Assembly (NCBI RefSeq): GCF_041248615.1
Contig: NZ_CP158425.1
Source: Escherichia coli
Lineage (GTDB): Bacteria; Pseudomonadota; Gammaproteobacteria; Enterobacterales; Enterobacteriaceae
Length of the DNA stretch: 64,000 bases
Strand: one strand, 5' to 3'
Shown: positions 1 through 64,000 of the stretch, piece after piece
Layout: the number at the start of each line of letters is the position of its first letter
Position numbering within the stretch: the stretch's first letter is position 1
Translations under genes and position numbers: made by a program
The notes under the pieces: model-generated
What the model was told of the DNA's origin: nothing
The model's database searches: none
What the model saw: the letters and a program-made list of their open reading frames with translations, nothing else

Positions 1-876
1 ATGATTAAAAACAACGAGTTAATCCATCCTTTTGACGTAACCAGTAATGAATCAGGTAAGACTTATCAACTGACGCCTAACTCGTCCAAGTCGGTTCAGC
101 CCGTGGCCCTGTTGAGATTGAGTGTATTTACCCCTGTCGGCACAAAAGAAAACCGCGACCGAAACTTTGAAGTTGATGCCTCTGATGAGCTTTCGTGTAT
201 GGAAATTGCAAGATCGGAGGGTTATGACGACATCAAGATAACTGGTGTCAAACTATCTATGTCTACCGACTTTAAGTGCTGGCTCGGGATCATCATGGCT
301 TTCAGTAAATATGGTTTTACTTCCGAGAAGATTACCCTGACTTTTAACGAGTTTGCGAAGATGTGTGGTATCAGTTCAACAAACATCAACAAACGAACTC
401 GTGCGCGCTTTAAAGAGTCATTAATGAACCTTGCATCGGTAGTGCTTGCCTTCTCAGACTCTCGGAGTGGTCGGTTCACAGTAACGCATCTGGTGCAGAA
501 GGCTATGATTGATCCAAAAAGCGATACTGTTGAGTTGGTTGGGGATCCTTCTATGTGGGAACTGTATCGTTACGACCATAAGACATTGTTAAGCCTTCAG
601 GTTCTATACATTTTGGCTAAAAAAGAAGCTGCGCAATCTCTCTATATTTATTTTGAAGCAATGCCAGCTGGTACGTTGTTCGTTAATATGAAACGGTTGA
701 GGGAAAGGTTGCTTCTTACAACCCCTATTCGTACGCAAAACCAGATAATTCGTAAAGCAATGCGGGAACTTGAATCTATCGGATATCTCGATTATCAAGA
801 AGTTAAGAAAGGTCGCGACATACAATTTCAGATCTTCAAAAGAAGCCCTAAGCTGGCCCTCGCCAAACAAGGTTGA
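1..876 (+). CDS. repA: Iteron-type plasmid replication initiator RepA (RepFIB/RepHI1-like); ORF begins at window base 1, so the true N-terminus may lie upstream
   Basis: 291-aa ORF with motif pattern recalled from RepFIB-family initiators (AEGYDDIKITG, KKEAAQ, IGYLD); iteron-like repeats follow the stop. Confidence 0.75.
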   Translation: MIKNNELIHPFDVTSNESGKTYQLTPNSSKSVQPVALLRLSVFTPVGTKENRDRNFEVDASDELSCMEIARSEGYDDIKITGVKLSMSTDFKCWLGIIMAFSKYGFTSEKITLTFNEFAKMCGISSTNINKRTRARFKESLMNLASVVLAFSDSRSGRFTVTHLVQKAMIDPKSDTVELVGDPSMWELYRYDHKTLLSLQVLYILAKKEAAQSLYIYFEAMPAGTLFVNMKRLRERLLLTTPIRTQNQIIRKAMRELESIGYLDYQEVKKGRDIQFQIFKRSPKLALAKQG

Positions 877-1104
877 AAGCTACCAGGTATGCACTGGTTA
901 TAACATGCTGAAAAATAAGTTATTTATCAGTGCTATGCTTAGTGCTTCTTTTACTACTGGTCTTACATCTCGGCTTAATGTGCAAAAAAGTAACTTTTCA
1001 AACGAACTCCTGACTATTCATCTGTATGCCTTTCTGGCTCAAGCGTACATGCTAGCCCATTCATTAAATGCCGTGGAGCAAGATGGTTTCGTGCGCACTC
1101 TATT

Positions 1105-1610
1105 CACGTGAATGCCTTTTGTGGATTACGCCTCTTACATTCATACAAATGCTTTTGATGTCGGTATCCCAAAAAATCATTCATTGAAATGCTTTTGTTT
1201 GCCACTGTATCCCGAGCATAGCTATGCAGTGGTATAAAAAGGCATTTTGGTGAATGGCATTAGGTCGAATGACACACAGTACAGCTTTGTTAAGAGCGAG
1301 AATGGTCCAAGACATCTATGACATTGGGCATCAGAAGGACTATGTGTTTGATATGAGATCAAAAAAATATCAGAAGCATCACAACTCCAATGGCATTCAA
1401 AGAAATGCCTTTGTTTTGTTAGTACACCAAACAACCCAAAATTCATGCAGTTATATCAAAGACTCATTCGCAAAAGGACTCAGCCAGAAAGCATTTGCTT
1501 AAATAGCATTGGCCAAAAGCATTCGAATGAATGATGTTCATATGGACAAGACAAAGTCCCACTCACGCCCAGAGGTGTAAAAGGCATTTAGATGAATGAC
1601 GCACCGGCCG
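1105..1610. repeat. Iteron-like repeat cluster downstream of repA (candidate origin/incompatibility repeats)
   Basis: At least 8 copies of a core AAATGC(C/T)TTT or AATGGCATT in both orientations, e.g. tgaatgccttttgtgg, acaaatgcttttgatg, tgaaatgcttttgtttg, aaaaggcattttggtgaatggcatt, caatggcattcaaagaaatgcctttg, aaaaggcatttagatgaatg. Confidence 0.5.
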
Positions 1611-1997
1611 AGGATTGTATGTAGTTTCTCCAACTGATAGTTGCCGAACCAGGGAGCACAGTGATATGCGGCCTTCTCAGAATCAAGAGATAGATATTAA
1701 GGGAACAAAAAAGATTAGATATGAAGCTTAGTTACCTGCCCGATATCTAGTTAGAGCTTTTCAAACCATCAAAAGTGACTTTTATGCTTGAGGAGTCTCA
1801 TCAGCTTCAGGATTGAGCTTAACGTAATCTTACCCCCTCCCCTCTTTCAAACTTTTACTAAGCGTTCACTGGTACTTTTCAAAGATTATGCTTTAGGCCC
1901 CTTTGCTTAAAAATTCACCAATCGCTAAACGTTAAAAAAAGGGGGTTTATGCGAACGGAAGGATCGGAATAAAAAAGTATTATTCATTCGCGTTTAC

Positions 1998-2378
1998 GTG
2001 AACTCAAATCTACACGGAGTAATTATGGAACTTTCTTTAAATATTGGCCTTAGTGAAAAGAAATCTAACACGGCTGCACTTTTTAAAACAAAAAGCGCAA
2101 AAGTGATTTTGTTTGTTCTGCTGACCGTGCTTTTTTGCGGTCTGGCATATGCGGGTTCAGATGATGGGGCACTGGGAGATATTTGGTCATACATGAGTGA
2201 AAGTATGACTGGAGCTCCGGGCAAAATTCTGGCAGCCGCGATGTTGATCTCAAGCGTATATTTCTCTGTCCTTAAGCCTAACCCGGGCCTGGCACTGGTT
2301 TCATTATTCATGATGCTGGTAATGGCCAACGGCGAGAAAATTATCAGCACCTTTATGGATGCTGGCGTACCGCTGTAA
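1998..2378 (+). CDS. trhA: F-type conjugative pilin precursor (TraA/TrhA-like); alternative start at 2025
   Basis: 126-aa ORF, first gene of the transfer operon; long leader then hydrophobic mature domain typical of propilin; followed by TraL/E/K/B/V/C-like genes. Confidence 0.55.
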   Translation: MNSNLHGVIMELSLNIGLSEKKSNTAALFKTKSAKVILFVLLTVLFCGLAYAGSDDGALGDIWSYMSESMTGAPGKILAAAMLISSVYFSVLKPNPGLALVSLFMMLVMANGEKIISTFMDAGVPL

Positions 2379-2395
2379 TTTATTGTTAATCATGC

Positions 2396-2746
2396 ATGAG
2401 GGGGTTCATCCCCCTCTCTGGATTTTTAATGAGTAAGCAGAACGACGTTCCTCAGCATACCTATAGATTCCCTTTCAGGATCAACATGCCTCTACTGATT
2501 TTGTTTTGGGATGCAAAAAAAATAGGGCTTGCATTCATTCTGGTTGCATTTGGGAATATCTTCGAATGCTTCGGGTTTTCTGTTGTAGTAGCGGTTGTAT
2601 ATTGGATTGCGTATAACAAAGCAGCTGAGTCAGGAATAAGAGGATTGCTAAAACACAGACTCTGGTGGCTCGGTTTTTTGCCAGGTAAAGCAGTTTTTAG
2701 TAGCCGTTATTTCAACGATCCATTTATCAGAGATTTGTATTCTTGA
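2396..2746 (+). CDS. trhL: TraL-like pilus assembly membrane protein (probable start at 2429, MSKQ...)
   Basis: YRFP motif followed by a TM segment as in F TraL; position immediately after the pilin gene. Confidence 0.55.
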   Translation: MRGFIPLSGFLMSKQNDVPQHTYRFPFRINMPLLILFWDAKKIGLAFILVAFGNIFECFGFSVVVAVVYWIAYNKAAESGIRGLLKHRLWWLGFLPGKAVFSSRYFNDPFIRDLYS

Positions 2747-2757
2747 TGGAGCTATGA

Positions 2758-3546
2758 ATGAAAATGCTAAGTGGCATTAACATCCCTTTTTTCAAAAAAT
2801 CTAAAAAGGATGAAAACGGTGATCTTGAACAGTCATACGTAAAGAAAGATGAAAGTGCTAAGGGACGTTTTTTGGACATTAAAAAACGATTTAGCCCACA
2901 AGCTGAAGCGTCAGGTGCTGGAATTACATACAGCGCCCTGATTAATCGTGATACAAAACTTATCCGCATTAATACTGTTTCAATAGCCGTCATTGGGTTA
3001 TTGGTTGCAAAGATTCTTTTTTTCACTGACCCAGTGACGATTGTTACCCCTCCAAACATGAATGAAGAGATCACGGTTGTTGGTAACAAAGCATCGGAAT
3101 CTTATAAAACACAATGGGCTCTCTTTTTTAGTACCCTTTTAGGGAATATTAATCCAACTAATATTTCCTTTGTGACGGCCTATGTCCTCGATGCCCTTTC
3201 ACCTGAACTACAGGCTAAAACGAGTGAGTCTTTACAGGAGCAGATAAATATCATGCAGGCTCGTGGTGTTGAGCAGACCTTTAAGCCTAATGATATTTAC
3301 TTTGATCCAAAAAATGACATGGTCTATGTCTGGGGTACCAAAACGACTCGACTTGTAAATGTTCCGGACAAAACTGAATCATCGAAATGGACTTATGAAT
3401 GGGTTCTCGGGATGAAAAATGGTCGCCCAAGAATTGCATATGTAAATCAATATTCCGGAACACCGAATATTAAAAAAATTACGATAAACGGCAAAGAGCA
3501 ACTGGCAACGCTGGATAATCCGCCACCGTCTACAGGTAACAAGTGA
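2758..3546 (+). CDS. trhE: TraE-like pilus assembly protein
   Basis: 262-aa ORF with N-terminal TM anchor and periplasmic domain; conserved F-type order pilin-L-E-K-B. Confidence 0.55.
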   Translation: MKMLSGINIPFFKKSKKDENGDLEQSYVKKDESAKGRFLDIKKRFSPQAEASGAGITYSALINRDTKLIRINTVSIAVIGLLVAKILFFTDPVTIVTPPNMNEEITVVGNKASESYKTQWALFFSTLLGNINPTNISFVTAYVLDALSPELQAKTSESLQEQINIMQARGVEQTFKPNDIYFDPKNDMVYVWGTKTTRLVNVPDKTESSKWTYEWVLGMKNGRPRIAYVNQYSGTPNIKKITINGKEQLATLDNPPPSTGNK

Positions 3547-4817
3547 TGATTAAAAAAAAGGGCTTAGGGTTCAACGCAATTACCGCATTGATCATGCTCA
3601 CGACTTCGAACTGCGTAATCGCTGAAGAATACCAATTGCCAGCAACAATTAATAACCCGGTTGTAATGCCAGTTGGTGCTGACGGATTTCAGAATGGAGC
3701 TGCAAAAGCCATTATTCCGGGTCAAGCTGGTTCTGAACAGTCAGGTGCACAAACAAACCTTAGTGAAGCCGGTAATGCGCAGGGACAAAAACCTACAACT
3801 GATCTCCCTACCGTGCAACTTTCCCCAGCCAGCAATGCTTCGCCTGCGGTAAGCGCTATTACTGGAGCATTATCAAATAATCCTAGTCTCCCCGGATTTG
3901 ACGCACAGACCCGCTCTGGTGCAATTGATAGCTATGGGAGACCAACAGGTACCTCTTCCCAGCAGAATGCAACCAATGCGACCGCCACGTCAAAAGCCGA
4001 TGAACTTTATGTCGAAGCTCGTAACCGATATAAAGAAGTTCAGCGTGTAAATGTGCCGCCTGGTGGGAATGTGGTACTGCCAGTTTCACGAGGACTTCAA
4101 AACAGAATATCGACCAGCTTCAAGAATGCTTCTGTCAGCACTTCTACCCCTGCTGAAGAGGCAAGCATATTTGTTAATGGTGGCGATGTCTTTATTTCAA
4201 CTAATACCGATAAACCAATCGGGATTATGTTGTCGGAAGATCAGGTACCTGAATCGACCTATAACCTGACCCTGGTACCGCTTGATGTTCCCGGTGCGAT
4301 GATTTCAGTTACTACATCTTTAAGCCCATCTATGCAAGCCAAACGTGAAACCTCATTGGATAAGCAAAACTATGAGGAAATGTTGGCCCGCTCCCAGTCA
4401 GAAGAACTGGCTCCATCGGATCCAAAACAAGACGATCATAAACAAAGAATCATTGATTTATTGACTCCTGTGGCTCTTGGTGAGGTCCCTTCAGGATTCA
4501 GTTTACAACAGGACCGACTTTCTCGTATTCCTGCGTCAGAGCAGTCCCCATGTAACTTTAATATGTATGCAAAGCTCGGTCAGAGACTGGTTGGCTCACG
4601 TGAACTTATTGATGTAATTCTTGTGAAAAACGATAAACCATACGGTCAAATCGTTGCTGATCAGCAGTGTATGGCAGAAGGCGTTATTGCAAGTGCTTTA
4701 TTTGATAAAGCATACCTGCAACCGGGAGAAGAAACAGAGCTTTACATAGTCCGGGATAAATTGTTCAAGGAACGCGAGGCCCGGGTTACAACCAGACCAA
4801 GTCTAATCAGAAAATAA
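3543..4817 (+). CDS. trhK: TraK-like (VirB9/secretin-like) protein
   Basis: 424-aa ORF with signal peptide and Ser/Thr/Gln/Ala-rich linker; start overlaps the TraE-like stop (coupling); position in operon. Confidence 0.55.
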   Translation: MMIKKKGLGFNAITALIMLTTSNCVIAEEYQLPATINNPVVMPVGADGFQNGAAKAIIPGQAGSEQSGAQTNLSEAGNAQGQKPTTDLPTVQLSPASNASPAVSAITGALSNNPSLPGFDAQTRSGAIDSYGRPTGTSSQQNATNATATSKADELYVEARNRYKEVQRVNVPPGGNVVLPVSRGLQNRISTSFKNASVSTSTPAEEASIFVNGGDVFISTNTDKPIGIMLSEDQVPESTYNLTLVPLDVPGAMISVTTSLSPSMQAKRETSLDKQNYEEMLARSQSEELAPSDPKQDDHKQRIIDLLTPVALGEVPSGFSLQQDRLSRIPASEQSPCNFNMYAKLGQRLVGSRELIDVILVKNDKPYGQIVADQQCMAEGVIASALFDKAYLQPGEETELYIVRDKLFKEREARVTTRPSLIRK

Positions 4818-4818
4818 T

Positions 4819-5280
4819 ATGGGAAAAGTTACTTTGCCTGCTCTGCTTGGGGCCACCGTGATTGGTTTTGTCGTATTTGCTTTAACCAGCTTTTACTACA
4901 GGTCAGAATATATACCAAAAAGGAGTGTATTAATCGTTCCGGACGCACCCATTAGTATCGAAGATGGCAGTAACGCTTTTCCCGTTCAGACAGTAATAAT
5001 GAACGATCCAACTCTTATTGATAAATTTGTAGGAGAGGACAATATTAATGAGGAGAATGCTTTTGACTATCACAAAAGTAACGTTTTGGAACCTAATTAC
5101 AAACATGAAATATCTAGAACGAGCCAGATAGATAAAGCTGAAATGAATCATCCATCTGTTCGTGAAAACTGGGCCAGAGCAGGTGATCCCTATATCGTTC
5201 CTCAGATGTCTGACAGCGAACGAAATCTAAAAATTAAACGATTCCAGAAACCTACAAGTGGAGCTAATCATGGACATTAA
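4819..5280 (+). CDS. Hypothetical membrane-anchored protein
   Basis: 153-aa ORF with one N-terminal TM helix, tightly packed between the TraK-like and TraB-like genes. Confidence 0.4.
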   Translation: MGKVTLPALLGATVIGFVVFALTSFYYRSEYIPKRSVLIVPDAPISIEDGSNAFPVQTVIMNDPTLIDKFVGEDNINEENAFDYHKSNVLEPNYKHEISRTSQIDKAEMNHPSVRENWARAGDPYIVPQMSDSERNLKIKRFQKPTSGANHGH

Positions 5281-6625
5281 AAAGGCCTGGGAAAATAAGA
5301 CCGTCAGACTTTCTGTTATTGGCGCTCTGCTGGTAGTGATTGTTTATATTATTAGCCAGTCTATTTTTTCCACACCAGTTAAGAAAGAAAAGAAAACACA
5401 GAAAAAAGACATGCAGACCAATTTGTTGTTAGATGATTCGCAAATGAACAAATTGAGTAATGAAGAAAGCCAGAAAGTATATAAGGAAATGGTTAAGCAA
5501 AACCGACTTGATCAAAATGCGGCGAAAGAGGACCGCGAAAAAGCAGAAAAAGCCCAACAGGAAACTAAAGCCCAAGTTGCAAGTTTAACTTCTCAACTTC
5601 AGCAACTGTCTCAGCAAATTAATGATATGCAGACTAATCGAAACGGCAATCGTAACTTGGATGCTGGTAGTTCGCGTAAAACGATTAATGAGCAGGCACC
5701 GGCAGCTCCTTATCAGCTTAATGCTAATGCGCCGATTAATGGCGTAAACCCTAATTACGCGTCTATCACACCTACGCGTAATAGCCCGATGAGAACAATC
5801 ACACAAAGTTCCATTAAGACTAATGGTACCGATGGTGTCATTCAGGTTATGCCCGTGTCTGAAAACAGAATCAAGGAAGGCAGAGAGGTCATTGCAGGAG
5901 ATAAAGCGCCTACTCGGACTGTACGAGGTGATGGTACTGCGCCAGTTGATAGCAAAGCGCGGCATGCTGCCCGAAAAGATGAAATGTTTCTTCCGGCAAC
6001 ATCTATTATCACTGGTGTTCTGATTACCGGGCTTGAAGCGCCTACAAGCCTTTCTTCCAAATCAGAACCAATGCCAGTAACAATGCGTATTAAAAAAGAT
6101 GTCATCATGCCCAATAATTTCACCATGGATTTGCGTGACTGTAACCTTCTGGGTTCAGCTGTTGGTGATTTGGCGTCACAGCGTGCTTACATACGTGCCA
6201 CTTCTATCTCTTGTGTTAATTCAAAAGGGAAAGCTTTTGACGTAAAACTGGAAGCATATGCTGTAAGTGAAAATGACGGAAAAAATGGGATCCGAGGCAC
6301 GCTTATCAGCCGAAATGGTAACGCAATTGCAGGAGCTGCATTTGCCGGTGGACTTTCTTCACTTGCCGGTAGCTTAAGCCCCAGTAAGGTATCTTCACTT
6401 AACATCGACCCTAATTCACAGGCTCAGTATCAGTCCCCTAATTTTGGTGCACTTGGGGCATTAGCCGGGGCTGGTGCAGCTCAAGGTGGCCTTAATCGAC
6501 TCGTCGATTACTACACCGCAATTGCAGAACAACAGTGGCCAATCGTAGAAATTAGCCCTGGCCGAGCTATTACATTTGTCGTTCAGACCGGAACTACAAT
6601 TCCAACGAATCTGACCAGTCGCTGA
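5258..6625 (+). CDS. trhB: TraB-like (VirB10-like) protein
   Basis: 455-aa ORF: N-terminal TM, Lys/Glu/Gln-rich coiled-coil region, Gly/Ala-rich C-terminus; position in operon. Confidence 0.65.
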   Translation: MELIMDIKKAWENKTVRLSVIGALLVVIVYIISQSIFSTPVKKEKKTQKKDMQTNLLLDDSQMNKLSNEESQKVYKEMVKQNRLDQNAAKEDREKAEKAQQETKAQVASLTSQLQQLSQQINDMQTNRNGNRNLDAGSSRKTINEQAPAAPYQLNANAPINGVNPNYASITPTRNSPMRTITQSSIKTNGTDGVIQVMPVSENRIKEGREVIAGDKAPTRTVRGDGTAPVDSKARHAARKDEMFLPATSIITGVLITGLEAPTSLSSKSEPMPVTMRIKKDVIMPNNFTMDLRDCNLLGSAVGDLASQRAYIRATSISCVNSKGKAFDVKLEAYAVSENDGKNGIRGTLISRNGNAIAGAAFAGGLSSLAGSLSPSKVSSLNIDPNSQAQYQSPNFGALGALAGAGAAQGGLNRLVDYYTAIAEQQWPIVEISPGRAITFVVQTGTTIPTNLTSR

Positions 6626-6632
6626 GGTTTAA

Positions 6633-7115
6633 ATGGATAGTTTAGAAAAAAAAGAATCGACTGAATCAGCTGGACCTGAAATCACTAAAAAAATGGTGCG
6701 AGAAAGGACAACAAAAAAAATTACCTTCGAAATTGATATTGAAAAAATATTGAAGTATTTATTTTTCTTCGCCTTTGCCGTTTTGGTCATTATTTATGGT
6801 TATAAAGGCTTTATGAATGTTTACGATTACTTCAATAAACAATCACAGCCTTCGTACAAGATTGCAGTGCTTGACATGCCTGAATTACGTAAGGAATTTT
6901 TCAAGCATCACGGAGGCCGTACTGCTGACAATGATAGAACTCAATTCGAAGAATATTTCAGAACATTAATGAAGATCTACCGTGACCGTGGCTATTTAAT
7001 TATTGATGCAACGCTTGCCGTTACTGTACCGGATAGTGTTGAAATCGTCACTTATATGGAACTTGAAGATAGCTCTGAAGCGGTACAATCAAGTTCTTAT
7101 AATGCAAAGAAGTAG
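6633..7115 (+). CDS. Hypothetical membrane protein
   Basis: 160-aa ORF with a central TM segment (YLFFFAFAVLVIIYGY). Confidence 0.4.
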   Translation: MDSLEKKESTESAGPEITKKMVRERTTKKITFEIDIEKILKYLFFFAFAVLVIIYGYKGFMNVYDYFNKQSQPSYKIAVLDMPELRKEFFKHHGGRTADNDRTQFEEYFRTLMKIYRDRGYLIIDATLAVTVPDSVEIVTYMELEDSSEAVQSSSYNAKK

Positions 7116-7986
7116 AGGGCACCCAATAGTGAAAAAGTTACTTTTCCCTTTAATGGCGGCTTTCGCCATTATGGCGAATACGGTCACTTATGCTTCAGAG
7201 CAGGTCCTAACTAATAGTGATGCTGCTGCGTTAATGGCAAAGGCAAAGGAAGGCGGCGTTTCACCCAGTCAGATCTCGGGTGCGTTATCAAAAATGAAAG
7301 GATATAAACCTAAGGATGCCATATACATTCCTTCTGGTGGGCTATACCTCTTTCAGGACGAGCGTTCGCAGCTAATGGCAGTAACGACCGATGGCCGATA
7401 CTCCCTTACTGGGGGAAGCCTTGTTGATGTAATTAAACGTAAACCTGTTCTGACTGTAGAAGAAATCAGAAATTCCTATTTTATTAGTCTTGATGAGGCC
7501 CCCTTCCCTCTGGAAACTGTAGCGTCCATTCATCTGGGAAATTCAAAGCTTAAGAGACAAGCAGCCATTTTCTTAACACTTGATTGTGACGGTTGCATGG
7601 AACTTGTTAAGAAATTTTATGCAGATCGGGACAAGTATCGGATAGATATTGTTTTAGTTCCCTCACCCGGTGAGCCAAAAGAAGAGCTTAGAAGGCTCTG
7701 GTGTAGTAAAGAAAAAGGAAAAATAAACAACCTCGATATTCTTCGTTGGCTAATGGGAAGCAAATCCGACATTGAAAAAAGATTGCTCTCTCAAAAAGAA
7801 GCAGAAGAATGTCCGGCGGAACCTTTGGTAGCGTCATTGATGCTCGCAGGAATTTATAAATTGCAGGGTGTACCTTCAGTTGTCAGACAGGATGGTTTGG
7901 CTGGTAATGGCATTCCAAAAGATTTCGACTACTGGTTGAACCAAAGCGTTGAACCTCTCTTAAAAAATCCATTTGAGACAAATTAA
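7102..7986 (+). CDS. Periplasmic thiol:disulfide interchange protein (DsbC/TrbB-like); ORF-track start 7003 overlaps the upstream gene, ATG 7102 or GTG 7129 more likely
   Basis: Signal peptide (KKLLFPLMAAFAIMANTVTYA) and a CxxC motif (CDGC) in a ~300-aa periplasmic protein inside a transfer operon. Confidence 0.5.
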   Translation: MQRSRGHPIVKKLLFPLMAAFAIMANTVTYASEQVLTNSDAAALMAKAKEGGVSPSQISGALSKMKGYKPKDAIYIPSGGLYLFQDERSQLMAVTTDGRYSLTGGSLVDVIKRKPVLTVEEIRNSYFISLDEAPFPLETVASIHLGNSKLKRQAAIFLTLDCDGCMELVKKFYADRDKYRIDIVLVPSPGEPKEELRRLWCSKEKGKINNLDILRWLMGSKSDIEKRLLSQKEAEECPAEPLVASLMLAGIYKLQGVPSVVRQDGLAGNGIPKDFDYWLNQSVEPLLKNPFETN

Positions 7987-7995
7987 GGCTAGTTT

Positions 7996-8946
7996 ATGAA
8001 CATCAAAAGATTGGTACTCAGTGCTCTGGTTGTAGGTACATCCTCATATCTTACGGGGTGCTCCATCGGGAGTTCCGAATCCGAATGTCCAGGCATTGAA
8101 AAGGGCGTTATCTGTAAAGGTCCTCGCGAAGTTATGGAGTTAACTAATAATCGAGATGATCTGTCTGCACTTGCGGGGGAAGAGTCGGAATCGGGAAAGG
8201 AGAAATCGGCTGTCAATGACAGCCGTTATCCAACTGAAATTAGCCCTCCAGGGGAAGTCAAATATCCACAGTCTACAACCCTTAAAAATCAGCCTGTGGC
8301 TTATTCAAAAACCGAAATTAAGCCAGTTGGTCAGTTACCTGTCATGTACGATAAAACTTTAAAAATGGGTGCCCCTACTTCATCCATTGGACCACGGCCT
8401 ATTTCTGGTGTACCGGTTAATTCAAACGTAAGGATGACTAGCAGTTATAGCACTGCCTCTTCAGCTGGTAACCCTTTCGTTCATCCGGCTGCGGAAGTCG
8501 TTAAACAAACAAGCTATCCGGTTTCTGCTGGAAATGCACCACGCTACGTTGCACCTAATTCTGATATCAGCCCTGGCAAGGATATGTACTCTCTTTACAA
8601 TGGCCAGCCCGTTAACCCTACTCTCAACACTGGGCAGATCCAGCAATACCGTTCGCAAGGTTATAAACAAGCTGTAGTGGCTCCTGAACCACTTGCTGTT
8701 CTGCAACAGGGGAAAGTAATGAGAATTACTTTTGCACCTTATACCGATGATAACGATGCGCTTAATCTTCCCGGCTACGTTTATGTCAACGTAAAACCGC
8801 AAACATGGATTGCTGGCAAGAATTCGACCTCAAACCCAGCTCGCATAGTTCCTTTAGAAGTACAGGATGCGGCCCGGGAAAATATGCAGCAGCAACAAAA
8901 AGCAACTAAAGCTGTCTCTTCGAACGGCATTGTTAGACAACTGTAA
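7996..8946 (+). CDS. trhV: TraV-like outer-membrane lipoprotein
   Basis: Lipobox (LTGCS) after the signal peptide; Pro/Ser-rich; lies between the TraB-like and TraC-like genes. Confidence 0.55.
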   Translation: MNIKRLVLSALVVGTSSYLTGCSIGSSESECPGIEKGVICKGPREVMELTNNRDDLSALAGEESESGKEKSAVNDSRYPTEISPPGEVKYPQSTTLKNQPVAYSKTEIKPVGQLPVMYDKTLKMGAPTSSIGPRPISGVPVNSNVRMTSSYSTASSAGNPFVHPAAEVVKQTSYPVSAGNAPRYVAPNSDISPGKDMYSLYNGQPVNPTLNTGQIQQYRSQGYKQAVVAPEPLAVLQQGKVMRITFAPYTDDNDALNLPGYVYVNVKPQTWIAGKNSTSNPARIVPLEVQDAARENMQQQQKATKAVSSNGIVRQL

Positions 8947-8954
8947 GGTCAAAT

Positions 8955-11636
8955 ATGGAAGCTATCAATAATTACAATAGCGGTTTAAATCGCCATCAAT
9001 TAGGTGGGTTTATCCCTGTTTACGATCAATTAGCAGGGACTCACTATTTTTTGATTGATGGCAACAGATTAGGGTTTATGTTTATCTGTAATCCATCACC
9101 TGGAGTTTTTGATAATCAGCAAGATGTTCTTGCTGAAATGTTCAAAATGGATTTTCCTACAGATACTGTCTGTCAAATATCTCTGACTGCATTGCCAGAC
9201 TTGACTTTACAGCTTAGTGCTTGGTCAGCTGTGCGAGGTGGGCGTATGACTGGGAACGATAAGCTTAAAGCAGATCTGCTTAATGGTTATCAGTTGGACT
9301 ACTACGACAGAAGTATGCATAAGCCTTTAAAACCTGATCATGATAACCTTATGTTGAGGGATTTTCAGGTATGGATCTCGCTATCGATTCCTTTACAGTC
9401 TGCCCTTCCTACCGAGCTGGAACATTCGCGTATCGATTCACTTTACTCTGAACTTGTAAGTAAGTTAATTACGATTGGACTGCATCCGTTTAAGGTCGAT
9501 GCAGAAAACTGGCTCTATTGTATAGATAAGGTCGTAAACCCCGGAAAGAACTCTCGGTGGGCTGAAGGTTTTATAGACGTTAACACTATGAAAAGGCTTA
9601 ATGAACAAGTTAACGTTCCCGGCCGTAAGTATACAGTCACAGAAAATCATTTCTCATCAGTCACACAAAGTGACGACGAATCTGAGCATCGTTACTTCAA
9701 ACAACTTTCCGTTGTAAAGTTTCCTGAATACGTCAATTTCGGTTGTATGTATGAGTTAGTAGTTAACTGGATGCATGGACGTAAGACAATTTTCAGCCCA
9801 TTTATGATCACTCAGACTGTTCAGTTTGCCGATCCGCTCAAGTTGTCAAAAGAAAACGTCCGCTACAAAGCAATCACTAATAAACAGGCAAGTATACCTT
9901 CAGTTGTCACATTCTGCCCTCGCCTGCGGGATATGGATAATGACTACATGGCCGTAACTCGCGAGCTTGAGGATGGCGCAAAGCTTTTAAGAGGGTATCT
10001 TACTTTCACTGTTATGGGTAGTAATGCCAATTCTGTGCAGACAGCAGCTAACGATCTCAAATCCTTTTACCTCGAAAGCCGGGTCAAAGTAGCAGATGAT
10101 TCCTTTATCGTTTTCCCGTCATTTATGTCATGTCTGCCAATGTGCAATGACCCAAAGACAATTTTCGACCTTGACCGATCCGAAGTAGTGAGCAACACCG
10201 GAGCGGCTCATATGACGCCGATCTTTGGGCCCTGGAAAGGTAATACAGATAGACCAGTACTGAGTTTAGTTTCTCGTGAAGGTCAACTCATGGGACTTGA
10301 TATTTTCAAGACTTCTGCAAGCTATAACATGGTTATTGGTGCAACGTCAGGTGCAGGCAAGTCATTCTGGACAGCATATCTAATCAATAACTATCTTGGA
10401 GCTGGACCGCGATCTAATAACCTCGTTCATTATCGCTCAACATTTAAGCATTTTTTAGAAAACGAATACCCAGATGATGATCCTGATGGTGCTCAAGTTT
10501 TTGTAGTGGACGTGGGGCGTTCTTACCAGGGGATTGCGGAACAATATACAAACAGTCAATTTATTGATTTCGGTAAAACCCCTGACTTCACCCTAAATCC
10601 CTTTGCCTTCCTAACTGACATCACTGTTAACGACGATGTATTTAACGAAGCACCTGAATTTACCGGTGAATCAACTTCAAACGATGCAGAAAAAGACAAA
10701 GTTGCTCAGACCATAATGGTTCTGAATCAGCTAAAAATTATGGCTTCAGAGAAAGGCCTTATCGATGATTATCAACAATCAGTGATGCTTCAGCTTATTG
10801 CAGAAGAGTACCAGGAATCCAGAAAATCAGGTCGGACCGGTTCAATAACCGGCTTTGCTCTGCGTTGCAAGAAGCATGAAGACAAACGTATAAAGGATAT
10901 TGGGGAGCAACTCGGAGCATGGTGCGAAGGTGGAATTTATGGGCACCGGTTTACCGATACGTTGCCTCCAATCAACTTCGACAGCAGATTTATTGTTTTG
11001 GAACTGGAGGAGCTAAAAGGCACCCCCCACCTTCAGACAGTTGTTTTAATGTCTATCATTCAGGCTGCTCAGCATGCAATGTTCATCAAAAAAGATGGGC
11101 GTCGTCGCTTGTTCATCCTAGATGAAGCTTGGGAGTACATTCGTCCTGATAATTCATCAGGTGCCGGAAATCAATCAAACCAATTCTTCTCTTCCTTCCT
11201 CGAAGCGGCATGGCGTAGGTTCAGGAAAACAAACTGCGCTGGCATCTGTATCACACAGTCGTTTGAAGATTATTTTACTTCTTCTGTTGGCCGGGCCCTG
11301 ACTGCTAACTCGCCTTGGAAGATAATCATGAAACAAGAAAAAGAAAGCATTGAAGCAATGAAGGCTAATAAATATTTTTCTACTTCAGATGCAGAATATG
11401 AACGAATGAAAAATATTCGTACAGTCAAAAAGGTGTTTTCAGAGATGTTAGTCAGGTTCGAAAACTTCCAAGAGATCTGTCGGTTATACGTAGACCGGAA
11501 AATGGAGCTTTGTTTTACTACGGATAGTGCTGACAGGAGTAAATTATGGGAAATTCAAAGCCGCGAGAATTGTAGCTATGGCGAGGCAATAGAAATTCTC
11601 TATGCTCAAGAAGTAGCAGCGGGTTTGGCCGCGTAG
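8955..11636 (+). CDS. trhC: TraC/VirB4-family type IV secretion ATPase
   Basis: 893-aa ORF with Walker A (GATSGAGKSF) and a DE-type Walker B region (FILDEAWEY); size and operon position typical of F-type TraC. Confidence 0.9.
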   Translation: MEAINNYNSGLNRHQLGGFIPVYDQLAGTHYFLIDGNRLGFMFICNPSPGVFDNQQDVLAEMFKMDFPTDTVCQISLTALPDLTLQLSAWSAVRGGRMTGNDKLKADLLNGYQLDYYDRSMHKPLKPDHDNLMLRDFQVWISLSIPLQSALPTELEHSRIDSLYSELVSKLITIGLHPFKVDAENWLYCIDKVVNPGKNSRWAEGFIDVNTMKRLNEQVNVPGRKYTVTENHFSSVTQSDDESEHRYFKQLSVVKFPEYVNFGCMYELVVNWMHGRKTIFSPFMITQTVQFADPLKLSKENVRYKAITNKQASIPSVVTFCPRLRDMDNDYMAVTRELEDGAKLLRGYLTFTVMGSNANSVQTAANDLKSFYLESRVKVADDSFIVFPSFMSCLPMCNDPKTIFDLDRSEVVSNTGAAHMTPIFGPWKGNTDRPVLSLVSREGQLMGLDIFKTSASYNMVIGATSGAGKSFWTAYLINNYLGAGPRSNNLVHYRSTFKHFLENEYPDDDPDGAQVFVVDVGRSYQGIAEQYTNSQFIDFGKTPDFTLNPFAFLTDITVNDDVFNEAPEFTGESTSNDAEKDKVAQTIMVLNQLKIMASEKGLIDDYQQSVMLQLIAEEYQESRKSGRTGSITGFALRCKKHEDKRIKDIGEQLGAWCEGGIYGHRFTDTLPPINFDSRFIVLELEELKGTPHLQTVVLMSIIQAAQHAMFIKKDGRRRLFILDEAWEYIRPDNSSGAGNQSNQFFSSFLEAAWRRFRKTNCAGICITQSFEDYFTSSVGRALTANSPWKIIMKQEKESIEAMKANKYFSTSDAEYERMKNIRTVKKVFSEMLVRFENFQEICRLYVDRKMELCFTTDSADRSKLWEIQSRENCSYGEAIEILYAQEVAAGLAA

Positions 11637-11666
11637 AGTAAATATCTTCAAGCAAAAACAATTAAA

Positions 11667-11697
11667 CCAGATGTCTCATAAGAATCTGGTTTTTTAT
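11667..11697 (+). terminator. Intrinsic terminator candidate after the TraC-like gene
   Basis: Stem CCAGAT/ATCTGG (11667-11672, 11684-11689) with 11-nt loop, followed by a T-run. Confidence 0.45.
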
Positions 11698-12060
11698 TGT
11701 ATGCCTTAAGTAAACAAATGAGGTTATGACTTAATGAGTTCATCACTGTGCTGCAAATTTTGGTTTTATAATTAATATGGCTTAAAAACAGTGACATAAT
11801 TACAAATCGCATTTAGGTTGTGTACGCATTAAGTAAACAAAATTTATAACATCAATACTGACTTTATAAGATGAAATTCACGTAAATTACATTTTTGTTT
11901 ACCAAAGGTAATCAAAGGAGCGCGGCATTATTAGTGAAAACAGATCACTGGTGTCATATTGCATACAAAACTTAATATCCTTTAATCATTCTTCTAAAAG
12001 TTTAATATTAACGCTTTGGTTTATGAAAATTTATCCAATTTGCTCACCGAAGACTTTTAA

Positions 12061-15000
12061 CTTATTTAACCCCCTTTATCGCCAATCTGTGATTTTCTAA
12101 TGTTAGCCTACAGTTCTAGGGCCCTTGCTCCCATGATGCGAATCCTTCCACCTAATAAAGATTAACGCCTCATTCCTGTATGCCGGTCTTACGACGCCAG
12201 TGCACGGACAATTTTTGGTCATCACAAGGCCAGGCGGGAGATTTAATCAGGGCGTGGTGTTCCTTTGCAGCAGCTGCGGCACTGTAAGCCGAAGGCGGAA
12301 TTAACTCCTTTATCGCCATCTGGGGACGTCATTAGGGGTACCCCTTTTAACTTGCTCAGGACCATTAAGCTAAAATTCCGGATAGTGATTGACGTAAGAT
12401 TTAGGCTAAGCAGGTAAAGTGATCCCCGCTCCCGGGGTGACCACTTTATACAAAAGGCCGATCGGAAGATTGTCCTTAGGGAAATATTCCTTTAACACAG
12501 CACGGGCACTTACTGCCGCTGCCGGATTTAACCCCCTTAATCGCCAAACTGGGGTACTGTCCTGATGCTGGCCTTCCGTCCTGGGCAGGGTTGCTAACAC
12601 TTGCTCCCATGATACGAAATGCGCCAGCTGATACAGATTAACGTCTCATTACTCCATGCCGGTCTGCCGAAACTGGTGCATAGCTTTTTTCGATATTCGC
12701 ATGAACAGACGCTTGATTTTTTCAGGTTGTAATATACCTGAGCAGCATCTGAAGGCACTTTCAGTCGCTGTCAGATTTAACCCCCTTAATCGCCAAACTG
12801 GTGTTCTGTCCTCATGCAGGCCTTCAGTTCTGAGCTGGGTTGCTATCACTTGCTCCCATAATGCGAAATGTACCTGCTGATACAAATTAACGTCGTATTC
12901 CTGTATGCCGGTCTGCCGACACCAGTGCTCGGGCTATTTTCGGTCCTAACAAGACCTGGCGAGAGATTTAATCAGGGCGTGGTGTGACTGAGCAGCAGCT
13001 GGGGCACTGTTATCCGCTTGCAGATTTAACCCCCTTAATCGCCACACTGGGGTTCAGTCCTGATAGTGTCCTTCCGTCCTGGGCTCGGTTGCTAACACTT
13101 GCTCCCATGATACGAAATGCGCCTGCTGATACAGATTAAAGTCACATTACTGCATACCGATCTGCCGACTCCGGTGCATGGCTTTTTCCGATAATCACAA
13201 GGACGGACGGGTGATTTTATCTTTGCATAGTATGTCTGAGCAGCATCAGAAGGCTCTGTCAGCCACTGGCAGATTTAACCCCCTTAATCTCCAAACTGGG
13301 ATCAGTCCTGATAGTGTCCTTCCGTCCTGGGCAGGGTTGCTAACACTTGCTCCCATGATACGAAATGTGCCTGCTGATACAGATTAAAATCACATTACTG
13401 CATACCGGTCTGCCGACACCGGTGCATGGGCGATTTCCGACGATCTCAAGAACATATGGGAGATTATATCAGGGAGAGTAGTATGCCTGAGCAGCATCTG
13501 AAGGCACTGTCAGCCGCTGTCAGATTTAACCCCCTTAATCGCCAAACTGGTGTTCTGTCCTCATGCAGGCCTTCAGTTCTGAGCTGGGTTGCTATCACTT
13601 GCTCCCATAATGCGAAATGTACCTGCTGATACAAATTAACGTCGTATTCCTGTATGCCGGTCTGCCGACACCAGTGCTCGGGCTATTTTCGGTCCTAACA
13701 AGACCTGGCGAGAGATTTAATCAGGGCGTGGTGTGACTGAGCAGCAGCTGGGGCACTGTTATCCGCTTGCAGATTTAACCCCCTTAATCGCCACACTGGG
13801 GTTCAGTCCTGATAGTGTCCTTCCGTCCTGGGCTCGGTTGCTAACACTTGCTCCCATGATACGAAATGCGCCTGCTGATACAGATTAAAGTCACATTACT
13901 GCATACCGATCTGCCGACTCCGGTGCATGGCTTTTTCCGATAATCACAAGGACGGACGGGTGATTTTATCTTTGCATAGTATGTCTGAGCAGCATCAGAA
14001 GGCTCTGTCAGCCACTGGCAGATTTAACCCCCTTAATCTCCAAACTGGGATCAGTCCTGATAGTGTCCTTCCGTCCTGGGCAGGGTTGCTAACACTTGCT
14101 CCCATGATACGAAATGCGCCAGCTGATACAGATTAACGTCTCATTACTCCATGCCGGTCTGCCGAAACTGGTGCATAGCTTTTTTCGATATTCGCATGAA
14201 CAGACGCTTGATTTTTTCAGGTTGTAATATACCTGAGCAGCATCTGAAGGCACTTTCAGTCGCTGTCAGATTTAACCCCCTTAATCGCCAATCTGGGATT
14301 TTCTGATGTTAACCTACAGTTCAAGGCCCTTGCTCCCATGATGCGAACCTTGCAACCTGATAAAGATTTAAGCCTCATTCCTGTATGCCGGTCTTACGAC
14401 TCTAGTGCACGGGGACTATTTTCGGTCATAATAAGACCTGGCGGGAGATTTAATCAGGGCGTGGTGTGACTGAGCAGAAGCTGGGGCACTGTCAGCCGCT
14501 GGCAGATTAAAACCCTTTATTCGCCATCTCAAGACGTCATTATGGGTAGTCCTTTTAACTTTCTAAGGACCATTAAGCTTAAACTCCGTTTAGAGAATGA
14601 CGTAAGATTTAGGCTAAGCAGGTTAAGTGATCCCCGCTCCCGGGTTGAACACTTTATTCATCGTACGAGCGAAAGATTGTCCTTCGGGAAATATTTCTTA
14701 TACACCGCTCGGGCACTTACAGCCACTGGCGGATTTAACCCCCTTAATCGCCAAACTGGGGTACTGTCCTGATGCTGGCCTTCAGTTCTGGGCTGGGTGG
14801 CTATCACTTGCTCCCCTAATGCGAAATGTGTCTGTTAATACAGATTAACGTCATTTTCCTGCGTGCCGGTCTGCCGACACCAGTGCACGGCCTTTTTTCG
14901 GTCATTACATTACCGGGCAGGAGATTTTATCAGGGCGTGGTGTTACTGAGCAGGAGCTGGGGCACTATCAGCAGCTTGCATATTTAACTCCCTTAATCGC

Positions 15001-15640
15001 CAAACTGGTGTTCTGTCCTCATGCTGGCCTTCAGTTCTGGGCTGGGTTGCTATCTCTTGCTCCCATAATGCGAAATGTATCTGCTGATACAGATTAACGT
15101 CATATTCCTGTATGCCGGTCTGCCGACACCAGTGCTTGGGCTATTTTCGGTCATAACAAGACCTGGCGAGAGATTTACTCAGGGCGTGGTGTGACTGAGC
15201 AGCAGCTGGGGCACTGTCATCCGCTTGCAAATTTAACCCCCTTAATCGCCAAACTTGGGTTTTGTCCTGATGCTGGCCTTCCGTTCTGGGCGGGGTTGCT
15301 ATCACTTGCTCCCATCATGCGAAAAGTGCCTGCTGATACAGATTAACGTCATATTCCTTCATGCCGGTCTGCCGACACAAATGCACGGGCTTTTTTCGGT
15401 CCTTACAATACCGGGCAGGAGATTTAATCAGGGCGTGGTGTGACTGAGCAGCAGCTAGGACACTGTCAGCCGCTGGCAGATTTAACCCCCTTAATCGCCA
15501 CACTGGGGTTGCCTCCTGAAGTTGGGTTTCAGTTCTGGGCTAGGTTGCTAACTCTGCTCCCATAATTCGTAGTGGGCCTACTCAAGAGATTAACACCTCA
15601 TATCTTTAGACTGGACTGACGACAACGATTCACAGTTAGG
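12061..15640. repeat. Tandem array of about 14 direct repeats of ~249 bp with nested higher-order duplications
   Basis: The motif GATTTAACCCCCTTAATCGCCA(A/C)ACTGG recurs at about 12524, 12773, 13022, 13271, 13521, 13771, 14020, 14268, 14732, 14982, 15229 and 15478, with diverged copies at about 12062, 12300 and 14505. A 749-bp block is near-identical at 12650-13398 and 13399-14147, and the 12061-12600 flank is echoed at 14270-14810. Confidence 0.9.
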
Positions 15641-15973
15641 AAACGTAAATCAGCACACCGGTGAGATAGATTTTAGGGTCTAAGCAAGAAATAGGGTAGG
15701 CGTGAAGATTCATTAATGGAGCTCATAACGTCAAAGCGTAGAGAAGTCGACAAGAATCGTGGTTTAAAAAGAATGAGCATTAGGTATGGACTAGAGAGTC
15801 TGAGCTCTCATCTGCAAGTTAAGCTCACAAAAAATCATAAAAAAGTAAACAAACATTAGCTTAGGATTGAAACAAAGGATAGAATTGTACGTATAACAAT
15901 GAAATGGACGCATTATGCGTAAAGTTTACATATATGCGTAAAAGTCGGTTTTCAGTGCAAAAAGGTCATAACC

Positions 15974-17227
15974 ATGAATTTACTTGAAAAGATCGCCCTC
16001 GTTGGTCAGCGCATGAAAAGCGAGCAGATTTCTCTTAAGGAATCTCTGATGGCTTCATCAAGAGTATCTGTTTCTGATGATAGTGTTGATGGTGTTGATA
16101 GACTGATCTACAACCACTGTTTAAATAAAAAAAATCTCTCTGATTTTTTTGGGAAGTCACGAGTAACGTTCAATAAAATACTTTCGGACTTAGAAGAAAA
16201 AGAAGTTGTTGGTGCACCTATTTATCAAAACAAAAATCATCTTTACACCCGCTGGGATGTTCAAAAAATAATGGATGCCCTGGGTTATCCCAAGTACCGC
16301 GATCATTACTTTAGCAGAGCTATTGTTACTCAGAATCATAAAGGCGGTACAGGGAAAAGCACTACATCTGTAGCTTTAGCAGTAGCAGCTGCTTTAGATC
16401 TACAACTGAATGCACGTGTATTAATGATCGAATGGGACCCACAAGGTTCGATTGGAAGCAGCATGATTCAAAGTGTCTCAGAAGATGATGTCTTCCTTAC
16501 AGCAATTGATGCAATCCTTGGAATTTATGAAGAAAATTCTGAGTATAAAAAATATTTAGATTCAGGATTCTCTGAAGAAGAAATCATCACTAATATGCCT
16601 TTTTCAACGCATCTGCCAAACTTGGACGTGATAACGGCATTTCCGACAGATGCTCGTTTTAAAGATAAATACTGGCAATGTTCTAGAGAAGAACGAACGT
16701 CTTTGTTACTACGTTTCAAGGAAGTTATCTTACCGGTACTGAAGCAGAACTATGATTTGATTATTATAGACACTCCACCTGAAGATTCACCTTTGATCTG
16801 GGCTGCTGACGAAGCGGCCGATGGGATTCTTGTCGCAGTGTCACCACGTGAATATGATTACGCCTCTACTACAGACTTCATGCTTACAATAAGTGAAAGG
16901 TTTAAACAATCACCAAGTAAGGGCGATAATTTAAAATGGTTCAAAGTTCTTGCTGTCAATGTTGATGACAAAAGTCCATATGAAAGAATAGTTTTGGATA
17001 AATTAATCAGAACTGTTCAGGACCTTTTGATGTCCGCTAACATAAAAAATTCTGAAGCATTTAAGGCAGCTGCTTCCAAAGGGCGTACAGTGCTTGATAT
17101 CAAAAAATCAGAGGAACTTTGTTCCGCAAAGCAACTTGATGTCGCAGAAGAATCTGTATTACAGGTATATCAACAATTTATAAATGAAATAAAAAGTTTT
17201 TCAGCTAAGCAAGGAGTTAACGCATGA
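15974..17227 (+). CDS. parA: Type Ia partition ATPase ParA (SopA/P1-ParA-like, N-terminal HTH extension)
   Basis: 417 aa; deviant Walker A (KGGTGKST) preceded by a ~110-aa N-terminal domain; translationally coupled to the downstream ParB-like gene. Confidence 0.9.
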   Translation: MNLLEKIALVGQRMKSEQISLKESLMASSRVSVSDDSVDGVDRLIYNHCLNKKNLSDFFGKSRVTFNKILSDLEEKEVVGAPIYQNKNHLYTRWDVQKIMDALGYPKYRDHYFSRAIVTQNHKGGTGKSTTSVALAVAAALDLQLNARVLMIEWDPQGSIGSSMIQSVSEDDVFLTAIDAILGIYEENSEYKKYLDSGFSEEEIITNMPFSTHLPNLDVITAFPTDARFKDKYWQCSREERTSLLLRFKEVILPVLKQNYDLIIIDTPPEDSPLIWAADEAADGILVAVSPREYDYASTTDFMLTISERFKQSPSKGDNLKWFKVLAVNVDDKSPYERIVLDKLIRTVQDLLMSANIKNSEAFKAAASKGRTVLDIKKSEELCSAKQLDVAEESVLQVYQQFINEIKSFSAKQGVNA

Positions 17228-18228
17228 GCGATGAGCAACATATCGGGAATGATAAATCTCGATATTTAAACGCACCAAAGCGGACAGAAGTCGGTCACCG
17301 TTCAGGTCTTGCGGGTTTGAAAACAGCACCTCGCATAAAAAAGTTATTCACTCTTCATAAGGGCCGAAGACTTGAAGCGGAACATGTGATTGTTCCAGCC
17401 CAGAGAGTGGAGAAGGAGACCTTAGTCCATCCAGCAAACCCACGAAATCAAGAAGCCCTTACAGATTATTCTGTTAGAGATATTCTTAAGCAGATTGAAG
17501 AAAGAGGGGTCGATACCGAAGGGATCGCTGTAAAAAGAGATGGGGTTTATTTATTAATAGAAGGAAGTCGCAGACGTTTCTGCTGTATAAAGGCAGAAAA
17601 GGATCTCCCCCTGTGGGTACTACCGGATGAACTAACCGAAGATGATATAAATTCAATTATATCCGCAGCACAAACATCTCGAAAATTTTCATATAGAGAA
17701 GTTGGGTTTCAATTTATCAAGAAAATGGAAGAAAAGGGATTTTCTACTAATGAAGAACTCGCAGCATATCTTGGGATTAGTCATGTATCGGTAGCCAAAA
17801 GAATCCAGGCGGCCCGTATTGACGAAACATTGATCTCTTTATTCCCGGATTATGAAGGAATACCGAACTCCTATTATAGTCGCTTGTCTCGTTTACAGAA
17901 ATATGTGCAAAAAAATCTATTTCCTTTAGATGAAGTAATAGATAATGTTAAAGAGGAAACAAAAGATTTAGACATTGGAGATCTCCAAGTTGCCCAAAAA
18001 GTTGTAATGGAGAAAATCACACAATCTGTGGAAAGTGTTTGTGAAAAATCTTATTCCACAAAATGGGAAACAAGTGATCTTATTACTTTTGATAACAAAG
18101 ATAAGTATGCAAGAATCAGTAAAAACAATACTGGAAGAAAAATTCGCATTGAATTCAATAGGATAAGTGCGGGTTTTATTAAGGAGCTAGAGGAGTTCAT
18201 AAAAGAAAAATTAAAAGTATCAGAATAA
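17224..18228 (+). CDS. parB: ParB-like partition protein (centromere-binding)
   Basis: 334-aa ORF overlapping the parA stop by 4 nt; size and operon context typical of type I ParB/SopB. Confidence 0.7.
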   Translation: MSDEQHIGNDKSRYLNAPKRTEVGHRSGLAGLKTAPRIKKLFTLHKGRRLEAEHVIVPAQRVEKETLVHPANPRNQEALTDYSVRDILKQIEERGVDTEGIAVKRDGVYLLIEGSRRRFCCIKAEKDLPLWVLPDELTEDDINSIISAAQTSRKFSYREVGFQFIKKMEEKGFSTNEELAAYLGISHVSVAKRIQAARIDETLISLFPDYEGIPNSYYSRLSRLQKYVQKNLFPLDEVIDNVKEETKDLDIGDLQVAQKVVMEKITQSVESVCEKSYSTKWETSDLITFDNKDKYARISKNNTGRKIRIEFNRISAGFIKELEEFIKEKLKVSE

Positions 18229-18233
18229 ATATT

Positions 18234-18258
18234 GAACTGCATCTTTATGATGCAGTTC
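18234..18258. terminator. Bidirectional terminator candidate between convergent parB and the minus-strand operon
   Basis: Perfect 10-bp inverted repeat GAACTGCATC / GATGCAGTTC around the loop TTTAT. Confidence 0.45.
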
Positions 18259-18289
18259 ATATGATTTATATTTTTAATTTCTTGTTATA

Positions 18290-18679
18290 TTAATATGGGG
18301 TGTGCGCAGGTTCAGACATATAAGGTCTTAGTTCTATATGAACAGAAGCGCCATTCCCATCATTTACTACGTTTAAAGGTGCTTTGCCCGGCAATGACAT
18401 AGTTGCAACGTCAGGTCCAGAAACAGCAAAATTATTTTCTGCTGAAGGCATTACTGTAAAAATCTTTATAGCAACATTTTCATGTCTAAATAAAGAAATC
18501 CCAAAAGTAGAACCAGCTTCGGTATTGCTCACGTCCACAACCACAGGGGTTTTTCCTAGATATTCATTAGTTAGTATGTTTTTTACTAATGCCCCTTCCG
18601 GGACAGTATAGATACGGTATGGATATGCTAAAACTGAGTGACAAAAACATAATAAAATAACAATTAATGTTTTTTTCAT
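18290..18679 (-). CDS. Hypothetical exported protein
   Basis: 129 aa with signal peptide (MKKTLIVILLCFCHSVLA); last gene of a four-gene minus-strand operon with overlapping junctions. Confidence 0.45.
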   Translation of the reverse strand: MKKTLIVILLCFCHSVLAYPYRIYTVPEGALVKNILTNEYLGKTPVVVDVSNTEAGSTFGISLFRHENVAIKIFTVMPSAENNFAVSGPDVATMSLPGKAPLNVVNDGNGASVHIELRPYMSEPAHTPY

Positions 18680-19197
18680 AGATTATCCTCATTCAAAAAT
18701 AAAAGATATAACTCTTGAAAATCGTGGTTATTAATTAGGTCCGCTTTTCCGGGAAAATCGTAACTAACAGAAAATAAAAGAGAAAGAGAATCTTTTCCTT
18801 TTGCTTTGGGAGAGATTCTGCTAAAAGCACGGTTAATAAACATAAGTTGATCTTCATTGTTGAAGCAAAGTCCAAGCATTCCAACCGTAGGAACTACGAA
18901 TGTGCTTACGCTGCCTGGGGGCAAAAGTTGCTTACTACGGGCATTGTAAGCACAACGACTACCACCTAGCGTTAGGCCTGAAAGCTCAATAAAACTTCTG
19001 GTTCCATTCTTGGCGACAAGCCAAACATCAGTTCCTGAACTTTCGACACGTAAAGTAACTTTTCCGTCAGTAAAGGCCTCACTTTTATTGTATAGAATAG
19101 GGTCAAAACCAACTGTCGGGAGTTCTTCGATTTTACTTTCTACTGACTGACAACCAGTCAGTAATGCAAACAATAAAAGTGTGATAACTTTAATCAT
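18676..19197 (-). CDS. Hypothetical lipoprotein
   Basis: 173 aa; lipobox LLTGCQ after the signal peptide; 4-nt overlap with the downstream gene. Confidence 0.45.
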   Translation of the reverse strand: MIKVITLLLFALLTGCQSVESKIEELPTVGFDPILYNKSEAFTDGKVTLRVESSGTDVWLVAKNGTRSFIELSGLTLGGSRCAYNARSKQLLPPGSVSTFVVPTVGMLGLCFNNEDQLMFINRAFSRISPKAKGKDSLSLLFSVSYDFPGKADLINNHDFQELYLLFLNEDNL

Positions 19198-20026
19198 CCC
19201 GCTTCCTTAGATTGTTTTTGGCGCTGGTTATAAAAGATAATGATTCACCGGGGTAGAGAATTGTTTCTTTCGTCCAATAACCATAACCACCGAGGATATC
19301 TTTTCTTTTCTCAATATAAACCGGTTCAGAAAATTCTAAATGTTGATATTTCGGAAGAGATAAGATTTTATATTTTACTTGTCCAACTAAGAGGTAATTC
19401 TTCTCTTTAGGATTGATGGTTACTGAATTACCAACACTTTGAGGTATGTTAAGTTTTTTTATATTTAGATCAGAATCGTCAGGAACGGACACTTGATCAT
19501 TAGATGTCTTTCCGGGAAGAGTAAACCCTTTACCCTGATCCGGTCCAAAGATGGCAATTACATCTTTGTTGTTTCTTGTGATCGAAACGATAGCCTGAAG
19601 GGGCGTATTAGCAAGGTCATTTATAAACGATATAGTTATACTTGATTTAGGCTCGACCCAAACAATGCTTTTTCCGGATGTGCCTTCGCTTAATGCAATT
19701 TTTTCATTTAGTAAGATTTTATTTTTGGCAATGATATTATACTCAAGTTTCGGTATCACCATAAAAAGTGATTCTTTATTTGAAACATTCATGATTTCTA
19801 AGAAATTGGTTTTGGTCATGCTGGTCTTTAGAGCAGGCCTATATTTACCATTTATAAACCACCTTCCGTTTATAAGCTCCGCTTTAGCAGATATAAGTGA
19901 ATCACTTTTCTGAGCGGCAGAAGAAAAAGCATCTTTTCTTTGCTCTTTCTCTTGATGTGGTGCAGCTGCTGCGTGAAGATGCAAAAGTAATGTTGAAATT
20001 GAGATAATCTTCCATTTTATCTTCAT
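19190..20026 (-). CDS. Hypothetical exported protein
   Basis: 278 aa with N-terminal signal peptide; overlaps neighbours at both ends. Confidence 0.45.
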   Translation of the reverse strand: MKIKWKIISISTLLLHLHAAAAPHQEKEQRKDAFSSAAQKSDSLISAKAELINGRWFINGKYRPALKTSMTKTNFLEIMNVSNKESLFMVIPKLEYNIIAKNKILLNEKIALSEGTSGKSIVWVEPKSSITISFINDLANTPLQAIVSITRNNKDVIAIFGPDQGKGFTLPGKTSNDQVSVPDDSDLNIKKLNIPQSVGNSVTINPKEKNYLLVGQVKYKILSLPKYQHLEFSEPVYIEKRKDILGGYGYWTKETILYPGESLSFITSAKNNLRKRDD

Positions 20027-20970
20027 CTTGTTACCTCAATGTTGTTTTCAATCGAATCGAGTTCTAAAGGATAGGTTTTAAGTGAATAAAACTTGTTTGT
20101 TGTTTGTATTAGCTGATGACACAATAAAACTGGATTGTTCTTCATGATTATTTCTACTAATGTAAGTGCTGGTGAGTCAGTTGGCGGTATACCCGGAGCA
20201 ACTATTACCTGGTCTTCTAATTTTGACATATAGAGTGATCCAGTATTTATATGTAAACAATTACCGATCAGTACTGGAAGATTGTTTTGAGTACGACCAT
20301 GGGCTTTTCGAATGCTGTTTACAGGATTCCTACCTAGGACCATAAGGTTGACGTCATTTATCATCATTGGTATTACGGCATGGTCCATACCGAATAGAAA
20401 CTGGCTCTGAAAAATATTCACATTGGCATAGTTGAATGCTTGAAGCGCATTATAAGTATCAGTGAATGATGTGCGGATAGGGGCGTAATCAGAAGGGCAA
20501 ACCCCAATTTTTATATCGCCTTTGAGTAAAATCTGCATCATCGTACCAAGCTGGGTATTAAGAAGTTTTTTTACCTCTTCCTCTAAATAGTAACGATTTA
20601 CAGCTTTATGCCACTTTCCGCCCATTACACACCATCTCTCATTGAGGTATGTGCTGGGGTAAAATGTTCTCCGGTCTTTGTTTAATGGTAACAATTTTTT
20701 TAACATTTCTTCTCCGGCTCCGGCAGCTGAGAAATGCCTCACAAAACGTCCATCGAAAAAGCCACTGTTTATCGCCTTCATCAACTCTATGGGTTCCGGC
20801 CCATAGTCAAACAAATTTCCAGTAGAGAAAATTACTATCTCTTCTTCTGGCTTTGTAACTGATTGAATCAAGTTGCACAGCGCAGAGTAATGTCCATGAG
20901 GATCTGCCAGAAAGAAAATCCTTCCCGAGAAGTTTGTAAGGTCTATAGTTTGGACGTGCTCAGCTGCCAT
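20023..20970 (-). CDS. Calcineurin-like metallophosphoesterase (PrpA/ApaH-type phosphatase fold)
   Basis: 315 aa with D-x-H-G (LADPHGH) and GNLFDYG (GDxxDRG-like) metal-binding motifs; first gene of the minus-strand operon. Confidence 0.65.
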   Translation of the reverse strand: MAAEHVQTIDLTNFSGRIFFLADPHGHYSALCNLIQSVTKPEEEIVIFSTGNLFDYGPEPIELMKAINSGFFDGRFVRHFSAAGAGEEMLKKLLPLNKDRRTFYPSTYLNERWCVMGGKWHKAVNRYYLEEEVKKLLNTQLGTMMQILLKGDIKIGVCPSDYAPIRTSFTDTYNALQAFNYANVNIFQSQFLFGMDHAVIPMMINDVNLMVLGRNPVNSIRKAHGRTQNNLPVLIGNCLHINTGSLYMSKLEDQVIVAPGIPPTDSPALTLVEIIMKNNPVLLCHQLIQTTNKFYSLKTYPLELDSIENNIEVTR

Positions 20971-21333
20971 AAATTCCTCTACGTATGTTTACATCGATGA
21001 TACGGTATTTCGAGCTATGATTTTTTTACATAAAGGCGTCATTTTGGATTCTAAGCCTAAGGACCTTTGTTACTTACTGGTAAAGGCTCCAGTCCTGGCT
21101 CTCAAACAGTTCATACTTAGGATGCAAAGTAACTTTCTGATTATAATTGGCTCCTTTATAAACATGTTTACTTCATGAATACAGGATATTTAACGGTAAT
21201 GTATTTAAAATGGAAGGATGCTGAAATAACATAGAGTTACGTATTTTTTTAATAGTGTTGATGTTGATAATAGGTCACCATTAATGTATAAAGTTAATAT
21301 CTAATATGGTCCTATTAATAAAAGAGAGTTTTT

Positions 21334-22371
21334 ATGGCTGAACTATTAAAATCTGAAAGTCCTGTTTCACAATCATTGCAGGATATCACTGAAGCTTTAA
21401 AAATCGTTGTCGATGATGGAAGTAAAGCTGCAAAACTGGTTTGTCTTAATGAAAGAAACGAATTAGTTCCCTTGCTCACACAAAATAGTTTTGTTCCAGA
21501 TTTCCGTGTTCGCCATGAGGGTCTCAATCCTTTTAACTATCTTATTGATGGGCTGGAAAGGTTTTCGCATCACAGCGAATCTAGTAACTCACTGGAATCG
21601 ACTGATGTATCTCACCAATACGATGAAATTAGCCGGTTAAATGTTCACCATGCACTTCATGCTTCTGGTTTAGTTCCTCAGGATGTTCACCTCTTTGTTA
21701 CTTTACCTCTTAGCCAGTTCTATACTGCTTTAGGGGAAACGAATATTGAAAATATTCAGAGAAAAAAAGATAACCTGATGAAACCAGTTGAGCGTTATCT
21801 TGACGGTAAACGCTATTCTTTCAACGTTTTGTCTGTGACTGTTTTCCCTGAATCTTTACCAGCTGTGACCCGGGCAGATGAAATTGAGGATATTGCTTCA
21901 TTTGAATCAAGTTTGGTAATTGATCTTGGTGGTACTACTCTTGATGTTGCAAGTATTACTGGGCAATTAGAACAGATTTCGAAAGTAAAAGGTTTTGACC
22001 GTATTGGTTGTTCTATTGTTTACGATGAGATCAGCAGGTATCTTGAATCTGAGAAACTGAATACGAGTAATGCTTACATTCATCATCTTGTTGATAATCG
22101 TCATGATAAATCAGCTTTGAAGGTTGCAGAGGACAAGCGTGACGGTGTTTTTGATGCGGTAAACTCTGCGGTACAGAAGTTGCAAAGTAAAGTAATCAGA
22201 GCGGTTACACAAGTCGAAGAGAGGCCTCATAATGTTTTCCTTGTTGGGGGAGGTTCATATCTCATCGAAACAGCTATTCGTAAACATTTTGAAACGGCTA
22301 AAGTTATCATGGTAGACAATCCGCAGTTCGCATTATCTTTGGCAATTGCTGATACTATTTATTCAGAATAA
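21334..22371 (+). CDS. parM: Actin-like partition ATPase ParM/StbA (type II)
   Basis: 345 aa; actin-fold phosphate motifs (VIDLGGTTLDV, FLVGGGS). Confidence 0.8.
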   Translation: MAELLKSESPVSQSLQDITEALKIVVDDGSKAAKLVCLNERNELVPLLTQNSFVPDFRVRHEGLNPFNYLIDGLERFSHHSESSNSLESTDVSHQYDEISRLNVHHALHASGLVPQDVHLFVTLPLSQFYTALGETNIENIQRKKDNLMKPVERYLDGKRYSFNVLSVTVFPESLPAVTRADEIEDIASFESSLVIDLGGTTLDVASITGQLEQISKVKGFDRIGCSIVYDEISRYLESEKLNTSNAYIHHLVDNRHDKSALKVAEDKRDGVFDAVNSAVQKLQSKVIRAVTQVEERPHNVFLVGGGSYLIETAIRKHFETAKVIMVDNPQFALSLAIADTIYSE

Positions 22372-22382
22372 TGAGCTAGAAC

Positions 22383-23021
22383 ATGGCTAAAAACCCTATC
22401 TCAAATAAGGCAGATAACGACCGGATTCAGATCCGGTCTTTCTGGATATCCGAAAGAAAAGCACCCTATGTTTATAGTTTCTTGAAAAAAACAGAACTTT
22501 CTCATAGGGGTGACCAACTGGATTTAATTAGGTCGGCTATTAGTACCGGGTTGGTATTGAATAATTTATTTCCTGACTTGGCAAATTTTATAAATGGTTT
22601 AAACGAAAGATTAACACTTGCAGATCTTAATAGGTTTCTGAATGATGGAAATACTATAGATACTGAACCTAAGCCTCCTATTAATGTATTGCTAGAGAAT
22701 GTCTTAGATCAAAAGTTTAAGGAGTATTTAACACCTCTACAATTAGATAATTCAAAGCAGGATTCTGTTTCTGTAAAAGAAACCTTCCTTGTACAAAAGG
22801 AACATGCCTGCTTTGGTGTGAAGATTGAAAATGAGGGAAGCGATACCTCTATACCATCTGAAAGCCCACTTTCTTCAGATGCATCCAAAATTTCAAAAGA
22901 AAAGTCCATTTCCGCTGTGGTGCCAGTGCTAGAAAAAGTATCGGATGAAAATCAAACCGCCTCCATAAGCATAAAATCTAAAGCTAAGGCAAACAAGCGA
23001 CTGGCAACTTTGGCAAGATAG
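22383..23021 (+). CDS. parR: ParR-like adaptor of the type II partition module (assignment from position)
   Basis: 212-aa ORF 11 nt downstream of parM; basic C-terminal tail; no independent motif evidence. Confidence 0.45.
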   Translation: MAKNPISNKADNDRIQIRSFWISERKAPYVYSFLKKTELSHRGDQLDLIRSAISTGLVLNNLFPDLANFINGLNERLTLADLNRFLNDGNTIDTEPKPPINVLLENVLDQKFKEYLTPLQLDNSKQDSVSVKETFLVQKEHACFGVKIENEGSDTSIPSESPLSSDASKISKEKSISAVVPVLEKVSDENQTASISIKSKAKANKRLATLAR

Positions 23022-23072
23022 GTGAGAGACAGTACAATCGACTTCTGAGTTCCAACTTGTCTTACCAGGAAA

Positions 23073-23101
23073 GCCAGCATACTTGCTGGCCTTTTTTTTT
23101 G
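23073..23101 (+). terminator. Intrinsic terminator after the ParR-like gene
   Basis: Stem GCCAGCA/TGCTGGC with loop TACT, followed by 10 T. Confidence 0.6.
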
Positions 23102-23425
23102 TTATAATAATTTCAGGCTTCACCTGGGTATGTAAAATTACTGTTAATGAAACGGTATTTTAGGTTAATTTGGGTGCTGTTACAGGAAGTGCGGATTTTT
23201 CCTAAATTTGTAAAAAACCTAAGAATTATCTTAATAAATCTGGTACTTAATTATTATTTTACTTATAAAGTCTCTGTGCTTTAATGGTTATGTAAGGATT
23301 TTTTGATACCCTTATACCCGATGGACCTAAGGTCACTGACAACGATGTTCATGTAGAATCTTCGTTTCTGTAATCCCTTTTGTTCTTGTCCCAAATGTTT
23401 GATTATTATAATAAAGGCTGATCGA

Positions 23426-23878
23426 ATGCTATCTCGCAACTCACTAATACATGGTTTACGCCGAGACCAGTTAATCGGAGTTCTGACTATTTCAGAGTTT
23501 CCGGTAGTTATGGTAGAAAGCCACTTCATTCAGTCTGAGGTTATGGGAATAAAACCCGTAATTTTTAATATTGATGAGCTTCTTGTTTCTATATCCCCAA
23601 TTTCCTCTCTTAAGTTCGATTGGGAGTGGGCCCCAGTTGATACAATACTCATTGAAGTTATCATTCCACCTGTAGAGTCAGACCTTGTAAGTGCAGAAAA
23701 TGACTTCCTCCGTGATTCTGGTATCGGCCATATCCAGTGCGAGCCTGGCGGAGCATCAATACGACGTACAGTTACCTTCGTTGGTGGAATAACCGCTGAT
23801 AACTTACTGTATCAGTTGAGGCTTATGTGCGTAAGTGCGTTAAAACTTTTAGGAGAGGAACTGGGGGATGAAGTCTAA
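23426..23878 (+). CDS. Hypothetical protein
   Basis: ORF 23399-23878; likely start at M10 (23426). Confidence 0.35.
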   Translation: MLSRNSLIHGLRRDQLIGVLTISEFPVVMVESHFIQSEVMGIKPVIFNIDELLVSISPISSLKFDWEWAPVDTILIEVIIPPVESDLVSAENDFLRDSGIGHIQCEPGGASIRRTVTFVGGITADNLLYQLRLMCVSALKLLGEELGDEV

Positions 23879-24293
23879 GATTAGATATGTTTTATCTGGT
23901 TTTGTTGTGATATGTGCATTTGCTGGAGTTTATAAAATCCTAAACAATGTTCCGGTTAAACCTGACCTTTTGGACTTCACTGGAAACACATTTAAAAAGA
24001 CATCACTCTTCCTGCCATGTGATAAAAGCTCGCCTTCTTTAAACATTAAAATTGCTGATAACGAGAAAATCGTGATCAACGGCATCGCTTCAAAAGTAAC
24101 TTTTGTTGAAAAGGCTGACCCCGTCAAAAGCCCTGGTTTTTGTGATGATCTTGATCTAAACAATTCTCGCCTTGTACATACGGCATCTTACAGCATGGTG
24201 ATTTCTGAAACCAAAACAGGATATACACTCTCAAATTTCAAGCATCTTGCCGATGATGAATCATTAGGTGGTATGTGGTTTTATCAAAAGTGA
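23868..24293 (+). CDS. Hypothetical exported or membrane-anchored protein
   Basis: 141 aa with hydrophobic N-terminus (LSGFVVICAFAGVY); overlaps the previous stop. Confidence 0.4.
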   Translation: MKSKIRYVLSGFVVICAFAGVYKILNNVPVKPDLLDFTGNTFKKTSLFLPCDKSSPSLNIKIADNEKIVINGIASKVTFVEKADPVKSPGFCDDLDLNNSRLVHTASYSMVISETKTGYTLSNFKHLADDESLGGMWFYQK

Positions 24294-24301
24294 CTTTTTA
24301 T

Positions 24302-24856
24302 ATGGCAACTTCAGACTTCTCTCTTAAAAACCATAATGTAAAAGCTTTTGGTCAGGATGCAGCACTTGTCATTGAGATGAACAATGAAGATGTTAGCTCA
24401 TCAAAACCTTCACCTTTTTCAAATGAGATTGATAATTATTATCTTACATTGCACGTCGCTCCGAGGAACGCCAAAAAAGATTATGACTGGGGCTCAAACC
24501 GTTCTGTACTTCTAAAATTGTCGACGAATGAAGTTATGCAGATGGCATCTGTATTTCTTAGAATCATGCATACTTTAAAAATTGATAAGAGGAAAACCTC
24601 ACATCATGGCCACGTCGTATACAAAAATATAAGCGTTACCCCAAACGAGAGGGGCGGTTTGTTGTTATCAGCAGGGATAGTTCCAGTCGATAAAGACGGC
24701 TTAAAACCCTTCATGCACATGGTCCCCGTCTCACAAATGGACTGCGTTAAAATTGGCCTCTACATACTTGGATATCTTGCTCAAAAAACGCCTTGGGTAA
24801 GCTCCGAGTCTATAATTACCGCGCTTCGCTTATCTGAAGCCAAGAATTCAAAATAG
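24302..24856 (+). CDS. Hypothetical protein
   Basis: ORF 24275-24856; likely start at 24302. Confidence 0.35.
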   Translation: MATSDFSLKNHNVKAFGQDAALVIEMNNEDVSSSKPSPFSNEIDNYYLTLHVAPRNAKKDYDWGSNRSVLLKLSTNEVMQMASVFLRIMHTLKIDKRKTSHHGHVVYKNISVTPNERGGLLLSAGIVPVDKDGLKPFMHMVPVSQMDCVKIGLYILGYLAQKTPWVSSESIITALRLSEAKNSK

Positions 24857-24975
24857 CGTATTAACATACGGAATACATGGAAAAATACAGGTTTTTTTAA
24901 ATGTTATACGAACGGATATTTCTGTTTTTCATCGTAAAGTGAGTTTAATTTTGCTCAGAAAAACAGGTATTCGTC

Positions 24976-27900
24976 ATGAGAAAATCAGGTTTAGGTTTAG
25001 CCCTGTTGTTTTCTTTAATTGCTCCGATTAAAGCGGTCTATGCCGAAGCGATTATGATTTCAGGAAAGCTACAGGCTGATTTGCCAGCCGTATCCTTTGA
25101 CCCGGGGCCGGGCGACTTTGTTGCATACGTTAATTCTAACACTATCACTGCCTCAGGTGCAGGCACAGCCTGTAATGTAACGGTTGATGATCGAGCGACT
25201 TCCTCTGTTGATAACCTCGTTTGTTTTTTTGAGTGGTTACCCAATACCTTGGGATTTACTTCTAACGGTTTCACTCTTTCAGGCGTTCCCAACACCACCG
25301 GTGATTTAAAACTACCTTACAAGATTTCTTACTTCTCTGGTTCTGAACGGAAAAAAGTTGAAATAGTAAAAGGTGAATATTCAATCAAAAGTGTGGCACC
25401 GGTAAAACCTACTATCACCGGTCTTAAATCATCCCTGAACGGATTAGTCTATGACGGCTTTTCTTTCAAATCGTATTTAAAGGATGAAGCGATCAAAGAT
25501 ATCGCTGTTTCTGTTGAGCCCCGCAATTATATTCAATACATCTCAATAGGTTCAGGCTCCGCCTGTGAAGTTCCTATTGGCGGAACTTCCTGTACCATTG
25601 AAGTTGGAAGCATTAAGGCCAGTGATACAGATGAACTTTTGGGTTCACGTGATATCACAATTACAGCAAACTCTAAGAATAATTATTTCGCACCTCCTGA
25701 ATCCAAAAAGCTTGTTGTTAACTGGGATTATCGGCCTCCTGTAGTAGACCATACACTTTGGAATTTTACCGATGAGGCTAAAACAATCAAAGTAGGTGGC
25801 CAGGACATCTATACCGGAGCCAAAACCGTTGCTGTGGCCGTTAAGGTACCCCAGCAAGAAACAGAAGGTGAATGGTGGCTCCCAACAGCTATGTCGCTCA
25901 CTATGACTCCGGATGGCGTGTTTAAACCGACGACTAAAGTGACTTTAGATGATGGCACTGAGATTGATTTCAAACAGTCCTGGGCAACCCCTTTACGTAG
26001 AACTTTACAGCCGGTAAGTGGACCTCAAAAAGTCGGTGATGAGTACCTCTATATCTTCGACTTAACGGATCTTATAAACGGGTCCTACGCAGCGACTTTT
26101 ACAGTAGAAAATACGAGCAAAAACTCTTCTACGTACACTGAGCCTGAAAGCAAACTGATGCTGTCTGATAACCCAACGCTTATGGTTCTCAAAGATGGGC
26201 AGGTATTAACTAAACGAGCACCCGTATACTTCCTGAACGAGATTATCGTTGCAGCTTTCCAGGGGCAGGCTGGGGTTGCTGACATAAAATCAGTAACAAT
26301 AGACAACAAAGTAGTTTCGTTAACACCTACAAATTATAGAGGTATTTACTACCTGCCGGTTGGAGACGATTTAGCAGTTAATTCGGATCACGAGATTACT
26401 GTGGTGGCTGAAAACCTTTATGGAAAAAACGTTAATTTCAGTACCGTTTTCACTTATCAACCTACTGGATTCACTCTCAAGAATCTGGAAAAAAACGTAA
26501 CTCTTTACTCGCGTGTACGTCAGTATACGGACCTGCTTAGTCAAACAGCTGGTGATAAATGCACTCTGTTTACCACAGAGGAAAATGCGAATGCTTACCT
26601 CGCCTGGTATGGGGAAAAATCAGATGTTACAGCATGCTACCCTCAGTGGAACAATGTCCCTGATGGGTTGGAGTTCTATTTTAAAGGACGTACCCCGGGT
26701 CTAACTGGATTCTTTAATAAAACAGGTGAGAATCTGCTCGACTATCAAGTCTATATGATTAACGGGAAGGGCTCTAAAGCGGTATCCGCAAGGAATCGCC
26801 GTACTCTGACCACACAATTACCATACAACCCGATCATCTCTTACAAAAAGAATAAAGTCATAGCTGGCATCAATCCGAACACTGCTCTGGCTTATACGAC
26901 CGGGGGGGAGGCCGCTCGAATATTAGCGAAGGTGGTACCAGCTGACGTTACGATGATCGTCTCTCAAAACGGCTCTGAGGCTGTCAAAACGTCATTTAAA
27001 AATCGTTCCTCAAACAACGATGCAACGACCTTTGTACAAAGGGTTAAGGTTGCTGCTGCACCATTGTGGACAAAGAACGTCTTTGACATAGCTGTAGAAT
27101 ACTCAAAGGATCCAGAATTAAGAACTACAGACACACTCAACGTATATACGGTGCCTGATTTCAATATTCGAGCATCGATGGAAGTGGATGACAGAAAAAC
27201 AGCCACATCTCTTGAAGTGCCCTTAAAGGTAACAGTGGGGCGTTATAACAACTCCACACGTAAAAGTGCATTTGACCGTAAAACAATGGGAGAATGGGAC
27301 GTCACGATATACTCGCAAAAAAGTGTATACGGCAAAGATCCAGAAACAGGCCGTTATAAAACTACATACGAAAGAACTGCGCTGACTGAAGCATTGCCGG
27401 TCAATGATGCGGGCATTGTCGAAACCAAGATTAAAATTGAAAATATGGATCTGGGTAATATGCGTCTGGTTGGTGTGGCTAAGGTCAGATCGCCATTCTC
27501 TGATTTTGAAATGAAACGTGAGACCAGTGCTGTAGGCATTCGAATCTATAAAGGTGAGGAACTGGAGGGTAACCTGTCGAAAAGCCTTATTATCGGAAGG
27601 ATCCCACTTAGTACTCTGGTAAGCTTCAAATCTGCCAGTACTGCTAACTCTGACGCACTTGCCCCCACCGAATGGCAGCAGTCCTCTGATAATGGTCAAA
27701 CCTGGAATATGCTTTCCGACATGACCGGAAAGAGAAGTGTAAGTATCAAAAAGACAGAAGTAGGAAAGTGGCTTTATAGGGCAAAAATGACCAATAAATT
27801 CACATCTAAGGTTTCCTACACAGATGCCTTAACGGTAGTTACCTACAAGCAGCCTAAGCTCAGTATAGATGTGACAGACATTCTTCAGGGCTCAGATGTA

Positions 27901-29280
27901 CCTGTAACCCTGCTTGATAACGATGAGCCTATACCAGCAGGCACCGCTGAGGTTCTCTGGTCAGAGGATAAAGTCAACTGGGTGCAGGGAGATACAACTT
28001 ACACTGTGGCTTCAGCTGATACCCTACCGTCTACGATTTATGCCCGGATGCGTTACCTTGATTCCGATGAACTGGCAGAGGAGTCTTCATGGAAGGAAAC
28101 GTCTGCTCGGTTGGCAGCCGCAAAACCCAAGCGCCTTTCTGTCTCGGTAACGGGGGTTTCTAAGGTAGAGGTTGGTCAAAAAGTTACTTTGGAAGGTAAG
28201 TTCACGAACCCTAACAGTAAGTACCAGAATGGTAATAACGTAGTTGAAGAATGGAAAACACCGGATGGCCAGACATTTAAAGGCTCTACACTGTCTGTTA
28301 CCCTTACTGAGCAAATGTTGGATAAACAGGGATATGCTGCTTTTGAATACAGTGCATGGTTAGCGGACAATAAGGAGAATACGGTTTCTACCCGTAGAGT
28401 TTCTGTCAAATCGTGGGTTTATAAATTCCCCGAAATGAAAATAAGCTCCAAACTTAAATACGACATGGCACCGACCACCCTACGCGTTGCGTTGAGCGGT
28501 ATTAAGGATGGAGACTATCCTGGTGTTACTTATTCCCGAGAATGGATTTACGACAAAGAGAATCTGGTAATCACTAAAGATGAAGGTGACACCAAAGAAT
28601 TTACAATTGAAAATCCTGGCAAATATACATTGATGGTTGTTTTCAAAGATAACCGCAACAATGAACAGCGTATCGAAAATACCTTTGTTGTCGATGAACA
28701 AACGCCAATGAACGTTGAGATGACACCCAAGTTCTCTAACAAATATATGAGAGCTCCACTCGATGTAACCTTAAGGTCAAACATCAAGCTATCTCATTCG
28801 GCGGACTCGATAGATACGGTCACATACAAGGTGAACGGTGAGGTAATACCCAGCGGCAAAAATTATTGGGCTCAACTGATTTCGGGTTTAAAAGAAAAGA
28901 AATACGAGATCACAATTGATGTTGTTAGTAAACTTGGACAGAGAGGTTCAGCATCTGTTGAGTTTGATGTCGTTAAAAACGCAGTGCCTAATTGTACATT
29001 GAGCTACACGGAAACCAACCTAAGCTGGAGCTTTACCAATAAATGTGATGATACTGATGGAAAAATGGTTAGATATGAATGGTTCATCAACGGAGAATTA
29101 AGGAACGTTTTCGGTAGTACGGCTACACTTTCTAAAAACCTTAACCGTGGTAAGCAGGACATAAAAGTAATTGCTTATGATGATAGTGGAGACTTTGCAA
29201 CGCAGCACGTGACAGTTTTCGGACCGGCTGAAGAGGCAAGTAAGTCTGAAAACACTGTATCAATACCAAGCAGTGAGTAA
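24976..29280 (+). CDS. Giant exported protein (1434 aa), beta-rich and Thr/Ser/Val-rich, consistent with tandem Ig-like domains as in IncHI RSP-type proteins
   Basis: Signal peptide (LALLFSLIAPIKAVYA); long Thr/Ser/Val/Asn-rich sequence without TM segments; position inside the transfer region. Confidence 0.6.
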   Translation: MRKSGLGLALLFSLIAPIKAVYAEAIMISGKLQADLPAVSFDPGPGDFVAYVNSNTITASGAGTACNVTVDDRATSSVDNLVCFFEWLPNTLGFTSNGFTLSGVPNTTGDLKLPYKISYFSGSERKKVEIVKGEYSIKSVAPVKPTITGLKSSLNGLVYDGFSFKSYLKDEAIKDIAVSVEPRNYIQYISIGSGSACEVPIGGTSCTIEVGSIKASDTDELLGSRDITITANSKNNYFAPPESKKLVVNWDYRPPVVDHTLWNFTDEAKTIKVGGQDIYTGAKTVAVAVKVPQQETEGEWWLPTAMSLTMTPDGVFKPTTKVTLDDGTEIDFKQSWATPLRRTLQPVSGPQKVGDEYLYIFDLTDLINGSYAATFTVENTSKNSSTYTEPESKLMLSDNPTLMVLKDGQVLTKRAPVYFLNEIIVAAFQGQAGVADIKSVTIDNKVVSLTPTNYRGIYYLPVGDDLAVNSDHEITVVAENLYGKNVNFSTVFTYQPTGFTLKNLEKNVTLYSRVRQYTDLLSQTAGDKCTLFTTEENANAYLAWYGEKSDVTACYPQWNNVPDGLEFYFKGRTPGLTGFFNKTGENLLDYQVYMINGKGSKAVSARNRRTLTTQLPYNPIISYKKNKVIAGINPNTALAYTTGGEAARILAKVVPADVTMIVSQNGSEAVKTSFKNRSSNNDATTFVQRVKVAAAPLWTKNVFDIAVEYSKDPELRTTDTLNVYTVPDFNIRASMEVDDRKTATSLEVPLKVTVGRYNNSTRKSAFDRKTMGEWDVTIYSQKSVYGKDPETGRYKTTYERTALTEALPVNDAGIVETKIKIENMDLGNMRLVGVAKVRSPFSDFEMKRETSAVGIRIYKGEELEGNLSKSLIIGRIPLSTLVSFKSASTANSDALAPTEWQQSSDNGQTWNMLSDMTGKRSVSIKKTEVGKWLYRAKMTNKFTSKVSYTDALTVVTYKQPKLSIDVTDILQGSDVPVTLLDNDEPIPAGTAEVLWSEDKVNWVQGDTTYTVASADTLPSTIYARMRYLDSDELAEESSWKETSARLAAAKPKRLSVSVTGVSKVEVGQKVTLEGKFTNPNSKYQNGNNVVEEWKTPDGQTFKGSTLSVTLTEQMLDKQGYAAFEYSAWLADNKENTVSTRRVSVKSWVYKFPEMKISSKLKYDMAPTTLRVALSGIKDGDYPGVTYSREWIYDKENLVITKDEGDTKEFTIENPGKYTLMVVFKDNRNNEQRIENTFVVDEQTPMNVEMTPKFSNKYMRAPLDVTLRSNIKLSHSADSIDTVTYKVNGEVIPSGKNYWAQLISGLKEKKYEITIDVVSKLGQRGSASVEFDVVKNAVPNCTLSYTETNLSWSFTNKCDDTDGKMVRYEWFINGELRNVFGSTATLSKNLNRGKQDIKVIAYDDSGDFATQHVTVFGPAEEASKSENTVSIPSSE

Positions 29281-29297
29281 TAAATTTTTAAATATAA

Positions 29298-29326
29298 AGC
29301 CGGGACATTTTGTCCCGGCTTTTTTA
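29298..29326 (+). terminator. Intrinsic terminator after the giant protein gene
   Basis: Stem GCCGGGAC/GTCCCGGC with loop ATTTT, followed by 6 T. Confidence 0.65.
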
Positions 29327-29557
29327 TGCCCAACAATTGGACCTTTGAAAAATTAATACCGGAAAGTAACTTTGCTACAAAGGTATCTTTCATGGCCGCT
29401 AACAAGGCTGCGTCTACATGCTGAGAAATTAACATCCTTATAGGTGAATATTAGGTTAGTTTGCAGACTTCCGAGCGTTGAAAAACATGGATAATAGTTA
29501 CTTGGATAGAGGTGTATCTACTTAGTAAAAATATTCTTCAGTGCTAGTGAGAAAAAT

Positions 29558-30070
29558 ATGAGCGACTACATACCTAAAAAGAGAGGGCTGCTTATACTGG
29601 ATTGGTATGTCCCCATTAATATTTTATTGCTGATTCTCGTTATGTGTGTCTTTTTCACCCGTTATACATTTGGATACGGTTTATTGAATGGGTGCCTGCC
29701 TGCTGATTTTTATATGATTGATCATTCGGATAAAACTATTAAAACTGGTGAACTCATAGCTTTCAACATGCCGAAATCGGTTCGTTTTATCCCAGAAAAT
29801 GAACGAGTCATAAAAATTGTTGCCGGTGTGGGCGGTGACAAACTCAAAGTAACAATGGATGGGGTTTATAACGGGGACAAATTTTTTGAAGCTAATGCAC
29901 GTCGTATTTCAAAGAAATACAGTATTCCGTCCATTTTGATTGAAAAAGAATTGATAATTCCTGAAGGCGAAGTTTTCCTAATTGGGCAAACCGATCACTC
30001 ATGGGATTCCCGTTTTTGGGGAACAGTAAAGCTGAATTCAGTAATTGGGAAAACATATGCGATCTTTTAA
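29558..30070 (+). CDS. trhP: TraF/signal-peptidase (S26)-like pilin-processing protein
   Basis: 170 aa; N-terminal TM; C-terminal stretch resembles the LepB/TraF fold (IIPEGEVFLIGQTDHSWDSRFWG); overlaps the start of the TraW-like gene. Confidence 0.5.
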   Translation: MSDYIPKKRGLLILDWYVPINILLLILVMCVFFTRYTFGYGLLNGCLPADFYMIDHSDKTIKTGELIAFNMPKSVRFIPENERVIKIVAGVGGDKLKVTMDGVYNGDKFFEANARRISKKYSIPSILIEKELIIPEGEVFLIGQTDHSWDSRFWGTVKLNSVIGKTYAIF

Positions 30071-31568
30071 TGTAAATAAAAAATATTTACCAATACTTCC
30101 TGGACTTGCGTTATGTGCAGTTTTAAGTAATACAAATGCAAGCACTGAGTATCAACATGATGCTGACCTAATCGCTCAGCAAGCAAAAGGGCTTGGCGCT
30201 CAGGCTAAAGGTGCACAGCAGCCAGATGGGGCTCTTAGCCTTGATGCTACGCTAAATTCACCAGATGTGCAGAAGTACATTGCGCAAGCTGAAGCACTCA
30301 AAAAAAACCAGGACCTGAGCAGGCAAACAAACCGTGGTTACGTGCCCGGTATGAATGCGGATAGTGTTCAAGCAGTTATAGACCATACCCAGGCTATAAG
30401 GGCCCAAAGTAATAACTCTGATGCTGTCAACGATATAATTAGAAGACGTGATGAAATTCAGGAAAACGCCAGCCTTAATGAAGCGGCTCTGAAAGCTGTG
30501 GAAAATAAGCCGGAAGTCATGCGAGGACAATCTAAAAATATCGAAAAATTGTTTGGTTCCTCGGGCATCACAGCTGCTGACTTCGAAAGAAAAATGGATA
30601 GCACACGTGAAGAAGCACTATCAACTGAAAATGGTATAACGATCTTTGCTTCATTTAGCTTACCGGATTATGTACTGGAAGACCTTTTACGTACGGCCTC
30701 AGAGCATAAAGCTCGTGTAGTTTTCAATGGTCTAAAGAAAGGAACTACTCGGCTACCAGAGACACAGGCAGCAATAAACCAAATGATTGTCAAAGGAAAA
30801 TTTGAATCTCCTTTGATTACAATTGATCCTGATAGCTTCAGTCAGTATCAAGTAACTCAAGTACCGACAATTATTTCTCGGGAGCAAGCTCGTTTTGCAA
30901 AAATGGTAGGGTCCTTCAACGTTGAGTTTTTTCAGCGAGAACTTGCTAAAAAACCCGATCAGGACATTTTTCCTGTTGCTGGTACGATTTATCCCGTTGA
31001 AGAAAAGAGCATCATTAAAGAACTGGAAGAACGCGCACAAAAATATGACTGGGAAGGTGCAAAAAAAAGGGCCGTTGCGGACACCTGGAAAAATCAATGG
31101 ATGGTCGATCTCCCTCCTGCCCAGGAACACAAAGAATTTTTAATTGACCCTACAGTGAGGGTCACTCAGGACGTAAAAGATAAGCAGGGCCGTGTAATAG
31201 CTTCCGCCGGTGAGTTGATTAATCCACTTTCGAGATTTCCTCAAAACCTGACGATGATAATTTTCGATCCACTCAATCCGGGCCAGCTGGTATGGGCTGA
31301 GCAGCAGTATCGACAACGTCTGGGTAGTGGAAAAGTAATGCCAATGTTTACCCGTATCCAAAAAGATAATGGATGGGATCACCTAAATGATTTACGTGAA
31401 AAATTTAACGGTAAGGTGTTTAAAGTAAACGAACAGATTATCTCACGCTTTCAGATTAAAAATACACCTGCGCTTATAACTACTGACCAAGATAAATTCC
31501 GGATCACCCTGTTTAGCGAGGCAGAAGTCCGTGGAATCGGAGCCCCAAATCTTTCAGAGGAAAAATAA
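30045..31568 (+). CDS. trhW: TraW-like pilus assembly protein
   Basis: 507 aa with signal peptide; operon position between the peptidase-like and TraU-like genes. Confidence 0.5.
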   Translation: MGKHMRSFNVNKKYLPILPGLALCAVLSNTNASTEYQHDADLIAQQAKGLGAQAKGAQQPDGALSLDATLNSPDVQKYIAQAEALKKNQDLSRQTNRGYVPGMNADSVQAVIDHTQAIRAQSNNSDAVNDIIRRRDEIQENASLNEAALKAVENKPEVMRGQSKNIEKLFGSSGITAADFERKMDSTREEALSTENGITIFASFSLPDYVLEDLLRTASEHKARVVFNGLKKGTTRLPETQAAINQMIVKGKFESPLITIDPDSFSQYQVTQVPTIISREQARFAKMVGSFNVEFFQRELAKKPDQDIFPVAGTIYPVEEKSIIKELEERAQKYDWEGAKKRAVADTWKNQWMVDLPPAQEHKEFLIDPTVRVTQDVKDKQGRVIASAGELINPLSRFPQNLTMIIFDPLNPGQLVWAEQQYRQRLGSGKVMPMFTRIQKDNGWDHLNDLREKFNGKVFKVNEQIISRFQIKNTPALITTDQDKFRITLFSEAEVRGIGAPNLSEEK

Positions 31569-31706
31569 TATGAAACTCGGATTTATTATAGGCGCTCTCT
31601 TTGCAACATGGCTGACGCTAAATTATCCGGACCAGATGAGAAGTTATTTTACCAAAGCCGTCGACTATATCGAAAGTGTTGCAACATTTATTACATCCAA
31701 GTGAGC

Positions 31707-32768
31707 ATGATGGTGAAAAAATTCAAAAAGTTACTTTTAGAGTTCATTGTAGCAGTTATGCTTTCGCTTTCTATACCTGGTATGGCTATGGCAGCAGATG
31801 CTGGAGTCCCTGGGGCTATGTGTCAGTCAGCTGGAGTGTGGCAGGGCTTGATTAAGAATATCTGTTGGAGCTGCATTTTTCCCATGAGGATAATGGGCAT
31901 AGGGGCTGCTCCAGAAGGCGCTGCACCTTCACGTCCGGGTTGCTACTGCACAGATCAGAACGGCGTACCGGAAATAGGTTGGCAATTGAGCTTCTTTCAG
32001 CCGGTGAAGATTGTAGAAGTTGTAAAGAGCCCCTGGTGCAGCCCCTTTCTTGAAGGCACGATGCTTCAAAAATCGCAGTTTGATATTGGTAAAAGCAACA
32101 CTAATCAGCCAATGACAGCAACTGAAGCCGGATTTTACGATGTTCATCTTTGGGAGTTCCCAATCATGACAATGCTCAAATTACTGATTATTGGCGAGTG
32201 CACTGCTGAACCCTATATAGATGCCAGCCTGACCTATATAAGCGAAGTGGACCCTATGTGGGAAAGTGATCTGCTTACACTCGTCCTGAATCCCGAGGCA
32301 GTAGTTTTTGCAAACCCAATTGCCTCAATGGTGTGCGCTGCTGACTGTGTAGCAGTAACAGCAGGAAAGGATAATCTCGCTGCATACTTTTGTGCCGGAT
32401 GCGATGGCAACCTTTACCCATTAACCGGCCACATTTACGCAAATGATGACGCTGTAAGGACGAGTTCACTGATTACCCAGCGTCTTCTGACAAAACTACA
32501 TCGCCAAGGCATGCTGATGCGAACGATGGGAGCAGACGCAATGTGTGAGAAAACGTGGGAATACTTTACACCACGTTCCCAGTATCGGCTTTCAATGCTT
32601 TTCCCTACTCCTGAGGCGAAGGGACCGGATTGCTGTCATCGTCTTGGTGATTCGGTACACGACTGGTCAACCCTTAAAGGTGGGCGCAAAAAAATAGGCA
32701 ACGATAATTATGTCTATATGTTGTGGCGTTACAATGACTGTTGTGTTCGCTACGTTCCAGGTGTTTGA
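31707..32768 (+). CDS. trhU: TraU-like protein (ORF track extends to 31608; signal peptide begins at MMVKKFKK)
   Basis: Signal peptide then a Cys-rich periplasmic domain (more than 15 Cys), as expected for F-type TraU. Confidence 0.55.
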   Translation: MMVKKFKKLLLEFIVAVMLSLSIPGMAMAADAGVPGAMCQSAGVWQGLIKNICWSCIFPMRIMGIGAAPEGAAPSRPGCYCTDQNGVPEIGWQLSFFQPVKIVEVVKSPWCSPFLEGTMLQKSQFDIGKSNTNQPMTATEAGFYDVHLWEFPIMTMLKLLIIGECTAEPYIDASLTYISEVDPMWESDLLTLVLNPEAVVFANPIASMVCAADCVAVTAGKDNLAAYFCAGCDGNLYPLTGHIYANDDAVRTSSLITQRLLTKLHRQGMLMRTMGADAMCEKTWEYFTPRSQYRLSMLFPTPEAKGPDCCHRLGDSVHDWSTLKGGRKKIGNDNYVYMLWRYNDCCVRYVPGV

Positions 32769-32786
32769 TTTCTAAGGAGAAAATAA

Positions 32787-35700
32787 GTGAAACTTAGAAA
32801 AACAATCACCTCAGCGATTATTGCATCAATGGTTGCCAATACTATGAGTTGGGCTTTTTATGTCACACTCATAAACATGGTAATGACACCACGTGTTTAC
32901 GCTGCTGACGCTATATTTGACCAGCTCGAAAATAATTTTAACCTTGCAAATCCTAACGCAAATCGCAATGCAACCACCAGTGCTCAGGACATTGTGGAGA
33001 AATACAAGAACGCGGATTCAGGCGAGAATGTCAGTGGGAAGATCACCGAGAAATACGTGGGTAAAGCCGAATCCGCTAATCTTAATCTCGGGAAGTATGG
33101 GGCAGGGAACTCTAATGAAAGTGTCATGAAAAATGCCGCATCCGATGGAAAGTCTATTGGTAGCGCCGTACAACTGCCGAGTATGTCTGGAGGGACAATC
33201 AATTCAAACTACACCAAGGAAGGGGCAAAGCTGCTCTCTCGTGATGCTAATGGCAACATTGGTATAAGCAGTAATCCCAATACTACTCCTGGAACCAAAA
33301 CAAATACGGGAGAGATTTTCAGCTCAGAGCAAAAGCACAGCGATATAAAGTTCAACGCCGCAGATCGTTATGGGGATGAGGATGGCTTTGTTAACGATAT
33401 AAAGAATCGGAAAAGCCAGTTATTTGATGCTCAAAGTTATGATGGCGTTGCCTACCGCACCCTCGTAAATGCTAACAAGGACAACCCGGCATCGTCTGTA
33501 AAGCCTAACGATCCCATGTTTACTGCGGGGAGAAATGAGATAACCAATGCTGTTGCTGGTACTGGAAACTGGCTTCAGAACTGTAATGTTGAGACCTCCA
33601 AAAAAACAGTAACCACACACTATCCTGATTACAAAGAGTTCTACTGTAACTCGCCTAAGCAAGATAACTTCAGCAGCTGCACGATAACTCGTGACTTCTC
33701 TGTTCCTGTATACATTTCAGGCGGAAACGGAGACATGTCGATGTGCGGCGATAATTGTGTGCGTATATGGTTTGGTCGCCGTGATGACAACTACTGGAGT
33801 GACGGGGTATTTGATAACGAACTGACATTAAAATTCCATCCGGATGCAAAATTGGCCTCAGCAAAGATTGTTAACGCGGAGTGGGATGACCACATGCGGG
33901 TAACACTTGATGGCACGCAGATTTTTGCTCACATAGATGGTGCATATCGAGAAAGTGACTATCCGGCTCCAAAGGGATCTTGGGAGTTAAAAAAATCGTG
34001 GAAACTCGACAAAGTATACGATGTAACTGAAAAGGTCAGAAAATCAGTTTATGAAGAACCTGATCGTGAAGTGACAATGGCATCCAGAGTCTGGGTTGGT
34101 GGGGGAGGTGAAGGGTACTTTGAGGTTGAGCTGACGTTTGAAAATATGAAGCTCGAAGATAAGCACGTCCAGGAACCAGCTGGTTGTTACGATGCTGTAC
34201 AAACACCAAATACATTCTGCCGTTTCGATCGGTTTAAAGATATGGATGTTGGCACGAAGCGGCTTCCGGAAAGCGTGCTTTCTATGGCAAAGCCGCTGTA
34301 TGAAGGCGATAAAGGCTTTCTTACCTGGAAGACTAACCTTGAAGGCTATTTTTGTGATCCATTGGCTAAAGACAAGATTTGCTCTTATGACGCTAGTGGG
34401 AAAATTATGAAAGACGCTAATGGAAAGGACCTCTGTTACAACTACGAAGAAATTAAGAGTATGCCTGATGCATGTAGTTCTTATAAAAATGATGCAGCAT
34501 GTGTACTCGATAAACAAACATGTGCAGAGGGTTGGTTCGATGAGGGCACTAACAGCTGCTACATGTATGAACAGAAATACACCTGTGACAGAGGTAAGGA
34601 TGTAGTTCGTGAGGTTGAATCTTCTACAAATGCCTGTGTTGGCATGATCCCATGTTCTGGAGGAACATGCGAAACTGGGCCAAAGGAAGAGAACAACGAT
34701 TTTGGAAAAGTTGCGGCTTATTCAAACATGGTTCAGTACATGCAGGGCGAAGCCAAATGCGAAGACCCTAACGATGCCAATTCCTGTTCTGTCTTTGAAG
34801 GAAAACCTGAATGGTGTGGTCGTTCAGTAGGCTTTGTAAATGGCCTGGCAAAGACGGACTGCTGCGAAGCACCGCAGGGAACCGCAGGAGCACTTGAAGG
34901 TATCATGCTTGCCGGATCTATGATCAGAAACACTAACTGGACCAGAGTTAATGCTCAGCTAATAAAATGGACCGGCGGTGATACAGGTACATGGGCTTCT
35001 ATGTCCAATGCGGTCGGTGAGTGGACTGCATCAGCTGGTAAAACAGTAGGGCAAATGTGGAACAATGTCACGAGCTCCTTAACGAGCGTATATGAAAACG
35101 TCGCTGGTAATCTAAGCAGGGCAGTTGGGTCTTCCGCAACTTCTGGAGGGGCAGGAGGTGCTGGCCAGTTGGCACAGGAAACAATGTCCAGCTTCGGTAT
35201 AGGTCAGCTTAAGCAGATGGCAATGAAGAAAGCCTACGAATTGCTACCAGATACAGTTCGAGACTTTGTCTTTAAGAACGTTGCTACTACCGGAGGAGAG
35301 GTTGTCTTCTCGGCTGCGGTTCAAAACTTTATGCTTGCATTAAACGTGATCGGTTGGATTTATACAGCCTATCAGGTCACTAAAATGCTTTTAGAAATGT
35401 TGGTAGCATGCGACCAGAAAGAGATGGAAGCTTCTATTCATAAGAATCAAAAATCCTGTTTTACATTAGATACGGAACGATGCGTCAAATATCTGAATGT
35501 TGGTTTCACAAAGAAATGCGTTAAAAAAGCAACAGACATGTGCTGTTATAATTCCATGTTGTCACGCGTTATTATGCAACAAGCTTATCCGCAATTAGGA
35601 ATAGACCCTGTCGCCTCTAATTGCGTGGGGCTATCAATAAAGCAAATACAGCAACTGGATTTCGATAAAATTGATCTGACGGAGTGGATTAATGATGCAG

Positions 35701-35975
35701 TTCAGGTAGGAGAAGTTCCTGATCAATATTCAAAATTCTCCGAAGAATCAATTGTGGAAAACTTACCATTCCAGAATGAGAACTATCAACTTCCATCAGA
35801 ACGTACCAAGGAAGCAATGGGCGGTGAAGAAAATATGATAAAGGCCAGACAAGAAAATGCTCAGGCTATAAAAGAGGAAAATGTAGATTGTAGCTATTTA
35901 CCTCGACCGGCCATATGTGAGGTAGGTTCAACTACGCTGGATCCGGTTACGGGCAAGCAGTTGCCGAAATATTGA
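32787..35975 (+). CDS. trhN: TraN-like mating-pair-stabilisation outer-membrane protein
   Basis: 1062 aa; GTG start with strong RBS (AAGGAGA); very Cys-rich C-terminal half; last gene of the operon. Confidence 0.6.
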   Translation: MKLRKTITSAIIASMVANTMSWAFYVTLINMVMTPRVYAADAIFDQLENNFNLANPNANRNATTSAQDIVEKYKNADSGENVSGKITEKYVGKAESANLNLGKYGAGNSNESVMKNAASDGKSIGSAVQLPSMSGGTINSNYTKEGAKLLSRDANGNIGISSNPNTTPGTKTNTGEIFSSEQKHSDIKFNAADRYGDEDGFVNDIKNRKSQLFDAQSYDGVAYRTLVNANKDNPASSVKPNDPMFTAGRNEITNAVAGTGNWLQNCNVETSKKTVTTHYPDYKEFYCNSPKQDNFSSCTITRDFSVPVYISGGNGDMSMCGDNCVRIWFGRRDDNYWSDGVFDNELTLKFHPDAKLASAKIVNAEWDDHMRVTLDGTQIFAHIDGAYRESDYPAPKGSWELKKSWKLDKVYDVTEKVRKSVYEEPDREVTMASRVWVGGGGEGYFEVELTFENMKLEDKHVQEPAGCYDAVQTPNTFCRFDRFKDMDVGTKRLPESVLSMAKPLYEGDKGFLTWKTNLEGYFCDPLAKDKICSYDASGKIMKDANGKDLCYNYEEIKSMPDACSSYKNDAACVLDKQTCAEGWFDEGTNSCYMYEQKYTCDRGKDVVREVESSTNACVGMIPCSGGTCETGPKEENNDFGKVAAYSNMVQYMQGEAKCEDPNDANSCSVFEGKPEWCGRSVGFVNGLAKTDCCEAPQGTAGALEGIMLAGSMIRNTNWTRVNAQLIKWTGGDTGTWASMSNAVGEWTASAGKTVGQMWNNVTSSLTSVYENVAGNLSRAVGSSATSGGAGGAGQLAQETMSSFGIGQLKQMAMKKAYELLPDTVRDFVFKNVATTGGEVVFSAAVQNFMLALNVIGWIYTAYQVTKMLLEMLVACDQKEMEASIHKNQKSCFTLDTERCVKYLNVGFTKKCVKKATDMCCYNSMLSRVIMQQAYPQLGIDPVASNCVGLSIKQIQQLDFDKIDLTEWINDAVQVGEVPDQYSKFSEESIVENLPFQNENYQLPSERTKEAMGGEENMIKARQENAQAIKEENVDCSYLPRPAICEVGSTTLDPVTGKQLPKY

Positions 35976-35979
35976 AGAA

Positions 35980-36001
35980 GGGGCCGTTAGGCCCCTTTTT
36001 T
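35980..36001. terminator. Bidirectional terminator between TraN-like (+) and the lipoprotein gene (-)
   Basis: GGGGCC gtta GGCCCC hairpin followed by 6 T. Confidence 0.6.
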
Positions 36002-36003
36002 AA

Positions 36004-36876
36004 TTACTTGGCTTTCAATGTTTTTTCTGGGAAGCCTTTTTTACCGTATTCACCGGTAAAGAGGTAATAATCTTTTCCGTTGATGGAGGCTGCAACACCC
36101 CCTGGAGTTGTTGTATTTGGGCTATCAGAACGGAAAATGATACCCGAAAAATCAGCGCTTGTTTCGTTTCCTTTAAATGGGATGAACACATAACGAATTA
36201 CAGCGTAATCACCAGCGGGAAGGTTTAGCTGAGGAATTTCGGTTCCTGTTGCGGGGCGAATCGCCTGAAAGCTGTACATTGAATCTGTAGGGAAAACATC
36301 AGCATCAGGCTTAGAGGGCAGATCACAGGTACTCCATTTATTGACGACTGCCATATCAATTTTACATGTGGCCAGAGCTGCTTTCTGTTTTTCAGGGTTG
36401 TATCCAAATGAGGCCTGAGTTGCTTTTGTATGCTCAAAAACATACTTAGCTCCTTCACGTACCAAACTTTCATCATTGTAAGGCAATTTTTTTGGATTGG
36501 GGACGAACACTAGGTATTGATTGACCTGGATGTATTCGGCGTCAGAAGAACTGTACAAAGAGCCGAGGCTCATGATCCCAAAACCTTTTAGACCGCCTGT
36601 TACGTAGCCCATCGAACTATTGATGAGATACTTAGAAAGAAAGTTGTCGGCATCCCCTCCAGGAGTAACCTCTTGCTCCTTAAAATTAACGTCGAAACCA
36701 GCAAACGAATAGGCATTCTTGGCGACAGAATCATTTGCTTTAGCATGCCAGTACTGGCCGTGACTGTACGCATTCAGAGCGGTGCCTGGCGTAGTGCCGG
36801 TGTCACCGGCACAACCCGATAGGGAAAAACCAATGACGACAGAAGAGACCAGAGATACTAAACGTAAAAGTTTCAT
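36004..36876 (-). CDS. Hypothetical lipoprotein
   Basis: 290 aa; lipobox LSGCAG after the signal peptide. Confidence 0.5.
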   Translation of the reverse strand: MKLLRLVSLVSSVVIGFSLSGCAGDTGTTPGTALNAYSHGQYWHAKANDSVAKNAYSFAGFDVNFKEQEVTPGGDADNFLSKYLINSSMGYVTGGLKGFGIMSLGSLYSSSDAEYIQVNQYLVFVPNPKKLPYNDESLVREGAKYVFEHTKATQASFGYNPEKQKAALATCKIDMAVVNKWSTCDLPSKPDADVFPTDSMYSFQAIRPATGTEIPQLNLPAGDYAVIRYVFIPFKGNETSADFSGIIFRSDSPNTTTPGGVAASINGKDYYLFTGEYGKKGFPEKTLKAK

Positions 36877-37055
36877 TTAAAGCCCTTTTTGTAATGTCTT
36901 TTGGAGATGGAACCATTATTCCATAGTCACGCGTTTCACAAACAACCTGATTGCATAAAAAAGGAAAAAAAGTGATTTCCAGTAGAACCAGCAGTACACA
37001 AGAAAAGCGCTTTTATAAAAATGTATAATTATTAAAACGAAGTAATGAGGTTGAA

Positions 37056-38840
37056 ATGGGTAAGCCAACAGAAGAGCAAAGACCTGTTATCGAGAATGCT
37101 AGCGCAAACAATATGGTGATAGCAGCGCCTGGATCAGGCAAATCATTCACCATGATAGAAGCGGTTATATCGATTCTCAAAAAGTATCCATATGCAAGAA
37201 TCGGGATGGTGACCTTTACTCGCGCTGCAACAAACGCACTTGCAGCAAAGTTACAAAAGCGATTGAGCAAGAAGGATCTTGACCGGGTGCTGGTGGATAC
37301 TTTTCACGGACTCGTTAAGAAGCAACTGGACATGATTCGCTGGCCGGGAAAGATGTTGATAGGGCCAGCACAGAGATCTGTCATTCACCGGGCTTTGAAA
37401 GAATCCGGTGTAACGATGAAGTTTGCTGAAGCTGAATTCGTTATTGATGCTATCGGCAGAGAAATGGATACGGATGTGATTTCAGTTCGGCATAACAGAC
37501 AACAGATCCATTTATTTAATACCTATCAGGCGTTATGCCAGAAAGACCATGTGGCGGACCTCAATGCTCTTTCAAAATTTGTTGTCGGTCAAATGCATTC
37601 GGGAAAAATGCGCACGTTAGATTTGACACATTTGATAGTAGACGAAGTTCAGGATACTGACTCTATACAATTCTCATGGATAGCATTGCATACAAGAGCT
37701 GGAGTCTATACGAGTATAGTTGGAGACGATGATCAGGCCATCTACTCCTTCAGATCCTCAGGAGGAGTCAAAATATTTCAACAGTTTGAAAAACACTTCA
37801 GACCTAACATATTTTACTTAAACACATGCTTTAGGTGTGAACCTGAAATTTTAGAGGTGGCCGGAGCACTGATAGGAAAGAATGTTTACCGTTATGCCAA
37901 AGAGTTACGCTCGGCAAAAAAGGGAGGAGGAAAGGTCACTTTTCGTTCATATGTAGATATGGAGGAACAGATACAGGGTATTTTAAGCCTTATAAATCAG
38001 GATCCACATGGATGGGCAATTCTAAGCCGCAATAATGCTCACTTGGATGAGCTAGAAAGTTTGATCGAACAGCCAGTAATTCGTTACGGAGGTAAATCAT
38101 TCTGGGATGAAAAAGAAACAAGCGATGTGTTAAGCCTTATGGCCTTTTTCCGACAATCAAATGATCCTCGCTTAATGAAGAGAGTATTGGCATTGTTTGG
38201 AGAACAGGAATCAGTTTTGGATGATGTGGCATTGAGTATGAGAGGAAGAAAAGTTACTTTTGGCGACCTTGCCATCCCGGAGGACAGTTCTCTCGAAACA
38301 AAAACATTACATTCAAACTTCGTGCGCTTTACCCAGGAAAGTACTGATAAAGTTGAGATAGCAAAACGTTTCGCCAACCTTACGAAATGGATGGAATCGT
38401 CGTCAATCAAGATGAGGAGTAATAAAGGTACAGCAACCTTAACAAAAATTGCTTTAGACACTTGTAAACAGTGGGCAGAAAAGACTGGTTGGATGAATAT
38501 GATCAATCGTGCTGCTGCAATGTCATTAGGCCCTAGGAAGAAGGACGAGGAATACAGCCCAGAGAAAGTAGTCCTATCAACCTTGCATGGTTCAAAGGGT
38601 CTTGAGTGGAATAAAGTAATAATAATGAGTTGTAATGCGGATCAGATACCAAGTAAAAGATCAGTTGGGGAGGAGGCAATAGAAGAAGAAAGACGTTTGC
38701 TTTATGTTGGATTTACGCGTGCAGAAAAGCAACTTTTTGTAATGTGGTATGGTGACCCTTCTTTCTTTTTAAGAGAATGCAGTGAAGAAAAGATAAAAGA
38801 AGCAGCTAATATTCGAATTTCTCCAGTTTATACAGAATAA
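37056..38840 (+). CDS. UvrD/Rep-family (SF1) DNA helicase
   Basis: 594 aa; Walker A (AAPGSGKSF), DExx (LIVDEVQDT), and C-terminal UvrD motifs (STLHGSKGLEW, VGFTRAEKQL). Confidence 0.75.
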   Translation: MGKPTEEQRPVIENASANNMVIAAPGSGKSFTMIEAVISILKKYPYARIGMVTFTRAATNALAAKLQKRLSKKDLDRVLVDTFHGLVKKQLDMIRWPGKMLIGPAQRSVIHRALKESGVTMKFAEAEFVIDAIGREMDTDVISVRHNRQQIHLFNTYQALCQKDHVADLNALSKFVVGQMHSGKMRTLDLTHLIVDEVQDTDSIQFSWIALHTRAGVYTSIVGDDDQAIYSFRSSGGVKIFQQFEKHFRPNIFYLNTCFRCEPEILEVAGALIGKNVYRYAKELRSAKKGGGKVTFRSYVDMEEQIQGILSLINQDPHGWAILSRNNAHLDELESLIEQPVIRYGGKSFWDEKETSDVLSLMAFFRQSNDPRLMKRVLALFGEQESVLDDVALSMRGRKVTFGDLAIPEDSSLETKTLHSNFVRFTQESTDKVEIAKRFANLTKWMESSSIKMRSNKGTATLTKIALDTCKQWAEKTGWMNMINRAAAMSLGPRKKDEEYSPEKVVLSTLHGSKGLEWNKVIIMSCNADQIPSKRSVGEEAIEEERRLLYVGFTRAEKQLFVMWYGDPSFFLRECSEEKIKEAANIRISPVYTE

Positions 38841-39234
38841 TTCGATATGGGCATTTACTTATGCTTAAAGCTATAGTATAAAAACAATGAGCTTAAATAT
38901 CAGCTCCCAAATTTGAGTAACTTTGCTTAAAGTTACTTTCGCGTTAAGCGTTGATTTAGCCGTGAAAAGCGGCCAGCTTAAACAAGCTGTAAGACACCAC
39001 CGGCAAAATGTCACCTTTGTCGCTGGTGCACTTCCCATGCCTGAAAAAGGCAATCTGAATTTACCAAACCGTAACTAATTTAGCTCCTCCTGGAGCTATT
39101 TTTGTTGCGTACTTCTAATGCCAGATAGTATAAATCAGGCGGTTCATAGCTTACGGGAGATGAATGACAGGCTTTGCCTTCGTGTTGAAACAAAAAATTG
39201 TTTCTTCCTTCTTACTATATATAGGTGACCCCAA

Positions 39235-40107
39235 ATGTCTAAAAATAAAGCTCGCAGTAAAGCCCTTCATCAAACCTTTAGTGAAATTATTCCAGAGATG
39301 GATAAGGCGCTAAACAAACAGCTCTTAGAAGTTCTGATGAAATATACAGAACGTGATAATGAACTGATTGTTATTTTGAATGAGGACGGCCCAAATATCA
39401 TTGAACTTAAGTCTCTTAAGCCTGTGTCTTTGTTGGCCGAAAAGCTTTCTGCTTATTCAAGCTATTATCATGTGGATGTTGTGGAGCTCGTGGTCAAGAA
39501 AATTGATTTCGAAGGAGCTTATAAGCTTCTTAAAGCTTCCCCAGATGTACCACTTTTTAAAAGCTTAACTGAACTGGATAAATATCTTGTTGAGGAGTTT
39601 GAAAAATACGGATTAAATTCATTTCTTGACGTGGATAATCTGGATTACTCACTTGAAAAAGCCAGTGAACTCAAAAATGAGCAGTTAATAAATTGGGTTT
39701 CGGACATCATTTGCAAACGTGAAAAATTAACTTTACGTAAGCGTTTTGATGTCGCAGTAAAGGCCCACTACGAAAATGTAGAAAAAATGTATGATACCAT
39801 TCGTCCGTTAATGAAAAAACTGGGTTTCCCAGAAGATCTCATGACGCACACCTTTAGTGAGTTAAGCGTTTTTGAAACTAAAGGATGGGACCATGCAATA
39901 AAATCGAAAATTGAGACTCTCGCTAAGCGTGAAACTCAATATTTAGATGATGCGGCTAAAGCAGAGAATCGACGTCTTGTAACAGAGAAGTTGGAGAACT
40001 CTTTAGCGATTGCACCAACTAAACCAACAAGAAATTGGTTACATATTGCCGGAATTGCCTGTTTGGTAGTCTGCACGTTCATGTATGTAACTAATAAATT
40101 TATTTAA
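39235..40107 (+). CDS. Hypothetical tail-anchored protein
   Basis: 290 aa, mostly charged/helical, with a single C-terminal TM (WLHIAGIACLVVCTFMYV). Confidence 0.4.
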   Translation: MSKNKARSKALHQTFSEIIPEMDKALNKQLLEVLMKYTERDNELIVILNEDGPNIIELKSLKPVSLLAEKLSAYSSYYHVDVVELVVKKIDFEGAYKLLKASPDVPLFKSLTELDKYLVEEFEKYGLNSFLDVDNLDYSLEKASELKNEQLINWVSDIICKREKLTLRKRFDVAVKAHYENVEKMYDTIRPLMKKLGFPEDLMTHTFSELSVFETKGWDHAIKSKIETLAKRETQYLDDAAKAENRRLVTEKLENSLAIAPTKPTRNWLHIAGIACLVVCTFMYVTNKFI

Positions 40108-40164
40108 TCCTGTTAAGGGGGAACCCTAACGGGGCTTCTCTTTGAACAAATCGAGGAGCGGAAA

Positions 40165-40542
40165 ATGTCATATCTTGAATATATCAATGAAGTAAAAGTG
40201 TCCGGGATAGTTATCAGTGCTGTGGAGAAAAAAATGACTGACCAGAGTATAGGTTTGTTAATAAAGCTCAAAAATAGGATGAAGACAGAAGTTGATGGTG
40301 AAATCACTGAGAGAGAATTTTCAGTTCAAATCAAGGTGTCGCCTGAAATGTATTCAACCTGTTTCACTGGTATAAATCAGGGTGATGAGTTGATGGTCTC
40401 CGGTTATATTGTTGTCGATACTATTATGATTGAAGGGAGAGAACATCCTCTTGACTACATGAGAGTGGTAGCAACAAGTAAGTTGGCTCACATACCTAAA
40501 CCTCTAAAAGGTTTTGGACAAAGTAGCTTTAATCAGATCTGA
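40165..40542 (+). CDS. Hypothetical small protein; possible OB-fold ssDNA-binding protein (weak)
   Basis: 125 aa; alternating beta-strand pattern reminiscent of SSB/PriB; no firm motif. Confidence 0.3.
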   Translation: MSYLEYINEVKVSGIVISAVEKKMTDQSIGLLIKLKNRMKTEVDGEITEREFSVQIKVSPEMYSTCFTGINQGDELMVSGYIVVDTIMIEGREHPLDYMRVVATSKLAHIPKPLKGFGQSSFNQI

Positions 40543-40562
40543 CATTAAACCCACCCTAAAGG

Positions 40563-40593
40563 GGAGAAATCCCTTCATGGGATTTCTCCTTTT
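40563..40593 (+). terminator. GC-clamped hairpin plus T-run 10 nt upstream of the next start codon
   Basis: GGAGAAATCCC ttcat GGGATTTCTCC then TTTT. Confidence 0.5.
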
Positions 40594-40602
40594 GGAGTCC
40601 CC

Positions 40603-41580
40603 ATGAAACAAAAATTTAGGGCTACTGCAATAAGTAGTAATCAACTTAGTTTTTTTTCTATACTCGATATAGATGAAGATGAAATAACGCAAATAGTTGA
40701 TTCACCCAAAGAGCATTTAAATGATGCTTACACGTCCGGATTAAACTTTAAATCAGAAGAAAGTAACATTTCTGAGATAAATTATGATTCTGAAAGGCGT
40801 GAAAATCACCTTTATGAAAAATCCAAATTACTTAAAAATCAGATTTTGCATACAATTAATTTTGCAGCAGAAACAGATTATCTATATACGGTTGAAGAAT
40901 ATAACCCAGATTTGGGTGGTCTGGTAATAGAATGGACCCCTGAGGATGTGTATGTTGTTTTTCTATCCGCTATGGAAGAGTCTTTGGAAATCATTAAAGA
41001 ACTAGTGTTGAGGAGAAAGTTATTCTTCAAAGATGACAATGGTAATATCACAGTGAATCCACTTTTAGAAGCTGAAACACGGTGGTATATGTCAAAATCA
41101 TTTGAATACACTTGTTTATCTCATGGACTTGATGCATGTGAATTTAGAGCGGAATTAAAATCATGGCTCTATTATCATTCGCATCGTTCGATTAGTGAAA
41201 ACACGAAATTAGCTGAATGCAGGAATGATGATGAAATCATTTTGCATGATTGCAATGACGATATGGGCTGGGACATCTTCTTTGATCAGGATTATTTAAT
41301 GTCAGAAAAAAAACTGGCTGTTAAATGGACTGACAGGGAAATTATGGATGTTTACATAAAAGCTTTTAAATCCACATTAGAGTTGTTTGACGAGCTTGTT
41401 TCATGTGATCTGTTAACTAAACGAAACGCTTTTGGCAAGTTAGAAATCAATCCAATATTCGAAAATCATTTTGAATGGATCATGTCTGAAGCTTTTGAAA
41501 TAGTGGGAAATCATCTTGGTTATAATGTGCCTCAAATCAGGAAACTGATGGCAACTATTTGCCAAATGAATCTCAAATAA
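40603..41580 (+). CDS. Hypothetical protein
   Basis: 325-aa ORF with SD-like GGAG upstream; no recognisable motif. Confidence 0.4.
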   Translation: MKQKFRATAISSNQLSFFSILDIDEDEITQIVDSPKEHLNDAYTSGLNFKSEESNISEINYDSERRENHLYEKSKLLKNQILHTINFAAETDYLYTVEEYNPDLGGLVIEWTPEDVYVVFLSAMEESLEIIKELVLRRKLFFKDDNGNITVNPLLEAETRWYMSKSFEYTCLSHGLDACEFRAELKSWLYYHSHRSISENTKLAECRNDDEIILHDCNDDMGWDIFFDQDYLMSEKKLAVKWTDREIMDVYIKAFKSTLELFDELVSCDLLTKRNAFGKLEINPIFENHFEWIMSEAFEIVGNHLGYNVPQIRKLMATICQMNLK

Positions 41581-41637
41581 AATGCCACTGGCAAACATCT
41601 GCCAGAGGGCGGTGTTTGCATTTTACCGGAGTTAAAA

Positions 41638-42696
41638 ATGTCTAATGCCGCTATGAAGTTAAATGAAACATCTTCTGATGCTTATGAAAAATTAGAAGCT
41701 CTTCTTTCCCCGGATGTTATAAAGTTAAAACATTATGTGGATAAAGGTGAGTATCTTTTAGTTCTAGCAAAGGACCTTTTTGGTATTCCAGAAATGGATC
41801 CAAAGATGGCTGTGCCTGTTTTCAAAACTAAAACCTCGTATCGAGCTCCGCTGAACAAAGACTACATACCAAATCCCCGAATACTTGAACAAGTGGTTAA
41901 ACTGCTTATCAGTCCGGATATAGATTTAAGTGTGTGTCTTAAAGGTGAGTCCGGTTCTGGCAAGACTGAAATGGTAATGTACATTAGCCACATGATGAAT
42001 TGGCCGCTGACAATTAAGCAGATCAACAGCAATATTCGAGTTGATGAGCTTGAAGGTGAGCGCAGTCTTAATGGTGGTAATACAGGTTTTGTACACAGCG
42101 ATTTGGTAACGGGATTTCGTAATGGTCACCTCATTCTTCTGGATGAAGTGGACAAAATCGATCCTGATACGGCAGCAAAACTTCACATGCCCATTGAACG
42201 TAAGCCCTGGTCACTCAGTGCTAATGGTGGTGAGGTTATAACTGCTAATGGCTACACGCGATTTATTGGTACTGCAAACACAAACATGAGTGGAGGCGCT
42301 CGCCGGTTCGTTTCTTCTCAACGTCAAGATGCAGCTTTTATAAAGCGGTTCTTGATAGTTGAAATGGAGAAGCCCGACAAAGTTGCTTTAACCAATGTGC
42401 TTACTAAACGATATAGCTCTTTGCCTTTTCAGGTCATTGAGAAGTTCGTAAGAGTAGCGATTGCAGTAAATGACTCTGGTACAGAAGACAGTGTGATGGA
42501 TATTCGTCAATTAGTAGCTTGGGTTGGCACGTCGATGACGTTAAAAACCTTTAGTCTTCTTGACACTTTCAAAATAGCTTTTGCTTCTGCTTTACCTTTA
42601 CATGTGGTCGATCTTGTTCTTCAAGCTATAGATCTTTCTCTTGGCGAAGACAAGGATAAATCGCTGGAGTATTTCACAGCAAAAAAGTCGAGTTAG
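41638..42696 (+). CDS. AAA+ ATPase of the MoxR/CobS-like class
   Basis: 352 aa; Walker A (GESGSGKT), Walker B (ILLDEVD), downstream arginine-rich segment; size typical of MoxR/CobS. Confidence 0.7.
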   Translation: MSNAAMKLNETSSDAYEKLEALLSPDVIKLKHYVDKGEYLLVLAKDLFGIPEMDPKMAVPVFKTKTSYRAPLNKDYIPNPRILEQVVKLLISPDIDLSVCLKGESGSGKTEMVMYISHMMNWPLTIKQINSNIRVDELEGERSLNGGNTGFVHSDLVTGFRNGHLILLDEVDKIDPDTAAKLHMPIERKPWSLSANGGEVITANGYTRFIGTANTNMSGGARRFVSSQRQDAAFIKRFLIVEMEKPDKVALTNVLTKRYSSLPFQVIEKFVRVAIAVNDSGTEDSVMDIRQLVAWVGTSMTLKTFSLLDTFKIAFASALPLHVVDLVLQAIDLSLGEDKDKSLEYFTAKKSS

Positions 42697-43031
42697 ATGG
42701 GATTTGTTATGAAACCTCTGATATTTGTATCTCAGAGTTATCCCATCTTGAATTTAGTGCGTTTTTAAGTACGGATGGTGCTGCTACCATTGCTATAGCA
42801 AAAAACGGAACTAATTTTACTGGACTTATGCAACTGAATAACGACTATTCTTTATTGTTTTATCATGATGGTAAAATAAATATGGAAGGTCTGATTAAAC
42901 AAATGGAATTAAAAGGTTATATGTATCAGGGAGCAATGGGCAATGATGATGTTGTTGCTGAGTTTCCCGGTATTCTTTTAATTTCACCAGAGAAGCTTTA
43001 ATATCAACCCTATCGGGAAATCTTTCCCGTT

Positions 43032-43054
43032 GGGGAGGGTTTCCCCTTTTTTTT
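43032..43054 (+). terminator. Hairpin plus T8 element upstream of the 43065 gene
   Basis: GGGGA ggg TTTCCCC then 8 T, preceded by the perfect palindrome CGGGAAA tc TTTCCCG (43014-43029). Confidence 0.45.
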
Positions 43055-43064
43055 GGAGAAACCC

Positions 43065-44192
43065 ATGACTTTAAATACTTCAATGCTTAACAAAGTATCT
43101 GCAAAACAAATCTCTGAGAATTTTGCAAAATCATATCCAGATTTACTGGAAGGTGCAGTTATAACAAAAATTGAAATAAGTGGCTGTCAAGGATCGCGTC
43201 GAACCGATAAAATCGATTTGTCTTATGATGGAGATGATATTACGGATCAAAAAAGCGTATCTAAAAGCGAAGTACGCTGGATTGACATAAAAGCCCTTAG
43301 CTTCAAAAGTACGATTACCAGCAGAATATCAACTCTTTGCTCACGCTTGTGCATCCGCTATAGCAATATGTGGATTTTACCAGTATCCAGTATGGAAGAG
43401 TTTCTGGAAGGGGCCCAAGAGATTGAACGAGAGTTTCAGGCAGGTATTCAAAACGTTGTAGACAATTATGAGATGCATATTGAGGCTGAAAAAAATAGAA
43501 GCCCAAGAATGTCTTCTTTGATTGATCAGTTGAAATTAACTAAAGATGATTTCATAAAATCCTTTAGATTTAATATTGCTCACTTTATTCCTTTTACGCC
43601 TATTAGCGTTGAAGGTGATGAAACCCAGGACTACTATCAGGAACAATTGATAACAGATCTGGCAGAAGAAGCAATGAAGGTTTATGAAAAAATTAGCAAA
43701 AATAACAATTTGCGCTCAAGTACTATTGACCGACTGAAGCAAATGCAAAATAAGATCATTAGCTTCATGTTTATACATAAAGAGGCGGCAGTACTTGCAG
43801 AAGCTATAAAACACATAATGAATAATTTACCTAAAGGTGCCATTTCTGAACCTCGCGACGTTGCGGTGTTACAGCAGTGGTTTTATTTCATGAGTGATGC
43901 TTCAATGTTAAAGCGTATTATTTCAGGAGAGCAAAAGGTTACTGACTGGTTGGAATCTATTACCAGATCATTTAATCAAAGCTCACAAACAGAACCGAAC
44001 GCGCTACAGAACACAGGTATTGAAGCTATTTTAGATTCAACAAATGTGTTCCAGGTTGAACCTGTCGTAGAGAACGATATAAATAACAGCACGTTTTCAA
44101 ACACTGATCCTGTAGCTGAACCTGAGAAATCAGTTTCGCAACAGGAAGACAATGTTGAAAATTGTTTTGATATCGAGCTCAAAGGCTGGTAA
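43065..44192 (+). CDS. Hypothetical protein (ORF-track start 43053 is TTG; ATG at 43065 preferred)
   Basis: About 375-aa ORF between the AAA+ and vWA genes; RBS GGAGAAA. Confidence 0.4.
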   Translation: MTLNTSMLNKVSAKQISENFAKSYPDLLEGAVITKIEISGCQGSRRTDKIDLSYDGDDITDQKSVSKSEVRWIDIKALSFKSTITSRISTLCSRLCIRYSNMWILPVSSMEEFLEGAQEIEREFQAGIQNVVDNYEMHIEAEKNRSPRMSSLIDQLKLTKDDFIKSFRFNIAHFIPFTPISVEGDETQDYYQEQLITDLAEEAMKVYEKISKNNNLRSSTIDRLKQMQNKIISFMFIHKEAAVLAEAIKHIMNNLPKGAISEPRDVAVLQQWFYFMSDASMLKRIISGEQKVTDWLESITRSFNQSSQTEPNALQNTGIEAILDSTNVFQVEPVVENDINNSTFSNTDPVAEPEKSVSQQEDNVENCFDIELKGW

Positions 44193-44219
44193 CTGTTTGC
44201 TTTATTAAAAACCCCAGAT

Positions 44220-44254
44220 GGGTACTTCACCATCTGGGTGAGTACCCCTTTTTT
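44220..44254 (+). terminator. Hairpin plus T-run with an overlapping alternative stem
   Basis: GGGTACT/AGTACCC stem followed by T6; interdigitated with CCAGATGG/CCATCTGG (44214-44221, 44230-44237). Confidence 0.5.
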
Positions 44255-44269
44255 ATAAAGAGGTATTCT

Positions 44270-46288
44270 ATGAAATTAGATCTTAAATCATCACCGCGCC
44301 ATATTAAGCGTTTACAGAATATAGCAAAAGTCATTAGCGGCTTAGGCGATGTAAGAGTTGTAATAGACGACAATACCAAAGGACCGTATTTTGATCCTGT
44401 AAATAAAGTTTGTGTTTTACCAAACGGCGATTATAGCGATGATGACTTTGTCAGTCTGATTGAAGGTTTTACCTGTCATGAAGCTGGTCATGGTCGCTAT
44501 ACCGACAGCGAGGTTTACAGTGACGCCTTTAATAGTGTTCTCAAGTCATCTGAAGGGTTTACACGCTTCGATGACGGAATGAATGCAGAGTTTGAGAGCC
44601 TCGCTGAGAAACGTAAAGCTTATAGCAGGGCAAAACGTCTTACCGGGCTTATAAATCTGTTCGATGATGTACAGATGGAAGAGAAGGTTGGTAACGATTA
44701 TCCGGATGCAAAGCGGCGGCTTGCAGCCACTTACGCACTGATGGTTAAAGCCGGAAGGATGACTCCTGATATATCTTCTCGTCCGGAAAATCCTGTCCTA
44801 TTTATTGAGTGGTATCTGCTTAACTCATTGCGAGTAAAAGTCCTTCAGCAGGCAGGTCACAAAGAAACACTCGATCCGTTTTTTGACTATGCCCAAAAGA
44901 TACTTTCTCCAGTAATTTCTGATGTTGAGGAAATTTTTCATGATGCTCTTGGTTGTGAAAATACTCAGGGCTGTGAATCCCTTGCTCGTAAGACCCTGGC
45001 TCTTTTAGAGAGACTGCGGGATGAGGCAAGGGAACAACAGCAGCAGACAGAGCAGGAGGAGCAGGAGGCATATGATGAATCCGAGACCGAGACCGATACC
45101 GATACCGATACCGAATCAGAAGATAAATCGCTTGAGTCGACTGATAGTCGTGAGGATGATTCTGAGGACGATAGTGAAGGTCAGGCAGATACTTCCGATA
45201 ACTCTGATCTTGCTCAAGAGGGATGTTCTGAGCCTTCAGAACTTGCTGAAGATAACGAGGGAAATAATGAACCCACCGGTGGCAATCCCACAGGTGATAA
45301 CATTATTGAAGACGATACTGATGCGATTAACCCTTCCGAGAGTGAATCAGATGAAGCCAGTTCGACTAACGTTGAAGATGAAAGTAACTTTTCATCGGCT
45401 CAATGGGAGATACTGGCAGATTTGTTGGATGCCTTTCTTGGCAGTGATGAGGATAGCGAAGATTATCACGATGCTTTGGCTAAAGAGATTGAAGGTATTG
45501 CATCAAAAGTATCCGATGACGTGAAAGCCGAATTCGGTGCTTCTGAATGGGATATCCCTGATCTCCTTATCGATTTGAATGTTTACAATGAGGCTTTGTC
45601 TCTGAGTCATTCAATCGGTAGCGACTTGTCTGTTTTACAGCAGGTTAAAATGCGTGGCCGAAACAAAACTCATGAGCGTGGAATTACCTTCGATGGAAAT
45701 CGATTAATTCTGTCACCAATGGGAGTTCGTGATGTCTTCAGAGCTCAAAGCGAATCTAAAAATAGAGGGCATGTTGGCCTCGTATTAGTTCGTGATATTT
45801 CAGCGTCAATGGCTAATGATGAAAGATATATTCATGCCATTAAGTCAGATCTTGCTTTATCGATGGCCGCTGAAAGTTTGTCAAAAATGCATGTCTCCAA
45901 TATAGTCTTTCCCTTCAAGGAAAGTGAATTTGAGATTATCAAAACGTTTGATCAAAGCGTTGAGGAATCTCTATCGAAATTCACTCTTGGATGTAAGGGT
46001 TATTATACCCCTACGGGATCGGCTTTAATGGCAGCTGTTGATCTGTTACTTGACAGCCAATTCGATAGGAAAATAATTTTTCTTATAACTGATGGTTATC
46101 CGAATAAATCGGAATTTACTATCGGCGAAGTTATGGAAAAGGCTAAATGTAATGGAATAGAAATCGTTGGTGTTGGTATTAAGACTGATGAAATAATTGG
46201 TTTTGAAACGGACACTTTCGTAACAGTTGATGATACTTCTTTATTGTCTATTGAAGTCAGTAAGCTAGTTCATCAAATACTTTCTTAA
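44270..46288 (+). CDS. vWA-domain protein with long acidic low-complexity linker (CobT-like partner of the AAA+ ATPase)
   Basis: 672 aa; C-terminal MIDAS-like DxSxS (VRDISASM) and later TDG motif (LITDGYPN); central Asp/Glu/Ser/Thr-rich region of about 130 aa. Confidence 0.65.
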   Translation: MKLDLKSSPRHIKRLQNIAKVISGLGDVRVVIDDNTKGPYFDPVNKVCVLPNGDYSDDDFVSLIEGFTCHEAGHGRYTDSEVYSDAFNSVLKSSEGFTRFDDGMNAEFESLAEKRKAYSRAKRLTGLINLFDDVQMEEKVGNDYPDAKRRLAATYALMVKAGRMTPDISSRPENPVLFIEWYLLNSLRVKVLQQAGHKETLDPFFDYAQKILSPVISDVEEIFHDALGCENTQGCESLARKTLALLERLRDEAREQQQQTEQEEQEAYDESETETDTDTDTESEDKSLESTDSREDDSEDDSEGQADTSDNSDLAQEGCSEPSELAEDNEGNNEPTGGNPTGDNIIEDDTDAINPSESESDEASSTNVEDESNFSSAQWEILADLLDAFLGSDEDSEDYHDALAKEIEGIASKVSDDVKAEFGASEWDIPDLLIDLNVYNEALSLSHSIGSDLSVLQQVKMRGRNKTHERGITFDGNRLILSPMGVRDVFRAQSESKNRGHVGLVLVRDISASMANDERYIHAIKSDLALSMAAESLSKMHVSNIVFPFKESEFEIIKTFDQSVEESLSKFTLGCKGYYTPTGSALMAAVDLLLDSQFDRKIIFLITDGYPNKSEFTIGEVMEKAKCNGIEIVGVGIKTDEIIGFETDTFVTVDDTSLLSIEVSKLVHQILS

Positions 46289-46303
46289 TAAACTCTACCC
46301 AAT

Positions 46304-46332
46304 CGGGGCAAAAGGCCCCGGTGGGTCTTTTT
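46304..46332 (+). terminator. Hairpin plus T-run after the vWA gene
   Basis: CGGGGC aaaag GCCCCG with outer ACCCA/TGGGT arms, then CTTTTT. Confidence 0.5.
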
Positions 46333-46359
46333 GCTCCATGAAGGAATAAGGAGCAAAAT

Positions 46360-46581
46360 ATGACTCAGATAAAAACTTACCGTGTAGAACATGAAAAAGT
46401 CGGTGCGATGCATAAAGTCCGTATTTTCGGACGTGTTGGTGAAGTTATAAGCAATGATAGCCCTCAGGAAAGAATCTTCCGCGAAGTCACTATAGCGGAG
46501 GGTAATAGCCAGCAGGCTGCGTTACTTGTAGATAACTACATACAGCGTCTTGAGAATAATGGCTTCACGACTGAAGCATAA
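46360..46581 (+). CDS. Small hypothetical protein
   Basis: 73 aa with good SD (AAGGAG) 7 nt upstream; bracketed by hairpins. Confidence 0.35.
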   Translation: MTQIKTYRVEHEKVGAMHKVRIFGRVGEVISNDSPQERIFREVTIAEGNSQQAALLVDNYIQRLENNGFTTEA

Positions 46582-46586
46582 ATGTT

Positions 46587-46610
46587 GAGGGCCCCCGGGC
46601 CCTCTTTCTT
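46587..46610 (+). terminator. Hairpin plus T-rich tail after the small gene
   Basis: GAGGGCCC cc GGGCCCTC then TTTCTT. Confidence 0.5.
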
Positions 46611-46694
46611 AAATTCTGCGTTGTGGGTTTCTCCCTGTCTTCTGCACCGCAGAAGGCATTGAGAAACTCACAATGCCAGATAAGAGAGATCATC

Positions 46695-47927
46695 ATGACT
46701 TATGCATCCCCGGCTCTTCGTCGTAATCCACAGGAAGTATCTGAACACTTTATTAAACTCGTTCATGCTCGAATTGCTGAAGTGTCTGGCTGGAAGTATA
46801 TATTCGAAAGAATACCTGCTTTCAAAGACGCTTGTGCAAAAGCCCCGAGCCAGGTTCCTTGCCCGTTTACTGGCGCAGGGAAATCGAAGTTTCGTTTCCG
46901 ACAAAAAGACCTTTATACCGGATGTGCGATCCATAATGACTTTCCGGTAAATGAGTTTTGCGACGGAATTGATGTTCTGGCGAAATATTATGAATTAAGT
47001 AAAACGCAGACTTGCAAAAAGATTCTCTCAGATTTTTTCGGGATGGATCTGCATGCTCCGTTAACTGACGCCGACATTGAAAATGAACGACGCTATAAAT
47101 CAGCAGTTCGTGCCACAGAAACTCTTGACCGAGAGGAAGTGGCAAAGCGAATGCGAAAACTTGATGTGATGTATCACTATACCGGTGAAATCAAGCCTAA
47201 TACTCCTGTTGCTTTGTACCTCCGTAATCGTGGGATCTCCCGCTTACTGAGTCACTTACCAAAGGATTTAGGCTTTAATAACCGGATCTACTATTGGGAT
47301 AAAGATAAGCAGAAATCGATTATCTATCCGGGAATGATTGCGATCTATCGTGACACCCGAGGTCGGCCTCTGACTATTCATAGAACATACGTAGACAAAA
47401 ATGGTGATAAGGCACCTGTAGAAAATCCAAAGCTGATGATGAAGCCTCCTGCCGATATGACAGGTGGCTCAATTCAGTTGTTTGACCCTCACTATGATTC
47501 AGGTAGTTCGACCTGGACACTGGGAGTGGCTGAAGGGATCGAGAACGCGCTTTCTGTTGTAGAAGCGACTTCAACACCATGCTGGGCAGCCAGCTCCGCA
47601 TGGTGCCTTGAAAACGTTACTGTTCCTGATTTTTTACTGCCTCCGCCGGATGTAAAATCTATAAACTTTTATATCTGGGCGGATAAGGATATTGCTAACT
47701 CACAAGGCACTCGTGCCGGTATTGAAGCTGCTCAGCGACTTCAAAGCCGCATGGTTGAGTTTTTGGCTAAACGATATCCCGCATCAAAGCTGACAATTGA
47801 AGTCTTCGAACCAGCACAAGATATTCCTGATGGGAAAAAGGGTATCGACTGGAACGATGTTCTCCAGTTAACAGGGCAGGATGGATTCCCGATTCACTGG
47901 GCTCCTGAATGTCTTAATCAGCTGTAA
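46695..47927 (+). CDS. DNA primase-like protein (zinc-binding N-terminus plus Toprim-like C-terminal domain); ORF track extends to 46623
   Basis: CxxGxGKxKFRF-type zinc-binding motif (CPFTGAGKSKFRFRQKD...CAIH), recalled as similar to P4-alpha/TraC-type primases; acidic Toprim-like segment (YIWADKD...GTRAGIEAAQRL); RBS AGAGAG before ATG 46695. Confidence 0.55.
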   Translation: MTYASPALRRNPQEVSEHFIKLVHARIAEVSGWKYIFERIPAFKDACAKAPSQVPCPFTGAGKSKFRFRQKDLYTGCAIHNDFPVNEFCDGIDVLAKYYELSKTQTCKKILSDFFGMDLHAPLTDADIENERRYKSAVRATETLDREEVAKRMRKLDVMYHYTGEIKPNTPVALYLRNRGISRLLSHLPKDLGFNNRIYYWDKDKQKSIIYPGMIAIYRDTRGRPLTIHRTYVDKNGDKAPVENPKLMMKPPADMTGGSIQLFDPHYDSGSSTWTLGVAEGIENALSVVEATSTPCWAASSAWCLENVTVPDFLLPPPDVKSINFYIWADKDIANSQGTRAGIEAAQRLQSRMVEFLAKRYPASKLTIEVFEPAQDIPDGKKGIDWNDVLQLTGQDGFPIHWAPECLNQL

Positions 47928-47931
47928 CAAC

Positions 47932-47965
47932 GATAACTCCCCCGCTTTTTGCGGGGGGGGTTATC
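47932..47965 (+). terminator. Long GC hairpin after the primase-like gene
   Basis: GATAACTCCCCCGC ttttt GCGGGGGGGGTTATC. Confidence 0.4.
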
Positions 47966-48005
47966 TTATCAATATTATATTTTAAAATTGTATTGATAAG
48001 ATAAC
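47960..48005. promoter_or_regulatory. Perfect 14-bp inverted repeat with 18-bp AT-rich spacer (operator-like)
   Basis: GTTATCTTATCAAT (47960-47973) and ATTGATAAGATAAC (47992-48005) are exact reverse complements. Confidence 0.4.
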
Positions 48006-48197
48006 CGCTTTCCTTCGTGATAATTACCTGCCTTTAAGGTCTTTTCACGGCTGAGATGCTTGCTCAGTTAAATAAATGTGCGGTACTACTGGCTATGGTC
48101 GGTTGTATGACATGGTTATTCCATAAACTATTAAAACCCATAACGGGAGTATTACCGTTATGGTGATGCTCGTCGTTTTACATCGGAGAGCATTTTA

Positions 48198-48719
48198 ATG
48201 AATTTTCAAATTAACGAAGTTTTTAATAAATTTGCTGCTGTTATAAAATCGCGCATCGTCAATGAACCATCGTCATGCTATTTGCTGCATGATAATGAGA
48301 TAGATATAACGATTTTGAAACATAGCATATTAGAAAATGACAGAAACCTGTTGTACGTAGTTCGTCCTTCAGGAACGTGTTTGTTGCGTTGTGACAAATA
48401 TTTCTATCCGAAATATTATCTTCGTTGCCGTGGAGATTATAAGTCATTCATATATGTCCATCTTGATCTACATAGTGGTGAAGCTAAAGAAATCACATGG
48501 GAGCAAGCAGACGATATGCTGTCTAGTCCAGGAAAACCCCCATTAAAAGGGAATCTTGGACGATTTGAGTATATAAAAGTTGTGGTTGAGGACCTTCGTA
48601 TTCGAGGTTACGCTGATTATCTTCCTGCGTATAATCTTGATGACCTTCGCCGTTTTGCCTTACAGGACGACCGCCCATCCCTTGTCAGATACATTGGCAA
48701 TGTCATGGCAACGGTCTGA
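48198..48719 (+). CDS. Hypothetical protein
   Basis: 173-aa ORF upstream of the paralogue array. Confidence 0.35.
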   Translation: MNFQINEVFNKFAAVIKSRIVNEPSSCYLLHDNEIDITILKHSILENDRNLLYVVRPSGTCLLRCDKYFYPKYYLRCRGDYKSFIYVHLDLHSGEAKEITWEQADDMLSSPGKPPLKGNLGRFEYIKVVVEDLRIRGYADYLPAYNLDDLRRFALQDDRPSLVRYIGNVMATV

Positions 48720-48797
48720 TTGATTGCTAATTGATTTACATATTTTCCCTGATGGCCAACCTGCATCAGGGAGGCCTCAATAACGAATGGAGGCTGT

Positions 48798-49676
48798 ATG
48801 AAGTTAGCTACGGACCTGGTAAAAGCTATTTTGATTAGAAATGGCGTTGAACCAGTAAATATAAGCGAATCATCTAAGTTATCTTTGAAACAACCACTGA
48901 CAGAACTTAAATTCAGTTTATATTTGCGAACTGAGCATTTATCTCACTTCCTACCCGGTTATGTTTATTCTATAAAAGAATGTCCACTGTCATATGACAT
49001 CGGGATCGAAATTCAGAAAATCTTCGAAAGTTTACATTTGTTAAACGAAGAATTTGAATCCCTCGGTTTTGTTTCTGTATGGATAGAAATGCATCAAAGC
49101 ATTTTTGAACAAAGTCGGTTTAAGAAAAGTAACTTTACTTTTCGGGAGGAAGAGGTCGAGCTTGCTAAAGGGCTTGTTTGTTCTCACAATTCACAAATAA
49201 GTAATGCGGCTTATTTCTGGCTTCAGCACTTTGAGGAGTTTATGATTTATGTTCGTAATAAGCTTATCGACCTCTTTCGAGAGGCCTATGACCTGATCCT
49301 TGGAATGCAGCAAGTATTTTTCATTCGGGAAAAGGAAGAGCTGTTGAAAACTATAAGTTATGGCGATGAGCTGTATGAGGTGAAATTCATGGCGGCTGAG
49401 CTTTACTCTATCGAACAGAACTTAAAGTGTTCTGAATCGATAAGTACAAAATCTCAAGCTTCGGCATATATTAACCGCATCCGTGAGTTTGTGCGTTCGG
49501 GGTGGAGGCAGGGCTATATAGTCTGCCATCATAAGCGAAGTAATCAAATTTCATCATTGTCATTACCGATGTACTTGAAAGATACGTCAGGCCGAAGTGC
49601 TCGAAAGCGAGTAAAACGTCTTATATCTTCTACAGTTTGTGGTAGAAATAAAGATTTAGGTCTTACAGATTTTTAA
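48798..49676 (+). CDS. Hypothetical ~300-aa protein, member 1 of the tandem paralogue family
   Basis: 292 aa; N-terminus (LVKAILIRNGVEPVNISES) shares a pattern with the four following genes. Confidence 0.45.
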   Translation: MKLATDLVKAILIRNGVEPVNISESSKLSLKQPLTELKFSLYLRTEHLSHFLPGYVYSIKECPLSYDIGIEIQKIFESLHLLNEEFESLGFVSVWIEMHQSIFEQSRFKKSNFTFREEEVELAKGLVCSHNSQISNAAYFWLQHFEEFMIYVRNKLIDLFREAYDLILGMQQVFFIREKEELLKTISYGDELYEVKFMAAELYSIEQNLKCSESISTKSQASAYINRIREFVRSGWRQGYIVCHHKRSNQISSLSLPMYLKDTSGRSARKRVKRLISSTVCGRNKDLGLTDF

Positions 49677-49694
49677 TTAAATTATACCCATGTG

Positions 49695-49730
49695 GGGATC
49701 ACACCCCATATGGGAGTGATCCCTTTTTTT
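49695..49730 (+). terminator. Hairpin plus T7 between paralogues 1 and 2
   Basis: GGGATCAC/GTGATCCC stem then 7 T; overlapping near-palindrome CCCATGTGGGG / CCCCATATGGG. Confidence 0.55.
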
Positions 49731-49746
49731 ATTGAGAGAGGATCAC

Positions 49747-50682
49747 ATGAAAATTATCGAAAAAATCATTAATGCCTTTTTGGTTGTTCAACATAAAAAA
49801 ATACAGGTTAAAAACATTACATTTTTAGACAATGGGCAGGGCATGTTCTCTGGTATGTCTTTTGATGCTGATGTTTCACTGGAGTTTATGTATGAATCAG
49901 CAAAAGCATATAGTTCTTGTTTCTTTGATATTCCCTTTCCAGGTTTTGAAGATGCAAATCTGGAGGAAATTACGAAATTTCAATTAGATGCTTTGAAGCA
50001 AAGAAAGAATCATTCTTTCTTTGTTAACCATTTGAGGTTTCCTATAGTTTTAAGGGAAGGGTGCAAAATCGAAAGAGGAGAAGTCTATTCAATTTCGAAT
50101 TGCACTTATAATAAAGAAAGATTGCAGTATCTTTTTTCTCAGGATATTTACGGTAAGTTGTATAATTCCTTAGAGAAAGAATTAAGCTCGTTTTTCTCAT
50201 TTATCAATGTTGAGGTGCACGAGTTGTTAAAAGATGCTGTATGCTTTGCATTAAAAATCCTGAATAAGATATCTTTGGATACACCTGAAAGACTTATTAA
50301 AGCTTTTAATTATCGTGACTGGTATTGTAGTTACGATGTTGAGCTTTTTAGGAAAGGCTTACCTGGTCATATTCTGGAAGAGCTCATTGCTCCAGATATC
50401 TTACTTTCAGACCTTAACGGTTGTAGAAAAATACTTAGAAATGCAAAACGATTTCTAAATGGACATACACAAACCAATTGTGTTTATATTAAATATGAAT
50501 GGTGGTTGGGGCCTGTTGATACCTCACACTCAGCTAAGTTGATGTCTGACAAAGAAATTAATAACCGAAGTGACTTGAAGAATTTTTCAAAGGTCTTTTT
50601 CAAAGAGTGTTTAAGTTCTGGTAAGTCGGAATATGAAAACCATCTTAGTGAAAAAGAACATGCGCTTCGCTATAATTATTAA
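49747..50682 (+). CDS. Hypothetical ~300-aa protein, paralogue family member 2 (ORF-track start 49732 is TTG; ATG 49747 preferred)
   Basis: N-terminus KIIEKIINAFLVV...ITFLDNG follows the family pattern. Confidence 0.45.
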   Translation: MKIIEKIINAFLVVQHKKIQVKNITFLDNGQGMFSGMSFDADVSLEFMYESAKAYSSCFFDIPFPGFEDANLEEITKFQLDALKQRKNHSFFVNHLRFPIVLREGCKIERGEVYSISNCTYNKERLQYLFSQDIYGKLYNSLEKELSSFFSFINVEVHELLKDAVCFALKILNKISLDTPERLIKAFNYRDWYCSYDVELFRKGLPGHILEELIAPDILLSDLNGCRKILRNAKRFLNGHTQTNCVYIKYEWWLGPVDTSHSAKLMSDKEINNRSDLKNFSKVFFKECLSSGKSEYENHLSEKEHALRYNY

Positions 50683-50750
50683 TTAAAATTATTTTCTCCC
50701 ATAGGGATTTCTCCCTATGGGAGAAATCCCTCTATTAAGAGGGTATTGAA

Positions 50751-51671
50751 ATGAATGCTATACAAAAGTTAGTTGAATCTATTCTTGTTAAAATGGGTTT
50801 TGTTGGCGCTGTAGTGGAAAATATATATTTGGATTCAAAACCATTTCGGCATATTCGATTTGTGGCTGATATTCCAGTAATATCTTTTCTACCTCATTTG
50901 GTGAAATATCTTAAGGGTGCAGACCATCTTTACAGTGGTAACGATGATTTGCATCCTCTTTTCATTTATTTTTCCGAAGCGGCTACATTAAAAGCAGGTC
51001 CTGTAAATCTCGCGAACTTTCGTTTTGAAGTTTCTATAGCTTCAACTCATTTACGACTGGTCTCAGAGCAGCCTGATTTGCTTTTCAAAGGATTTAACCG
51101 GGATAATCTAGAATACGTTTATTACCGCTCAGATTTGGCCTCTAAGGATCTTATACTAGGCCTTGTTGAACACGGTTCTCCTTTCATAAAACATCTACAT
51201 GGACTTATACAAAAGCGAATTTTAAACGAGTTCTCTCTGATTTTTTCTGTTCTTGAAAAGATTTTAGAAAGCGCGAAGCCACAAATTCTTGCTTGCTTCC
51301 ATAGTGTTGATTATGAAATGAACGTAAAAATAATAGCCGAAGCTATACCTGAAACTGTATCTAATCAGATAGTCACATCTGATTATATAGTTAATTCTAT
51401 ATCAGATGCGGACAAGTTTATAAATCATGTTCGTCGCTATTTAGCAGGCAGGGTAATGAAGAGGCGGATATACGCTGAATTAGATGTTTGTGAAGAAACA
51501 TCAAGTATTTCACTAGTGAACTTAGGATGCTTTACGTCTCCTCTGCTCGTTACGGAATATCAAATGTTTAAGCCACACTCTTCAGGGTTATATCGAAAAG
51601 CTATAAACAACTCCTTAAAACAGTTCAAACCAGAAATGCATGTACCTTCTGAAGAACTCTTTTATAATTAA
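50751..51671 (+). CDS. Hypothetical ~300-aa protein, paralogue family member 3
   Basis: 306 aa; N-terminus IQKLVESILVKMGFVGAVVENIYLD. Confidence 0.45.
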   Translation: MNAIQKLVESILVKMGFVGAVVENIYLDSKPFRHIRFVADIPVISFLPHLVKYLKGADHLYSGNDDLHPLFIYFSEAATLKAGPVNLANFRFEVSIASTHLRLVSEQPDLLFKGFNRDNLEYVYYRSDLASKDLILGLVEHGSPFIKHLHGLIQKRILNEFSLIFSVLEKILESAKPQILACFHSVDYEMNVKIIAEAIPETVSNQIVTSDYIVNSISDADKFINHVRRYLAGRVMKRRIYAELDVCEETSSISLVNLGCFTSPLLVTEYQMFKPHSSGLYRKAINNSLKQFKPEMHVPSEELFYN

Positions 51672-51737
51672 TCTAACCCATCCGGGAACCTGCTTCCCGG
51701 TGGGAAGCACTTCCTTTTTAGTCATGAGGTAGTGTAA

Positions 51738-52676
51738 ATGTTTAAAGAATCTGACCACGTGGAATTTGTTAGTGCCTTTCTTTATCAAAATTTAGGCCTT
51801 AATGTTTCCGCTGACGATATAACCGTTCAATTATCTGATACTTCGTTCGACAAAGTAACCTTTGATTACGATGTAGATATCGATAATTTAAATTGTATGT
51901 TGGATCTCTACATATCTGAGCTAATAAAGCACAACGCATCTTACTCCGATTCTATTCTTTTGAAACAAAAAATAATTTATTTTCTTGGAGTATTTAAGAA
52001 TTTCGGATTTTTTACGTTTGATATTCGCGGATATAGTAATACTTTAAGCCCAGTTAAAGTTATTGATATTGTTTCAATGATTATTAATGACTGTGAAGAG
52101 TTATCTAAAGCTAATTCTTCTACTGATGCTATAAGAAATCTTTATCTCGATAAAATGAAGGTGGATGGGAAAGTGTTAGTTGCGAAATTTGCACTTAAAC
52201 AGTTTTTTCATTCCGACTTTGGTGACTTTATCTCATTTGTCGAGAAAAGAATTACAGATTGTCTTAATGAAACTTTAAGGATTATCAAAGCTGTTGAACA
52301 TGGCTTTGTACGTGTAGGGCAGCATAAGATTAATCGCCGTATTAATGATGACTTAAAGTTATGCATTGATTTCAATACTGATGATTATCCGGCAAATATG
52401 CCAGATATATATATTAAGTTTAACGATACATTTGATGGGAACGGGGCGTTATATTGTGACAATGATGCCCTCATATCCCTCTATACCGATGTTGCTTCAA
52501 TTATCAATGTGCCGGTGATGATGGAAGTAAGATTGATCAATAAAAGAGGGCGTGTTGTCTGTGATTCTTCGCATTCAACTTACGTATCTCTCGAAAGTAA
52601 TGACCGATACAGAGTAACTGATCGCACATTACTAATAACTGAAGCTTTTGACGATTTTCGTAACGCGTCTCAATGA
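51738..52676 (+). CDS. Hypothetical ~300-aa protein, paralogue family member 4
   Basis: Clearly paralogous to member 5 (VDGKVLVAKFALKQFFHSDFGDFISFVEKRIT versus VDGQVMIARFALQQFWDTHFIGLITFVSESIT); same upstream context GAGGTAGTGTA(A/T)ATG. Confidence 0.5.
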   Translation: MFKESDHVEFVSAFLYQNLGLNVSADDITVQLSDTSFDKVTFDYDVDIDNLNCMLDLYISELIKHNASYSDSILLKQKIIYFLGVFKNFGFFTFDIRGYSNTLSPVKVIDIVSMIINDCEELSKANSSTDAIRNLYLDKMKVDGKVLVAKFALKQFFHSDFGDFISFVEKRITDCLNETLRIIKAVEHGFVRVGQHKINRRINDDLKLCIDFNTDDYPANMPDIYIKFNDTFDGNGALYCDNDALISLYTDVASIINVPVMMEVRLINKRGRVVCDSSHSTYVSLESNDRYRVTDRTLLITEAFDDFRNASQ

Positions 52677-52847
52677 TCCTTTTGCTTCAGTCCAAAAAAG
52701 TAACTTTGGTTGGCTGAAGACACTTGTCTATGACAATGTAAAATCTGTCGCTGGCATCTTCTTTTAGCTTAACCAAATTTTTATCTAACCCAGTGGGGAA
52801 GTCGCTTCCCTTCTGGGGCACTTCCTCTCAAATTCGAGGTAGTGTAT

Positions 52848-53804
52848 ATGACACATTCATCTGATGATAAAAACTATGTCCGAGCAGTTCTGAGTTATCT
52901 TGGCATAGATTTTGATGAGGCGGATATAGTATTAAGTGTTTGCCATTGTCAAAGTGACGAGCTTTCTTTTACCTGTAATATCAAAGCTATTGAACTCAAG
53001 AATGCTGTTGATTTATATGTCGATAGTATCTCTGAGAATGAAATAGAAGCTTTAAACAGAGAATCTTTAAAATCGCGACTCTGTTACTTTCTTGAGGTGT
53101 TTGACGCAGTCTCTGGTCAGTACCTTGAAATTTCAGGAAAACACTTTGCAACTAGTCGTTTTGAATATGATGATGTTTGTAGTGAAGTTCTTAGCATGTC
53201 TAATGATGTTTCTCAGTCGAAAGGTTATGACCGGGATGAATATAACAGACTGATGCAGGTTGATGGTCAGGTTATGATTGCCCGTTTTGCTTTGCAACAG
53301 TTCTGGGATACTCATTTTATTGGACTAATAACATTTGTATCTGAGTCTATAACATCGAGCCTCTATAAAGCTTATGAAACTTTTAGTGATATTAGTTTGG
53401 CTTGCTATAAACTGAGTGAATATTCTTATTCACGCTCTATCAACAGTGAATTGACCCTTAATATTTCACTTAAAGAAAATGACTTCTGTGAGGACCTATC
53501 TGATTGCTATATGGAAGATGAGGCTTTACCTTCTGGTAGGGTAATTTCTCGACGCAACAATGACTCCATAATAAGTATTTATGAGAGCTATGCTGCGGCT
53601 TCTTATATTCCGATGATTGCATCTTTGGAAGTCGTTGATGAATACGGCGAAGTGGTTACTGACCTCTGCCATACCGTTTATGTTTCAGAGTTAACCGGTG
53701 GGCGGATTAAAATCCACGACCGTAATGACTTAGTATCTGAAGTTTTCGATAACCTAAGAAATTTAAATCTTGCAGTTGGAGATTCAGTTTCACAAGCTGC
53801 TTGA
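52848..53804 (+). CDS. Hypothetical ~300-aa protein, paralogue family member 5 (ORF-track start 52842 is GTG)
   Basis: Paralogue of 51738-52676 along the whole length. Confidence 0.5.
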   Translation: MTHSSDDKNYVRAVLSYLGIDFDEADIVLSVCHCQSDELSFTCNIKAIELKNAVDLYVDSISENEIEALNRESLKSRLCYFLEVFDAVSGQYLEISGKHFATSRFEYDDVCSEVLSMSNDVSQSKGYDRDEYNRLMQVDGQVMIARFALQQFWDTHFIGLITFVSESITSSLYKAYETFSDISLACYKLSEYSYSRSINSELTLNISLKENDFCEDLSDCYMEDEALPSGRVISRRNNDSIISIYESYAAASYIPMIASLEVVDEYGEVVTDLCHTVYVSELTGGRIKIHDRNDLVSEVFDNLRNLNLAVGDSVSQAA

Positions 53805-53843
53805 TTCTTTCCCTGATTTTGATTTTTTCTCACATACTCTTAT

Positions 53844-53867
53844 GGCACGGTTTCCGTGCCTTTTTTT
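53844..53867 (+). terminator. Intrinsic terminator closing the paralogue operon
   Basis: GGCACGG ttt CCGTGCC then 7 T. Confidence 0.65.
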
Positions 53868-54036
53868 GCCTCGCTTACAAGCGTCTACTCCTCTTCTACC
53901 TATCCCACCTTACATCACCACTTAAAATCTATCTTTCTAATTCCATTATCCTTTTCGTAGCCTCTAATGCTCTGGTATGAACATACTCTTTAAACTCAAA
54001 AAAGTGCTATTAACGAAAAAAAATCCCTAAAGAGAT

Positions 54037-54342
54037 TTGTATACTGTTCTCAACCAAGGAGAGCTCATGAATGAACTAAAATCCAAAAACGAGAACAGTA
54101 CCAAAAGCAACTTTCCCCCGGTTGATAATCAGTTTTGCTTTTACCATGTTGATTTCAGCATAGAACGACTACTTTCTACGGCCGAGGATCTCCAGCTTGA
54201 GTACATCTTCCAGAAACCTGGAAGTGAAGTAAGAAAGGATTTGGTTGAGCGATTTGAACGTGGAGAGCGCTTTGTTACAGCTTCACACTGTGACAATTTC
54301 TGTGAAATCCTTGGTTGTCAAGGCCATCAGGAAAATGCATAA
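54037..54342 (+). CDS. Hypothetical protein
   Basis: 101-aa ORF. Confidence 0.3.
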   Translation: MYTVLNQGELMNELKSKNENSTKSNFPPVDNQFCFYHVDFSIERLLSTAEDLQLEYIFQKPGSEVRKDLVERFERGERFVTASHCDNFCEILGCQGHQENA

Positions 54343-54386
54343 ACCCATAAACCTACATTTCCACTTTTAAGGATGTTCACTAAAGA

Positions 54387-54977
54387 ATGATTGGAGAAAG
54401 TATTTTTGACTGGGTAATTTACGGAATATCCATTTTGATATTTGCCTCAGCACTAATTGAAGGAAAGACAACTCGCTACCCAGCACTTTTTTTCTATGGG
54501 AGTTTAATTTTAATGTTAATCCTGATAGTTGCTGGAGGCCTTAACTGGTGGTTCTACAGGTCAAAATATGGCGCAGTAATCGTTATCTTCACAGTGGTTT
54601 CTTTACTGATGACTCGATTCCGCCTGGTCATATATAAATTAAGATTAAGAAAGTTAGTTTCAGAGATCAGATTTCGTATAAAAACGGGTTTTCGTATAAT
54701 TCTTGTTTTGTCGGATAATGAGGATGAGCGTAATGTTCTGCTGTCTATGCTTAGCAACGTATTGCCAGAGCAAACGCTTATTCACACGCGTGATGCTCTC
54801 GGACCTCATTCAGGGCCTATCCTAAAAGCTCTTGAGCTACATCATCAACAGGGAACAGGTTACATACTCGTCTGTGAACAACAAATCTCAGCGCGTACGT
54901 GGTTGAGTATCGTAGAAAATGGGAAACCTGATACATCTATAGCTGTTAATTTTCATTCGATCCCAGAAATGGAGTGA
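54387..54977 (+). CDS. Hypothetical membrane protein (3 TM helices plus cytoplasmic domain)
   Basis: 196 aa with hydrophobic N-terminal half. Confidence 0.4.
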   Translation: MIGESIFDWVIYGISILIFASALIEGKTTRYPALFFYGSLILMLILIVAGGLNWWFYRSKYGAVIVIFTVVSLLMTRFRLVIYKLRLRKLVSEIRFRIKTGFRIILVLSDNEDERNVLLSMLSNVLPEQTLIHTRDALGPHSGPILKALELHHQQGTGYILVCEQQISARTWLSIVENGKPDTSIAVNFHSIPEME

Positions 54978-54984
54978 TTTTTCA

Positions 54985-55242
54985 ATGAGTAGAACCGTTT
55001 CACAAAGTGTCACAGAAGATTGTCTTTTTGATACCCGCACACAAGTCAGATTACAACTAAGTCGAAGCGTTCATAAAACGCTGGCATCTGCTAAAGAAAT
55101 TTTACAGGGAAGGGGGGTTGATTCGGTCTCTATTGAAGATCTTGTGCGAGCCTGTCTTGAAGAGAACCAGCCAATTGATCTCGCCTCACTTTACCTTGAA
55201 AATCTCTTAAAACAGAAAGGTACCAGCATTTGCGATTTTTAG
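54985..55242 (+). CDS. Hypothetical small protein
   Basis: 85-aa ORF 7 nt after the previous stop. Confidence 0.3.
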   Translation: MSRTVSQSVTEDCLFDTRTQVRLQLSRSVHKTLASAKEILQGRGVDSVSIEDLVRACLEENQPIDLASLYLENLLKQKGTSICDF

Positions 55243-55315
55243 TGTTTTCAAACCTATTAGATAAAATGCCGGTTGTGTTTATATAACATCAATAATTTCA
55301 TGCAACAGGTAAAAC

Positions 55316-55852
55316 ATGAGTACTCAAAAGCAACTTTCCAGAACAACCGGCACTGAACGTATGTTTAAGGAAGAGCTGGCGTTATCCTTAATTTGTTGGG
55401 TTTTCACCAGTCCATTTACCAACTGGACCGATAAAGTCTTCAGTGGTATTGAAGTTCCGTCTGAAGGACCGTCAACATTACTGGGTGAGGCTGAAAAATT
55501 CTTTCGTTTTGTCGTTAATGAAGAAGGCTACGACGCAGGAAGGGCTGCTCTTGGTCTTGACCTATGTTGTTTTTCACTTCCGTCGTGTTTGTTCCCGGAC
55601 GCTGCCCTGTCTGAGGAAGAGGTTATGAGTAAGTTAACCGGAGAAGTTATCCATGGGATTCTTCTTTCCTTACCTGAATTTATTGATATGCCAGAAGTGC
55701 TCGCTTACCAGGTCAGGGATGAAATTCTTGCTTTTAACACTCGCTGTGGAGACGGGATCTTTCATGGTTGGAACACGGCTTCAGAATTGTGGAAGTTTGA
55801 AATCTTTCCCCGCACCACCATCATGATGCAGCATACTTCGGCAATACATTAA
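55316..55852 (+). CDS. Hypothetical protein
   Basis: 178-aa ORF. Confidence 0.35.
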   Translation: MSTQKQLSRTTGTERMFKEELALSLICWVFTSPFTNWTDKVFSGIEVPSEGPSTLLGEAEKFFRFVVNEEGYDAGRAALGLDLCCFSLPSCLFPDAALSEEEVMSKLTGEVIHGILLSLPEFIDMPEVLAYQVRDEILAFNTRCGDGIFHGWNTASELWKFEIFPRTTIMMQHTSAIH

Positions 55853-55868
55853 AATTAGGCGGGGCAGA

Positions 55869-56315
55869 ATGCATAAAAAACTTTTTCTTCTCGAATGGAA
55901 ACCCTGTCAGAGCCGCGTATGGGCCGGTTGGATGGCCCTGTGGTTGACTATCAGTTTTCTGATGTTATCTGCCTTGCTTATGACAGATCATCTCCTGAAC
56001 AAAGTCATCCTGCCGCCAACATGGTTGTTGATCTGGTTTTCGCCAATGCTGGGGTTTTTGATAAAAGTTCGCGTCGTCGAAACTCAACATTTCCTGGAGC
56101 ATGACCTCTGTGTTGCAGGTTTCTCTTTTTACCGCTGGAAGAGGTTAGTTTCTCCCGGGCTTTGGTCAGTTGACTGTATAAATGGTCGTTTTCGCCTCAA
56201 TCGGATCACCCAGGTGGGTAAGACTATCCACTATCCATGGCGTCTCCATTATCATCCTTTGTTCATGAGCCCTATCGAACATAAATCGCATGCTGTGAAA
56301 GCTGTTTCAAAATGA
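55869..56315 (+). CDS. Hypothetical membrane protein
   Basis: 148 aa; two hydrophobic segments, Trp-rich. Confidence 0.35.
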   Translation: MHKKLFLLEWKPCQSRVWAGWMALWLTISFLMLSALLMTDHLLNKVILPPTWLLIWFSPMLGFLIKVRVVETQHFLEHDLCVAGFSFYRWKRLVSPGLWSVDCINGRFRLNRITQVGKTIHYPWRLHYHPLFMSPIEHKSHAVKAVSK

Positions 56316-56387
56316 CTTCTTTAGAGGTTTACATGACATTTATGTTCTGCAAGGTCAGCCAGGGCAGCAAAATTGATTTGAAATAAC

Positions 56388-57368
56388 ATGAGCCTGGAGA
56401 AACGTATGAGTTATGACGATTTGCCCTATTTTCGTGACCAGATTCTGGAACGTATCGACTCGCTTAAGTGTTTTCTTTCGAACACCCCCCCGCTGATGGC
56501 AAACCTGATGACTGTCTCCACCGTATCTCGAACAGAAGAGCGACTGAAGCAGGTTAAACCCATCAGGGTTAGTGTTAAAGACGATGCTTCGGTTGAGGAA
56601 ATTATTCAGGCACTTACTGACATCTGTGTGGATGACATAGAGTCATTAAGTCATGATTCCACCAAAGTGACCACTAAATACCCGGGTCTTATCATTGTCC
56701 CAGAAAGAGCAGATCTTCTCGAAAGCTTGATCACATCTATAAATGAAGCAAAAAATGATTTTGCTGCGGCAATGAGGCGTATCGATAATAAAAAGAATGT
56801 CCGTTTTGATAAAGTGCACAAGAAGCTCCCGGGCCTTGTCGCTATGCACTCAACAAGAAATGTCCTTTTCATCAAGTCCCAGCTTAAAAAAGTTACTTTT
56901 TCATGGCGGCTAAACCGAAACCAGGAAGTTAAAACAGCAGAGCAACTTGTGAGTTTGTTGGAGCGCAGGAGAGCCTCAGAAGTAAAAAATGTAGCAACTA
57001 CCAATTTGAATGTCGTGTCTAATATCGATAAGGCTTTACACCGTCTTGAATTTCACCCACTGAAGCAGGGCGAATCTTATCGCCTTTGTCGAACTAACTC
57101 TTTCCCTGTTCCGATTGCTCACATTTTTGCATTTAGGCCTGAAGGGCAGGAACGAAACGGGAATAAATATGCTGAGACTGATTATTCAGTAGTAAAAGCA
57201 TCCTTGCCCATTTTCGCAGCAGGCAACATACCTCAATTAAAAACGCTCTCTGACTGGGCTCCTGAAAACAGCCAGGGCCCGTCCAACCAACGGAAGCTGA
57301 GCCTGAAATATACAGAACTCGTGCCGGGGGCTGAGCTGGGCATTTTCATTGTCAGCCCCGAAAATTAA
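56388..57368 (+). CDS. Hypothetical protein
   Basis: 326-aa ORF. Confidence 0.4.
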   Translation: MSLEKRMSYDDLPYFRDQILERIDSLKCFLSNTPPLMANLMTVSTVSRTEERLKQVKPIRVSVKDDASVEEIIQALTDICVDDIESLSHDSTKVTTKYPGLIIVPERADLLESLITSINEAKNDFAAAMRRIDNKKNVRFDKVHKKLPGLVAMHSTRNVLFIKSQLKKVTFSWRLNRNQEVKTAEQLVSLLERRRASEVKNVATTNLNVVSNIDKALHRLEFHPLKQGESYRLCRTNSFPVPIAHIFAFRPEGQERNGNKYAETDYSVVKASLPIFAAGNIPQLKTLSDWAPENSQGPSNQRKLSLKYTELVPGAELGIFIVSPEN

Positions 57369-57377
57369 GGAACAACA

Positions 57378-58283
57378 ATGCAATGGATTTCCACAGCCAG
57401 CCAGAAAATCGATGAGCGTCTCTATCGTGTCTGCGTCTGGGTAAAAAAATATCACGCTGATGCGATTAACCGCGTTGTGCTTACCGTTGATCTAAGTAAA
57501 GCCCGACATGACCCTGACGAGGACCAGGTAAGAGCAGAGCTGCTGTGCGGCCATTATTTTTTGCTTCGTAAGGAAAACGCTTCGAACTCTGCGCCTGACG
57601 ATCAAAAGTTTGCTTTCCTGCCTGACGGGCGCAATCTGTGTTGGCAGACCGCAACCCCGGTGCTTCAGCATCTCCTGCTCAATAAAAACGTTCCTGAGTC
57701 GCTGAGGTTGCTTACGGACTACATACATATGCGTCTGGCCAGGCTGACAATGGTACCAATGTCCGGAACCATCATGAACGAGGCTCTGCTGGACAGCATC
57801 AGCTGGGTTAAGGTGGATTTGACCTACTTCTGGCAGTATGAACAGCTCAGCTCTCATCTGGGACCCATCCAGATAACCCACAAGGCACTAGTACGCTTCG
57901 GGCATCTGGCAAAGAATGATGAAAACTCCAGTGCCATAAGAATCCTGCGTCAGCGTCTGTCTTCAGAATTCTTACAAGAATTTCAGATGGCTGAGGATGA
58001 GCTAAAGCGCAAACAGTCGTTGATGGGCACCATGGACGTGAAAATGCTGTTTCATGCTCATTACCCCAGCCAGAAGATGCTGGTGGCTCGATATAAAAAT
58101 GGTTGGGTAATGGTGGATTGTTTTCTGTTTCATCATACCAAACCTAAGAAAAAAGCAAAAAACAAAACTACTGTGGCTAAGCCTCAACTTAAAGAGACTA
58201 AAAGAGAAGGGAGTGAAAATGGAACTGGGCATTATGGTGTGCATCGTGTTGTTACTCTCCGTGGCGGCGGCGTGGATCAGTAA
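57378..58283 (+). CDS. Hypothetical protein
   Basis: 301-aa ORF 9 nt after the previous stop. Confidence 0.4.
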   Translation: MQWISTASQKIDERLYRVCVWVKKYHADAINRVVLTVDLSKARHDPDEDQVRAELLCGHYFLLRKENASNSAPDDQKFAFLPDGRNLCWQTATPVLQHLLLNKNVPESLRLLTDYIHMRLARLTMVPMSGTIMNEALLDSISWVKVDLTYFWQYEQLSSHLGPIQITHKALVRFGHLAKNDENSSAIRILRQRLSSEFLQEFQMAEDELKRKQSLMGTMDVKMLFHAHYPSQKMLVARYKNGWVMVDCFLFHHTKPKKKAKNKTTVAKPQLKETKREGSENGTGHYGVHRVVTLRGGGVDQ

Positions 58284-58563
58284 TAAGACAGTTGATTTGC
58301 TCGAAAGATTCTATTTCAAGCGTCCGCTGAGCATGGAGTACGCGGCATGGCTACGTGTAATGTGTGCAGGCTTGTTATTGGTTTTTATTCAGGTTGCTCC
58401 ACAATTTACACTTCTGTATACCCTTAAACTTGTCACGCTTATTAATCTTGGAATCCAGACAATGAAATTAAATGGCGTGTACAAATATAAAAGAACGGGA
58501 ATTTTGCCTCCGGGAGGGGCACTCTCTAATCTCACCAGACTTAACCCGTTCAAGAAAAAATAA
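58213..58563 (+). CDS. Hypothetical small membrane protein (overlaps upstream gene; true start may be internal)
   Basis: 116 aa with two TM segments. Confidence 0.3.
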   Translation: MKMELGIMVCIVLLLSVAAAWISNKTVDLLERFYFKRPLSMEYAAWLRVMCAGLLLVFIQVAPQFTLLYTLKLVTLINLGIQTMKLNGVYKYKRTGILPPGGALSNLTRLNPFKKK

Positions 58564-58584
58564 AGTTATGCGCCCGTGAGGGCG

Positions 58585-59775
58585 CTATTCATCAAAGGCA
58601 TTTCGCATAAGCTTGATCATTGCTTTTTTACCAGCTTCAATATTACGAATGTAGCGCATAACCATTTCTTCATTCGACCAGTTCCCCATTTCCATAATCT
58701 GTGGTAGCGAGTAACCTTCAATATTTAGCTGTATCGCTCCGCCTACACGAACGCTGTGCCCTGTCCAGTAACGAGTTTTAGTCTCATTTGGATAAAGCTC
58801 ATTCCACATCTCTTTAAATGCTCGTAAAAGGGAATTTTTGCTGAGCATACCGGCATCGTCCACAGTGTCTTCTTCATCTTCATCTTCATCGTTCAGAAGA
58901 CTTTGCTTAGCACGATAGGGTAGGTTATGCCTTTTAAGAAGTTCAGATAGCTCATTCCCCTTACTCCGAAGCTTCCAGCCGGGTGGCATATAGCCTGTAT
59001 CATGGAAATTTACGGCCTGGAAAAGGAATTCATCCGGATGACTGTGCTGATCCATTTTCACGAGGTTCATCAATCTCAAGAGGCAGTTAGTTAACTGACG
59101 TGTCAGCCGGTAGGTAAGAAGTGTACTAATGTTCGTTTTTGTACGGTATACCGTCAGGTTAAATTCACCGGTCATACTATCCAGAGACAGATCTTTCAGA
59201 CGTATACGTCGAATTTCGGATGAACGGAGCAGTGTTTCAAAGCCTGTCCAGATCAGGCACAGGTCACGAAGTTTACGAACTGAGTTTGTAGTACTGCGTA
59301 ACTTTATCAGAGCCTTGAGATCGCCAATAAGAAAGGGAGTTGCCTGTTTAGTCGTCTTTCGCTTCCGGGCTTCCGATTGTTTTAAGGCTTCCAGCATGTA
59401 CCATGCTTCAGACGTAATAATCCCGGGCAGGTTAAGCCCTTTTTTATGGATACTATTTAAGGCCTGAAGACAGCTGTTTATGCTGCTTCGTGACAATTTG
59501 CCTTCAAGATGCCCCATAAACGCAAGCAGAGCGTCCTCAGACACGGGGAGCGAACTTACTGGCCAGTCTGTATGCAACCGGGCATTCGCCAGATACCATT
59601 CGTTCCATACTCGTAGCCAGTGCAGATAGGTTTTAGCAGTGTTGTATCTCAGATGGGAAAAGTAACGGATCAAGCGTGAAAGCTGTTTATCATGGTTGCC
59701 GAACGTTTCCAGCTGCTGATGCAATTCGCTTTCCGAAAACTGTCTGATCACTGATTGATTCTTCATCCTGCTCAC
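58585..59775 (-). CDS. Tyrosine site-specific recombinase (integrase/resolvase family)
   Basis: 396 aa; C-terminal catalytic pattern (HSVRVGGA... nucleophile Tyr in MVMRYIRNI); SAM-like N-terminal domain; GCGCCC gtga GGGCGC hairpin at its 3' end (58570-58585). Confidence 0.75.
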   Translation of the reverse strand: MSRMKNQSVIRQFSESELHQQLETFGNHDKQLSRLIRYFSHLRYNTAKTYLHWLRVWNEWYLANARLHTDWPVSSLPVSEDALLAFMGHLEGKLSRSSINSCLQALNSIHKKGLNLPGIITSEAWYMLEALKQSEARKRKTTKQATPFLIGDLKALIKLRSTTNSVRKLRDLCLIWTGFETLLRSSEIRRIRLKDLSLDSMTGEFNLTVYRTKTNISTLLTYRLTRQLTNCLLRLMNLVKMDQHSHPDEFLFQAVNFHDTGYMPPGWKLRSKGNELSELLKRHNLPYRAKQSLLNDEDEDEEDTVDDAGMLSKNSLLRAFKEMWNELYPNETKTRYWTGHSVRVGGAIQLNIEGYSLPQIMEMGNWSNEEMVMRYIRNIEAGKKAMIKLMRNAFDE

Positions 59776-59930
59776 CGGGATACACTGGTTTTAATTACAG
59801 GTCATTTTAGCACTCATGTACCTGGTTATGAACAGGGTGGAAACAACGAAAAAGGTTGTGAAATCGTTAGGCTTAAGTGAAAAATGATATTAAGATTATC
59901 CTTGGCCAGTTGAGGCCTGTCTAAAGAAGG

Positions 59931-60149
59931 TTGATTATGTCTGACACAAAGCAGTCTTATTTAATGAAATTCCGTAAGTGTAGTTCGTTCGAAACGCTCG
60001 AAAAAGTATTTGAAAGGTTATGTGAAAAAAACTCGGGTGTCGCCTCTCTTGAAATTTCTGGTGCTTATGATCATCGTAAAGCCGAACTGACAATGAAAAA
60101 GTTATATGACAAAGTTCCTGCGAGTGTGTGGACCTTTGTTCGCGAGTAA
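59931..60149 (+). CDS. Hypothetical small protein
   Basis: 72-aa ORF divergent from the recombinase; GCCCC tttc GGGGC hairpin downstream (60203-60216). Confidence 0.3.
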   Translation: MIMSDTKQSYLMKFRKCSSFETLEKVFERLCEKNSGVASLEISGAYDHRKAELTMKKLYDKVPASVWTFVRE

Positions 60150-60509
60150 TTATTAATATTGGCACAACAAAAAGACTGTGCCTGGATTTGAAAATAGTTT
60201 ATGCCCCTTTCGGGGCTAAAGGCATTGTAATAGCCTGTCTTTTAAAGTTGTTTATTAAGTTCGGAGAAAAACTTTAATCATAAGCCAAGCCCACTGCTAA
60301 ATACATCCGATATTCTCCTTCATTTTATTAGAAGTGATAAAAGTTACTTTACCTAAACTTCTCTCTCAATATTTGTAAGGCTCTCATTTGATTTTTGTCA
60401 AACATTAATCTGGAAGACGGAAAAATCATTTCTTTTAATACGTTTTACAGAAATCCTCCTCCGTTATTTCGGATATAGTTTGAATCATTATCAAAAACGG
60501 GGTGCAGCC

Positions 60510-61592
60510 ATGCGTAAGAGTTATACATTTGGTATTCCATTTGGACTCCAGCGTGAATCAGGACTCTTTTTAGATATTACAGAGGTCAGCCGGGGTATTG
60601 ACTGTAACTGCATCTGCCCCGCTTGCAAAACTGATCTGTTAGCAAAGCAGGGGGAGGTCAAGCTTTGGCATTTCTCACACAGTACAGCTGTAGCCGGTGA
60701 CTGTGATGGTCTGATGGAAGCCATCCGGGGAAAGATTATTGAAGTCATCAACGAGCACCAGGTTCTTGGTTTCCCAAATCTTCTCGCTGGCGACGATGGT
60801 GGGCCGGTTTCACTGAATGAGGTTAGTGGAAGCGGCAGTATGTTCGGAGGCACAGCTGATCTGTTCGTAAAGGTTAATGATTTATGTGTGGCCGTCTTTC
60901 TGGACAGGGATCGCAGCATTTCAGAGAAGTTAACCTTTGACCATCTTCATCCTTCCGAAAGAGTTGCCGCATTGCGTATCGATCTTCCTGATATTGAATA
61001 TGAAATCAGTCAGGTGCAGCTCGGGCGACGTAAAACAACATACAGTGAGTGCATTGAAAGCCTGATCATTGATGAGACCAGTTCCCGGGAATGGCTATAT
61101 CATCCATTAATGCATGAACTTGAATCTGAACCTCTTCAGGAGTATCGGGGACGGGAGCCTTCAGAGGAAGGGCCTCTTCTTCAGCGCCTTGCTGACTGTA
61201 AGATGAAATTGCCTGATATCCTTCCGGGCAGTCATAACGCGCTAGTCAGGTTACAGCAGGATACGATTGTATGTCTGTGTCGGTTAACGGTTCGGGCTTA
61301 TGACATCGCTCAGACCGATGAATTTCCTTTGTTCCTTCGCTATTTCAGGTTGCACTGCCTGGAAAACAGCGAACATGTCAGTTACGAAAGACTGATCTGC
61401 TGGCAGGAAATGATTTCAAAAACCCAGGAAGGCCAGTCCTTGACACAAAACGAACTTGAATATCTTCATGAGATTGTCCGCATCGCCTTTTACAATCACC
61501 GGCTTAACAATGTCAGTATTTCAGATGTTAAAAACCATGACACTGGAAAGAAGAGCGGCAGGGTAGAGTCACAAAACTATTCACTTTTATAA
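60510..61592 (+). CDS. Hypothetical protein with N-terminal zinc-ribbon-like motif
   Basis: CNCICPACK...HFSH near the N-terminus; ORF track starts at 60480. Confidence 0.4.
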   Translation: MRKSYTFGIPFGLQRESGLFLDITEVSRGIDCNCICPACKTDLLAKQGEVKLWHFSHSTAVAGDCDGLMEAIRGKIIEVINEHQVLGFPNLLAGDDGGPVSLNEVSGSGSMFGGTADLFVKVNDLCVAVFLDRDRSISEKLTFDHLHPSERVAALRIDLPDIEYEISQVQLGRRKTTYSECIESLIIDETSSREWLYHPLMHELESEPLQEYRGREPSEEGPLLQRLADCKMKLPDILPGSHNALVRLQQDTIVCLCRLTVRAYDIAQTDEFPLFLRYFRLHCLENSEHVSYERLICWQEMISKTQEGQSLTQNELEYLHEIVRIAFYNHRLNNVSISDVKNHDTGKKSGRVESQNYSLL

Positions 61593-61758
61593 ATAACTTG
61601 GGCTTTGCGCATTAAACCCTTGCCGCAGGCGGTGTACCGCATATCCGGCACAGACAGTCAGTTTTTTCTGGCAGCTTAAATTTGACACTGCTTAATATAG
61701 TGATTCATTAAACAGGTTCAGTATGCTGCCAGAACGTTTTAGTCGTAATGGGCGTCCG

Positions 61759-62741
61759 TTAGTTTTCAACTAACTGAACGACGACCAGCCTGCCGCCTTC
61801 CTCCTTTGACAGAACAAACTGAGCGTTATTCGTCAGTTCAATTTTTTCCCCAATGGCAATCTGTCGTTTATCCGGTAATGACATAAGCCCATTTATGCCT
61901 TCATTTACTAACCACCACTGATCGTTATGGAAAACAAAATACCCAACTCGTTTCCTTTGTGCATCGGTTGTGCGCTCATTTGGCGCAATGAGGCGATTCA
62001 CATGCCACGCATAGATTGACTGCCCGCTCCACACCATCAACCGGTGGTCGTCAGGACGATAACTGCCTTCCTTTCGGGATGAATATAAATTTAGAACCGG
62101 TAATTTACCCTTGTATGGCGTACCGCAGTAGGGACAAACCGGCTTTGTCTTACCTGAGAAAACGTACCATTTCTGTTCACACGCCTTGTTCTGGCAGGGC
62201 TGTATCAGATCGACTGTTTTAACCAGGGCACTTTCCCACTCATCGGCGGTCGGGCGTTTATTGGCATCGTGTAAGCCATCAATAAAGGCGCGTTCAAACA
62301 AAGGCGTCAAATAAGGGCCCATGATGGTGTAAGGAATTTTCTCCGGGTCAGCCCAGGGCAGTGAAAAGGAGGATAGCTGACTGACTTTGACTGCATTGCT
62401 TTTGTCTGTCGGATGTTCAATGAAGAGTGCCTTCTCACCCATAGATAAGGTCTCATCACGTACTTCATCCGACATGTCATGTATTTTTCCGCCACGTAGC
62501 GGATGACGGAAGAACAGATACATGTAGATAAGCACCGACAGCGCATGACGGTCAGTAGAAATGCTTGGCAATACGCGGTTCGGATCCTCTTTGGAAAGAT
62601 GGCTGGTTTTCACCACTTCCGGAGCGATAAAATCCGGGGTGCCCACGACGTCGGGAGGATACTTTCCAGGGACAACCAGGCCGTCTACGTCAATGATGCA
62701 GGCATGTCCCATTTCTGGATCGATAAGCACGTTTTTATAGG
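61759..62741 (-). pseudogene. Protein-kinase-like gene (Hanks-type C-lobe motifs) whose 5' end is interrupted by the IS30-family element
   Basis: Catalytic-loop/DFG/APE-like motifs in order (NVLID, IIDVDG, GTPDFIAPE); no Gly-loop or VAIK N-lobe; the first ~36 codons of the tracked ORF (62742-62850) run into the IS end. Confidence 0.45.
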
Positions 62742-63845
62742 CTGAATTTACAATCCAAGTGCAACAAAAAAAGAAGTACTCATCAACTAGAATATAATTT
62801 TGTTTCCACACAAAAACCATTTCCAAATGATGAGTACTTCCTACCGACATCTTACAATAAACGAGCGAGAAAAGATAATGATTTTACTCGCACAGGGCAA
62901 AAAACAAGCAGAAATTGCCAAAGCACTGGGACGTAGCTCCAGCACCATTTCTCGCGAGCTGAAACGACACGCTCTAGAAAGCTACAGTGCAACGAACGCA
63001 CAAAACAGCTATTTGAAGCATCGTCAAAATAGCAAAGCACAGCGCAAATTAGAGCAGCCTGAATATTTCAATTTGGTGCAAGAAAAGTTTCTGACAGAAA
63101 ACTGGTCGCCCGAACAAATCAGCGCACGATTAAAATTGGAAAAATCTGAATTATCCATTAGTTATTCAACCATTTATCGTGGTATTTATTCAGGGTTGTT
63201 TGATATAGGCGAACGCAAAGCCAGTCGCAAACTGCGCCACAAAGGCAAAACACGGCATACAAAAAATCATCATGAAAAACGTGGCAAAATTCAGATATCC
63301 AACCATTTGAACGACCGTCCCATTTCGGCGCAAAATCGCAGTCGCTTTGGACATTGGGAAGCCGATACCGTACTGGGTAAAGCGGGTGGAGCTTGTTTGC
63401 TGACGCTGACGGAACGCAAAAGTCGTTTTGAGTTGGTGAAGAAAATTCCTGCCAAAAAAGCCGAAGCAGTCCAAAAAGCCATGATTGAATTGCTGGATTC
63501 ACATATATTGCGGTCAATTACGCCAGACCGTGGTAAAGAATTTGCCCAACATCGTTTGGTAACAGAAGCACTGGGTGTAGAATTTTACTTCCCCGAGCCG
63601 CATCAACCGTGGACACGGGGAACGAATGAAAATACAAATGGGTTACTTCGTGAATACTTTCCGAAGCACCAAGACATCAATCAGTGGAGCGAAGTTGATA
63701 TTCAACAGGTGATCAATAAACTGAATTTACGACCACGTAAATGTTTAGGTTGGAAAACACCTTATGAAGTTTACTTCAAAAAATCGTTGCACTTGGTTTG
63801 ACAATTCAAGATACAAATTATAAATACTCTCAAGTGTATATTCAG
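62742..63845. mobile_element. IS30-family insertion sequence (about 1.1 kb); boundaries approximate
   Basis: Contains the IS30-family transposase gene; imperfect terminal inverted repeats beginning CTGAAT at about 62742 and, inverted, ending at about 63845. Confidence 0.5.
62827..63801 (+). CDS. IS30-family DDE transposase
   Basis: N-terminal HTH (TINEREKIMILLAQGKKQAEIAKALGRSSSTISRELKRH); DDE-region signatures (GHWEADTV, WTRGTNENTNGLLREYFPK). Confidence 0.85.
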   Translation: MMSTSYRHLTINEREKIMILLAQGKKQAEIAKALGRSSSTISRELKRHALESYSATNAQNSYLKHRQNSKAQRKLEQPEYFNLVQEKFLTENWSPEQISARLKLEKSELSISYSTIYRGIYSGLFDIGERKASRKLRHKGKTRHTKNHHEKRGKIQISNHLNDRPISAQNRSRFGHWEADTVLGKAGGACLLTLTERKSRFELVKKIPAKKAEAVQKAMIELLDSHILRSITPDRGKEFAQHRLVTEALGVEFYFPEPHQPWTRGTNENTNGLLREYFPKHQDINQWSEVDIQQVINKLNLRPRKCLGWKTPYEVYFKKSLHLV

Positions 63846-64000
63846 TATGGGATTGCGCAATGATTGCCTAATAAAATTTCTGAAATATTTCTGTATCGCA
63901 TAATTTTTTATATCAGATAAATTGTACTGGATTTCTTAAAAAATTGCAGTATAATTGCCGCAATTATCCCACCGTTTATTTTTTGAGTAGTTTCTCATGA

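Follow-up and report, generated by a model that had tools for sequence, protein, structure and literature searches.

The four co-oriented genes at the center of this analysis very probably constitute the published Z operon (trhO-eexB/orf16-orf17-trhZ) in the Tra2 conjugative-transfer region of an IncHI2 plasmid. As such, they would form an accessory module of the H-type (MOB_H/MPF_F) conjugation machine, and neither a signaling-enzyme operon nor a part of the partition apparatus. The preliminary description of this DNA had missed the named operon and its best-documented function, plasmid exclusion. The Z operon has already been named and studied genetically; therefore, the finding adds no new system. 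Beyond the published operon, our sequence comparisons point to a copper-less tandem cupredoxin prediction for EexB together with its fastest evolution, a weak PEGA signature in TrhZ, and persistence of the cassette in the absence of partition modules. Furthermore, TrhO lacks nearly all catalytic residues of the phosphatase fold that it adopts and is therefore probably not an enzyme (i.e., a pseudophosphatase). IncHI2 plasmids are major vehicles for resistance genes, including mcr. More than 1,100 sequenced plasmids contain the backbone segment, and the operon affects transfer frequency as well as which cells can be entered.

Identity and organization of the operon

The window, which refers to the entire 64,000-nucleotide stretch analyzed, is an IncHI2 plasmid backbone with 100% identity to pM160133_p1. 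The four-gene segment is present in 1,127 plasmid records at a cut-off of at least 80% nucleotide identity, and IncHI1 plasmids have about 72% nucleotide identity to it over part of its length only. The same four genes are found in R27 and pHCM1, with protein sequence identities of 72, 44, 62, and 78% to R27 R0015, R0016, R0017, and R0018, respectively. In the R27 gene table, all four are labeled "(Z)", namely R0015 as trhO "phosphodiesterase", R0016 as eexB, R0017 as "Lipoprotein", and R0018 as trhZ (PMC7366339). In UniRef, the exact TrhO sequence carries the name "IncH1 plasmid conjugative transfer protein TrhO", and the TrhZ homologs bear the TrhZ name in both UniRef and NCBI. Given the wide distribution of the segment among plasmids, the presence of the same genes in R27 and pHCM1, and dN/dS values below 0.5 for all four genes, these are real genes rather than chance open reading frames.

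The gene order annotated in the identical IncHI2 plasmid is that of Tra2 (trhC ... parAB - four genes - parMR - htdA - rsp - trhF). In this plasmid, R27, pHCM1, and eight further loci, the Z-operon genes are co-oriented between the trhA-trhC and htdA-trhN operons and divergent from parM. The R27 and IncHI2 operons are alike in gene content, gene order, overlapping junctions, Tra2 position, and divergence from parM, whereas their alleles form distinct sets, with EexB being strongly diverged. The features of the region are listed in Table 1.

Table 1. Features of the Z operon and its flanking regions, with positions in the window.
Feature	Position	Strand	Description
parAB	15974-18228		
Bidirectional terminator-like hairpin, common to the convergent trhZ and parB	18233-18259	.	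11-bp stem (5 GC pairs), detected on both strands
trhZ (R27 R0018 homolog)	18290-18679	-	129 aa, exported, PEGA-like motif
orf17 (R27 R0017 homolog)	18676-19197	-	173 aa, predicted lipoprotein
eexB/orf16 (R27 R0016 homolog)	19190-20026	-	278 aa, exported exclusion protein, predicted copper-less tandem cupredoxin
trhO (R27 R0015 homolog)	20023-20970	-	315 aa, cytoplasmic, lambda-phosphatase fold, degenerate active site
trhO-parM divergent intergenic region	20971-21333	.	363 bp, presumably holds the Z-operon promoter
parMR	21334-23021		parM start at 21334

The preliminary description had called four overlapping minus-strand genes, which encode a cytoplasmic protein, two signal-peptide proteins, and a lipoprotein, and had placed them divergently from parM between parAB and parMR. 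All of these calls were reproduced. The gene boundaries are exactly as called, and neighboring genes overlap by 4, 8, and 4 nt (ATGA, ATGATTAA, and ATGA, respectively). Hydrophobic segments are lacking in the first protein, both at the N-terminus and internally, while each of the others begins with a hydrophobic leader, followed by a lipobox in the 173-aa product. Conservation of the operon, the absence of which had been named as evidence against the original proposal, extends beyond the plasmid records to distant IncH-like elements. The overlapping junctions, the single terminator, and the lack of an upstream sigma-70 consensus are consistent with a single transcription unit, and a ribosome-binding site (GAGGAA) lies upstream of the operon's first ATG. 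A consensus scan of the trhO-parM spacer found no sigma-70-like site, which fits an activator-dependent promoter, as the R27 Z operon requires activation by TrhR/TrhY (PMC7366339). Iterons and a ParR-type centromere were likewise absent from this spacer, which contains only short repeats at chance level.

In R27, the Z operon is also repressed by HtdA along with other tra operons, and at 25°C an htdA mutant shows 8- to 17-fold higher expression of all four Z-operon genes (PMC7366339). EexB of R27 is reported to localize to the outer membrane and to mediate exclusion of related plasmids, being needed in both donor and recipient (cited in PMC11493245). In R27, trhO and trhZ reportedly raise the transfer frequency, and both are needed for the full frequency (cited in PMC11628540). 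These exclusion and transfer phenotypes come from R27 (IncHI1) rather than from the IncHI2 copy studied here, for which our literature search found no experiments. In addition, trhO is the first gene of the operon, and insertions there could act polarly on the three downstream genes.

Fold and active-site residues of TrhO

The fold predicted in the preliminary description was found. TrhO adopts an alpha/beta sandwich and matches the profile of the calcineurin-like metallophosphoesterases (PF00149), specifically the lambda-PP/PrpA branch. The predicted model is of moderate confidence (pLDDT 64), with two long segments below 50. Compared to lambda Ser/Thr phosphatase (NinI; PDB 1g5b), TrhO is longer by about 95 residues and has an insertion at approximately residues 160–205 and a C-terminal beta extension. 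Among the PHROGs, TrhO has a weak NinI-like match, and nothing meaningful was found for EexB, Orf17, and TrhZ. PADLOC had no matches for any of the four proteins.

The active site of TrhO is degenerate. The IncHI2 protein has substitutions at five of the seven canonical metal/catalytic positions and at both phosphate-binding Arg; the residues of lambda phosphatase that are lost include D49, R53, R73, N75, H76, H139, and H186. Motif I (D-x-H; lambda-PP D20 and H22) is intact in the IncHI1 and IncHI2 copies, as D23-P-H25 in the latter. In the family, the His is not conserved, being Tyr or Cys in 7 of 12 members, and Asn replaces the Asp in two distant members. Motif II (G-D-x-x-D-R, containing the bridging D49 and the phosphate-binding R53) reads GNLFDYG in TrhO, in which N52 is invariant and Y56 nearly so. 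Of the motifs noted in the preliminary description, the DxH is present in this copy, whereas the "GDxxDRG-like" motif has neither the Asp that bridges the metals nor the Arg that binds phosphate. Motif III (G-N-H-E, with the metal ligand N75 and the general acid H76) is G-A-G-E (A85 and G86) in a high-confidence hhalign alignment. Finally, the metal-ligand His residues H139 and H186 are replaced by P159 (Pro, Ser, or Ala in the family) and R214 (invariant in alignment A1), respectively. Taken across the residue table, canonical enzymes all have D-H-D-D-R-N-H-H-H, whereas the TrhO clade has D-(H/Y/C)-N-D-Y-A-G-(P/S/A)-R. The more distant cassette-linked relatives also have incomplete sets, such that a complete canonical set was absent from every operon-linked homolog examined; in comparison, each of the canonical relatives retrieved with the same profile retains all of these residues. 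The replacement residues are themselves largely conserved, and the dN/dS values of 0.04–0.10 indicate strong purifying selection on TrhO.

These patterns bear on the original proposal that TrhO is an active metallophosphoesterase, such as a protein phosphatase, an Ap4A hydrolase, or a cyclic-nucleotide phosphodiesterase, and thereby controls transfer, either through dephosphorylation or through breakdown of a nucleotide signal. The lambda-PP/ApaH-type fold, the intact motif I in the IncHI1/HI2 copies, the RefSeq label "metallophosphoesterase", and the corresponding label in the R27 table are in line with this proposal. Moreover, D23, D55, E87, D161, H121, H197, H224, and H240 are invariant in the TrhO family and could in principle build a non-canonical site. 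However, the loss of most metal, catalytic, and phosphate-binding residues argues against activity, as does the variability of motif I in the family. In work by Zhuo and colleagues in 1994, single substitutions at D20, H22, D49, or H76 of lambda-PP reportedly cut activity by orders of magnitude. TrhO also scores far below the PrpA and PrpB equivalog cut-offs (NCBIfam NF007425 and NF008516; 23.6 and 14 bits, compared to cut-offs of 332 and 326, respectively). Taken together, an active enzyme is unlikely. The earlier interpretation survives as to gene organization and fold, and the Ser/Thr phosphatase, Ap4A, or cyclic-nucleotide chemistry attached to it is not supported. The database label "metallophosphoesterase/phosphodiesterase" for TrhO is probably misleading.

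It appears reasonably likely that TrhO arose long ago from a lambda-type protein phosphatase, is catalytically dead, and was recruited by IncH-type conjugation as a cytoplasmic binding subunit, possibly linked to an envelope module of EexB, Orf17, and TrhZ. Our literature search found no paper that describes TrhO in this role. Non-catalytic members of the metallophosphoesterase fold include Vps29, the B-subunits of DNA polymerases alpha/delta/epsilon, and GAP50. TrhO has no specific sequence relationship to these proteins and derives from the lambda-PP/PrpA branch. As a dead phosphatase, TrhO would bind something in the cytoplasm, acting as a scaffold, adaptor, or regulator without hydrolyzing phosphate esters. 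If so, a "phosphatase" that modulates the spread of IncHI resistance plasmids would act through protein-protein contacts, and the operon would unite two "retired enzyme" folds. A quite different role, in which the transfer channel would export TrhO as a protein substrate into the recipient, where it would help establishment (e.g., by binding a host protein), is very improbable. It may be argued by inference from a non-catalytic, strongly conserved cytoplasmic protein encoded in a transfer region, and from the C-terminal beta extension (residues ~265–301) that is missing in lambda phosphatase. However, the lack of PADLOC matches speaks against such delivery, and the translational coupling of trhO to genes for envelope proteins suggests that it functions in the donor or resident cell.

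The exported proteins EexB, Orf17, and TrhZ

Searches of Pfam, NCBIfam, and PDB sequences returned nothing significant for EexB, Orf17, and TrhZ. For EexB, structure prediction suggests cupredoxin beta-sandwich domains in a two-domain (tandem) arrangement. The copper ligands of such domains (HxH motifs and the type-1 His/Cys/His site) are absent; the protein has no Cys, the mature form has only two His, and no His or Cys is invariant among 19 homologs. EexB also has no lipobox and no obvious beta-barrel. SufI/FtsP and multicopper oxidases differ from EexB in having three domains rather than two and in functioning in cell division or oxidation rather than plasmid exclusion, and EexB has no detectable sequence similarity to them (Pfam Cu-oxidase E = 0.36). 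EexB is the fastest-evolving gene of the operon, being the most divergent in almost every comparison; between IncHI1 and IncHI2, its identity is 44%, compared to 62–78% for the other three. The variable part of EexB lies at approximately residues 165–220. Such divergence is as expected for a determinant of exclusion specificity, and together with the predicted cupredoxin fold it offers a concrete handle on this specificity.

Other outer-membrane-associated exclusion factors of conjugative plasmids include TraT (F-like plasmids) and Sfx (IncC), which EexB resembles in location (PMC11493245). EexB is not homologous to either, and none of the three exported proteins has a TraT match in Pfam or NCBIfam. 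Sfx acts in the recipient only and targets TraN, whereas EexB is reportedly needed in the donor too (PMC11493245). As for eexA, our guess is the R0004-like lipoprotein gene at positions 36004–36876.

Orf17 is predicted to be a lipoprotein based on its signal peptide and an N-terminal lipobox (LLTG-C16, with Gln at +2). Its residues C16, C82, and C111 are invariant among 12 homologs. The small exported protein TrhZ is highly conserved, and its signal peptide ends in ...SVLA/YPY. The stretch VPEGALV...G.TP gives a weak match to PEGA (PF08308), with best E-values of 0.039–0.049; 4 of 11 members have E ≤ 0.1 and none of the 11 reach 0.001. TrhZ contains a literal P-E-G-A ... G-x-T-P motif, and P27, A30, G42, T44, and P45 are invariant. 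All three exported proteins may work close to the transfer apparatus, either at the outer membrane or in the periplasm. There, the conserved TrhZ and Orf17 would dock onto conserved parts of the machine, and the variable EexB would supply like-versus-like recognition, such that mating is blocked with cells that already hold the same plasmid type.

Relationship to the partition modules

That the four genes serve plasmid partition or maintenance, as may be supposed from their location between the ParAB and ParMR modules, the same siting in IncHI1, HI2, and HI3 plasmids, and the divergent intergenic region in common with parM, is extremely improbable, given that three of the four products are exported, that the operon is co-regulated with tra operons, that its published phenotypes are exclusion and transfer frequency, and that three distant loci (L005, L006, and L008) have the cassette beside trhC/trhV and htdA/rsp without parAB, and in L008 also without parMR. 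Because these distant IncH-like elements keep the cassette in the absence of the partition modules, the cassette belongs to the transfer system, and its inclusion in the partition system was rejected. Its siting between two partition modules is incidental.

Organization and identity of the four-gene operon

The four ORFs of the operon are arranged head to tail, with overlaps of 4, 8, and 4 nt at successive junctions (ATGA, ATGATTAA, and ATGA, respectively). The trhO start ATG has a GAGGAA ribosome-binding site just 5' of it, and the trhO-parM spacer is 363 bp. EexB and TrhZ have signal-type leaders at the N-terminus, whereas the TrhO sequence has neither a hydrophobic leader nor a membrane-like segment. 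The preliminary description of four genes with overlapping junctions and exported products, placed divergently from parM, was correct, including the location. In some of the records compared, trhO is annotated with an extended N-terminus, giving products of 323 or 338 aa (L003 20184-21155 and L015 1988-3004). Alignment of the family favors the shorter start used in the window, MA(A/S)EHVQ.

Features of the window in and around the operon
Feature	Coordinates	Strand	Description
Tandem array	12504-15594		249-bp unit, 12.6 copies, 73% matches; occupies the trhC-parA gap, which has no CDS
parAB	15974-18228		Flanks the operon on the trhZ side; parB convergent with trhZ
Terminator-like hairpin	18233-18259	both	11-bp stem, between trhZ and convergent parB
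trhZ	18290-18679	minus	129 aa
orf17	18676-19197	minus	173 aa, lipoprotein
eexB/orf16	19190-20026	minus	278 aa
trhO	20023-20970	minus	315 aa
parMR	21334-23021		Flanks the operon on the trhO side; parM divergent from trhO
ParR-like protein	22383-23021		42% identity to R27 counterpart; adjacent ParM 80%
RSP	24976-29280		1,434 aa, Ig-like domains; in the htdA operon, just downstream
R0004-position ORF	36004-36876	minus	290 aa; flanked by trhN and trhI, which are on the other strand

The operon segment is 100% identical in many IncHI2 plasmids (e.g., pM160133_p1, with coinciding coordinates) and was found at 80% or higher nucleotide identity in 1,127 plasmid records. A more sensitive search added 284 records with 60-80% identity, and those examined are IncHI1 and IncHI1B/HI3-type plasmids. 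One flank holds trhB, htdT, trhV, and trhC, and the other holds parM, parR, htdA, rsp, trhF, trhU, and trhN; these surroundings are the Tra2 conjugative-transfer region. The IncHI1 prototype R27 has the same layout. With its locus numbering anchored on R0003 (trhI), R0005 (trhN), and R0009 (rsp), the four window genes correspond to R0015 to R0018, entries given in the supplementary table of PMC7366339. Independently, UniRef names the exact 315-aa sequence "IncH1 plasmid conjugative transfer protein TrhO", and homologs of the 129-aa protein bear the name TrhZ, both in agreement with the R27 table. It is highly likely that these genes constitute the Z operon and share its role; the Z operon is already known as a system.

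Homologs of all four genes, with gene order unchanged, are present on contigs whose TrhO is a distant relative (27-45% identity). One flank of these cassettes has TraC/TraV/TrbI-type genes, and the other has htdA/htdF/htdK and a gene for a giant RSP-like protein. At the cassettes of L005, L006, and L008, parAB is absent, and parMR is also absent in L008. The location between two partition modules is therefore a feature of enterobacterial IncHI backbones only, and the four-gene cassette is part of the transfer system rather than of partition. In addition, the orf17 and trhZ homologs are separated by an oppositely oriented YdjM-family gene (PF04307) in two distant IncH-like elements (L006 10462-10962 and L009 3497-3994), so the cassette is not always contiguous. 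RSP is required for IncHI conjugation, and every distant locus examined has an RSP-like giant gene in addition to the cassette.

TrhO and the phosphatase fold

The Pfam Metallophos profile gives TrhO a weak match (E=6e-5) limited to residues 17-118, and the protein scores 24 and 14 bits against the NCBIfam PrpA and PrpB models (cut-offs 332 and 326, respectively). Only about 10 full-length relatives were found when 1.84 billion representatives were searched with a profile; next came ordinary enzymes of about 220 aa that resemble the bacteriophage lambda Ser/Thr phosphatase (lambda-PP). Profile-profile comparison of the TrhO clade with these lambda-PP-like enzymes gave an hhalign probability of 99.9% (E=8e-32). 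The phosphoesterase fold initially proposed from sequence motifs was thus recovered by the Metallophos profile. Compared with lambda-PP, TrhO has the phosphatase fold without the phosphatase site.

Residues of the TrhO clade at lambda-PP positions, based on alignment with canonical enzymes and profile comparison
lambda-PP position	Canonical enzymes	TrhO clade
D20	D	D
H22	H	H, Y, or C
D49	D	N in every cassette-linked homolog
D52	D	D
R53	R	Y (N in one member)
R73	variable (R in some)	A, T, or S
N75	N	A (F in one member)
H76	H	G, invariant
H139	H	P, S, or A
H186	H	R, invariant

The catalytic set is also incomplete in the distant cassette-linked proteins (L005, L006, L008, and L009), two of which have Asn in place of D20. 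The replacement residues are largely conserved across the clade and the dN/dS of trhO is 0.04-0.10 (three close comparisons); TrhO is therefore maintained by selection. Judging from the sequences, dinuclear-metal phosphoester hydrolysis is very probably not what is selected for, and TrhO is rather likely to be non-catalytic. Alternatively, the invariant D161, H121, H197, H224, and H240 might build another site. Given the lost catalytic residues, the enzymatic signaling role suggested in the preliminary description is unsupported. The interpretation of TrhO as a pseudophosphatase was not found in the literature searched.

Exported proteins

In nearly all comparisons, EexB has diverged more than the other three products. 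Its identity to the window protein is 95% in R478-type IncHI2 plasmids, 87% in L016, 78% in L015, and 44% in R27, versus 97-99.7, 97-100, 89-94, and 62-78%, respectively, for TrhO, Orf17, and TrhZ. The dN/dS of eexB (0.27-0.44) is also the highest of the operon. This divergence is compatible with a specificity determinant and is no proof of positive selection. The copper ligands are lost in EexB, and its predicted fold is a copper-less cupredoxin, which was not found in the literature searched. In the metagenomic relative L012, the gene at the eexB position (5386-5781) has a product of just 131 aa, whereas the other three genes (trhO, orf17, and trhZ) are intact; the short gene may reflect exclusion-gene decay or an assembly/frameshift artifact. 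The fast-diverging ParR-like adaptor beside the conserved ParM motor resembles EexB relative to its neighbors.

Orf17 has a lipobox (LLTG-C16) with an invariant Cys. Two other Cys residues, C82 and C111, are also invariant and are probably disulfide-bonded to each other. TrhZ is the best conserved of the exported proteins and has a literal PEGA...G-x-T-P motif, with weak matches to Pfam PEGA.

Function and regulation

Activation of the Z operon requires TrhR and TrhY, and HtdA opposes both; in an htdA mutant at 25 C, all four R27 genes are up 8- to 17-fold (PMC7366339). As the R27 work is summarized, the operon shares its regulation with the tra operons, and full transfer depends on TrhO and TrhZ, with trhO and trhZ raising transfer frequency (PMC11628540, summarizing Lawley et al., 2003). 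The link to transfer control made in the preliminary description was right. The main documented function, exclusion, was absent from it. According to a summary of Gunton et al. (2008), EexB-dependent exclusion requires the factor on both partners, with EexA and EexB needed in donor and recipient alike (PMC11493245).

The results obtained here comprise predicted folds, predicted compartments, residue losses, evolutionary rates, and cassette conservation. In the proposed mechanism, Orf17, TrhZ, and EexB would function next to the transfer apparatus, either in the periplasm or at the outer membrane, EexB would be the source of type-specific like-with-like recognition, and TrhO would act as a cytoplasmic binding protein. 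A pseudophosphatase TrhO and a copper-less EexB would be modest refinements that shift experiments from substrates to partners.

The ORF at the R0004 position is a possible candidate for eexA; R27 transcriptome data show very high expression of R0004, whose RefSeq annotation is lipoprotein. Finally, the tandem array has a GC content of 48-50%, compared with 36-39% around it. The same gap in R27 contains arrays of a 52-bp unit (21.6 copies) and a 54-bp unit (5.6 copies), which share the core GGCGATTAAGGGGGTTAAAT. The window array may represent the ParAB centromere or incompatibility repeats.

Follow-up and report, generated by a model that had tools for sequence, protein, structure and literature searches.

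Gene Content of the Cluster

The window, i.e., the whole stretch of 64,000 nucleotides that was analyzed, belongs to an IncHI2 plasmid and represents its Tra2 end. The replicon is of type IncHI2A / MOBH / MPF_F, and it is conjugative, as anticipated in the original prediction. Directly 3′ of trhF-W-U-N, and on the same strand, lies the cluster of Table 1, which is at least 99% identical across 1120 plasmid records (IncHI2 backbone) and is a conserved backbone block of IncHI2 resistance plasmids, placed after the mating-pore genes. The nine genes predicted on one strand were all found on the + strand (37056-47927) with exact coordinates, but the list was not complete, as the 57-aa gene p57 had been overlooked. 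The described punctuation by hairpins was also borne out, with 21 terminator-like hairpins versus 9.0 ± 3.2 in shuffled sequences, occupying most intergenic gaps of the cluster. The 394-bp gap after trhI, with its hairpin, sets this gene apart from the others, and trhI looks like a separate transcription unit.

Table 1. Features of the IncHI2 cluster (positions in the window)
Feature	Position	Strand	Remarks
trhI	37056-38840	+	SF1 UvrD/Rep-type helicase, 594 aa
Terminator-like hairpin	39081-39098	+	Within 394-bp gap after trhI
p290	39235-40107	+	Tail-anchored, 290 aa; hydrophobic C-terminus
p125	40165-40542	+	SSB-like OB-fold protein, 125 aa
p325	40603-41580	+	"Pre-AAA" family member, 325 aa
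AAA+ ATPase	41638-42696	+	MoxR class; Pfam AAA_5, 7e-27
p57	42828-43001	+	57 aa, followed by strong hairpin
Strong hairpin after p57	43015-43045		
DUF3150 protein	43065-44192	+	375 aa; DUF3150 match, 4e-22
Zincin-vWA protein, whole gene	44270-46288	+	
N-domain (aa 1-248)	44270-45013	+	Gluzincin-like; intact HExxH
Linker (about aa 248-400)	45014-45469	+	Polyacidic, disordered; 56 D/E vs. 5 K/R in 153 residues
C-terminal vWA domain	45602-46288	+	Pfam VWA, 8e-7
Hairpins around p73	46302-46322 and 46587-46604		
p73	46360-46581	+	73 aa, hairpins on both sides
Primase-like protein	46695-47927	+	DUF7146 + Toprim_3; 410 aa from annotated start
Strong terminator-like hairpin	47937-47959	+	9 pairs, 8 G-C; closes the cluster

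Features of the Encoded Proteins

The assignment of TrhI to the UvrD family was confirmed by NCBIfam UvrD/Rep/PcrA matches (1e-46 to 1e-53), all of them scoring far under the equivalog cut-offs, and by a match to the PHROG_1967 DNA helicase (1e-69). Its Walker A (G26-S-G-K29), DExQD (196–200) and GDDDQ (223–227) motifs are conserved in 12 homologues, and RefSeq names it "IncHI-type conjugal transfer helicase TrhI". The C-terminus of p290, WLHIAGIACLVVCTFMYVTNKFI, is hydrophobic and the protein is therefore tail-anchored, as had been proposed; it gave no match in family searches, and its homologues were found only in the IncHI-type loci L002, L015 and L016. The OB fold considered possible for p125 agrees with its alignment to an SSB-like family of neighboring genes (hhalign probability 96.3%, E 1.8e-9, 111 columns), one member of which matches TIGR00621 ssb (1e-12); p125 itself has no acidic C-terminal tip. 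The orthologues of p325 align with a "pre-AAA" family (hhalign probability 97.4%, E 1.3e-11), encoded directly upstream of the ATPase; of 26 non-redundant loci, 13 contain a member of this family. BLAST matches map to two regions of p325, which is possibly internally duplicated. Concerning the smallest proteins, a homologue of p57 was found in L015 only, and homologues of p73 in L002, L015 and L016.

The last gene had been described as zinc-ribbon primase-like. Its primase-like character is upheld by matches to Pfam DUF7146 (2e-18), Toprim_3 (3e-11) and the PHROG_510 DNA primase (1.4e-27), and by the conserved Toprim acidic residues E280/E283, D330 and D385/D388, but a canonical zinc ribbon is not, only C56 and H80 being conserved at ≥85%. 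No solved homologue was found by sequence. It resembles the conjugative-plasmid primases Sog (IncI) and TraC (IncP) and the P4-alpha-type Toprim primases in being a Toprim-type protein, encoded by a conjugative element; in contrast to them, this putative primase is a stand-alone protein of 410 aa, where DUF7146 replaces the canonical zinc finger, without helicase or transport domain.

The MoxR/CobS-like nature claimed for the ATPase is in agreement with its Pfam match. Its nearest solved relatives are Midasin, NorQ, CobS and CbbQ, although against the CobS equivalog it scores 34.4 bits versus a cut-off of 558.55; PHROG_249 also matches. Walker A (G103-K109), Walker B (E170/D172), N214, R237 and R290 are conserved. 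The vWA protein has the predicted vWA domain and acidic linker, the latter being of about 150 aa rather than the ~130 aa estimated; all homologues, like CobT, possess such a linker, with varying length. Among solved structures, a profile comparison with linker plus vWA domain placed CobT (9uka_G, 1e-20) first, ahead of NorD and BatB, and PHROG_1576/17276 match the protein. The MIDAS is intact (D509-x-S511-x-S513, T580, D608), in invariant columns. The N-domain, with a profile match to CobT of 0.005, keeps HExxH (H70, E71, H74) where genuine CobT has GDSMA, together with an NxxEDxRxE motif (N129, D133, E137). The DUF3150 protein consists of a folded core followed by a disordered acidic tail with Trp at the end, and the C-terminal residue is aromatic in 72 of 84 family members. 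The SSB tip recruits replication and repair proteins. The DUF3150 tail with its terminal aromatic residue resembles such a tip, and the protein is probably an adaptor or substrate-presenting subunit.

Conservation of the Trio and Its Neighborhood

Conservation of the gene neighborhood, a check suggested with the original prediction, was found for a core trio. In an unbiased genome scan, loci were retrieved independently by a vWA pattern, which yielded 16 non-redundant zincin-vWA genes preceded by 4 kb or more of sequence. An AAA+ gene accompanied zincin-vWA in 15 of the 16 and a DUF3150 gene in 14, while the Toprim primase-like gene was present in 8/16 and the TrhI-type helicase in 5/16. The obligate unit is the AAA+/DUF3150/zincin-vWA trio, and the primase-like gene and the helicase are frequent, non-obligatory companions. 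The AAA+ and vWA genes, supposed to cooperate in the original prediction, are conserved as a gene pair, but the proposal of a single module reaches too far for the whole set, from which trhI also appears separate as a unit. The unbiased loci span several phyla, among them Lentisphaerae, Oscillospiraceae, Pseudodesulfovibrio and Parasutterella; the loci scanned in Verrucomicrobia are of the plain AAA_5 plus MIDAS vWA type and form a clear outgroup. A contig from Actinomycetota, too short to enter the count, also has the AAA+/zincin-vWA pair.

Gene order is kept at 20–40% protein identity in IncHI1B-type, Aeromonas, Shewanella, Pseudomonas and other MOBH elements. The neighbors of the trio belong everywhere to DNA metabolism: SSB, RecT/Bet, lambda-Exo or Cas4-like exonucleases, helicases, primases and NrdD. 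Downstream of the trio, six loci have a YfaE-like ferredoxin. A TrhI-type helicase comes after traN in a number of distant MOBH elements and is absent from IncC/SXT-type loci; in the IncC and Pseudomonas loci the trio has no Toprim gene nearby.

Relation to Known Systems

The statement that this arrangement was not a described system was only partly right, and overstated: MoxR/VWA genes common to pCAR1, R478 (IncHI2), Rts1, SXT and R391 are known (Miyakoshi 2009), as are MoxR and metallopeptidase-vWA pairs in jumbo phages (Iyer 2021), and AntiDefenseFinder includes vcrx089_090 as an anti-RM entry. What is added here is the trio core, the intact zincin N-domain, the DUF3150 tail, the SSB-like p125 and the p325 family.

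The hde (host defense evasion) operon of IncC/SXT-R391 (vcrx087-vcrx093) encodes a homologous AAA_5 ATPase, Vcrx089 (27% identity, E 7e-25), of which the ATPase of the window is a distant homologue and counterpart. Homologues of the DUF3150 and zincin-vWA genes are likewise present there, among the genes downstream of the operon and outside the defined hde set; they share its strand and, in IncC, its transcript. In cDNA primed in vcrx094, vcrx087, vcrx089 and bet were recovered (PMC7498323), and the gene co-transcribed with that of the ATPase is taken to be the DUF3150 gene. IncC and IncHI2 are alike in the MOBH/MPF_F backbone, in the position of the block, which comes after traN and a lipoprotein gene on the opposite strand, and in the presence of an SSB-type gene. 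On the other hand, the IncHI2 cluster has no bet/exo and no detectable counterpart of Vcrx090, while TrhI, the tail-anchored protein, the pre-AAA protein and the Toprim primase-like gene are absent from the IncC locus.

In IncC, Vcrx089 with Vcrx090 acts as a type I anti-restriction pair when supplied in the recipient. The Δ(vcrx089-090) plasmid showed 25-fold lower transfer into type I R-M-proficient V. cholerae and no loss into an hsdR mutant, and it was complemented in the recipient, not in the donor (PMC7498323). Deletion also increased EcoKI and EcoBI restriction 424- and 906-fold, respectively (PMC11602122). Those papers credit anti-restriction to vcrx089-090. The DUF3150 and vWA genes were not flagged in the TnSeq screen; this compared Cas+ with Cas- recipients, so that anti-restriction was outside its design. 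In SXT, deleting s068 and s070 changed transfer ≤10-fold. The literature searched gave no experiments on IncHI plasmids.

The phage pairs, in jumbo phages of group 2.2 and in Vibrio phage ICP2 (gp41/gp42, annotated CobT/CobS), have the same two-protein architecture, with an HExxH N-domain, a G/E-rich linker and a vWA domain in one partner, but in reversed order (vWA, then AAA). DUF3150 was undetected in the ICP2 locus, and a tblastn search of 50,697 phage records did not detect it either. A role in virion assembly has been proposed in the literature, whereas the ICP2 pair lies in a replication module, immediately before the genes for primase, helicase and polymerase. The pairs NorQ-NorD, CbbQ-CbbO, RavA-ViaA and BatA/B, sequence relatives in the PDB, likewise place an AAA_5 ATPase beside a MIDAS vWA protein, without zincin N-domain or DUF3150 and next to metabolic client genes.

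Possible Function

This analysis establishes the domain identities, the integrity of the motifs, and that the trio is conserved together with its DNA-metabolism neighborhood. A function for the IncHI2 cluster would be carried over from the IncC homologue. Because the IncC relative of its ATPase defeats host restriction enzymes, the cluster would most likely help the plasmid to survive entry into a new cell. An establishment or anti-defense role, already among the options of the original prediction, is the best-supported reading, from the Vcrx089/Vcrx090 data. In its specific form we give it about an even chance: the cluster would represent, in IncHI2, the DNA-processing and host-defense-evasion set that MOBH/MPF_F elements (IncHI, IncC/IncA, IncT, IncP-7, SXT/R391) carry beside traN/trhN, and its trio would counter restriction in the recipient. 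The ATPase, the zincin-vWA partner and the DUF3150 protein may form one complex, working in the recipient shortly after the DNA has entered, where ATP-driven remodeling, probably with proteolysis by a zincin domain that may be an active protease, would neutralize host proteins that act against the incoming DNA or stand in its way, presumably type I restriction complexes above all. Meanwhile, p125 would coat the incoming strand, the Toprim protein prime it and TrhI unwind it. Counting against this are the lack of an IncHI2 counterpart of Vcrx090, which defines the IncC anti-restriction pair, and the ATPase identity of only 27%.

The trio is universally linked to genes of replication and recombination, and this fits equally well a machine that matures, loads or recycles the primase, helicase, SSB or RNR of its own element, much as metalloenzymes are matured by other MoxR-vWA pairs, IncC anti-restriction being then indirect (faster duplex conversion or methylation) or due to Vcrx090. 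This agrees with the replication/recombination blocks around the trio in every lineage examined, the genes downstream of the ICP2 pair, the helicase, primase and NrdD/NrdG neighbors in distant phyla, the recurrent ferredoxin, the SSB-like DUF3150 tail, and the nearest solved relatives (NorQ/NorD, CobS/CobT, CbbQ), which are metalloenzyme maturation or activation factors. Nevertheless, it seems rather unlikely: the IncC phenotype disappears in the hsdR recipient and is therefore restriction-dependent, not a general replication defect, and the IncC and Pseudomonas trios lack a nearby Toprim gene. Moreover, IS insertions inside the cluster occur in some IncHI2 plasmids, and since these disrupted copies persist, the cluster is dispensable for maintenance and not needed for vegetative replication; as to a role at DNA entry they are neutral. 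A still less likely reading places the function in the donor, with TrhI unwinding for the MOBH relaxase, which has no helicase domain, the AAA+/protease remodeling the relaxosome or removing covalent relaxase, and the primase exported in the manner of Sog or TraC. The position directly after trhF-W-U-N, the RefSeq name of TrhI, the recurrence of such helicases after traN and the resemblance of a zincin domain coupled to AAA+ to DNA-protein crosslink proteases are consistent with it. However, the IncC deletion was complemented in the recipient and transferred normally to a non-restricting host, the SXT deletions in the corresponding block cost ≤10-fold, and IncC/SXT-type loci have no such helicase at all.

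Defense had also been suggested, and would here be a plasmid-borne system against phages or competing plasmids, like the MoxR-vWA conflict systems of Kaur et al. 2020. MoxR-vWA cores are known in NTP-dependent conflict systems (PMC7159879), and the helicase gives GajB-like PADLOC matches (3e-42). These reflect generic UvrD homology, with no GajA present; no PADLOC model matches the DUF3150, vWA or small proteins, and matches are marginal for the ATPase (2e-4) and, in a single case, for the Toprim protein (E 0.0038). Domains of the effector type (nuclease toxin, TIR, pore former) are absent, the AAA+/vWA pair also occurs in a lytic phage, and the IncC experiments favor counter-defense, so that this option is left without support and is very improbable. 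As for a genuine aerobic cobaltochelatase of vitamin B12 synthesis, the CobS-CobT enzyme (with the logic of the Mg-chelatase BchI-BchD) likewise combines a MoxR/AAA_5-class ATPase with a three-part partner, in which an acidic linker connects a helical N-domain to a MIDAS vWA domain. Two weak matches (1.3e-8 each), one to the CobS equivalog and one to a model of a putative cobaltochelatase, CobT as the best solved relative of linker plus vWA and the annotation of the phage homologues would fit it. The scores (34 bits) are under the cut-offs of 558 and 779, and no CobN or any cobalamin gene was found in the annotated 60 kb surrounding the cluster; CobS/CobT identity is ruled out by the test named in the original prediction, with a probability that we consider negligible, and the genes are not cobalamin housekeeping. 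Furthermore, HExxH is degenerate in CobT and intact here, the third partner is DUF3150 instead of CobN, and the hosts are plasmids, ICEs and phages.

Replicon and gene content

The 10.9-kb stretch holding the cluster, which runs from the helicase gene trhI to the primase-like Toprim gene, was 100% identical to many IncHI2 plasmids. It matched 1407 plasmid records, 1120 of them with at least 99% identity, and the majority were typed as conjugative. Plasmid p14408_M1, whose coordinates are those of the window, is typed as IncHI2A, MOBH and MPF_F. Upstream, on the same strand, lie a replication gene, the Tra2 mating-pore genes trhL/E/K/B/V/C, partition genes, htdA, rsp, trhF, a trbC-like gene, trhU and trhN. 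The cluster therefore starts directly after the last pore gene and an opposite-strand gene for a 290-aa lipoprotein.

The original prediction had proposed that helicase, AAA+ ATPase, vWA protein and primase-like protein form one functional module encoded by nine ORFs. Each ORF was found where it had been placed, and a 57-aa gene was added to the list. Pfam, NCBIfam and PHROG bore out the domain calls (UvrD/Rep-type SF1 helicase, MoxR-class AAA_5 ATPase, vWA, and DUF7146 plus Toprim_3), and the 375-aa protein was assigned to DUF3150. The protein described as tail-anchored is p290 (small cluster proteins are named here by their length in amino acids), and its hydrophobic C-terminal segment makes it so. 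The acidic linker of the vWA protein is real, with 56 Asp/Glu versus 5 Lys/Arg, but is 153 residues long instead of about 130. The punctuation of the cluster by hairpins was borne out too: 21 terminator-like hairpins were counted, versus 9.0 ± 3.2 in shuffled sequences, and they sit in the gaps after trhI, p325, p57, DUF3150, vWA, p73 and Toprim. They are plain terminator-like stem-loops; an Rfam search of 35.9–48.4 kb gave no known RNA element, with a single spurious sub-threshold match. The 394-bp gap and the hairpin 3′ of trhI suggest that this gene is transcribed separately from the rest of the cluster.

Positions of the cluster, its main genes and other features of the window
Feature	Position	Strand	Description
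Cluster	37056-47927	+	trhI to Toprim gene
trhI	37056-38840	+	UvrD/Rep-type SF1 helicase
ATPase gene	41638-42696	+	MoxR-class AAA+ (AAA_5)
DUF3150 gene	43065-44192	+	DUF3150 protein
Zincin-vWA gene	44270-46288	+	N-domain, acidic linker, vWA domain
N-domain part compared with CobT	44270-45013	+	zincin-like
Toprim gene	46695-47927	+	primase-like, DUF7146 and Toprim_3
Region free of long ORFs	11637-15973		raised G+C
Tandem repeat array	12504-15594		249-bp repeat
Lipoprotein gene	36004-36876	-	290 aa, lipobox LSGC
Paralogue-like array	48798-53804	+	five genes of ~300 aa
Tus-like gene	56406-57368		'DNA replication terminus site-binding protein'

The ATPase and the zincin-vWA protein

The ATPase is an AAA_5 protein with intact Walker A and B motifs and intact sensor and arginine residues, and Pfam detected no CbbQ_C domain in it. 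Its IncC counterpart shares 27% identity with it (E 7e-25), and both have DUF3150 and zincin-vWA neighbours.

Concerning the vWA protein, the MIDAS of its vWA domain is intact, with D509, S511, S513, T580 and D608 invariant. In an alignment of ten homologues with about 20% identity, H70, E71 and H74 of the N-domain were invariant, together with a second motif, NxxEDxRxE (N129, D133, E137). When 29 sequences were considered, H70, E71, H74 and D133 remained invariant and NxxEDxRxE was strongly conserved, the invariance of E137 applying to the 10-sequence alignments. Of 33 distinct N-domains, 31 had HExxH and the other two HExxxH. With HExxH, a downstream Glu ligand and a zincin fold, the N-domain has the features of a gluzincin (M48/M56-like).

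The linker and vWA part had CobT (9uka_G) as the best solved match in a profile search against the PDB (1e-20), and the window protein has the layout of CobT: N-domain, acidic linker and MIDAS vWA domain. The N-domain profile aligned weakly, end to end, with CobT 21vu_H (E 0.005), where GDSMA occupies the site at which the window family has HExxH. Since the motif is kept here and replaced in CobT, the zincin-vWA family looks like a relative of CobT with a predicted intact catalytic site.

A side observation concerns CobT itself: because its N-domain (21vu_H / 9uka_G) aligns to a zincin-like profile but with GDSMA, CobT may have arisen from a predicted active metallopeptidase-vWA protein, or be its degenerate sister. 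Metallopeptidases fused to vWA beside a MoxR ATPase have been described in jumbo phages (Iyer et al.); we found no comparable statement for conjugative elements in the literature.

The DUF3150 protein

An exhaustive profile search gathered 707 DUF3150 clusters at 50% identity, and no informative solved relative was found. The predicted structure has a confident folded core, with a C-terminal third predicted to be disordered. The family tail is acidic (21% Asp/Glu, 3% Lys/Arg), and the residue that ends it was Phe, Trp or Tyr in 72 of 84 family representatives (86%); the last residues are ...DIELKGW in the window protein and ...DDDGDYFF in that of IncC. This tail resembles the C-terminal tip through which SSB binds replication and repair proteins. 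A role as ligand of the MIDAS site or of the ATPase ring is equally possible.

Other proteins of the cluster

By profile-profile comparison p125 is akin to an SSB-like family whose genes occupy the equivalent position in distant loci (hhalign probability 96.3%); one member of that family matched an ssb subfamily model. Its C-terminus, ...GFGQSSFNQI, has no acidic SSB tip. No RecT/Bet or exonuclease homologue was found in 37–48 kb, p125 being the sole counterpart of ssb-bet-exo there. p325 belongs to the pre-AAA family (probability 97.4%, E 1e-11), whose gene directly precedes that of the ATPase in many loci, and p290, p57 and p73 are confined to IncHI-type elements. In the primase-like protein, which matched Toprim_3 with 3e-11, the acidic residues E280/E283, D330 and D385/D388 were conserved in 18 sequences; it has DUF7146, not zf-CHC2, with only C56 and H80 conserved at ≥85%.

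Conservation of the three-gene unit

At 20–40% protein identity, the order helicase ... pre-AAA, AAA, DUF3150, vWA, small gene, Toprim recurred in an IncHI1B/FIB Klebsiella plasmid, an Aeromonas MOBH plasmid, a Shewanella plasmid and contigs also carrying traN; in a Pseudomonas MOBH plasmid the trio of ATPase, DUF3150 and zincin-vWA genes lies near traN. Word-indexed protein searches with DUF3150 or the zincin N-domain yielded nothing beyond close relatives or fragments. Query bias was removed by scanning a single genome of each species with a vWA pattern, and the loci were then scored with HMMs built in this analysis, using thresholds of our own; ORFs in the compared loci were called mechanically. 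Loci L002–L013, homologous loci found through DUF3150 or the ATPase, are biased towards co-occurrence, and the unbiased figures are given separately.

The unbiased set comprised 16 non-redundant zincin-vWA genes with at least 4 kb of upstream sequence. On the same strand within 6 kb, the ATPase was present in 15/16 and DUF3150 in 14/16; Toprim was found in 8/16 and a TrhI-type helicase in 5/16. When all non-redundant loci were considered, including those from other queries, the figures were 25, 24, 16 and 10 of 26, respectively. As judged from these co-occurrence counts, the trio is the obligate unit, often joined by the primase-like gene and, in particular lineages, by the helicase. So, of the single module first proposed, the AAA+/vWA core is conserved, but the helicase and the primase-like gene belong to it in only part of the loci.

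The trio was seen in Gammaproteobacteria, Parasutterella, Pseudodesulfovibrio and Oscillospiraceae, and in Lentisphaerae, where one chromosome has several copies. A zincin-vWA gene with DUF3150 is also found on a short Actinomycetota contig that ends before any ATPase gene. Plain AAA+/vWA pairs of Verrucomicrobia, with neither N-domain nor DUF3150, form an outgroup. In all lineages the neighbours of the trio are genes of DNA metabolism: SSB, RecT/Bet, lambda-Exo, PD-(D/E)XK or Cas4-like exonucleases, DprA-like, HU, SNF2/DEAD helicases, other primase families, SbcC-like and anaerobic ribonucleotide reductase. The lytic Vibrio phage ICP2 has a two-gene version, annotated CobT/CobS and with HECYH at residue 64, which is directly followed by primase, helicase and DNA polymerase. 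A tblastn search for DUF3150 in phages was negative, and the ICP2 locus likewise has no detectable DUF3150.

Several minor observations were made on these loci. In the chromosome of Lentisphaerae bacterium WC36 (loci L031, L034, L035, L037 and L046) the vWA gene is present at least five times. Four of these copies have ATPase and DUF3150 genes and follow a Cas4/RecE-like exonuclease, and several show a group II intron reverse transcriptase/maturase (e.g., L031:7156-9021) with DUF3150 gene fragments on either side. Six loci in elements of IncC, Shewanella, Motilimonas and Pseudoalteromonas (L004:21777-22001, L005, L021, L026, L027, L032) have a small gene for a YfaE-like 2Fe-2S ferredoxin (ribonucleotide-reductase maintenance) a few kb past the trio; it has no equivalent in the IncHI2 window. 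Some IncHI2 plasmids carry IS elements in the cluster (IS1203 and ISKpn26 in the 10.9-kb stretch, IS1B in the ATPase gene), so plasmid maintenance does not require the cluster, which is as far as these insertions speak.

Relationship to the IncC hde operon and possible function

Miyakoshi et al. (2009) noted that ORF100–103 of pCAR1, including MoxR-like AAA+ and VWA proteins, are conserved in R478 (the IncHI2 prototype), Rts1, SXT and R391. In IncC plasmids, Roy et al. (2020; PMC7498323) defined the host defence evasion (hde) operon, in which the AAA_5/CbbQ_C ATPase Vcrx089 and Vcrx090 protect against type I restriction and ssb-bet-exo repairs CRISPR-induced breaks. Complementation of Vcrx089/Vcrx090 works in the recipient, not in the donor, and the effect is gone in an hsdR recipient. 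In the same work vcrx087, vcrx089 and bet were present in cDNA made with a primer in the 3′ end of vcrx094; from the gene order in the IncC record, vcrx094 and vcrx095 would be the DUF3150 and vWA genes. Deletion of vcrx089-090 raised EcoBI and EcoKI restriction 424- and 906-fold (Dimitriu et al., 2024; PMC11602122), and AntiDefenseFinder lists vcrx089_090 as a two-gene system.

The IncC locus differs from the cluster in that ssb-bet-exo separates the ATPase gene from DUF3150, and in having no Toprim or TrhI-type gene. No counterpart of Vcrx090 was found in the cluster by BLAST or by hhalign with a 10-sequence Vcrx090 alignment (probability ≤1.7%), the targets being p290, p125, p325, the pre-AAA family, DUF3150, the zincin domain and a 180-aa family located between AAA and DUF3150 in Shewanella-type loci. 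The cluster is thus not classifiable as a member of the vcrx089_090 system, and we found no functional study of it in IncHI plasmids in the literature. The original prediction had taken the arrangement for undescribed. Its kind can be recognized, among conserved MOBH backbone genes and hde/Vcrx089 anti-restriction, although the IncHI2 partners do differ; on the whole, the observation behind that prediction is confirmed and its interpretation supported in part.

The best-supported reading is that the cluster would serve entry and establishment. Its core would be an ATP-driven remodelling machine with a built-in putative metalloprotease domain, related to the IncC anti-restriction ATPase and accompanied by proteins for strand coating, priming and unwinding. 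The anti-restriction link comes from the experiments on homologues, and we infer that the trio forms a complex, that it has protease activity and that there is a target for it. The main rival is that the trio acts as an accessory chaperone of replication or recombination, as would suit both its universal genomic context and the metalloenzyme-maturation habits of its nearest relatives; the hsdR-dependent phenotype in IncC is less well explained in that way. A donor-side role in transfer is weakened by the recipient-side complementation of the IncC homologue and by the mild phenotypes in SXT, where deletion of s068 or s070 changed transfer by at most 10-fold (Wozniak et al., 2009).

Plasmid-borne defence received no support: PADLOC gave only generic GajB-like matches for the UvrD helicase, with no GajA, and marginal ones for the ATPase, and none for the DUF3150 or vWA proteins. 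Cobaltochelatase CobS/CobT is refuted by scores, context and the HExxH difference. The ATPase scored 34.4 bits with the CobS equivalog TIGR01650, versus a cut-off of 558.55; no CobN or cobalamin pathway genes occur in the annotated 1–59.9 kb of the identical plasmid; and the third conserved partner is DUF3150 in the cluster but CobN in cobaltochelatase.

Going beyond entry and establishment, a proposal that we consider rather unlikely is that the trio is a counter-defence machine with a new mechanism, widespread among plasmids, ICEs and phages. It would be an ATP-driven, MIDAS-targeted metalloprotease, a catalytically active cousin of cobaltochelatase CobS-CobT, which would remove or degrade host nucleases or other DNA-bound proteins on the incoming DNA, amounting to plasmid-encoded restriction alleviation. 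Through its SSB-tip-like tail, DUF3150 would connect the machine with the SSB interaction network of the host or with the ATPase ring.

The mechanism of the trio, with its predicted intact zincin site and DUF3150 tail, is directly testable: with the intact protease motif, the relationship to CobT and the SSB-like tail, backbone genes known only as conserved hypotheticals now offer specific point mutants to be tried. The same features may account for the real role of the phage genes so widely annotated 'CobS/CobT'. IncHI2 plasmids are major vehicles for mcr-1 and multidrug resistance, and the named helicase is the only gene of the cluster with an assigned role, despite the ≥99% identity across 1120 sequenced plasmids. 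If the trio gives IncHI2 an IncC-like evasion of restriction, it would be a host-range determinant common to IncHI, IncC/A, IncT, IncP-7, SXT/R391 and some phages, and a common target for blocking their spread.

Other features of the window

The predicted lipoprotein encoded directly after trhN shares position and size with the IncC surface-exclusion gene sfx (vcrx085, 286 aa) and has no sequence similarity to the Sfx protein; it is conserved at 42–77% identity in other IncHI-type loci. Between trhC and parA a 249-bp unit is tandemly repeated about 12.6 times (73% matches) over 3.1 kb; these repeats may be concerned with partition or incompatibility. The surrounding stretch has no ORF of at least 150 aa, no annotated CDS and a raised G+C (0.47–0.49).

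Downstream of the cluster, five consecutive genes resemble a paralogous array (p312/p318, 27% identity, E 1.5e-36; p306/p311, E 2e-4). They had no meaningful family match, with only two marginal PHROG matches to families of unknown function, and their sole homologue in the other loci is a partial p292 match at the end of the IncHI2-like locus L015. More widely, the genes of 48.2–56.3 kb had no meaningful PHROG family, the three marginal matches (E 0.0025–0.0049) being to unknown-function families. The long plus-strand block is closed by the Tus-like gene, which the IncHI1B-type plasmid pENVA has conserved in the corresponding place.

Follow-up and report, generated by a model that had tools for sequence, protein, structure and literature searches.

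Bipartite hairpin modules at the gene junctions of an IncHI2 plasmid operon as probable translational attenuator switches

What do the GC-clamped inverted repeats do that punctuate one block of an Escherichia coli IncHI2 plasmid, gene after gene? The window analysed here is a 64,000-nucleotide stretch of this 238-kb plasmid (NZ_CP158425.1), for which a preliminary description listed twelve such repeats, read as attenuator/antiterminator or pseudoknot arrangements. All twelve are present, displaced by a few nucleotides at most, and one further junction (40109-40159) belongs to the series. Here we show that the conserved unit at these junctions, found ahead of nearly all cistrons of the block, is a bipartite RNA module of two adjoining hairpins, hp1 and hp2, and not a hairpin plus T-run. 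We propose that the modules are probably operon-wide translational attenuator switches with masked ribosome-binding sites, and that most of the hairpins do not terminate transcription.

Strong structure of the sense strand marks 10 to 12 junctions in a row from 40.1 to 52.9 kb (z = -2 to -7.8 against dinucleotide shuffles, 200 per junction). Of 14 junction RNAs folded from the block, 10 were matched by none of their 200 shuffles, and in-block scores of -2.1 to -7.8 compare with values around zero (-0.6 to +1.0, n = 5) at control junctions elsewhere. Terminator-like pattern matches between 38 and 57 kb number 27 against 13.3 +/- 3.6 expected, so that folding and pattern enrichment both bear out the hairpins as non-random gene-by-gene punctuation. 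The block holds seven compact CCC...GGG hairpins (<=32 nt, dG <= -14); the plasmid's other 224 kb have three, all of them within the GC-rich resistance region. A motif search for the 12-mer GGGAGAAATCCC, previously noticed as arms shared by two elements, gives four copies with at most one mismatch (40562; 40579, minus strand; 50704, minus strand; 50719) where 0.25 would be expected. An annotation-free module scanner, run on both strands of the window, returned 10 matches, all at annotated starts within the block; the plasmid's remaining 174 kb yielded none of canonical form. Unpairing positions -15 to +3 is predicted to cost a median of 9.1 kcal at genes of the block, compared with 3.0 kcal at the window's 40 other genes (p = 0.002); a crude pairing probability of the Shine-Dalgarno (SD) window differs weakly between the two groups (p = 0.046).

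The first hairpin, hp1, follows the pattern 5'-CCC(A)NNNGGG..loop..CCCNNN(T)GGG, with stems of 9-15 bp whose middle varies freely with compensation, a predicted dG of -13 to -25 kcal/mol, and a G-free, A-rich single-stranded stretch on its 5' side. Directly 3' of it, in a pairing absent from the preliminary description, an anti-SD strand pairs with the SD region of the next gene to form hp2 (predicted dG -8 to -14 kcal/mol), whose position is set by the SD and whose distance to the start codon is fixed. Three strands can thus be named: X, the SD-like upper 5' arm and loop of hp1; Y, the pyrimidine-rich anti-SD strand, which starts 0 to 4 nt 3' of hp1; and Z, the real SD with its spacer. X is specifically complementary to Y: the match scores -8.6 kcal when both strands come from one junction and -4.3 kcal when they come from different ones (permutation p < 2e-4, four lineages). 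The interdigitated palindromes that cannot pair simultaneously, first seen at several junctions, are therefore real and general, being the X:Y alternative to hp1/hp2. A pseudoknot, judged from geometry, is sterically implausible because a linker of just 0 to 4 nt joins hp1 to the anti-SD strand.

All junction features lie on the plus strand. The module before a 125-aa gene (40109..40159, ATG 40165, z = -3.7) is kept in IncHI1 and IncHI1A; its hp1 (40109-40133) begins 1 nt after the upstream stop codon, and in hp2 (40134-40159) GCTTCTC is paired with the SD GAGGAGC. A variant module precedes the 325-aa gene (40553..40598, ATG 40603, z = -2.9): an extended hairpin, GGAGAAATCCC/GGGATTTCTCC, with one copy of the shared 12-mer, whose 3' strand sets CTCC and a T-run opposite the SD GGAG, and at whose IncHI1, IncHI3 and IncHI5 counterparts the fold pairs the SD or the SD plus AUG. 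The junction before the AAA (CobS/CbbQ-like) ATPase gene (41584..41627, z = -1.8) is weak and atypical, with alternative stems CTGGCA/TGCCAG and GCAAACA/TGTTTGC and an SD predicted to be mostly free (unpaired 0.78); SD masking is absent at this junction in IncHI, and in IncHI3 and IncHI5 the 33-nt gap contains no hairpin.

The DUF3150-gene module (43008..43064, ATG 43065, z = -4.0; hp1 43008-43035, hp2 43037-43064), with hp2 formed by GGGTTTCCCC-T8-GGAGAAACCC and an alternative fold GGGAAATCTTTCCC...GGGAGGGTTTCCC, is found at the orthologous junctions of all IncHI lineages. Before the VWA (CobT-like) gene (44213..44268, ATG 44270, z = -5.1; hp1 44213-44238, hp2 44240-44268), the X and Y strands read GGGTACT and AGTACCC (X:Y -12.4), and both hairpins are retained in IncHI3 and IncHI5 with an entirely different sequence. 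The module of a 73-aa gene (46297..46358, ATG 46360, z = -4.8) consists of hp1 (46297-46326), followed by CTTTTT, and hp2 (46329-46358) with arms TTTTGCTCC/GGAGCAAAA. Before the toprim primase gene stands a second variant (46582..46696, z = -7.8), in which a short clamp hairpin GAGGGCCC/GGGCCCTC (46587-46604) is followed by TCTTTCTTA, whose pairing partner, the SD TAAGAGAGA, lies on the far side of a conserved 64-nt hairpin (~46617-46680).

Most of the listed hairpins do lie upstream of a start codon, as had been described; the exceptions are 53844-53867, with no gene for 200 nt, and 47932-47965. The latter, a GC-clamped hairpin GATAACTCCCCCGC/GCGGGGGGGGTTATC just 3' of the toprim stop codon, is kept in IncHI1 and IncHI1A; lacking a start codon close by, it does not count as a module, and a role as 3' stabiliser or weak terminator is possible. 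In IncHI1, a terminator-like ACCTG..CAGGT-T8 lies further downstream.

After a 270-nt intergenic region comes the module of a 173-aa gene (48138..48194, ATG 48198, z = -4.1; hp1 48138-48163, hp2 48165-48194), into whose hp1 a short upstream ORF starting from ATGACATGG runs in IncHI2, its IncHI1 equivalent ending 2 nt before hp1. The paralogues p1 to p5 each have one. That of p1 (48746..48795, ATG 48798, z = -2.1; hp1 48746-48772, hp2 48773-48795) has hp2 as GGCCTC/GAGGCT, without a T-run. That of p2 (49687..49746, ATG 49747, z = -6.5; hp1 49687-49714, hp2 49716-49746) has X = GGGGATCAC, Y = GTGATCCC and Z = GGATCAC (X:Y -15.9). For p3 (50693..50743, ATG 50751, z = -6.5; hp1 50693-50726, hp2 50728-50743), hp2 is CCCTCT/AGAGGG and an alternative 12-bp stem, GGGATTTCTCCC/GGGAGAAATCCC, spans 50704-50730. 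The hp2 arms of p4 (51677..51735, ATG 51738, z = -4.0; hp1 51677-51704, hp2 51707-51735) and p5 (52789..52845, ATG 52848, z = -5.1; hp1 52789-52817, hp2 52818-52845) are identical, and the two proteins are only 27% identical.

Modules recur at orthologous junctions of IncHI1, IncHI1A, IncHI3 and IncHI5, including junctions of unrelated sequence, and also in a Shewanella plasmid, IncP-7, IncC and an SXT/R391 ICE. Pairing of the anti-SD strand with the SD or start region is kept through compensatory changes. In the comparison with homologous plasmids, 89.7% of 217 pairs are paired. Double changes occur at 13 of them, where shuffles give 5.1 +/- 1.8 (0/500 as high) and slid controls 0 to 1. The X:Y columns of IncHI2, IncHI1 and IncHI1A are 94.8% paired, versus 46-59% when slid; X:Y covariation itself is modest, with 3 double changes in three alignable lineages and 17/500 shuffles as high. 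Between IncHI2 and IncHI1, X, Y and Z of the p2 module jointly carry a change from ATCAC to ATTAC, giving a three-way covariation ATTAC/GTAAT/ATTAC.

These features suggest a two-state mechanism. In the ground state, hp1 would be closed and Y paired with Z in hp2, masking the ribosome-binding site, so that the cistron would be translated at a strongly damped rate despite heavy transcription of the operon. If the 5' base strand of hp1 were unzipped, X could capture Y and the SD would be exposed; because X is complementary to Y, any such unzipping would free the SD. The predicted cost of opening the SD is 9.6 kcal with hp1 intact and 3.4 kcal with the base strand blocked, and this drop, together with X:Y capture, therefore argues for a two-state translational switch and not a terminator.

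The same structures could, with lower probability, be constitutive dampers, in which hp2 lowers translation by a fixed factor, hp1 only insulates and stacks on hp2, and X:Y has no switching role. We regard this as possible, though doubtful. In its favour, the alternative fold is never the minimum-energy one unless the hp1 base is blocked, the predictions show no change in SD accessibility between 15 and 50 C, and a search for a switch trigger identified none. Against fixed damping, however, the X:Y match is junction-specific in each lineage tested, uses loop nucleotides that contribute nothing to hp1, and has been maintained through the joint changes in X, Y and Z, while blocking the hp1 base makes SD opening about 6 kcal cheaper.

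For the switch that we favour, a trigger might be ribosomes terminating on the preceding ORF, or on a short upstream ORF, where hp1 adjoins the stop codon; this is our best guess and the most speculative element of the proposal. A stop triplet adjoins hp1 in 18 of 61 modules, versus about 6 at other offsets, and in the p4 module the SD is predicted to become more accessible, from 0.21 to 0.78, once the 15 nt from the upstream stop are masked. Such a trigger would give a cistron-to-cistron relay, with another factor needed where the gap is long. A termination relay cannot be the general trigger, because the stop-to-hp1 gap varies (-5 to 82 nt, median 9) and some modules follow long intergenic regions; masking the footprint of a terminating ribosome is predicted to open the SD in a minority of junctions only.

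It is unlikely that hp1 serves primarily as an mRNA stabiliser or processing signal, in the manner of REP elements or phage T7 RNase III sites, shielding each upstream cistron against 3' exonucleases or marking endonuclease cuts and so conferring differential stability within the polycistronic RNA. Its short distance from stop codons and high stability fit this role, as do the hairpin at 47932-47965, with no associated start codon, and the A-rich 5' stretch, RNase E favouring G-free, A-rich single-stranded stretches. Nevertheless, hp2, SD pairing and the X:Y match are left unexplained, modules exist without any upstream cistron, and RNase III would need longer stems than the 9-15 bp of hp1. 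Such a function could be a secondary role of hp1.

Intrinsic (Rho-independent) termination or transcription attenuation, with the competing stems as terminator and antiterminator, is an improbable explanation for the series as a whole. It draws on the enrichment of terminator-like matches, on the CTTTTT after hp1 of the 73-aa gene, and on the five or more T that come after the X:Y alternative hairpin in 4 of 10 IncHI2 modules; at these few junctions some termination may also occur. The T-run said to follow usually is found directly after a stem in only about 4 to 5 junctions of the IncHI2 block, and much of it is simply the pyrimidine partner of the purine-rich SD; in most modules the anti-SD strand intervenes between hp1 and the T-run. 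There X:Y is the sole stem ending at the T-run, and with its 13-14-nt loop it is disfavoured while hp1 is folded. Each locus of IncHI1, IncHI3, Shewanella, SXT, IncP-7 and IncC has only 0 to 2 T-runs, orthologous junctions losing them and retaining SD pairing. Mutually exclusive stems of the attenuator type stand; a terminator/antiterminator as their main reading does not. Neither room nor a promoter signal exists between hairpin and start codon, and homologous operons are polycistronic (PMC7498323). The true operon terminator is 53844..53867 (GGCACGG-TTT-CCGTGCC then T7, z = -3.7), a textbook element and the only conserved classical one, with an equivalent hairpin and T-run 3' of the last gene in IncHI1 (L002 17122-17149).

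Action of the repeats as DNA, forming hairpins in the transferred single strand that would serve as priming signals for the neighbouring toprim primase or as protein-binding palindromes, is very unlikely: the CCC..GGG palindromes are identical on either strand, a primase gene lies inside the block and the operon's relatives act directly after DNA entry (PMC7498323), but folding favours the sense over the antisense strand (p = 6.6e-5 overall, p = 4e-4 for hp2; 84 G-U pairs), hp2 is defined by the SD at a fixed spacing to the start codon, stem middles vary with compensation, unlike a protein-binding site, and oriT, mobI and the relaxase gene are about 115 kb distant. The temperature sensitivity of IncHI conjugation is well known, U-rich strands on the SD resemble fourU elements and -8 to -14 kcal is the range of known thermometers, yet RNA thermometers are hardly credible here, with predicted SD accessibility unchanged from 15 to 50 C in 10/10 modules and the same modules present in elements whose transfer is not known to be thermosensitive (SXT, IncC, Pseudomonas).

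The translational reading agrees with what is known of related elements. A strong translational attenuator upstream of SXT bet, also present in IncA/C, is reported (PMC4542580), and a predicted structure sequesters the vcrx089 ribosome-binding site (PMC7498323). In both the SXT-type locus and IncC, bet is preceded by exactly the hp1/hp2 module; the IncHI2 modules share its form, attenuation itself being reported for SXT, and in our proposal every copy would attenuate translation as at SXT bet, and would switch. The hairpins had been called unusual for plasmid backbone, and the rest of this plasmid indeed lacks the module; its presence is at the same time a hallmark of one conserved operon in MOBH-type conjugative elements. 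The block is one long plus-strand 14-kb operon, the IncHI counterpart of the IncC/SXT defence-evasion and recombination (hde) operon, which acts in the recipient right after DNA entry (PMC7498323).

The plasmid is of IncHI2A type and carries a MOBH relaxase and a mating system of the MPF_F class. The operon considered here (the block, with its hairpin series at ~40.1-53.9 kb) is a run of plus-strand genes directly downstream of trhN and trhI. In order, these encode proteins of 290, 125 and 325 aa, a CobS/CbbQ-like AAA ATPase, a small ORF, a DUF3150 protein, a CobT-like VWA protein, a 73-aa protein, a toprim primase, a 173-aa protein and five proteins of ~300 aa (p1-p5, with ATGs at 48798, 49747, 50751, 51738 and 52848). 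The bet and exo genes are absent from this IncHI2 plasmid, and the oriT, mobI and relaxase region lies ~115 kb from the block. The 394-nt gap between trhI and the first block gene (38841-39234), where the promoter of the operon and a 5' leader, if there is one, presumably lie, is strongly structured (MFE -121.6 kcal/mol) and contains a terminator-like hairpin at 39081-39098. The five successive genes at 48798-53804 (292-318 aa) have 14-19% identity to the first, a family search with one of them returned no match, and by their sequences they would be very distant paralogues at best; they are found in IncHI1, IncHI1A and IncHI2 and are missing in IncHI3 and IncHI5. Elsewhere, the 4.3 kb between a traC-family gene and parA (11637-15973) has no gene in the PLSDB plasmid table; that table being incomplete, a pseudogene or some feature missing from it may lie there. 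At the end of the window are ISApl1 and the beginning of mcr-1.1, followed by a second ISApl1 (62827-64000, on to 66865), an order that resembles a composite transposon.

All 12 inverted repeats listed in the preliminary description of the block were found in the sequence, and junction-by-junction RNA folding gave z-scores of -2.1 to -7.8 against dinucleotide shuffles in the block, compared with -0.6 to +1.0 in the same test at five junctions outside it. The 12-mer shared by two of the hairpins occurs four times (0.25 expected), terminator-like patterns number 27 (13.3 +/- 3.6 expected), and compact CCC..GGG hairpins are found seven times inside the block versus three times elsewhere. When whole junctions were folded, two adjoining hairpins appeared at each, of which the preliminary description had seen the first alone. 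This GC-clamped 5' hairpin, hp1, is followed by a strand, often ending in CCC and a T-run, that forms the second hairpin, hp2, by pairing with the Shine-Dalgarno sequence (SD) and spacer of the following gene. Alignment of 53 modules defines the 5' half of hp1 as a G-free, A-rich flank, CCC, A/T, three variable positions and GGG(R)(R), and the 3' half as a loop of 3-9 nt, CCC, three variable positions, T/G and GGG, giving the consensus CCC(A)NNNGGG...CCCNNN(T)GGG. The six bases 5' of hp1 are nearly devoid of G (~1%) in the modules of all loci, for example at 51672-51679 and at 10032-10040 of the comparison locus L018.

Start sites in the block are predicted to be costly to open. An earlier, crude SD-pairing statistic had been marginal (p = 0.046) and was replaced by a measure of opening cost: unpairing positions -15 to +3 takes a median of 9.1 kcal/mol in 14 block genes versus 3.0 kcal/mol in 40 other genes of the window (p = 0.002). 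An annotation-free scanner was then built that asks for an SD-bearing start codon with an ORF of >= 50 codons, an hp2 of <= -6 kcal over half or more of the SD, and an hp1 of <= -10 kcal at most 8 nt upstream. Applied to both strands of the 64-kb window, it returned ten matches, all of them annotated plus-strand block starts (40165, 43065, 44270, 46360, 48198, 48798, 49747, 50751, 51738 and 52848), and in all ten the SD is at least half covered by hp2. On the other 174 kb the scanner yielded non-canonical matches only, mostly in GC-rich resistance and transposon genes. The junctions of the 325-aa and toprim genes carry variant modules in which the SD is still paired, and at the AAA-gene junction in IncHI2 the SD is not clearly masked. 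A search of curated Rfam families gave no match at the gathering threshold across the 64-kb window.

The block is syntenic in the IncHI1 plasmid pHCM1, an IncHI1A-type Pantoea plasmid, IncHI3-type plasmids and an IncHI5-type plasmid, and both hp1 and hp2 recur at matching junctions in IncHI1, IncHI1A, IncHI3 and IncHI5. Between IncHI2 and IncHI3/5 the two hairpins are kept despite ~38% protein identity and unrelated junction sequence; at the VWA junction, for instance, hp2 is formed by GAGTACCCCTTT/AAAGAGGTATTC in one lineage and by GCGCCCAT/ATGGGTGC in the other. The covariation check proposed in the preliminary description was carried out on eleven concatenated junctions from IncHI2, IncHI1 and IncHI1A, in a sequence-based alignment onto which the IncHI2-derived structure was placed; IncHI3 and IncHI5 were left out because MAFFT misaligned their junctions with those of IncHI2, and in the distant lineages modules were detected independently in each. 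Over 217 pairs, 89.7% of positions were paired, and both partners had changed in 13 pairs; shuffles gave 5.1 +/- 1.8 (none of 500 reached 13) and slid partners 0 to 1. Operon synteny with modules at gene starts extends across IncHI2, IncHI1, IncHI3, IncHI5, Shewanella, IncP-7, IncC and SXT-type loci: operon and module recur together in a Shewanella plasmid (DUF3150 protein 20% identical), in a Pseudomonas MOBH/IncP (IncP-7) plasmid, in an SXT/R391-type ICE carrying ssb/bet/exo/RadC and in an IncC plasmid. A Photobacterium plasmid has few modules, a scan of an Aeromonas plasmid gave no convincing one, and a wider search of genome contigs added two close relatives and nothing more.

The modules contain a further, alternative pairing. 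We denote by a the 5' base strand of hp1, by X its upper 5' arm and loop, by Y the anti-SD strand and by Z the SD and spacer. With X scored as the top four bases of the hp1 5' arm plus the loop, and Y as the linker plus the hp2 5' arm, X:Y duplexes average -8.6 kcal within the same junction versus -4.3 kcal across junctions (permutation p < 2e-4 in IncHI2, IncHI1, IncHI1A and Shewanella; ~0.002 in IncHI3 and IncHI5). At the p2 junction all three strands change together, from ATCAC/GTGAT/ATCAC for X/Y/Z in IncHI2 to ATTAC/GTAAT/ATTAC in IncHI1. Across the three-lineage alignment, X:Y cells are paired in 94.8% of cases versus 46-59% when slid, and three X:Y pairs show double changes, a number equalled or exceeded in 17 of 500 shuffles. 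Because Y begins 0-4 nt after hp1, X:Y pairing and the hp1 stem are mutually exclusive. The interdigitated palindromes noted at several junctions in the preliminary description are thus real as exclusive stems and prove to be a general feature, and the pseudoknot arrangement suggested there, in which the hp1 loop would pair with Y while hp1 persists, is sterically implausible with so short a linker and gives way to an alternative fold. Release of the SD arm is predicted to cost a mean of 9.6 kcal with hp1 intact and 3.4 kcal when the lower 5' strand of hp1 is blocked (0-3.7 kcal in nine of the ten IncHI2 modules), the cost falling because a long X:Y hairpin replaces hp1.

Several features point to mRNA as the seat of these structures. 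Folding is better for the sense strand than for the complementary one (p = 6.6e-5 for the whole module, p = 4e-4 for hp2), and G-U pairs make up 84 of the 1073; together with the positioning of hp2 by the SD and start codon, this argues for structures acting in mRNA rather than as DNA hairpins. The best-supported reading is that each module would act as a translational attenuator hiding a ribosome-binding site. It is well supported by the sequence statistics that the module would be a two-state switch, in which X takes Y from the SD once the base of hp1 opens. The hairpins of the preliminary description are confirmed, with a larger significance than was given to them, and what had been taken for terminators is now better explained as switches that mask ribosome-binding sites.

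Transcription termination is one alternative: a few IncHI2 junctions loosely match intrinsic terminators, with a GC-rich stem and then a T-run, and five or more T follow Y in four of the ten IncHI2 modules. In most modules, however, the T-run is not on the stable stem, is not conserved, and is part of the anti-SD strand or hp2 loop. The rule of a hairpin plus T-run at each junction did not hold, at least four T within 8 nt of hp1 being present in only one of the ten IncHI2 modules, and the stem that ends at the longer T-runs after Y has a loop of 13-14 nt. In other lineages such runs of at least five T after Y number 0 to 2 per locus, with none in the Shewanella or Pseudomonas modules, and several IncHI2 T-runs are interrupted in IncHI1 with SD pairing retained or lengthened. 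From their rarity elsewhere and their disruption in IncHI1 with SD pairing kept, it follows that the T-runs are largely the pyrimidine strand or loop of hp2, although the modelled X:Y hairpin could possibly give some termination in IncHI2. The sole site that fits an intrinsic terminator in full, and by its sequence the probable operon terminator, is the plus-strand hairpin at 53844-53867 (7-bp GC stem, 3-nt loop, T7), 40 nt past the last gene and with an IncHI1 equivalent. Another conserved plus-strand hairpin, after the toprim gene (47932-47965), is without a T-run and has no start codon close by; its 3' arm is overlapped by an AT-rich 18-bp inverted repeat, GGTTATCTTATCAATA...TATTGATAAGATAACC (47958-48006), seen in IncHI2 and not in IncHI1 or IncHI1A. 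At gene junctions of these elements, a GC hairpin with a T-run should not be annotated as a terminator. The copies are unlike REP/BIME-like or MITE repeats: they have in common only the CCC/GGG clamps and the SD, their middles differ, and they are restricted to orthologous positions in one operon rather than scattered over the genome. A possible tie between hp1 and AcaCD/SetCD boxes (GCCC-N5-GGGC) was set aside as a coincidence of CCC/GGG content.

Several candidates were considered for what might open hp1. A ribosome terminating on the upstream ORF would have to melt hp1 wherever the stop codon adjoins it, and in 18 of 61 modules the end of a stop triplet falls exactly on the first hp1 base, against ~6 at other offsets. 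These triplets are often out of frame with the annotated upstream gene. Stop-to-hp1 gaps are too variable for a general trigger, with 11 of 35 modules at 5 nt or below and 13 above 12 nt; modules are found after long intergenic regions too, and forcing 12 or 15 nt past the stop to be unpaired opened the SD in a minority only. We keep such a relay of terminating ribosomes only as a possible partial mechanism. Leader-peptide ORFs reading across hp1 are limited to one case, before the 173-aa gene, and are not general: a short upstream ORF starting from the conserved ATGACATGG (48075-48140) reads through hp1 in IncHI2 and stops 2 nt short of it in IncHI1, and may be a leader that toggles this gene's module. 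We rejected T4-style transcription from promoters of the A/T-rich flank, in which the RNA would begin within hp1, as sigma-70-like sites are unenriched, with none at junctions; the flank is A/C-rich and not -10-like in Proteus and Pseudomonas loci. The gene of the helicase TrhI lies just upstream of the block in every lineage, yet its Pfam assignment is to UvrD/Rep-type DNA helicases and not to an RNA helicase. An RNA thermometer of the fourU/ROSE type is disfavoured by predicted SD accessibility that is flat from 15 to 50 C.

Individual junctions show peculiarities of their own. Upstream of the toprim primase gene lies a 64-nt near-perfect hairpin, CTGCGTTGTGGGTTTCTC...GAGAAACTCACAATGCCAG (46617-46680), whose sequence is kept in IncHI1, IncHI2, IncHI3 and IncHI5 far above that of other junctions; the annotated primase start differs, being 46695 in IncHI2 and, in IncHI1, the ATG at the hairpin's 3' end, and the hairpin may be an element in its own right, RNA or DNA, perhaps with a link to the primase. 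The hp2 arms of p4 (51707-51735) and p5 (52818-52845) are identical, GCACTTCC / GAGGTAGTGT, although the proteins of these neighbouring paralogues are only 27% identical, a contrast that points to strong selection on the RNA element or to its gene conversion. The AAA-gene junction contains GGCGGTGTTTGC (41605-41616), invariant in IncHI1 and IncHI1A and loosely like the RfaH-recruiting ops element, GGCGGTAGnnTG.

Structures of this general kind are known in other systems. In the ermC and cat leaders, translational attenuation depends on the ribosome, and in MS2 coat-replicase and rpmI-rplT translational coupling is mediated by structure. As in these cases, the SD is predicted to be locked in a hairpin here and an exclusive upstream pairing could free it, and a ribosome placed over the first segment would switch the structure as in ermC/cat-type attenuation. 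The modules differ in that the competitor sits inside another closed hairpin, many lie beyond ribosome reach from the upstream stop codon, and no drug-stalling leader peptide of the ermC/cat type is evident. In repZ (repA) of the conjugative IncI-alpha/IncB plasmids, the loop of an upstream hairpin pairs beside a masked ribosome-binding site to form a pseudoknot that coexists with the upstream stem, under antisense RNA control. That loop is likewise complementary to the SD-masking strand, whereas in our modules the 0-4-nt linker makes a pseudoknot implausible and, unlike for repZ, we know of no antisense RNA.

The closest precedents come from related elements. In SXT/R391 a translational attenuator lies upstream of bet, which is reported to be highly transcribed and strongly hindered in translation (Garriss, Poulin-Laprade and Burrus 2013, through the review PMC4542580). 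The operon is the same, with ssb/bet/exo, a CobS-like ATPase, DUF3150 and VWA genes downstream of traN, and bet of the SXT-type locus and of IncC (comparison loci L015 5707 and L018 8983) is preceded by exactly the hp1 consensus, anti-SD strand and SD. In that review the attenuator is described as one element of one gene (PMC4542580), whereas here 10-12 consecutive genes carry modules, with a defined consensus and an SD-mimic competitor on the IncHI2 side. For IncC, the defence-evasion operon hde (vcrx089-093) acts in the recipient against restriction and CRISPR, and a structure predicted to sequester vcrx089's ribosome-binding site was treated as an isolated feature behind a polar effect (Roy et al. 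2020, PMC7498323). The gene is orthologous (an AAA/CbbQ-like ATPase), the idea of sequestration is the same, and the IncC AAA-gene module (L018 6410) matches the consensus; the orthologous IncHI junction differs in lacking clear SD masking. The modules before bet (L015 5707, L018 8983) and before the IncC AAA gene (L018 6410) are the reported SXT and IncC elements. Full-text literature searches, in which the bet work (Garriss 2013) was represented by a review's account of it, found no such structures described for IncHI and no operon-wide repeated module. The IncHI2 modules belong to a class of element that earlier reports describe from SXT and IncC, and the operon-wide, stereotyped three-strand architecture and its spread over MOBH elements appear to be previously undescribed.

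Published work describes this operon as strongly transcribed and weakly translated. What is added here is not one attenuator but a conserved three-strand module repeated before nearly every cistron, an extension of its range to IncHI plasmids, and a competitor strand built into the module. Repetition, IncHI range and competitor together provide a concrete, mutable target (a, X, Y and Z) in the search for a trigger, and this architecture makes the question of how attenuation is relieved directly testable. IncHI2 plasmids are among the main vehicles of mcr-1 and of further resistance genes. In IncC and SXT, the homologous operon enables DNA entering a recipient to withstand restriction and CRISPR (PMC7498323). 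A bolder proposal, which we advance tentatively and consider rather unlikely, is that the modules form an operon-wide RNA regulon flipped by a single trigger across the MOBH elements (IncHI, IncA/C, SXT/R391, IncP-7 and marine plasmids), its dozen three-strand switches each consisting of a clamp hairpin with an SD mimic, an anti-SD strand and the SD. The trigger might be a cistron-to-cistron ribosome relay launched from the first gene, or a factor confined to the time shortly after entry into a new host. If this were true, defence-evasion proteins would be made in a burst in the recipient and held off in established hosts despite strong transcription.

Follow-up and report, generated by a model that had tools for sequence, protein, structure and literature searches.

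What role is played by a strongly acidic, low-complexity stretch with an embedded hexanucleotide microsatellite in a plasmid gene, and does variation in the repeat matter to the encoded protein? The stretch in question (45035-45440) lies in frame within the open reading frame of a 672-aa protein and encodes aa 256-391. The window, meaning the whole 64-kb stretch of DNA that was analysed, is an exact match to the IncHI2 plasmid pM160133_p1, and both NZ_CP022165.1 and many IncHI2 plasmids carry an identical gene. A literature search on DUF3150, on IncHI2 with VWA and on R27 with von Willebrand found nothing about this gene. The 136 residues comprise 26 E, 22 D, 19 S and 12 T, so that 58% are D/E/S/T as compared with 30% in the remainder of the protein; with only one K and one R the net charge is -46, and the original prediction of about 130 residues dominated by these four amino acids is borne out. 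Two other open frames at this position, one in the +2 frame (45021-45524) and one on the minus strand (44820-45071), were dismissed as unsupported, open frames being expected of low-complexity coding DNA. The features of the locus are collected in Table 1.

Table 1. Coordinates in the window of the acidic segment, its gene and the neighbouring genes, with the basis for each assignment.
Feature	Position	Strand	Basis
CobS-like MoxR-type AAA+ ATPase gene, 352 aa	41638..42696	+	Pfam AAA_5, 98 bits; phrog_249
DUF3150 gene, between the AAA+ and CobT-like genes	43065..44192	+	Pfam DUF3150, 83 bits
Predicted CobT-like adaptor gene	44270..46288	+	ORF, 672 aa; WP_000762697.1, annotated merely as 'VWA domain-containing protein'
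N-terminal domain, M48-like zincin fold (aa 1-253)	44270..45028	+	Predicted fold
HEAGH (HExxH) motif (aa 70-74)	44477..44491	+	Conserved in homologues
Q/E-rich tail of the last N-domain helix (aa 254-273)	45029..45088	+	AF2 helix 232-273, pLDDT falling
9-bp repeat GAGCAGGAG x2.1	45050-45068	+	TRF; inside the Q/E-rich helix tail
Hexanucleotide microsatellite, five exact CCGA(G/T)A units and a partial sixth	45081..45114	+	TRF
Intrinsically disordered acidic linker proper (aa 274-372), net charge -36	45089..45385	+	pLDDT <50, charge-hydropathy, low conservation
Helical extension before the VWA domain (aa 376-463)	45395..45658	+	AF2 helices
VWA/MIDAS domain (aa ~499-672)	45764..46285	+	Pfam VWA
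MIDAS motif DxSxS (D509/S511/S513, with T580 and D608)	45794-45808	+	Homologue alignment
DUF7146 + Toprim_3 (primase-like) gene, directly downstream	46695..47927	+	Pfam; phrog_510 DNA primase

By profile comparison and structure modelling, the protein is a CobT-type adaptor composed of an M48-like N-domain, a linker, a helical extension and a MIDAS VWA domain. The relationship to CobT is significant at the profile level only: a 56-sequence family profile retrieved cobaltochelatase CobT (9uka_G) as its best match in the PDB (E=4.8e-34, in three stretches) and aligned weakly to midasin region 4261-4565, and phmmer searches of the PDB with the single sequences of the 672-aa protein and of the intermediate family member P0096 gave no CobT match. 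Intermediate members P0085, P0096 and P0122 pass the Pfam CobT model PF06213; the 672-aa protein itself passes neither the Pfam CobT/CobT_C nor the NCBIfam cut-offs, and the N-domain searched alone against Pfam, with E allowed to reach 10, matched no family. Assignment as a cobaltochelatase CobT proper was rejected, given the lack of a PF06213 match and a TIGR02442 score of 33.8 bits against a cut-off of 779. Foldseek placed the NorD VWA domain (NorQD complexes) and the Rea1/MDN1 MIDAS domain as the best matches of the C-terminal part; as full-length matches were mostly to VWA domains, the N-domain was modelled separately. Among phages, only weak VWA-domain matches to the 'CobT' of Vibrio phage ICP2 were obtained.

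Both motifs are well preserved. In 56 diverse homologues the five MIDAS residues are invariant, as is E71 of the HEAGH motif, with H70 and H74 conserved in at least 90%, and 117 of the 125 family representatives have an HExxH sequence. The extension ahead of the VWA domain is modelled as five helices (376-391, 399-412, 416-422, 436-453 and 455-463). Family-profile positions 381-495 align with CobT 348-461, and the extension is probably the counterpart of the CobT 'shaft'.

The neighbourhood consists of conjugation genes and hypothetical genes. CobN and B12 genes are absent from the window, in which just three ORFs reach 700 aa, one TraC-like, one Ig-like/unknown and one TraN-like. The AAA_5 ATPase scores weakly against the CobS model TIGR01650 (34 bits, cut-off 558), and on the basis of synteny and the CobST precedent it is presumed to be the motor partner of the VWA protein. 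The pairing of an AAA_5 gene with a CobT-like gene recurs with the Shewanella homologues, and at two Shewanella loci (L010 and L011) the DUF3150 gene holds the same position and the Toprim gene is syntenic. PADLOC, whose library covers defence systems and not anti-defence, assigned none of the VWA, DUF3150 and Toprim proteins or neighbouring genes to a defence system; for the ATPase it returned two marginal matches only, DolB and IetA (E=2e-4, 18.6 bits). This uncharacterised module of CobS-like, DUF3150, CobT-like and Toprim genes is carried on more than 1,100 sequenced plasmids.

On the structural model, the limits 45035-45440 need a small correction, as the truly disordered part is predicted to be aa 274-372 (45089-45385). 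The stretch opens, at aa 256-273, with what is predicted to be the tail of a long N-domain helix, where a conserved (K/R)E(K/Q)QQ edge is seen among homologues, and it closes with a conserved helix of the C-terminal part, aa 376-391 (QWEILADLLDAFLG). Between these, AlphaFold predicts no ordered fold: pLDDT is ~28-32 without secondary structure over aa 274-372, as against 80-94 in both flanking domains, low confidence being a proxy for disorder and not a measurement of it. A charge-hydropathy plot likewise classes the acidic segment as disordered. Linker identity to homologues is 0.27, compared with 0.60 and 0.64 in the flanking domains, and the linker alignment contains ~31 gap columns.

Composition tells a different story from sequence. 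Among 125 family representatives selected at 50% identity, linker length ranges from 0 to 311 aa (median 112), and the median fractions are 0.25 for D+E, 0.04 for K+R and 0.06 for hydrophobic residues. Net charge is negative in 124 of these linkers and positive in one. Many linkers carry tandem repeats of their own, expanded independently in other lineages; some lineages have Q-rich linkers with just 19-24% D/E, and the homologue comparison found no conserved acidic motif within the linker. Linker composition is conserved across the family and sequence is not. The flexible acidic spacer that had been proposed from the DNA alone is thus supported by the predicted disorder, by the retention of composition while identity is lost and by the precedent of the CobT linker.

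We consider it probable that the acidic segment serves as a flexible polyanionic tether of a CobT-type adaptor and that the repeat polymorphism within it is close to neutral. If CobS-CobT, NorQ-NorD and Rea1/Mdn1 are taken as models, the gene 1.6 kb upstream would supply a hexameric MoxR-type AAA+ ring; the N-domain would attach to its side, and the C-terminal part would plug the ring and present its MIDAS site to a target. With the two halves bound at separate points of the ring and mobile with respect to one another, the linker of ~100 residues would need only to be extended, soluble and flexible; selection would therefore keep its composition, abundant in D/E/S/T and nearly devoid of K/R and hydrophobic residues, while leaving sequence and precise length free. 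Where sequence is so weakly constrained, short codon repeats may arise and change by replication slippage.

Well-studied adaptors provide close precedents. In CobT, the adaptor between the CobS ring and CobN, a disordered linker of ~90 aa joins an M48C-like N-domain to a shaft with a VWA domain; the linker is invisible in cryo-EM, and no linker contact was reported in the CobST structures (10.64898/2026.07.21.739949). CobT (PDB 9uka; PF06213 + PF11775) and the plasmid protein share this three-part plan, a similar size (637 and 672 aa), linkers of ~90-120 aa rich in D/E/S, as is also seen for CobT's own linker in the profile alignment to 9uka_G, and a gene position near a CobS-type AAA_5 ATPase. 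However, the two are only ~20% identical, the HExxH motif that is intact in the plasmid protein has been lost by CobT (DSMAL in the solved protein), and CobT is a subunit of a B12 enzyme whereas the plasmid gene belongs to a conjugative-plasmid module with DUF3150 and Toprim proteins.

The same plan of an N-domain, a disordered linker and a ring-plugging MIDAS VWA domain is found in NorD/NorQ, CbbO/CbbQ, ViaA/RavA and CoxE/CoxD, and has been described for NorD (PMC9976466). The N-domains of NorD and like adaptors are unrelated to that of the 672-aa protein, however, and their targets are respiratory or metabolic enzymes. In Rea1/Midasin (Mdn1) a long unstructured segment, likewise rich in Asp/Glu, tethers the MIDAS domain to the AAA+ ring, although this is a eukaryotic single-chain giant that works in ribosome biogenesis and has a far longer linker. 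In the adaptor subunit BchD/ChlD of the AAA+ magnesium chelatase a low-complexity region, which is also acidic, lies ahead of the VWA domain, but the N-domain is AAA+-like instead of M48-like and the linker is proline-rich. The unstructured linker preceding the Mdn1 MIDAS domain has been described as an entropic spring (PMC8837202), and the proline-rich region of BchD/ChlD precedes a C-terminal integrin-I/VWA domain (PMC7689651). An acidic tether with a changeable repeat is the usual behaviour of such linkers and the finding is an ordinary one: what is conspicuous in the DNA reads as the normal disordered tether of a CobT/MoxR-VWA-type adaptor.

The acidity itself may have a function in addition to tethering. 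The linker could act as a pseudo-ligand for the protein's own MIDAS or bind basic surfaces of the AAA+ ring, thereby gating the adaptor (auto-inhibiting or pre-positioning it) until displaced by ATP or the target. MIDAS metal coordination is completed by an acidic residue of the ligand (PMC9976466), the MIDAS residues are invariant in this family, and CobT also has acidic segments ahead of its MIDAS/VWA domain. The strictness with which negative charge is kept, despite free drift of the sequence, hints at an electrostatic role beyond simple tethering. Against this, the linker lacks a conserved acidic motif, the Q-rich lineages have less D/E, and in the CobST structures the linker is unobserved and such a contact is not reported (10.64898/2026.07.21.739949). 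We regard a specific function of the acidity as unlikely.

A broader proposal starts from the intact HExxH motif and its downstream Glu, and from the position of the gene in a conserved conjugative-element module. The plasmid family would comprise active metalloproteases, driven by the AAA+ ring and targeted by the MIDAS site, and the module might act on a host or plasmid DNA-processing target during establishment; the linker would be an entropic spring or a pseudo-ligand/decoy, and its repeats would tune the machine. We hold this to be quite improbable, though the CobT architecture together with the retained zinc-peptidase motif suggests concrete mutants and partners to test.

Within the preferred reading of a tether, the microsatellite requires its own account. 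TRF reports period 6, 5.7 copies, 96% matches and a score of 54. Direct reading gives five exact units at 45081-45110; of the six hexamers originally proposed, the sixth (45111-45116, CCGAAT) departs from the consensus, and the encoded peptide ETETDTDTDT (aa 272-281, codons 45083-45112) is as stated. The tract is the longest period-6 self-match in the window (17 exact positions), compared with a mean of 8.1 and a maximum of 12 in 200 Markov-1 simulations of the window. Because none of 2000 codon shuffles of the linker attained this run (maximum 14), the repeat exceeds what acidic codon composition alone would produce.

The predicted in-frame slipped-strand variation is real, and repeat number is not identical among related plasmids. 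A 551-bp stretch also occurs in related IncHI2 plasmids as 545- and 539-bp versions, and the 6- and 12-bp indels map exactly onto the hexamer tract. At least six in-frame protein alleles with 2-5 (E/D)T units were found: ETETDTDTDT, ETETETETDT, ETETETDT, ETDTDTDT, ETDTDT and ETDT. The first four occur in proteins that otherwise differ by no more than one amino acid, and slippage is therefore not only real but fast. In evenly spaced samples out of ~1,120 plasmids, which indicate frequencies and are no exact census, the 551-, 545- and 539-bp forms accounted for 4, 25 and 17 of 48 full-length plasmid rows and for 6, 51 and 3 of 60 complete E. coli genomes, the 539-bp form being rare in E. coli, whereas plasmids of Enterobacter and Salmonella often have it. 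Length differences among the sampled alleles are always multiples of 6 bp, the genes are still annotated as intact, and allele distribution tracks SNP-defined plasmid sublineages. As a separate observation, one IncHI2 plasmid carries IS903B inserted within the acidic segment.

Such behaviour resembles that of contingency loci, in which slippage in an intragenic short tandem repeat changes unit number much faster than point mutation. The tract could accordingly be imagined as a tuning knob, with fast and reversible unit changes setting tether length and adapting the machine to hosts or conditions; it mutates far faster than the remaining gene, allele frequencies differ among collections, and other family lineages have expanded repeats independently. 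But with a unit of six bases every change preserves the frame and no frameshift or on/off switching results, and the range is small: 2-5 dipeptides amount to a change of at most six residues in a segment of ~100-124, in a family that tolerates 0-311 aa. Alleles also follow the SNP-defined sublineages, as inheritance predicts and host-driven switching does not. Classification as a phase-variable contingency locus was rejected, since with a 6-bp unit the genes keep their frame and their annotation as intact and nothing points to phenotype switching, and an adaptive tuning role is very unlikely. The GA(G/T)ACC tract would instead be a young microsatellite of slippage origin, in which two residues at a time are gained or lost in frame; these changes are most likely close to neutral and simply mark plasmid sublineages. 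We infer neutrality from the small size of the tract (4-10 of ~124 residues) and from the coexistence of the alleles in successful plasmids. For IncHI2 plasmids, major vehicles of multidrug resistance, the hexamer tract could offer an inexpensive means of telling sublineages apart.

Conjugative plasmids encode acidic anti-restriction proteins, and characterised DNA mimics such as Ocr and ArdA are rigid, spaced charge arrays. The further suggestion that the segment mimics DNA, as a decoy for host restriction enzymes or nucleoid proteins at plasmid entry, could draw on its very high charge density and on DNA-related plasmid neighbours such as the Toprim/primase-like gene, but is unsupported and hardly credible: the segment is predicted to be unstructured where Ocr and ArdA have a folded scaffold, it is an internal linker joining two folded domains, CobT has a like linker in the B12 pathway where DNA mimicry has no role, the PADLOC defence models (not anti-defence) gave no match, and in one IncHI2 plasmid the segment is the site of IS903B.

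The acidic, repeat-bearing linker examined here joins an M48-like zincin N-domain (aa 1-253) to a C-terminal part that contains a VWA domain with a complete MIDAS motif, whose residues D509, S511, S513, T580 and D608 are invariant across 56 diverse homologues. The top structural matches of this C-terminal part are the VWA domain of NorD, from NorQ-NorD complexes, and the MIDAS domain of Rea1/MDN1. A profile search with the N-domain recovered 1,510 cluster representatives at E<=0.001, several of which pass the Pfam models CobT (PF06213) and CobT_C. The best PDB hit of the 56-sequence family profile is the solved cobaltochelatase subunit CobT (9uka_G, E 4.8e-34), in an alignment spanning the N-domain, the pre-VWA helices and the VWA domain. 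CobT is comprised of an M48C-like N-domain, a linker and a C-domain of 'shaft' plus VWA/MIDAS, and acts as an adaptor joining the CobS AAA+ ring to CobN; its linker, about 90 residues long, is disordered and cannot be seen in any of the maps (2026 preprint, 10.64898/2026.07.21.739949). The HMMER alignment with 9uka_G places a D/E/S-rich linker in CobT itself, and a gene for a CobS-like AAA_5 ATPase lies 1.6 kb upstream of the CobT-like gene within the window. Profile match, architecture and upstream ATPase together identify the window protein, on sequence grounds, as a CobT-type adaptor. Cobaltochelatase CobT proper is ruled out, as the protein fails curated models, and the window contains no CobN. 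Within this known protein architecture the linker is ordinary; what is new is its recognition in this plasmid gene.

Features of the CobT-like gene, its module and other parts of the window (window coordinates unless a locus is named)
Feature	Coordinates	Strand	Remarks
CobT-like gene	44270..46288	+	672 aa; sole annotation 'VWA domain-containing protein'
HExxH motif (HEAGH)	44477-44491		aa 70-74
Conserved downstream Glu	44678-44680		E137
Acidic interval	45035-45440	+	aa 256-391
Period-6 array	45081-45114	+	TRF, 5.7 copies
Codons of the array	45083-45112		encode ETETDTDTDT
IS903B insertion in a related plasmid	equivalent to ~45365		NZ_AP022511.1 (L006), locus 1404-1405
Conserved module	40165-47927		compared loci L010, 3576-11397, and L011, 1166-8987; gene-order comparison
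Linker-spanning segment of CP042616.1	L005, locus 1001-1540		540 bp
Second short hexamer repeat	58871-58895		TCTTCA x4.0; TRF score 41
Tandem array	12504-15594		period 249 bp, 12.6 copies; TRF score 2579

The original prediction of an acidic linker with a hexamer repeat was confirmed by composition, by TRF, and by simulations and shuffles. The interval contains 26 E, 22 D, 19 S and 12 T (58% D/E/S/T, against 30% in the rest of the protein) with one K and one R, giving a net charge of -46; its first residues (aa 256-273) finish a long helix of the N-domain, and its last (aa 376-391) form a conserved helix belonging to the C-terminal part. The array is real, but the six repeats first counted are a slight overcount: direct reading gives five units matching CCGA(G/T)A exactly, and a deviating sixth, CCGAAT. 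This tract is the longest period-6 run within the 64-kb window, and no run as long arose in 200 Markov simulations of the window or in 2000 codon shuffles of the linker. The proposed role as a flexible acidic spacer is supported by predicted disorder, charge-hydropathy and low linker identity. In an AlphaFold2 model based on 22 homologues, pLDDT is 80-94 for aa 20-260 and most of 376-672, and 28-32 for aa 274-372, where no secondary structure is predicted. By charge and hydropathy the linker segment falls well inside the disordered region, with both flanking domains on the folded side of the boundary. Homologues share an identity of 0.27 with the linker, across which about 31 alignment columns are gapped, compared to 0.60 and 0.64 for the essentially gap-free N- and C-domains.

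Slipped-strand variation in frame was likewise borne out among relatives. The 551-bp linker-spanning stretch is matched in plasmids and E. coli genomes by segments of 551, 545 or 539 bp, and when seven plasmids are aligned, gaps of 6 and 12 bp fall precisely within the hexamer tract. Evenly spaced samples from ranked hits gave these forms at 4/25/17 among 48 full-length plasmid rows and 6/51/3 among 60 E. coli rows, and every sampled length is in frame with the sole exception of CP042616.1. Six protein-level alleles were found: ETETDTDTDT (window), ETETETETDT, ETETETDT, ETDTDTDT, ETDTDT and ETDT, the last carried by a 91%-identical relative. Since the first four occur on backgrounds with at most one other residue different from the window protein, the tract evolves much faster than the remaining gene. 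Judging from the alleles, it changes via gain or loss of GAGACC or GATACC units, of either kind. The tract is absent in homologues at most 68% identical (Photorhabdus and other Salmonella/Enterobacter elements), which makes this a young microsatellite. In CP042616.1, where the gene is unannotated, the base in excess of 539 bp lies at the 5' edge of the aligned block, distant from the tract, and may reflect a coordinate offset, a real 1-bp insertion or frameshift, or an assembly error.

Family linkers, taken as the segment between N- and C-domain matches in 125 full-length representatives, have a median length of 112 aa (range 0-311) and median fractions of 0.25 D+E, 0.04 K+R and 0.06 hydrophobic residues. 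Many contain tandem repeats of their own (DDNQSGDS, SESGESSEDK, QQQDGQQQDS, SDSDDANGSDDSEGDS), with copy number varying between close relatives. These comparisons indicate that linker composition is under selection, and neither sequence nor length, and that these linkers usually evolve as repeats expand and contract. In another family lineage, the linkers of homologues P0045, P0047-P0049 and P0069 (43-54% identity) are made of QQQD(G/S/D) repeats and range from 73 to 158 aa among close relatives, a far larger change than in the window.

We infer ring docking, a tether role and neutrality of the polymorphism, and the best-supported reading of the linker is a flexible polyanionic tether. It would free the N-domain and the shaft/VWA part to occupy different AAA+ ring sites and would permit their relative movement. 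CobST and NorQD provide the models for such binding at separate ring sites and for the relative motion of the two parts. A comparable unstructured linker in Mdn1 has been modeled as an entropic spring (PMC8837202). Gaining or losing 2-6 of about 100 disordered residues would hardly alter reach, so the hexamer polymorphism is most probably near-neutral. The near-universal negative charge of family linkers, of which one in 125 is net-positive, hints at a specific electrostatic role, for example as a MIDAS pseudo-ligand or in ATPase contacts. Adaptive tuning through repeat number is unlikely, since slippage is unable to turn the gene on or off and a far wider range of linker lengths is tolerated in the family. 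Slippage and spacer thus stand from the original interpretation, but its suggestion of DNA mimicry is improbable given that a metabolic enzyme subunit has the same linker type.

More interesting than the linker itself are two by-products, a retained HExxH motif and an uncharacterized module. The motif is intact in the N-domain. Among the 56 diverse homologues E71 never varies, and conservation of H70, H74 and E137 is 90% or higher; HExxH is found in 117 of the 125 family representatives. Solved CobT, in contrast, has DSMAL at the position of HEAGH. Retention of the motif and the Glu suggests that the plasmid family may be an active zinc peptidase, with true CobT a pseudo-peptidase.

The window matches bases 1-64000 of IncHI2 plasmid pM160133_p1 (NZ_CP022165.1) with identical coordinates. 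About 1,120 plasmids in PLSDB carry the gene, most of them conjugative IncHI2 plasmids from Escherichia, Salmonella and Enterobacter, and among 5,426 complete E. coli genomes it occurs in 273. The module runs in the order 125-aa ORF, ORF, AAA_5, small ORF, DUF3150, CobT-like VWA and DUF7146/Toprim_3, and this order is also kept in Shewanella contigs. As it is kept although the IncHI2 and Shewanella CobT-like proteins are only about 24-27% identical, the linker is part of a conserved mobile-element module. PADLOC defense models gave no match to the module, bar two marginal ATPase hits, and a literature search found no paper on the CobT-like gene or its module. IS903B lies within the linker-coding region in one IncHI2 plasmid of Enterobacter hormaechei (NZ_AP022511.1), where ...GCCAGTTCGA is followed directly by the IS end GGCTTTGTTGAATAAATC; since the insertion disrupts the gene, an intact copy is dispensable for maintenance of that plasmid. 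Elsewhere in the window, a TraC-family gene and a ParA-family gene flank the large non-coding array of 249-bp period, in which no ORF reaches 100 aa and which may serve as a repeat region for partition or incompatibility.
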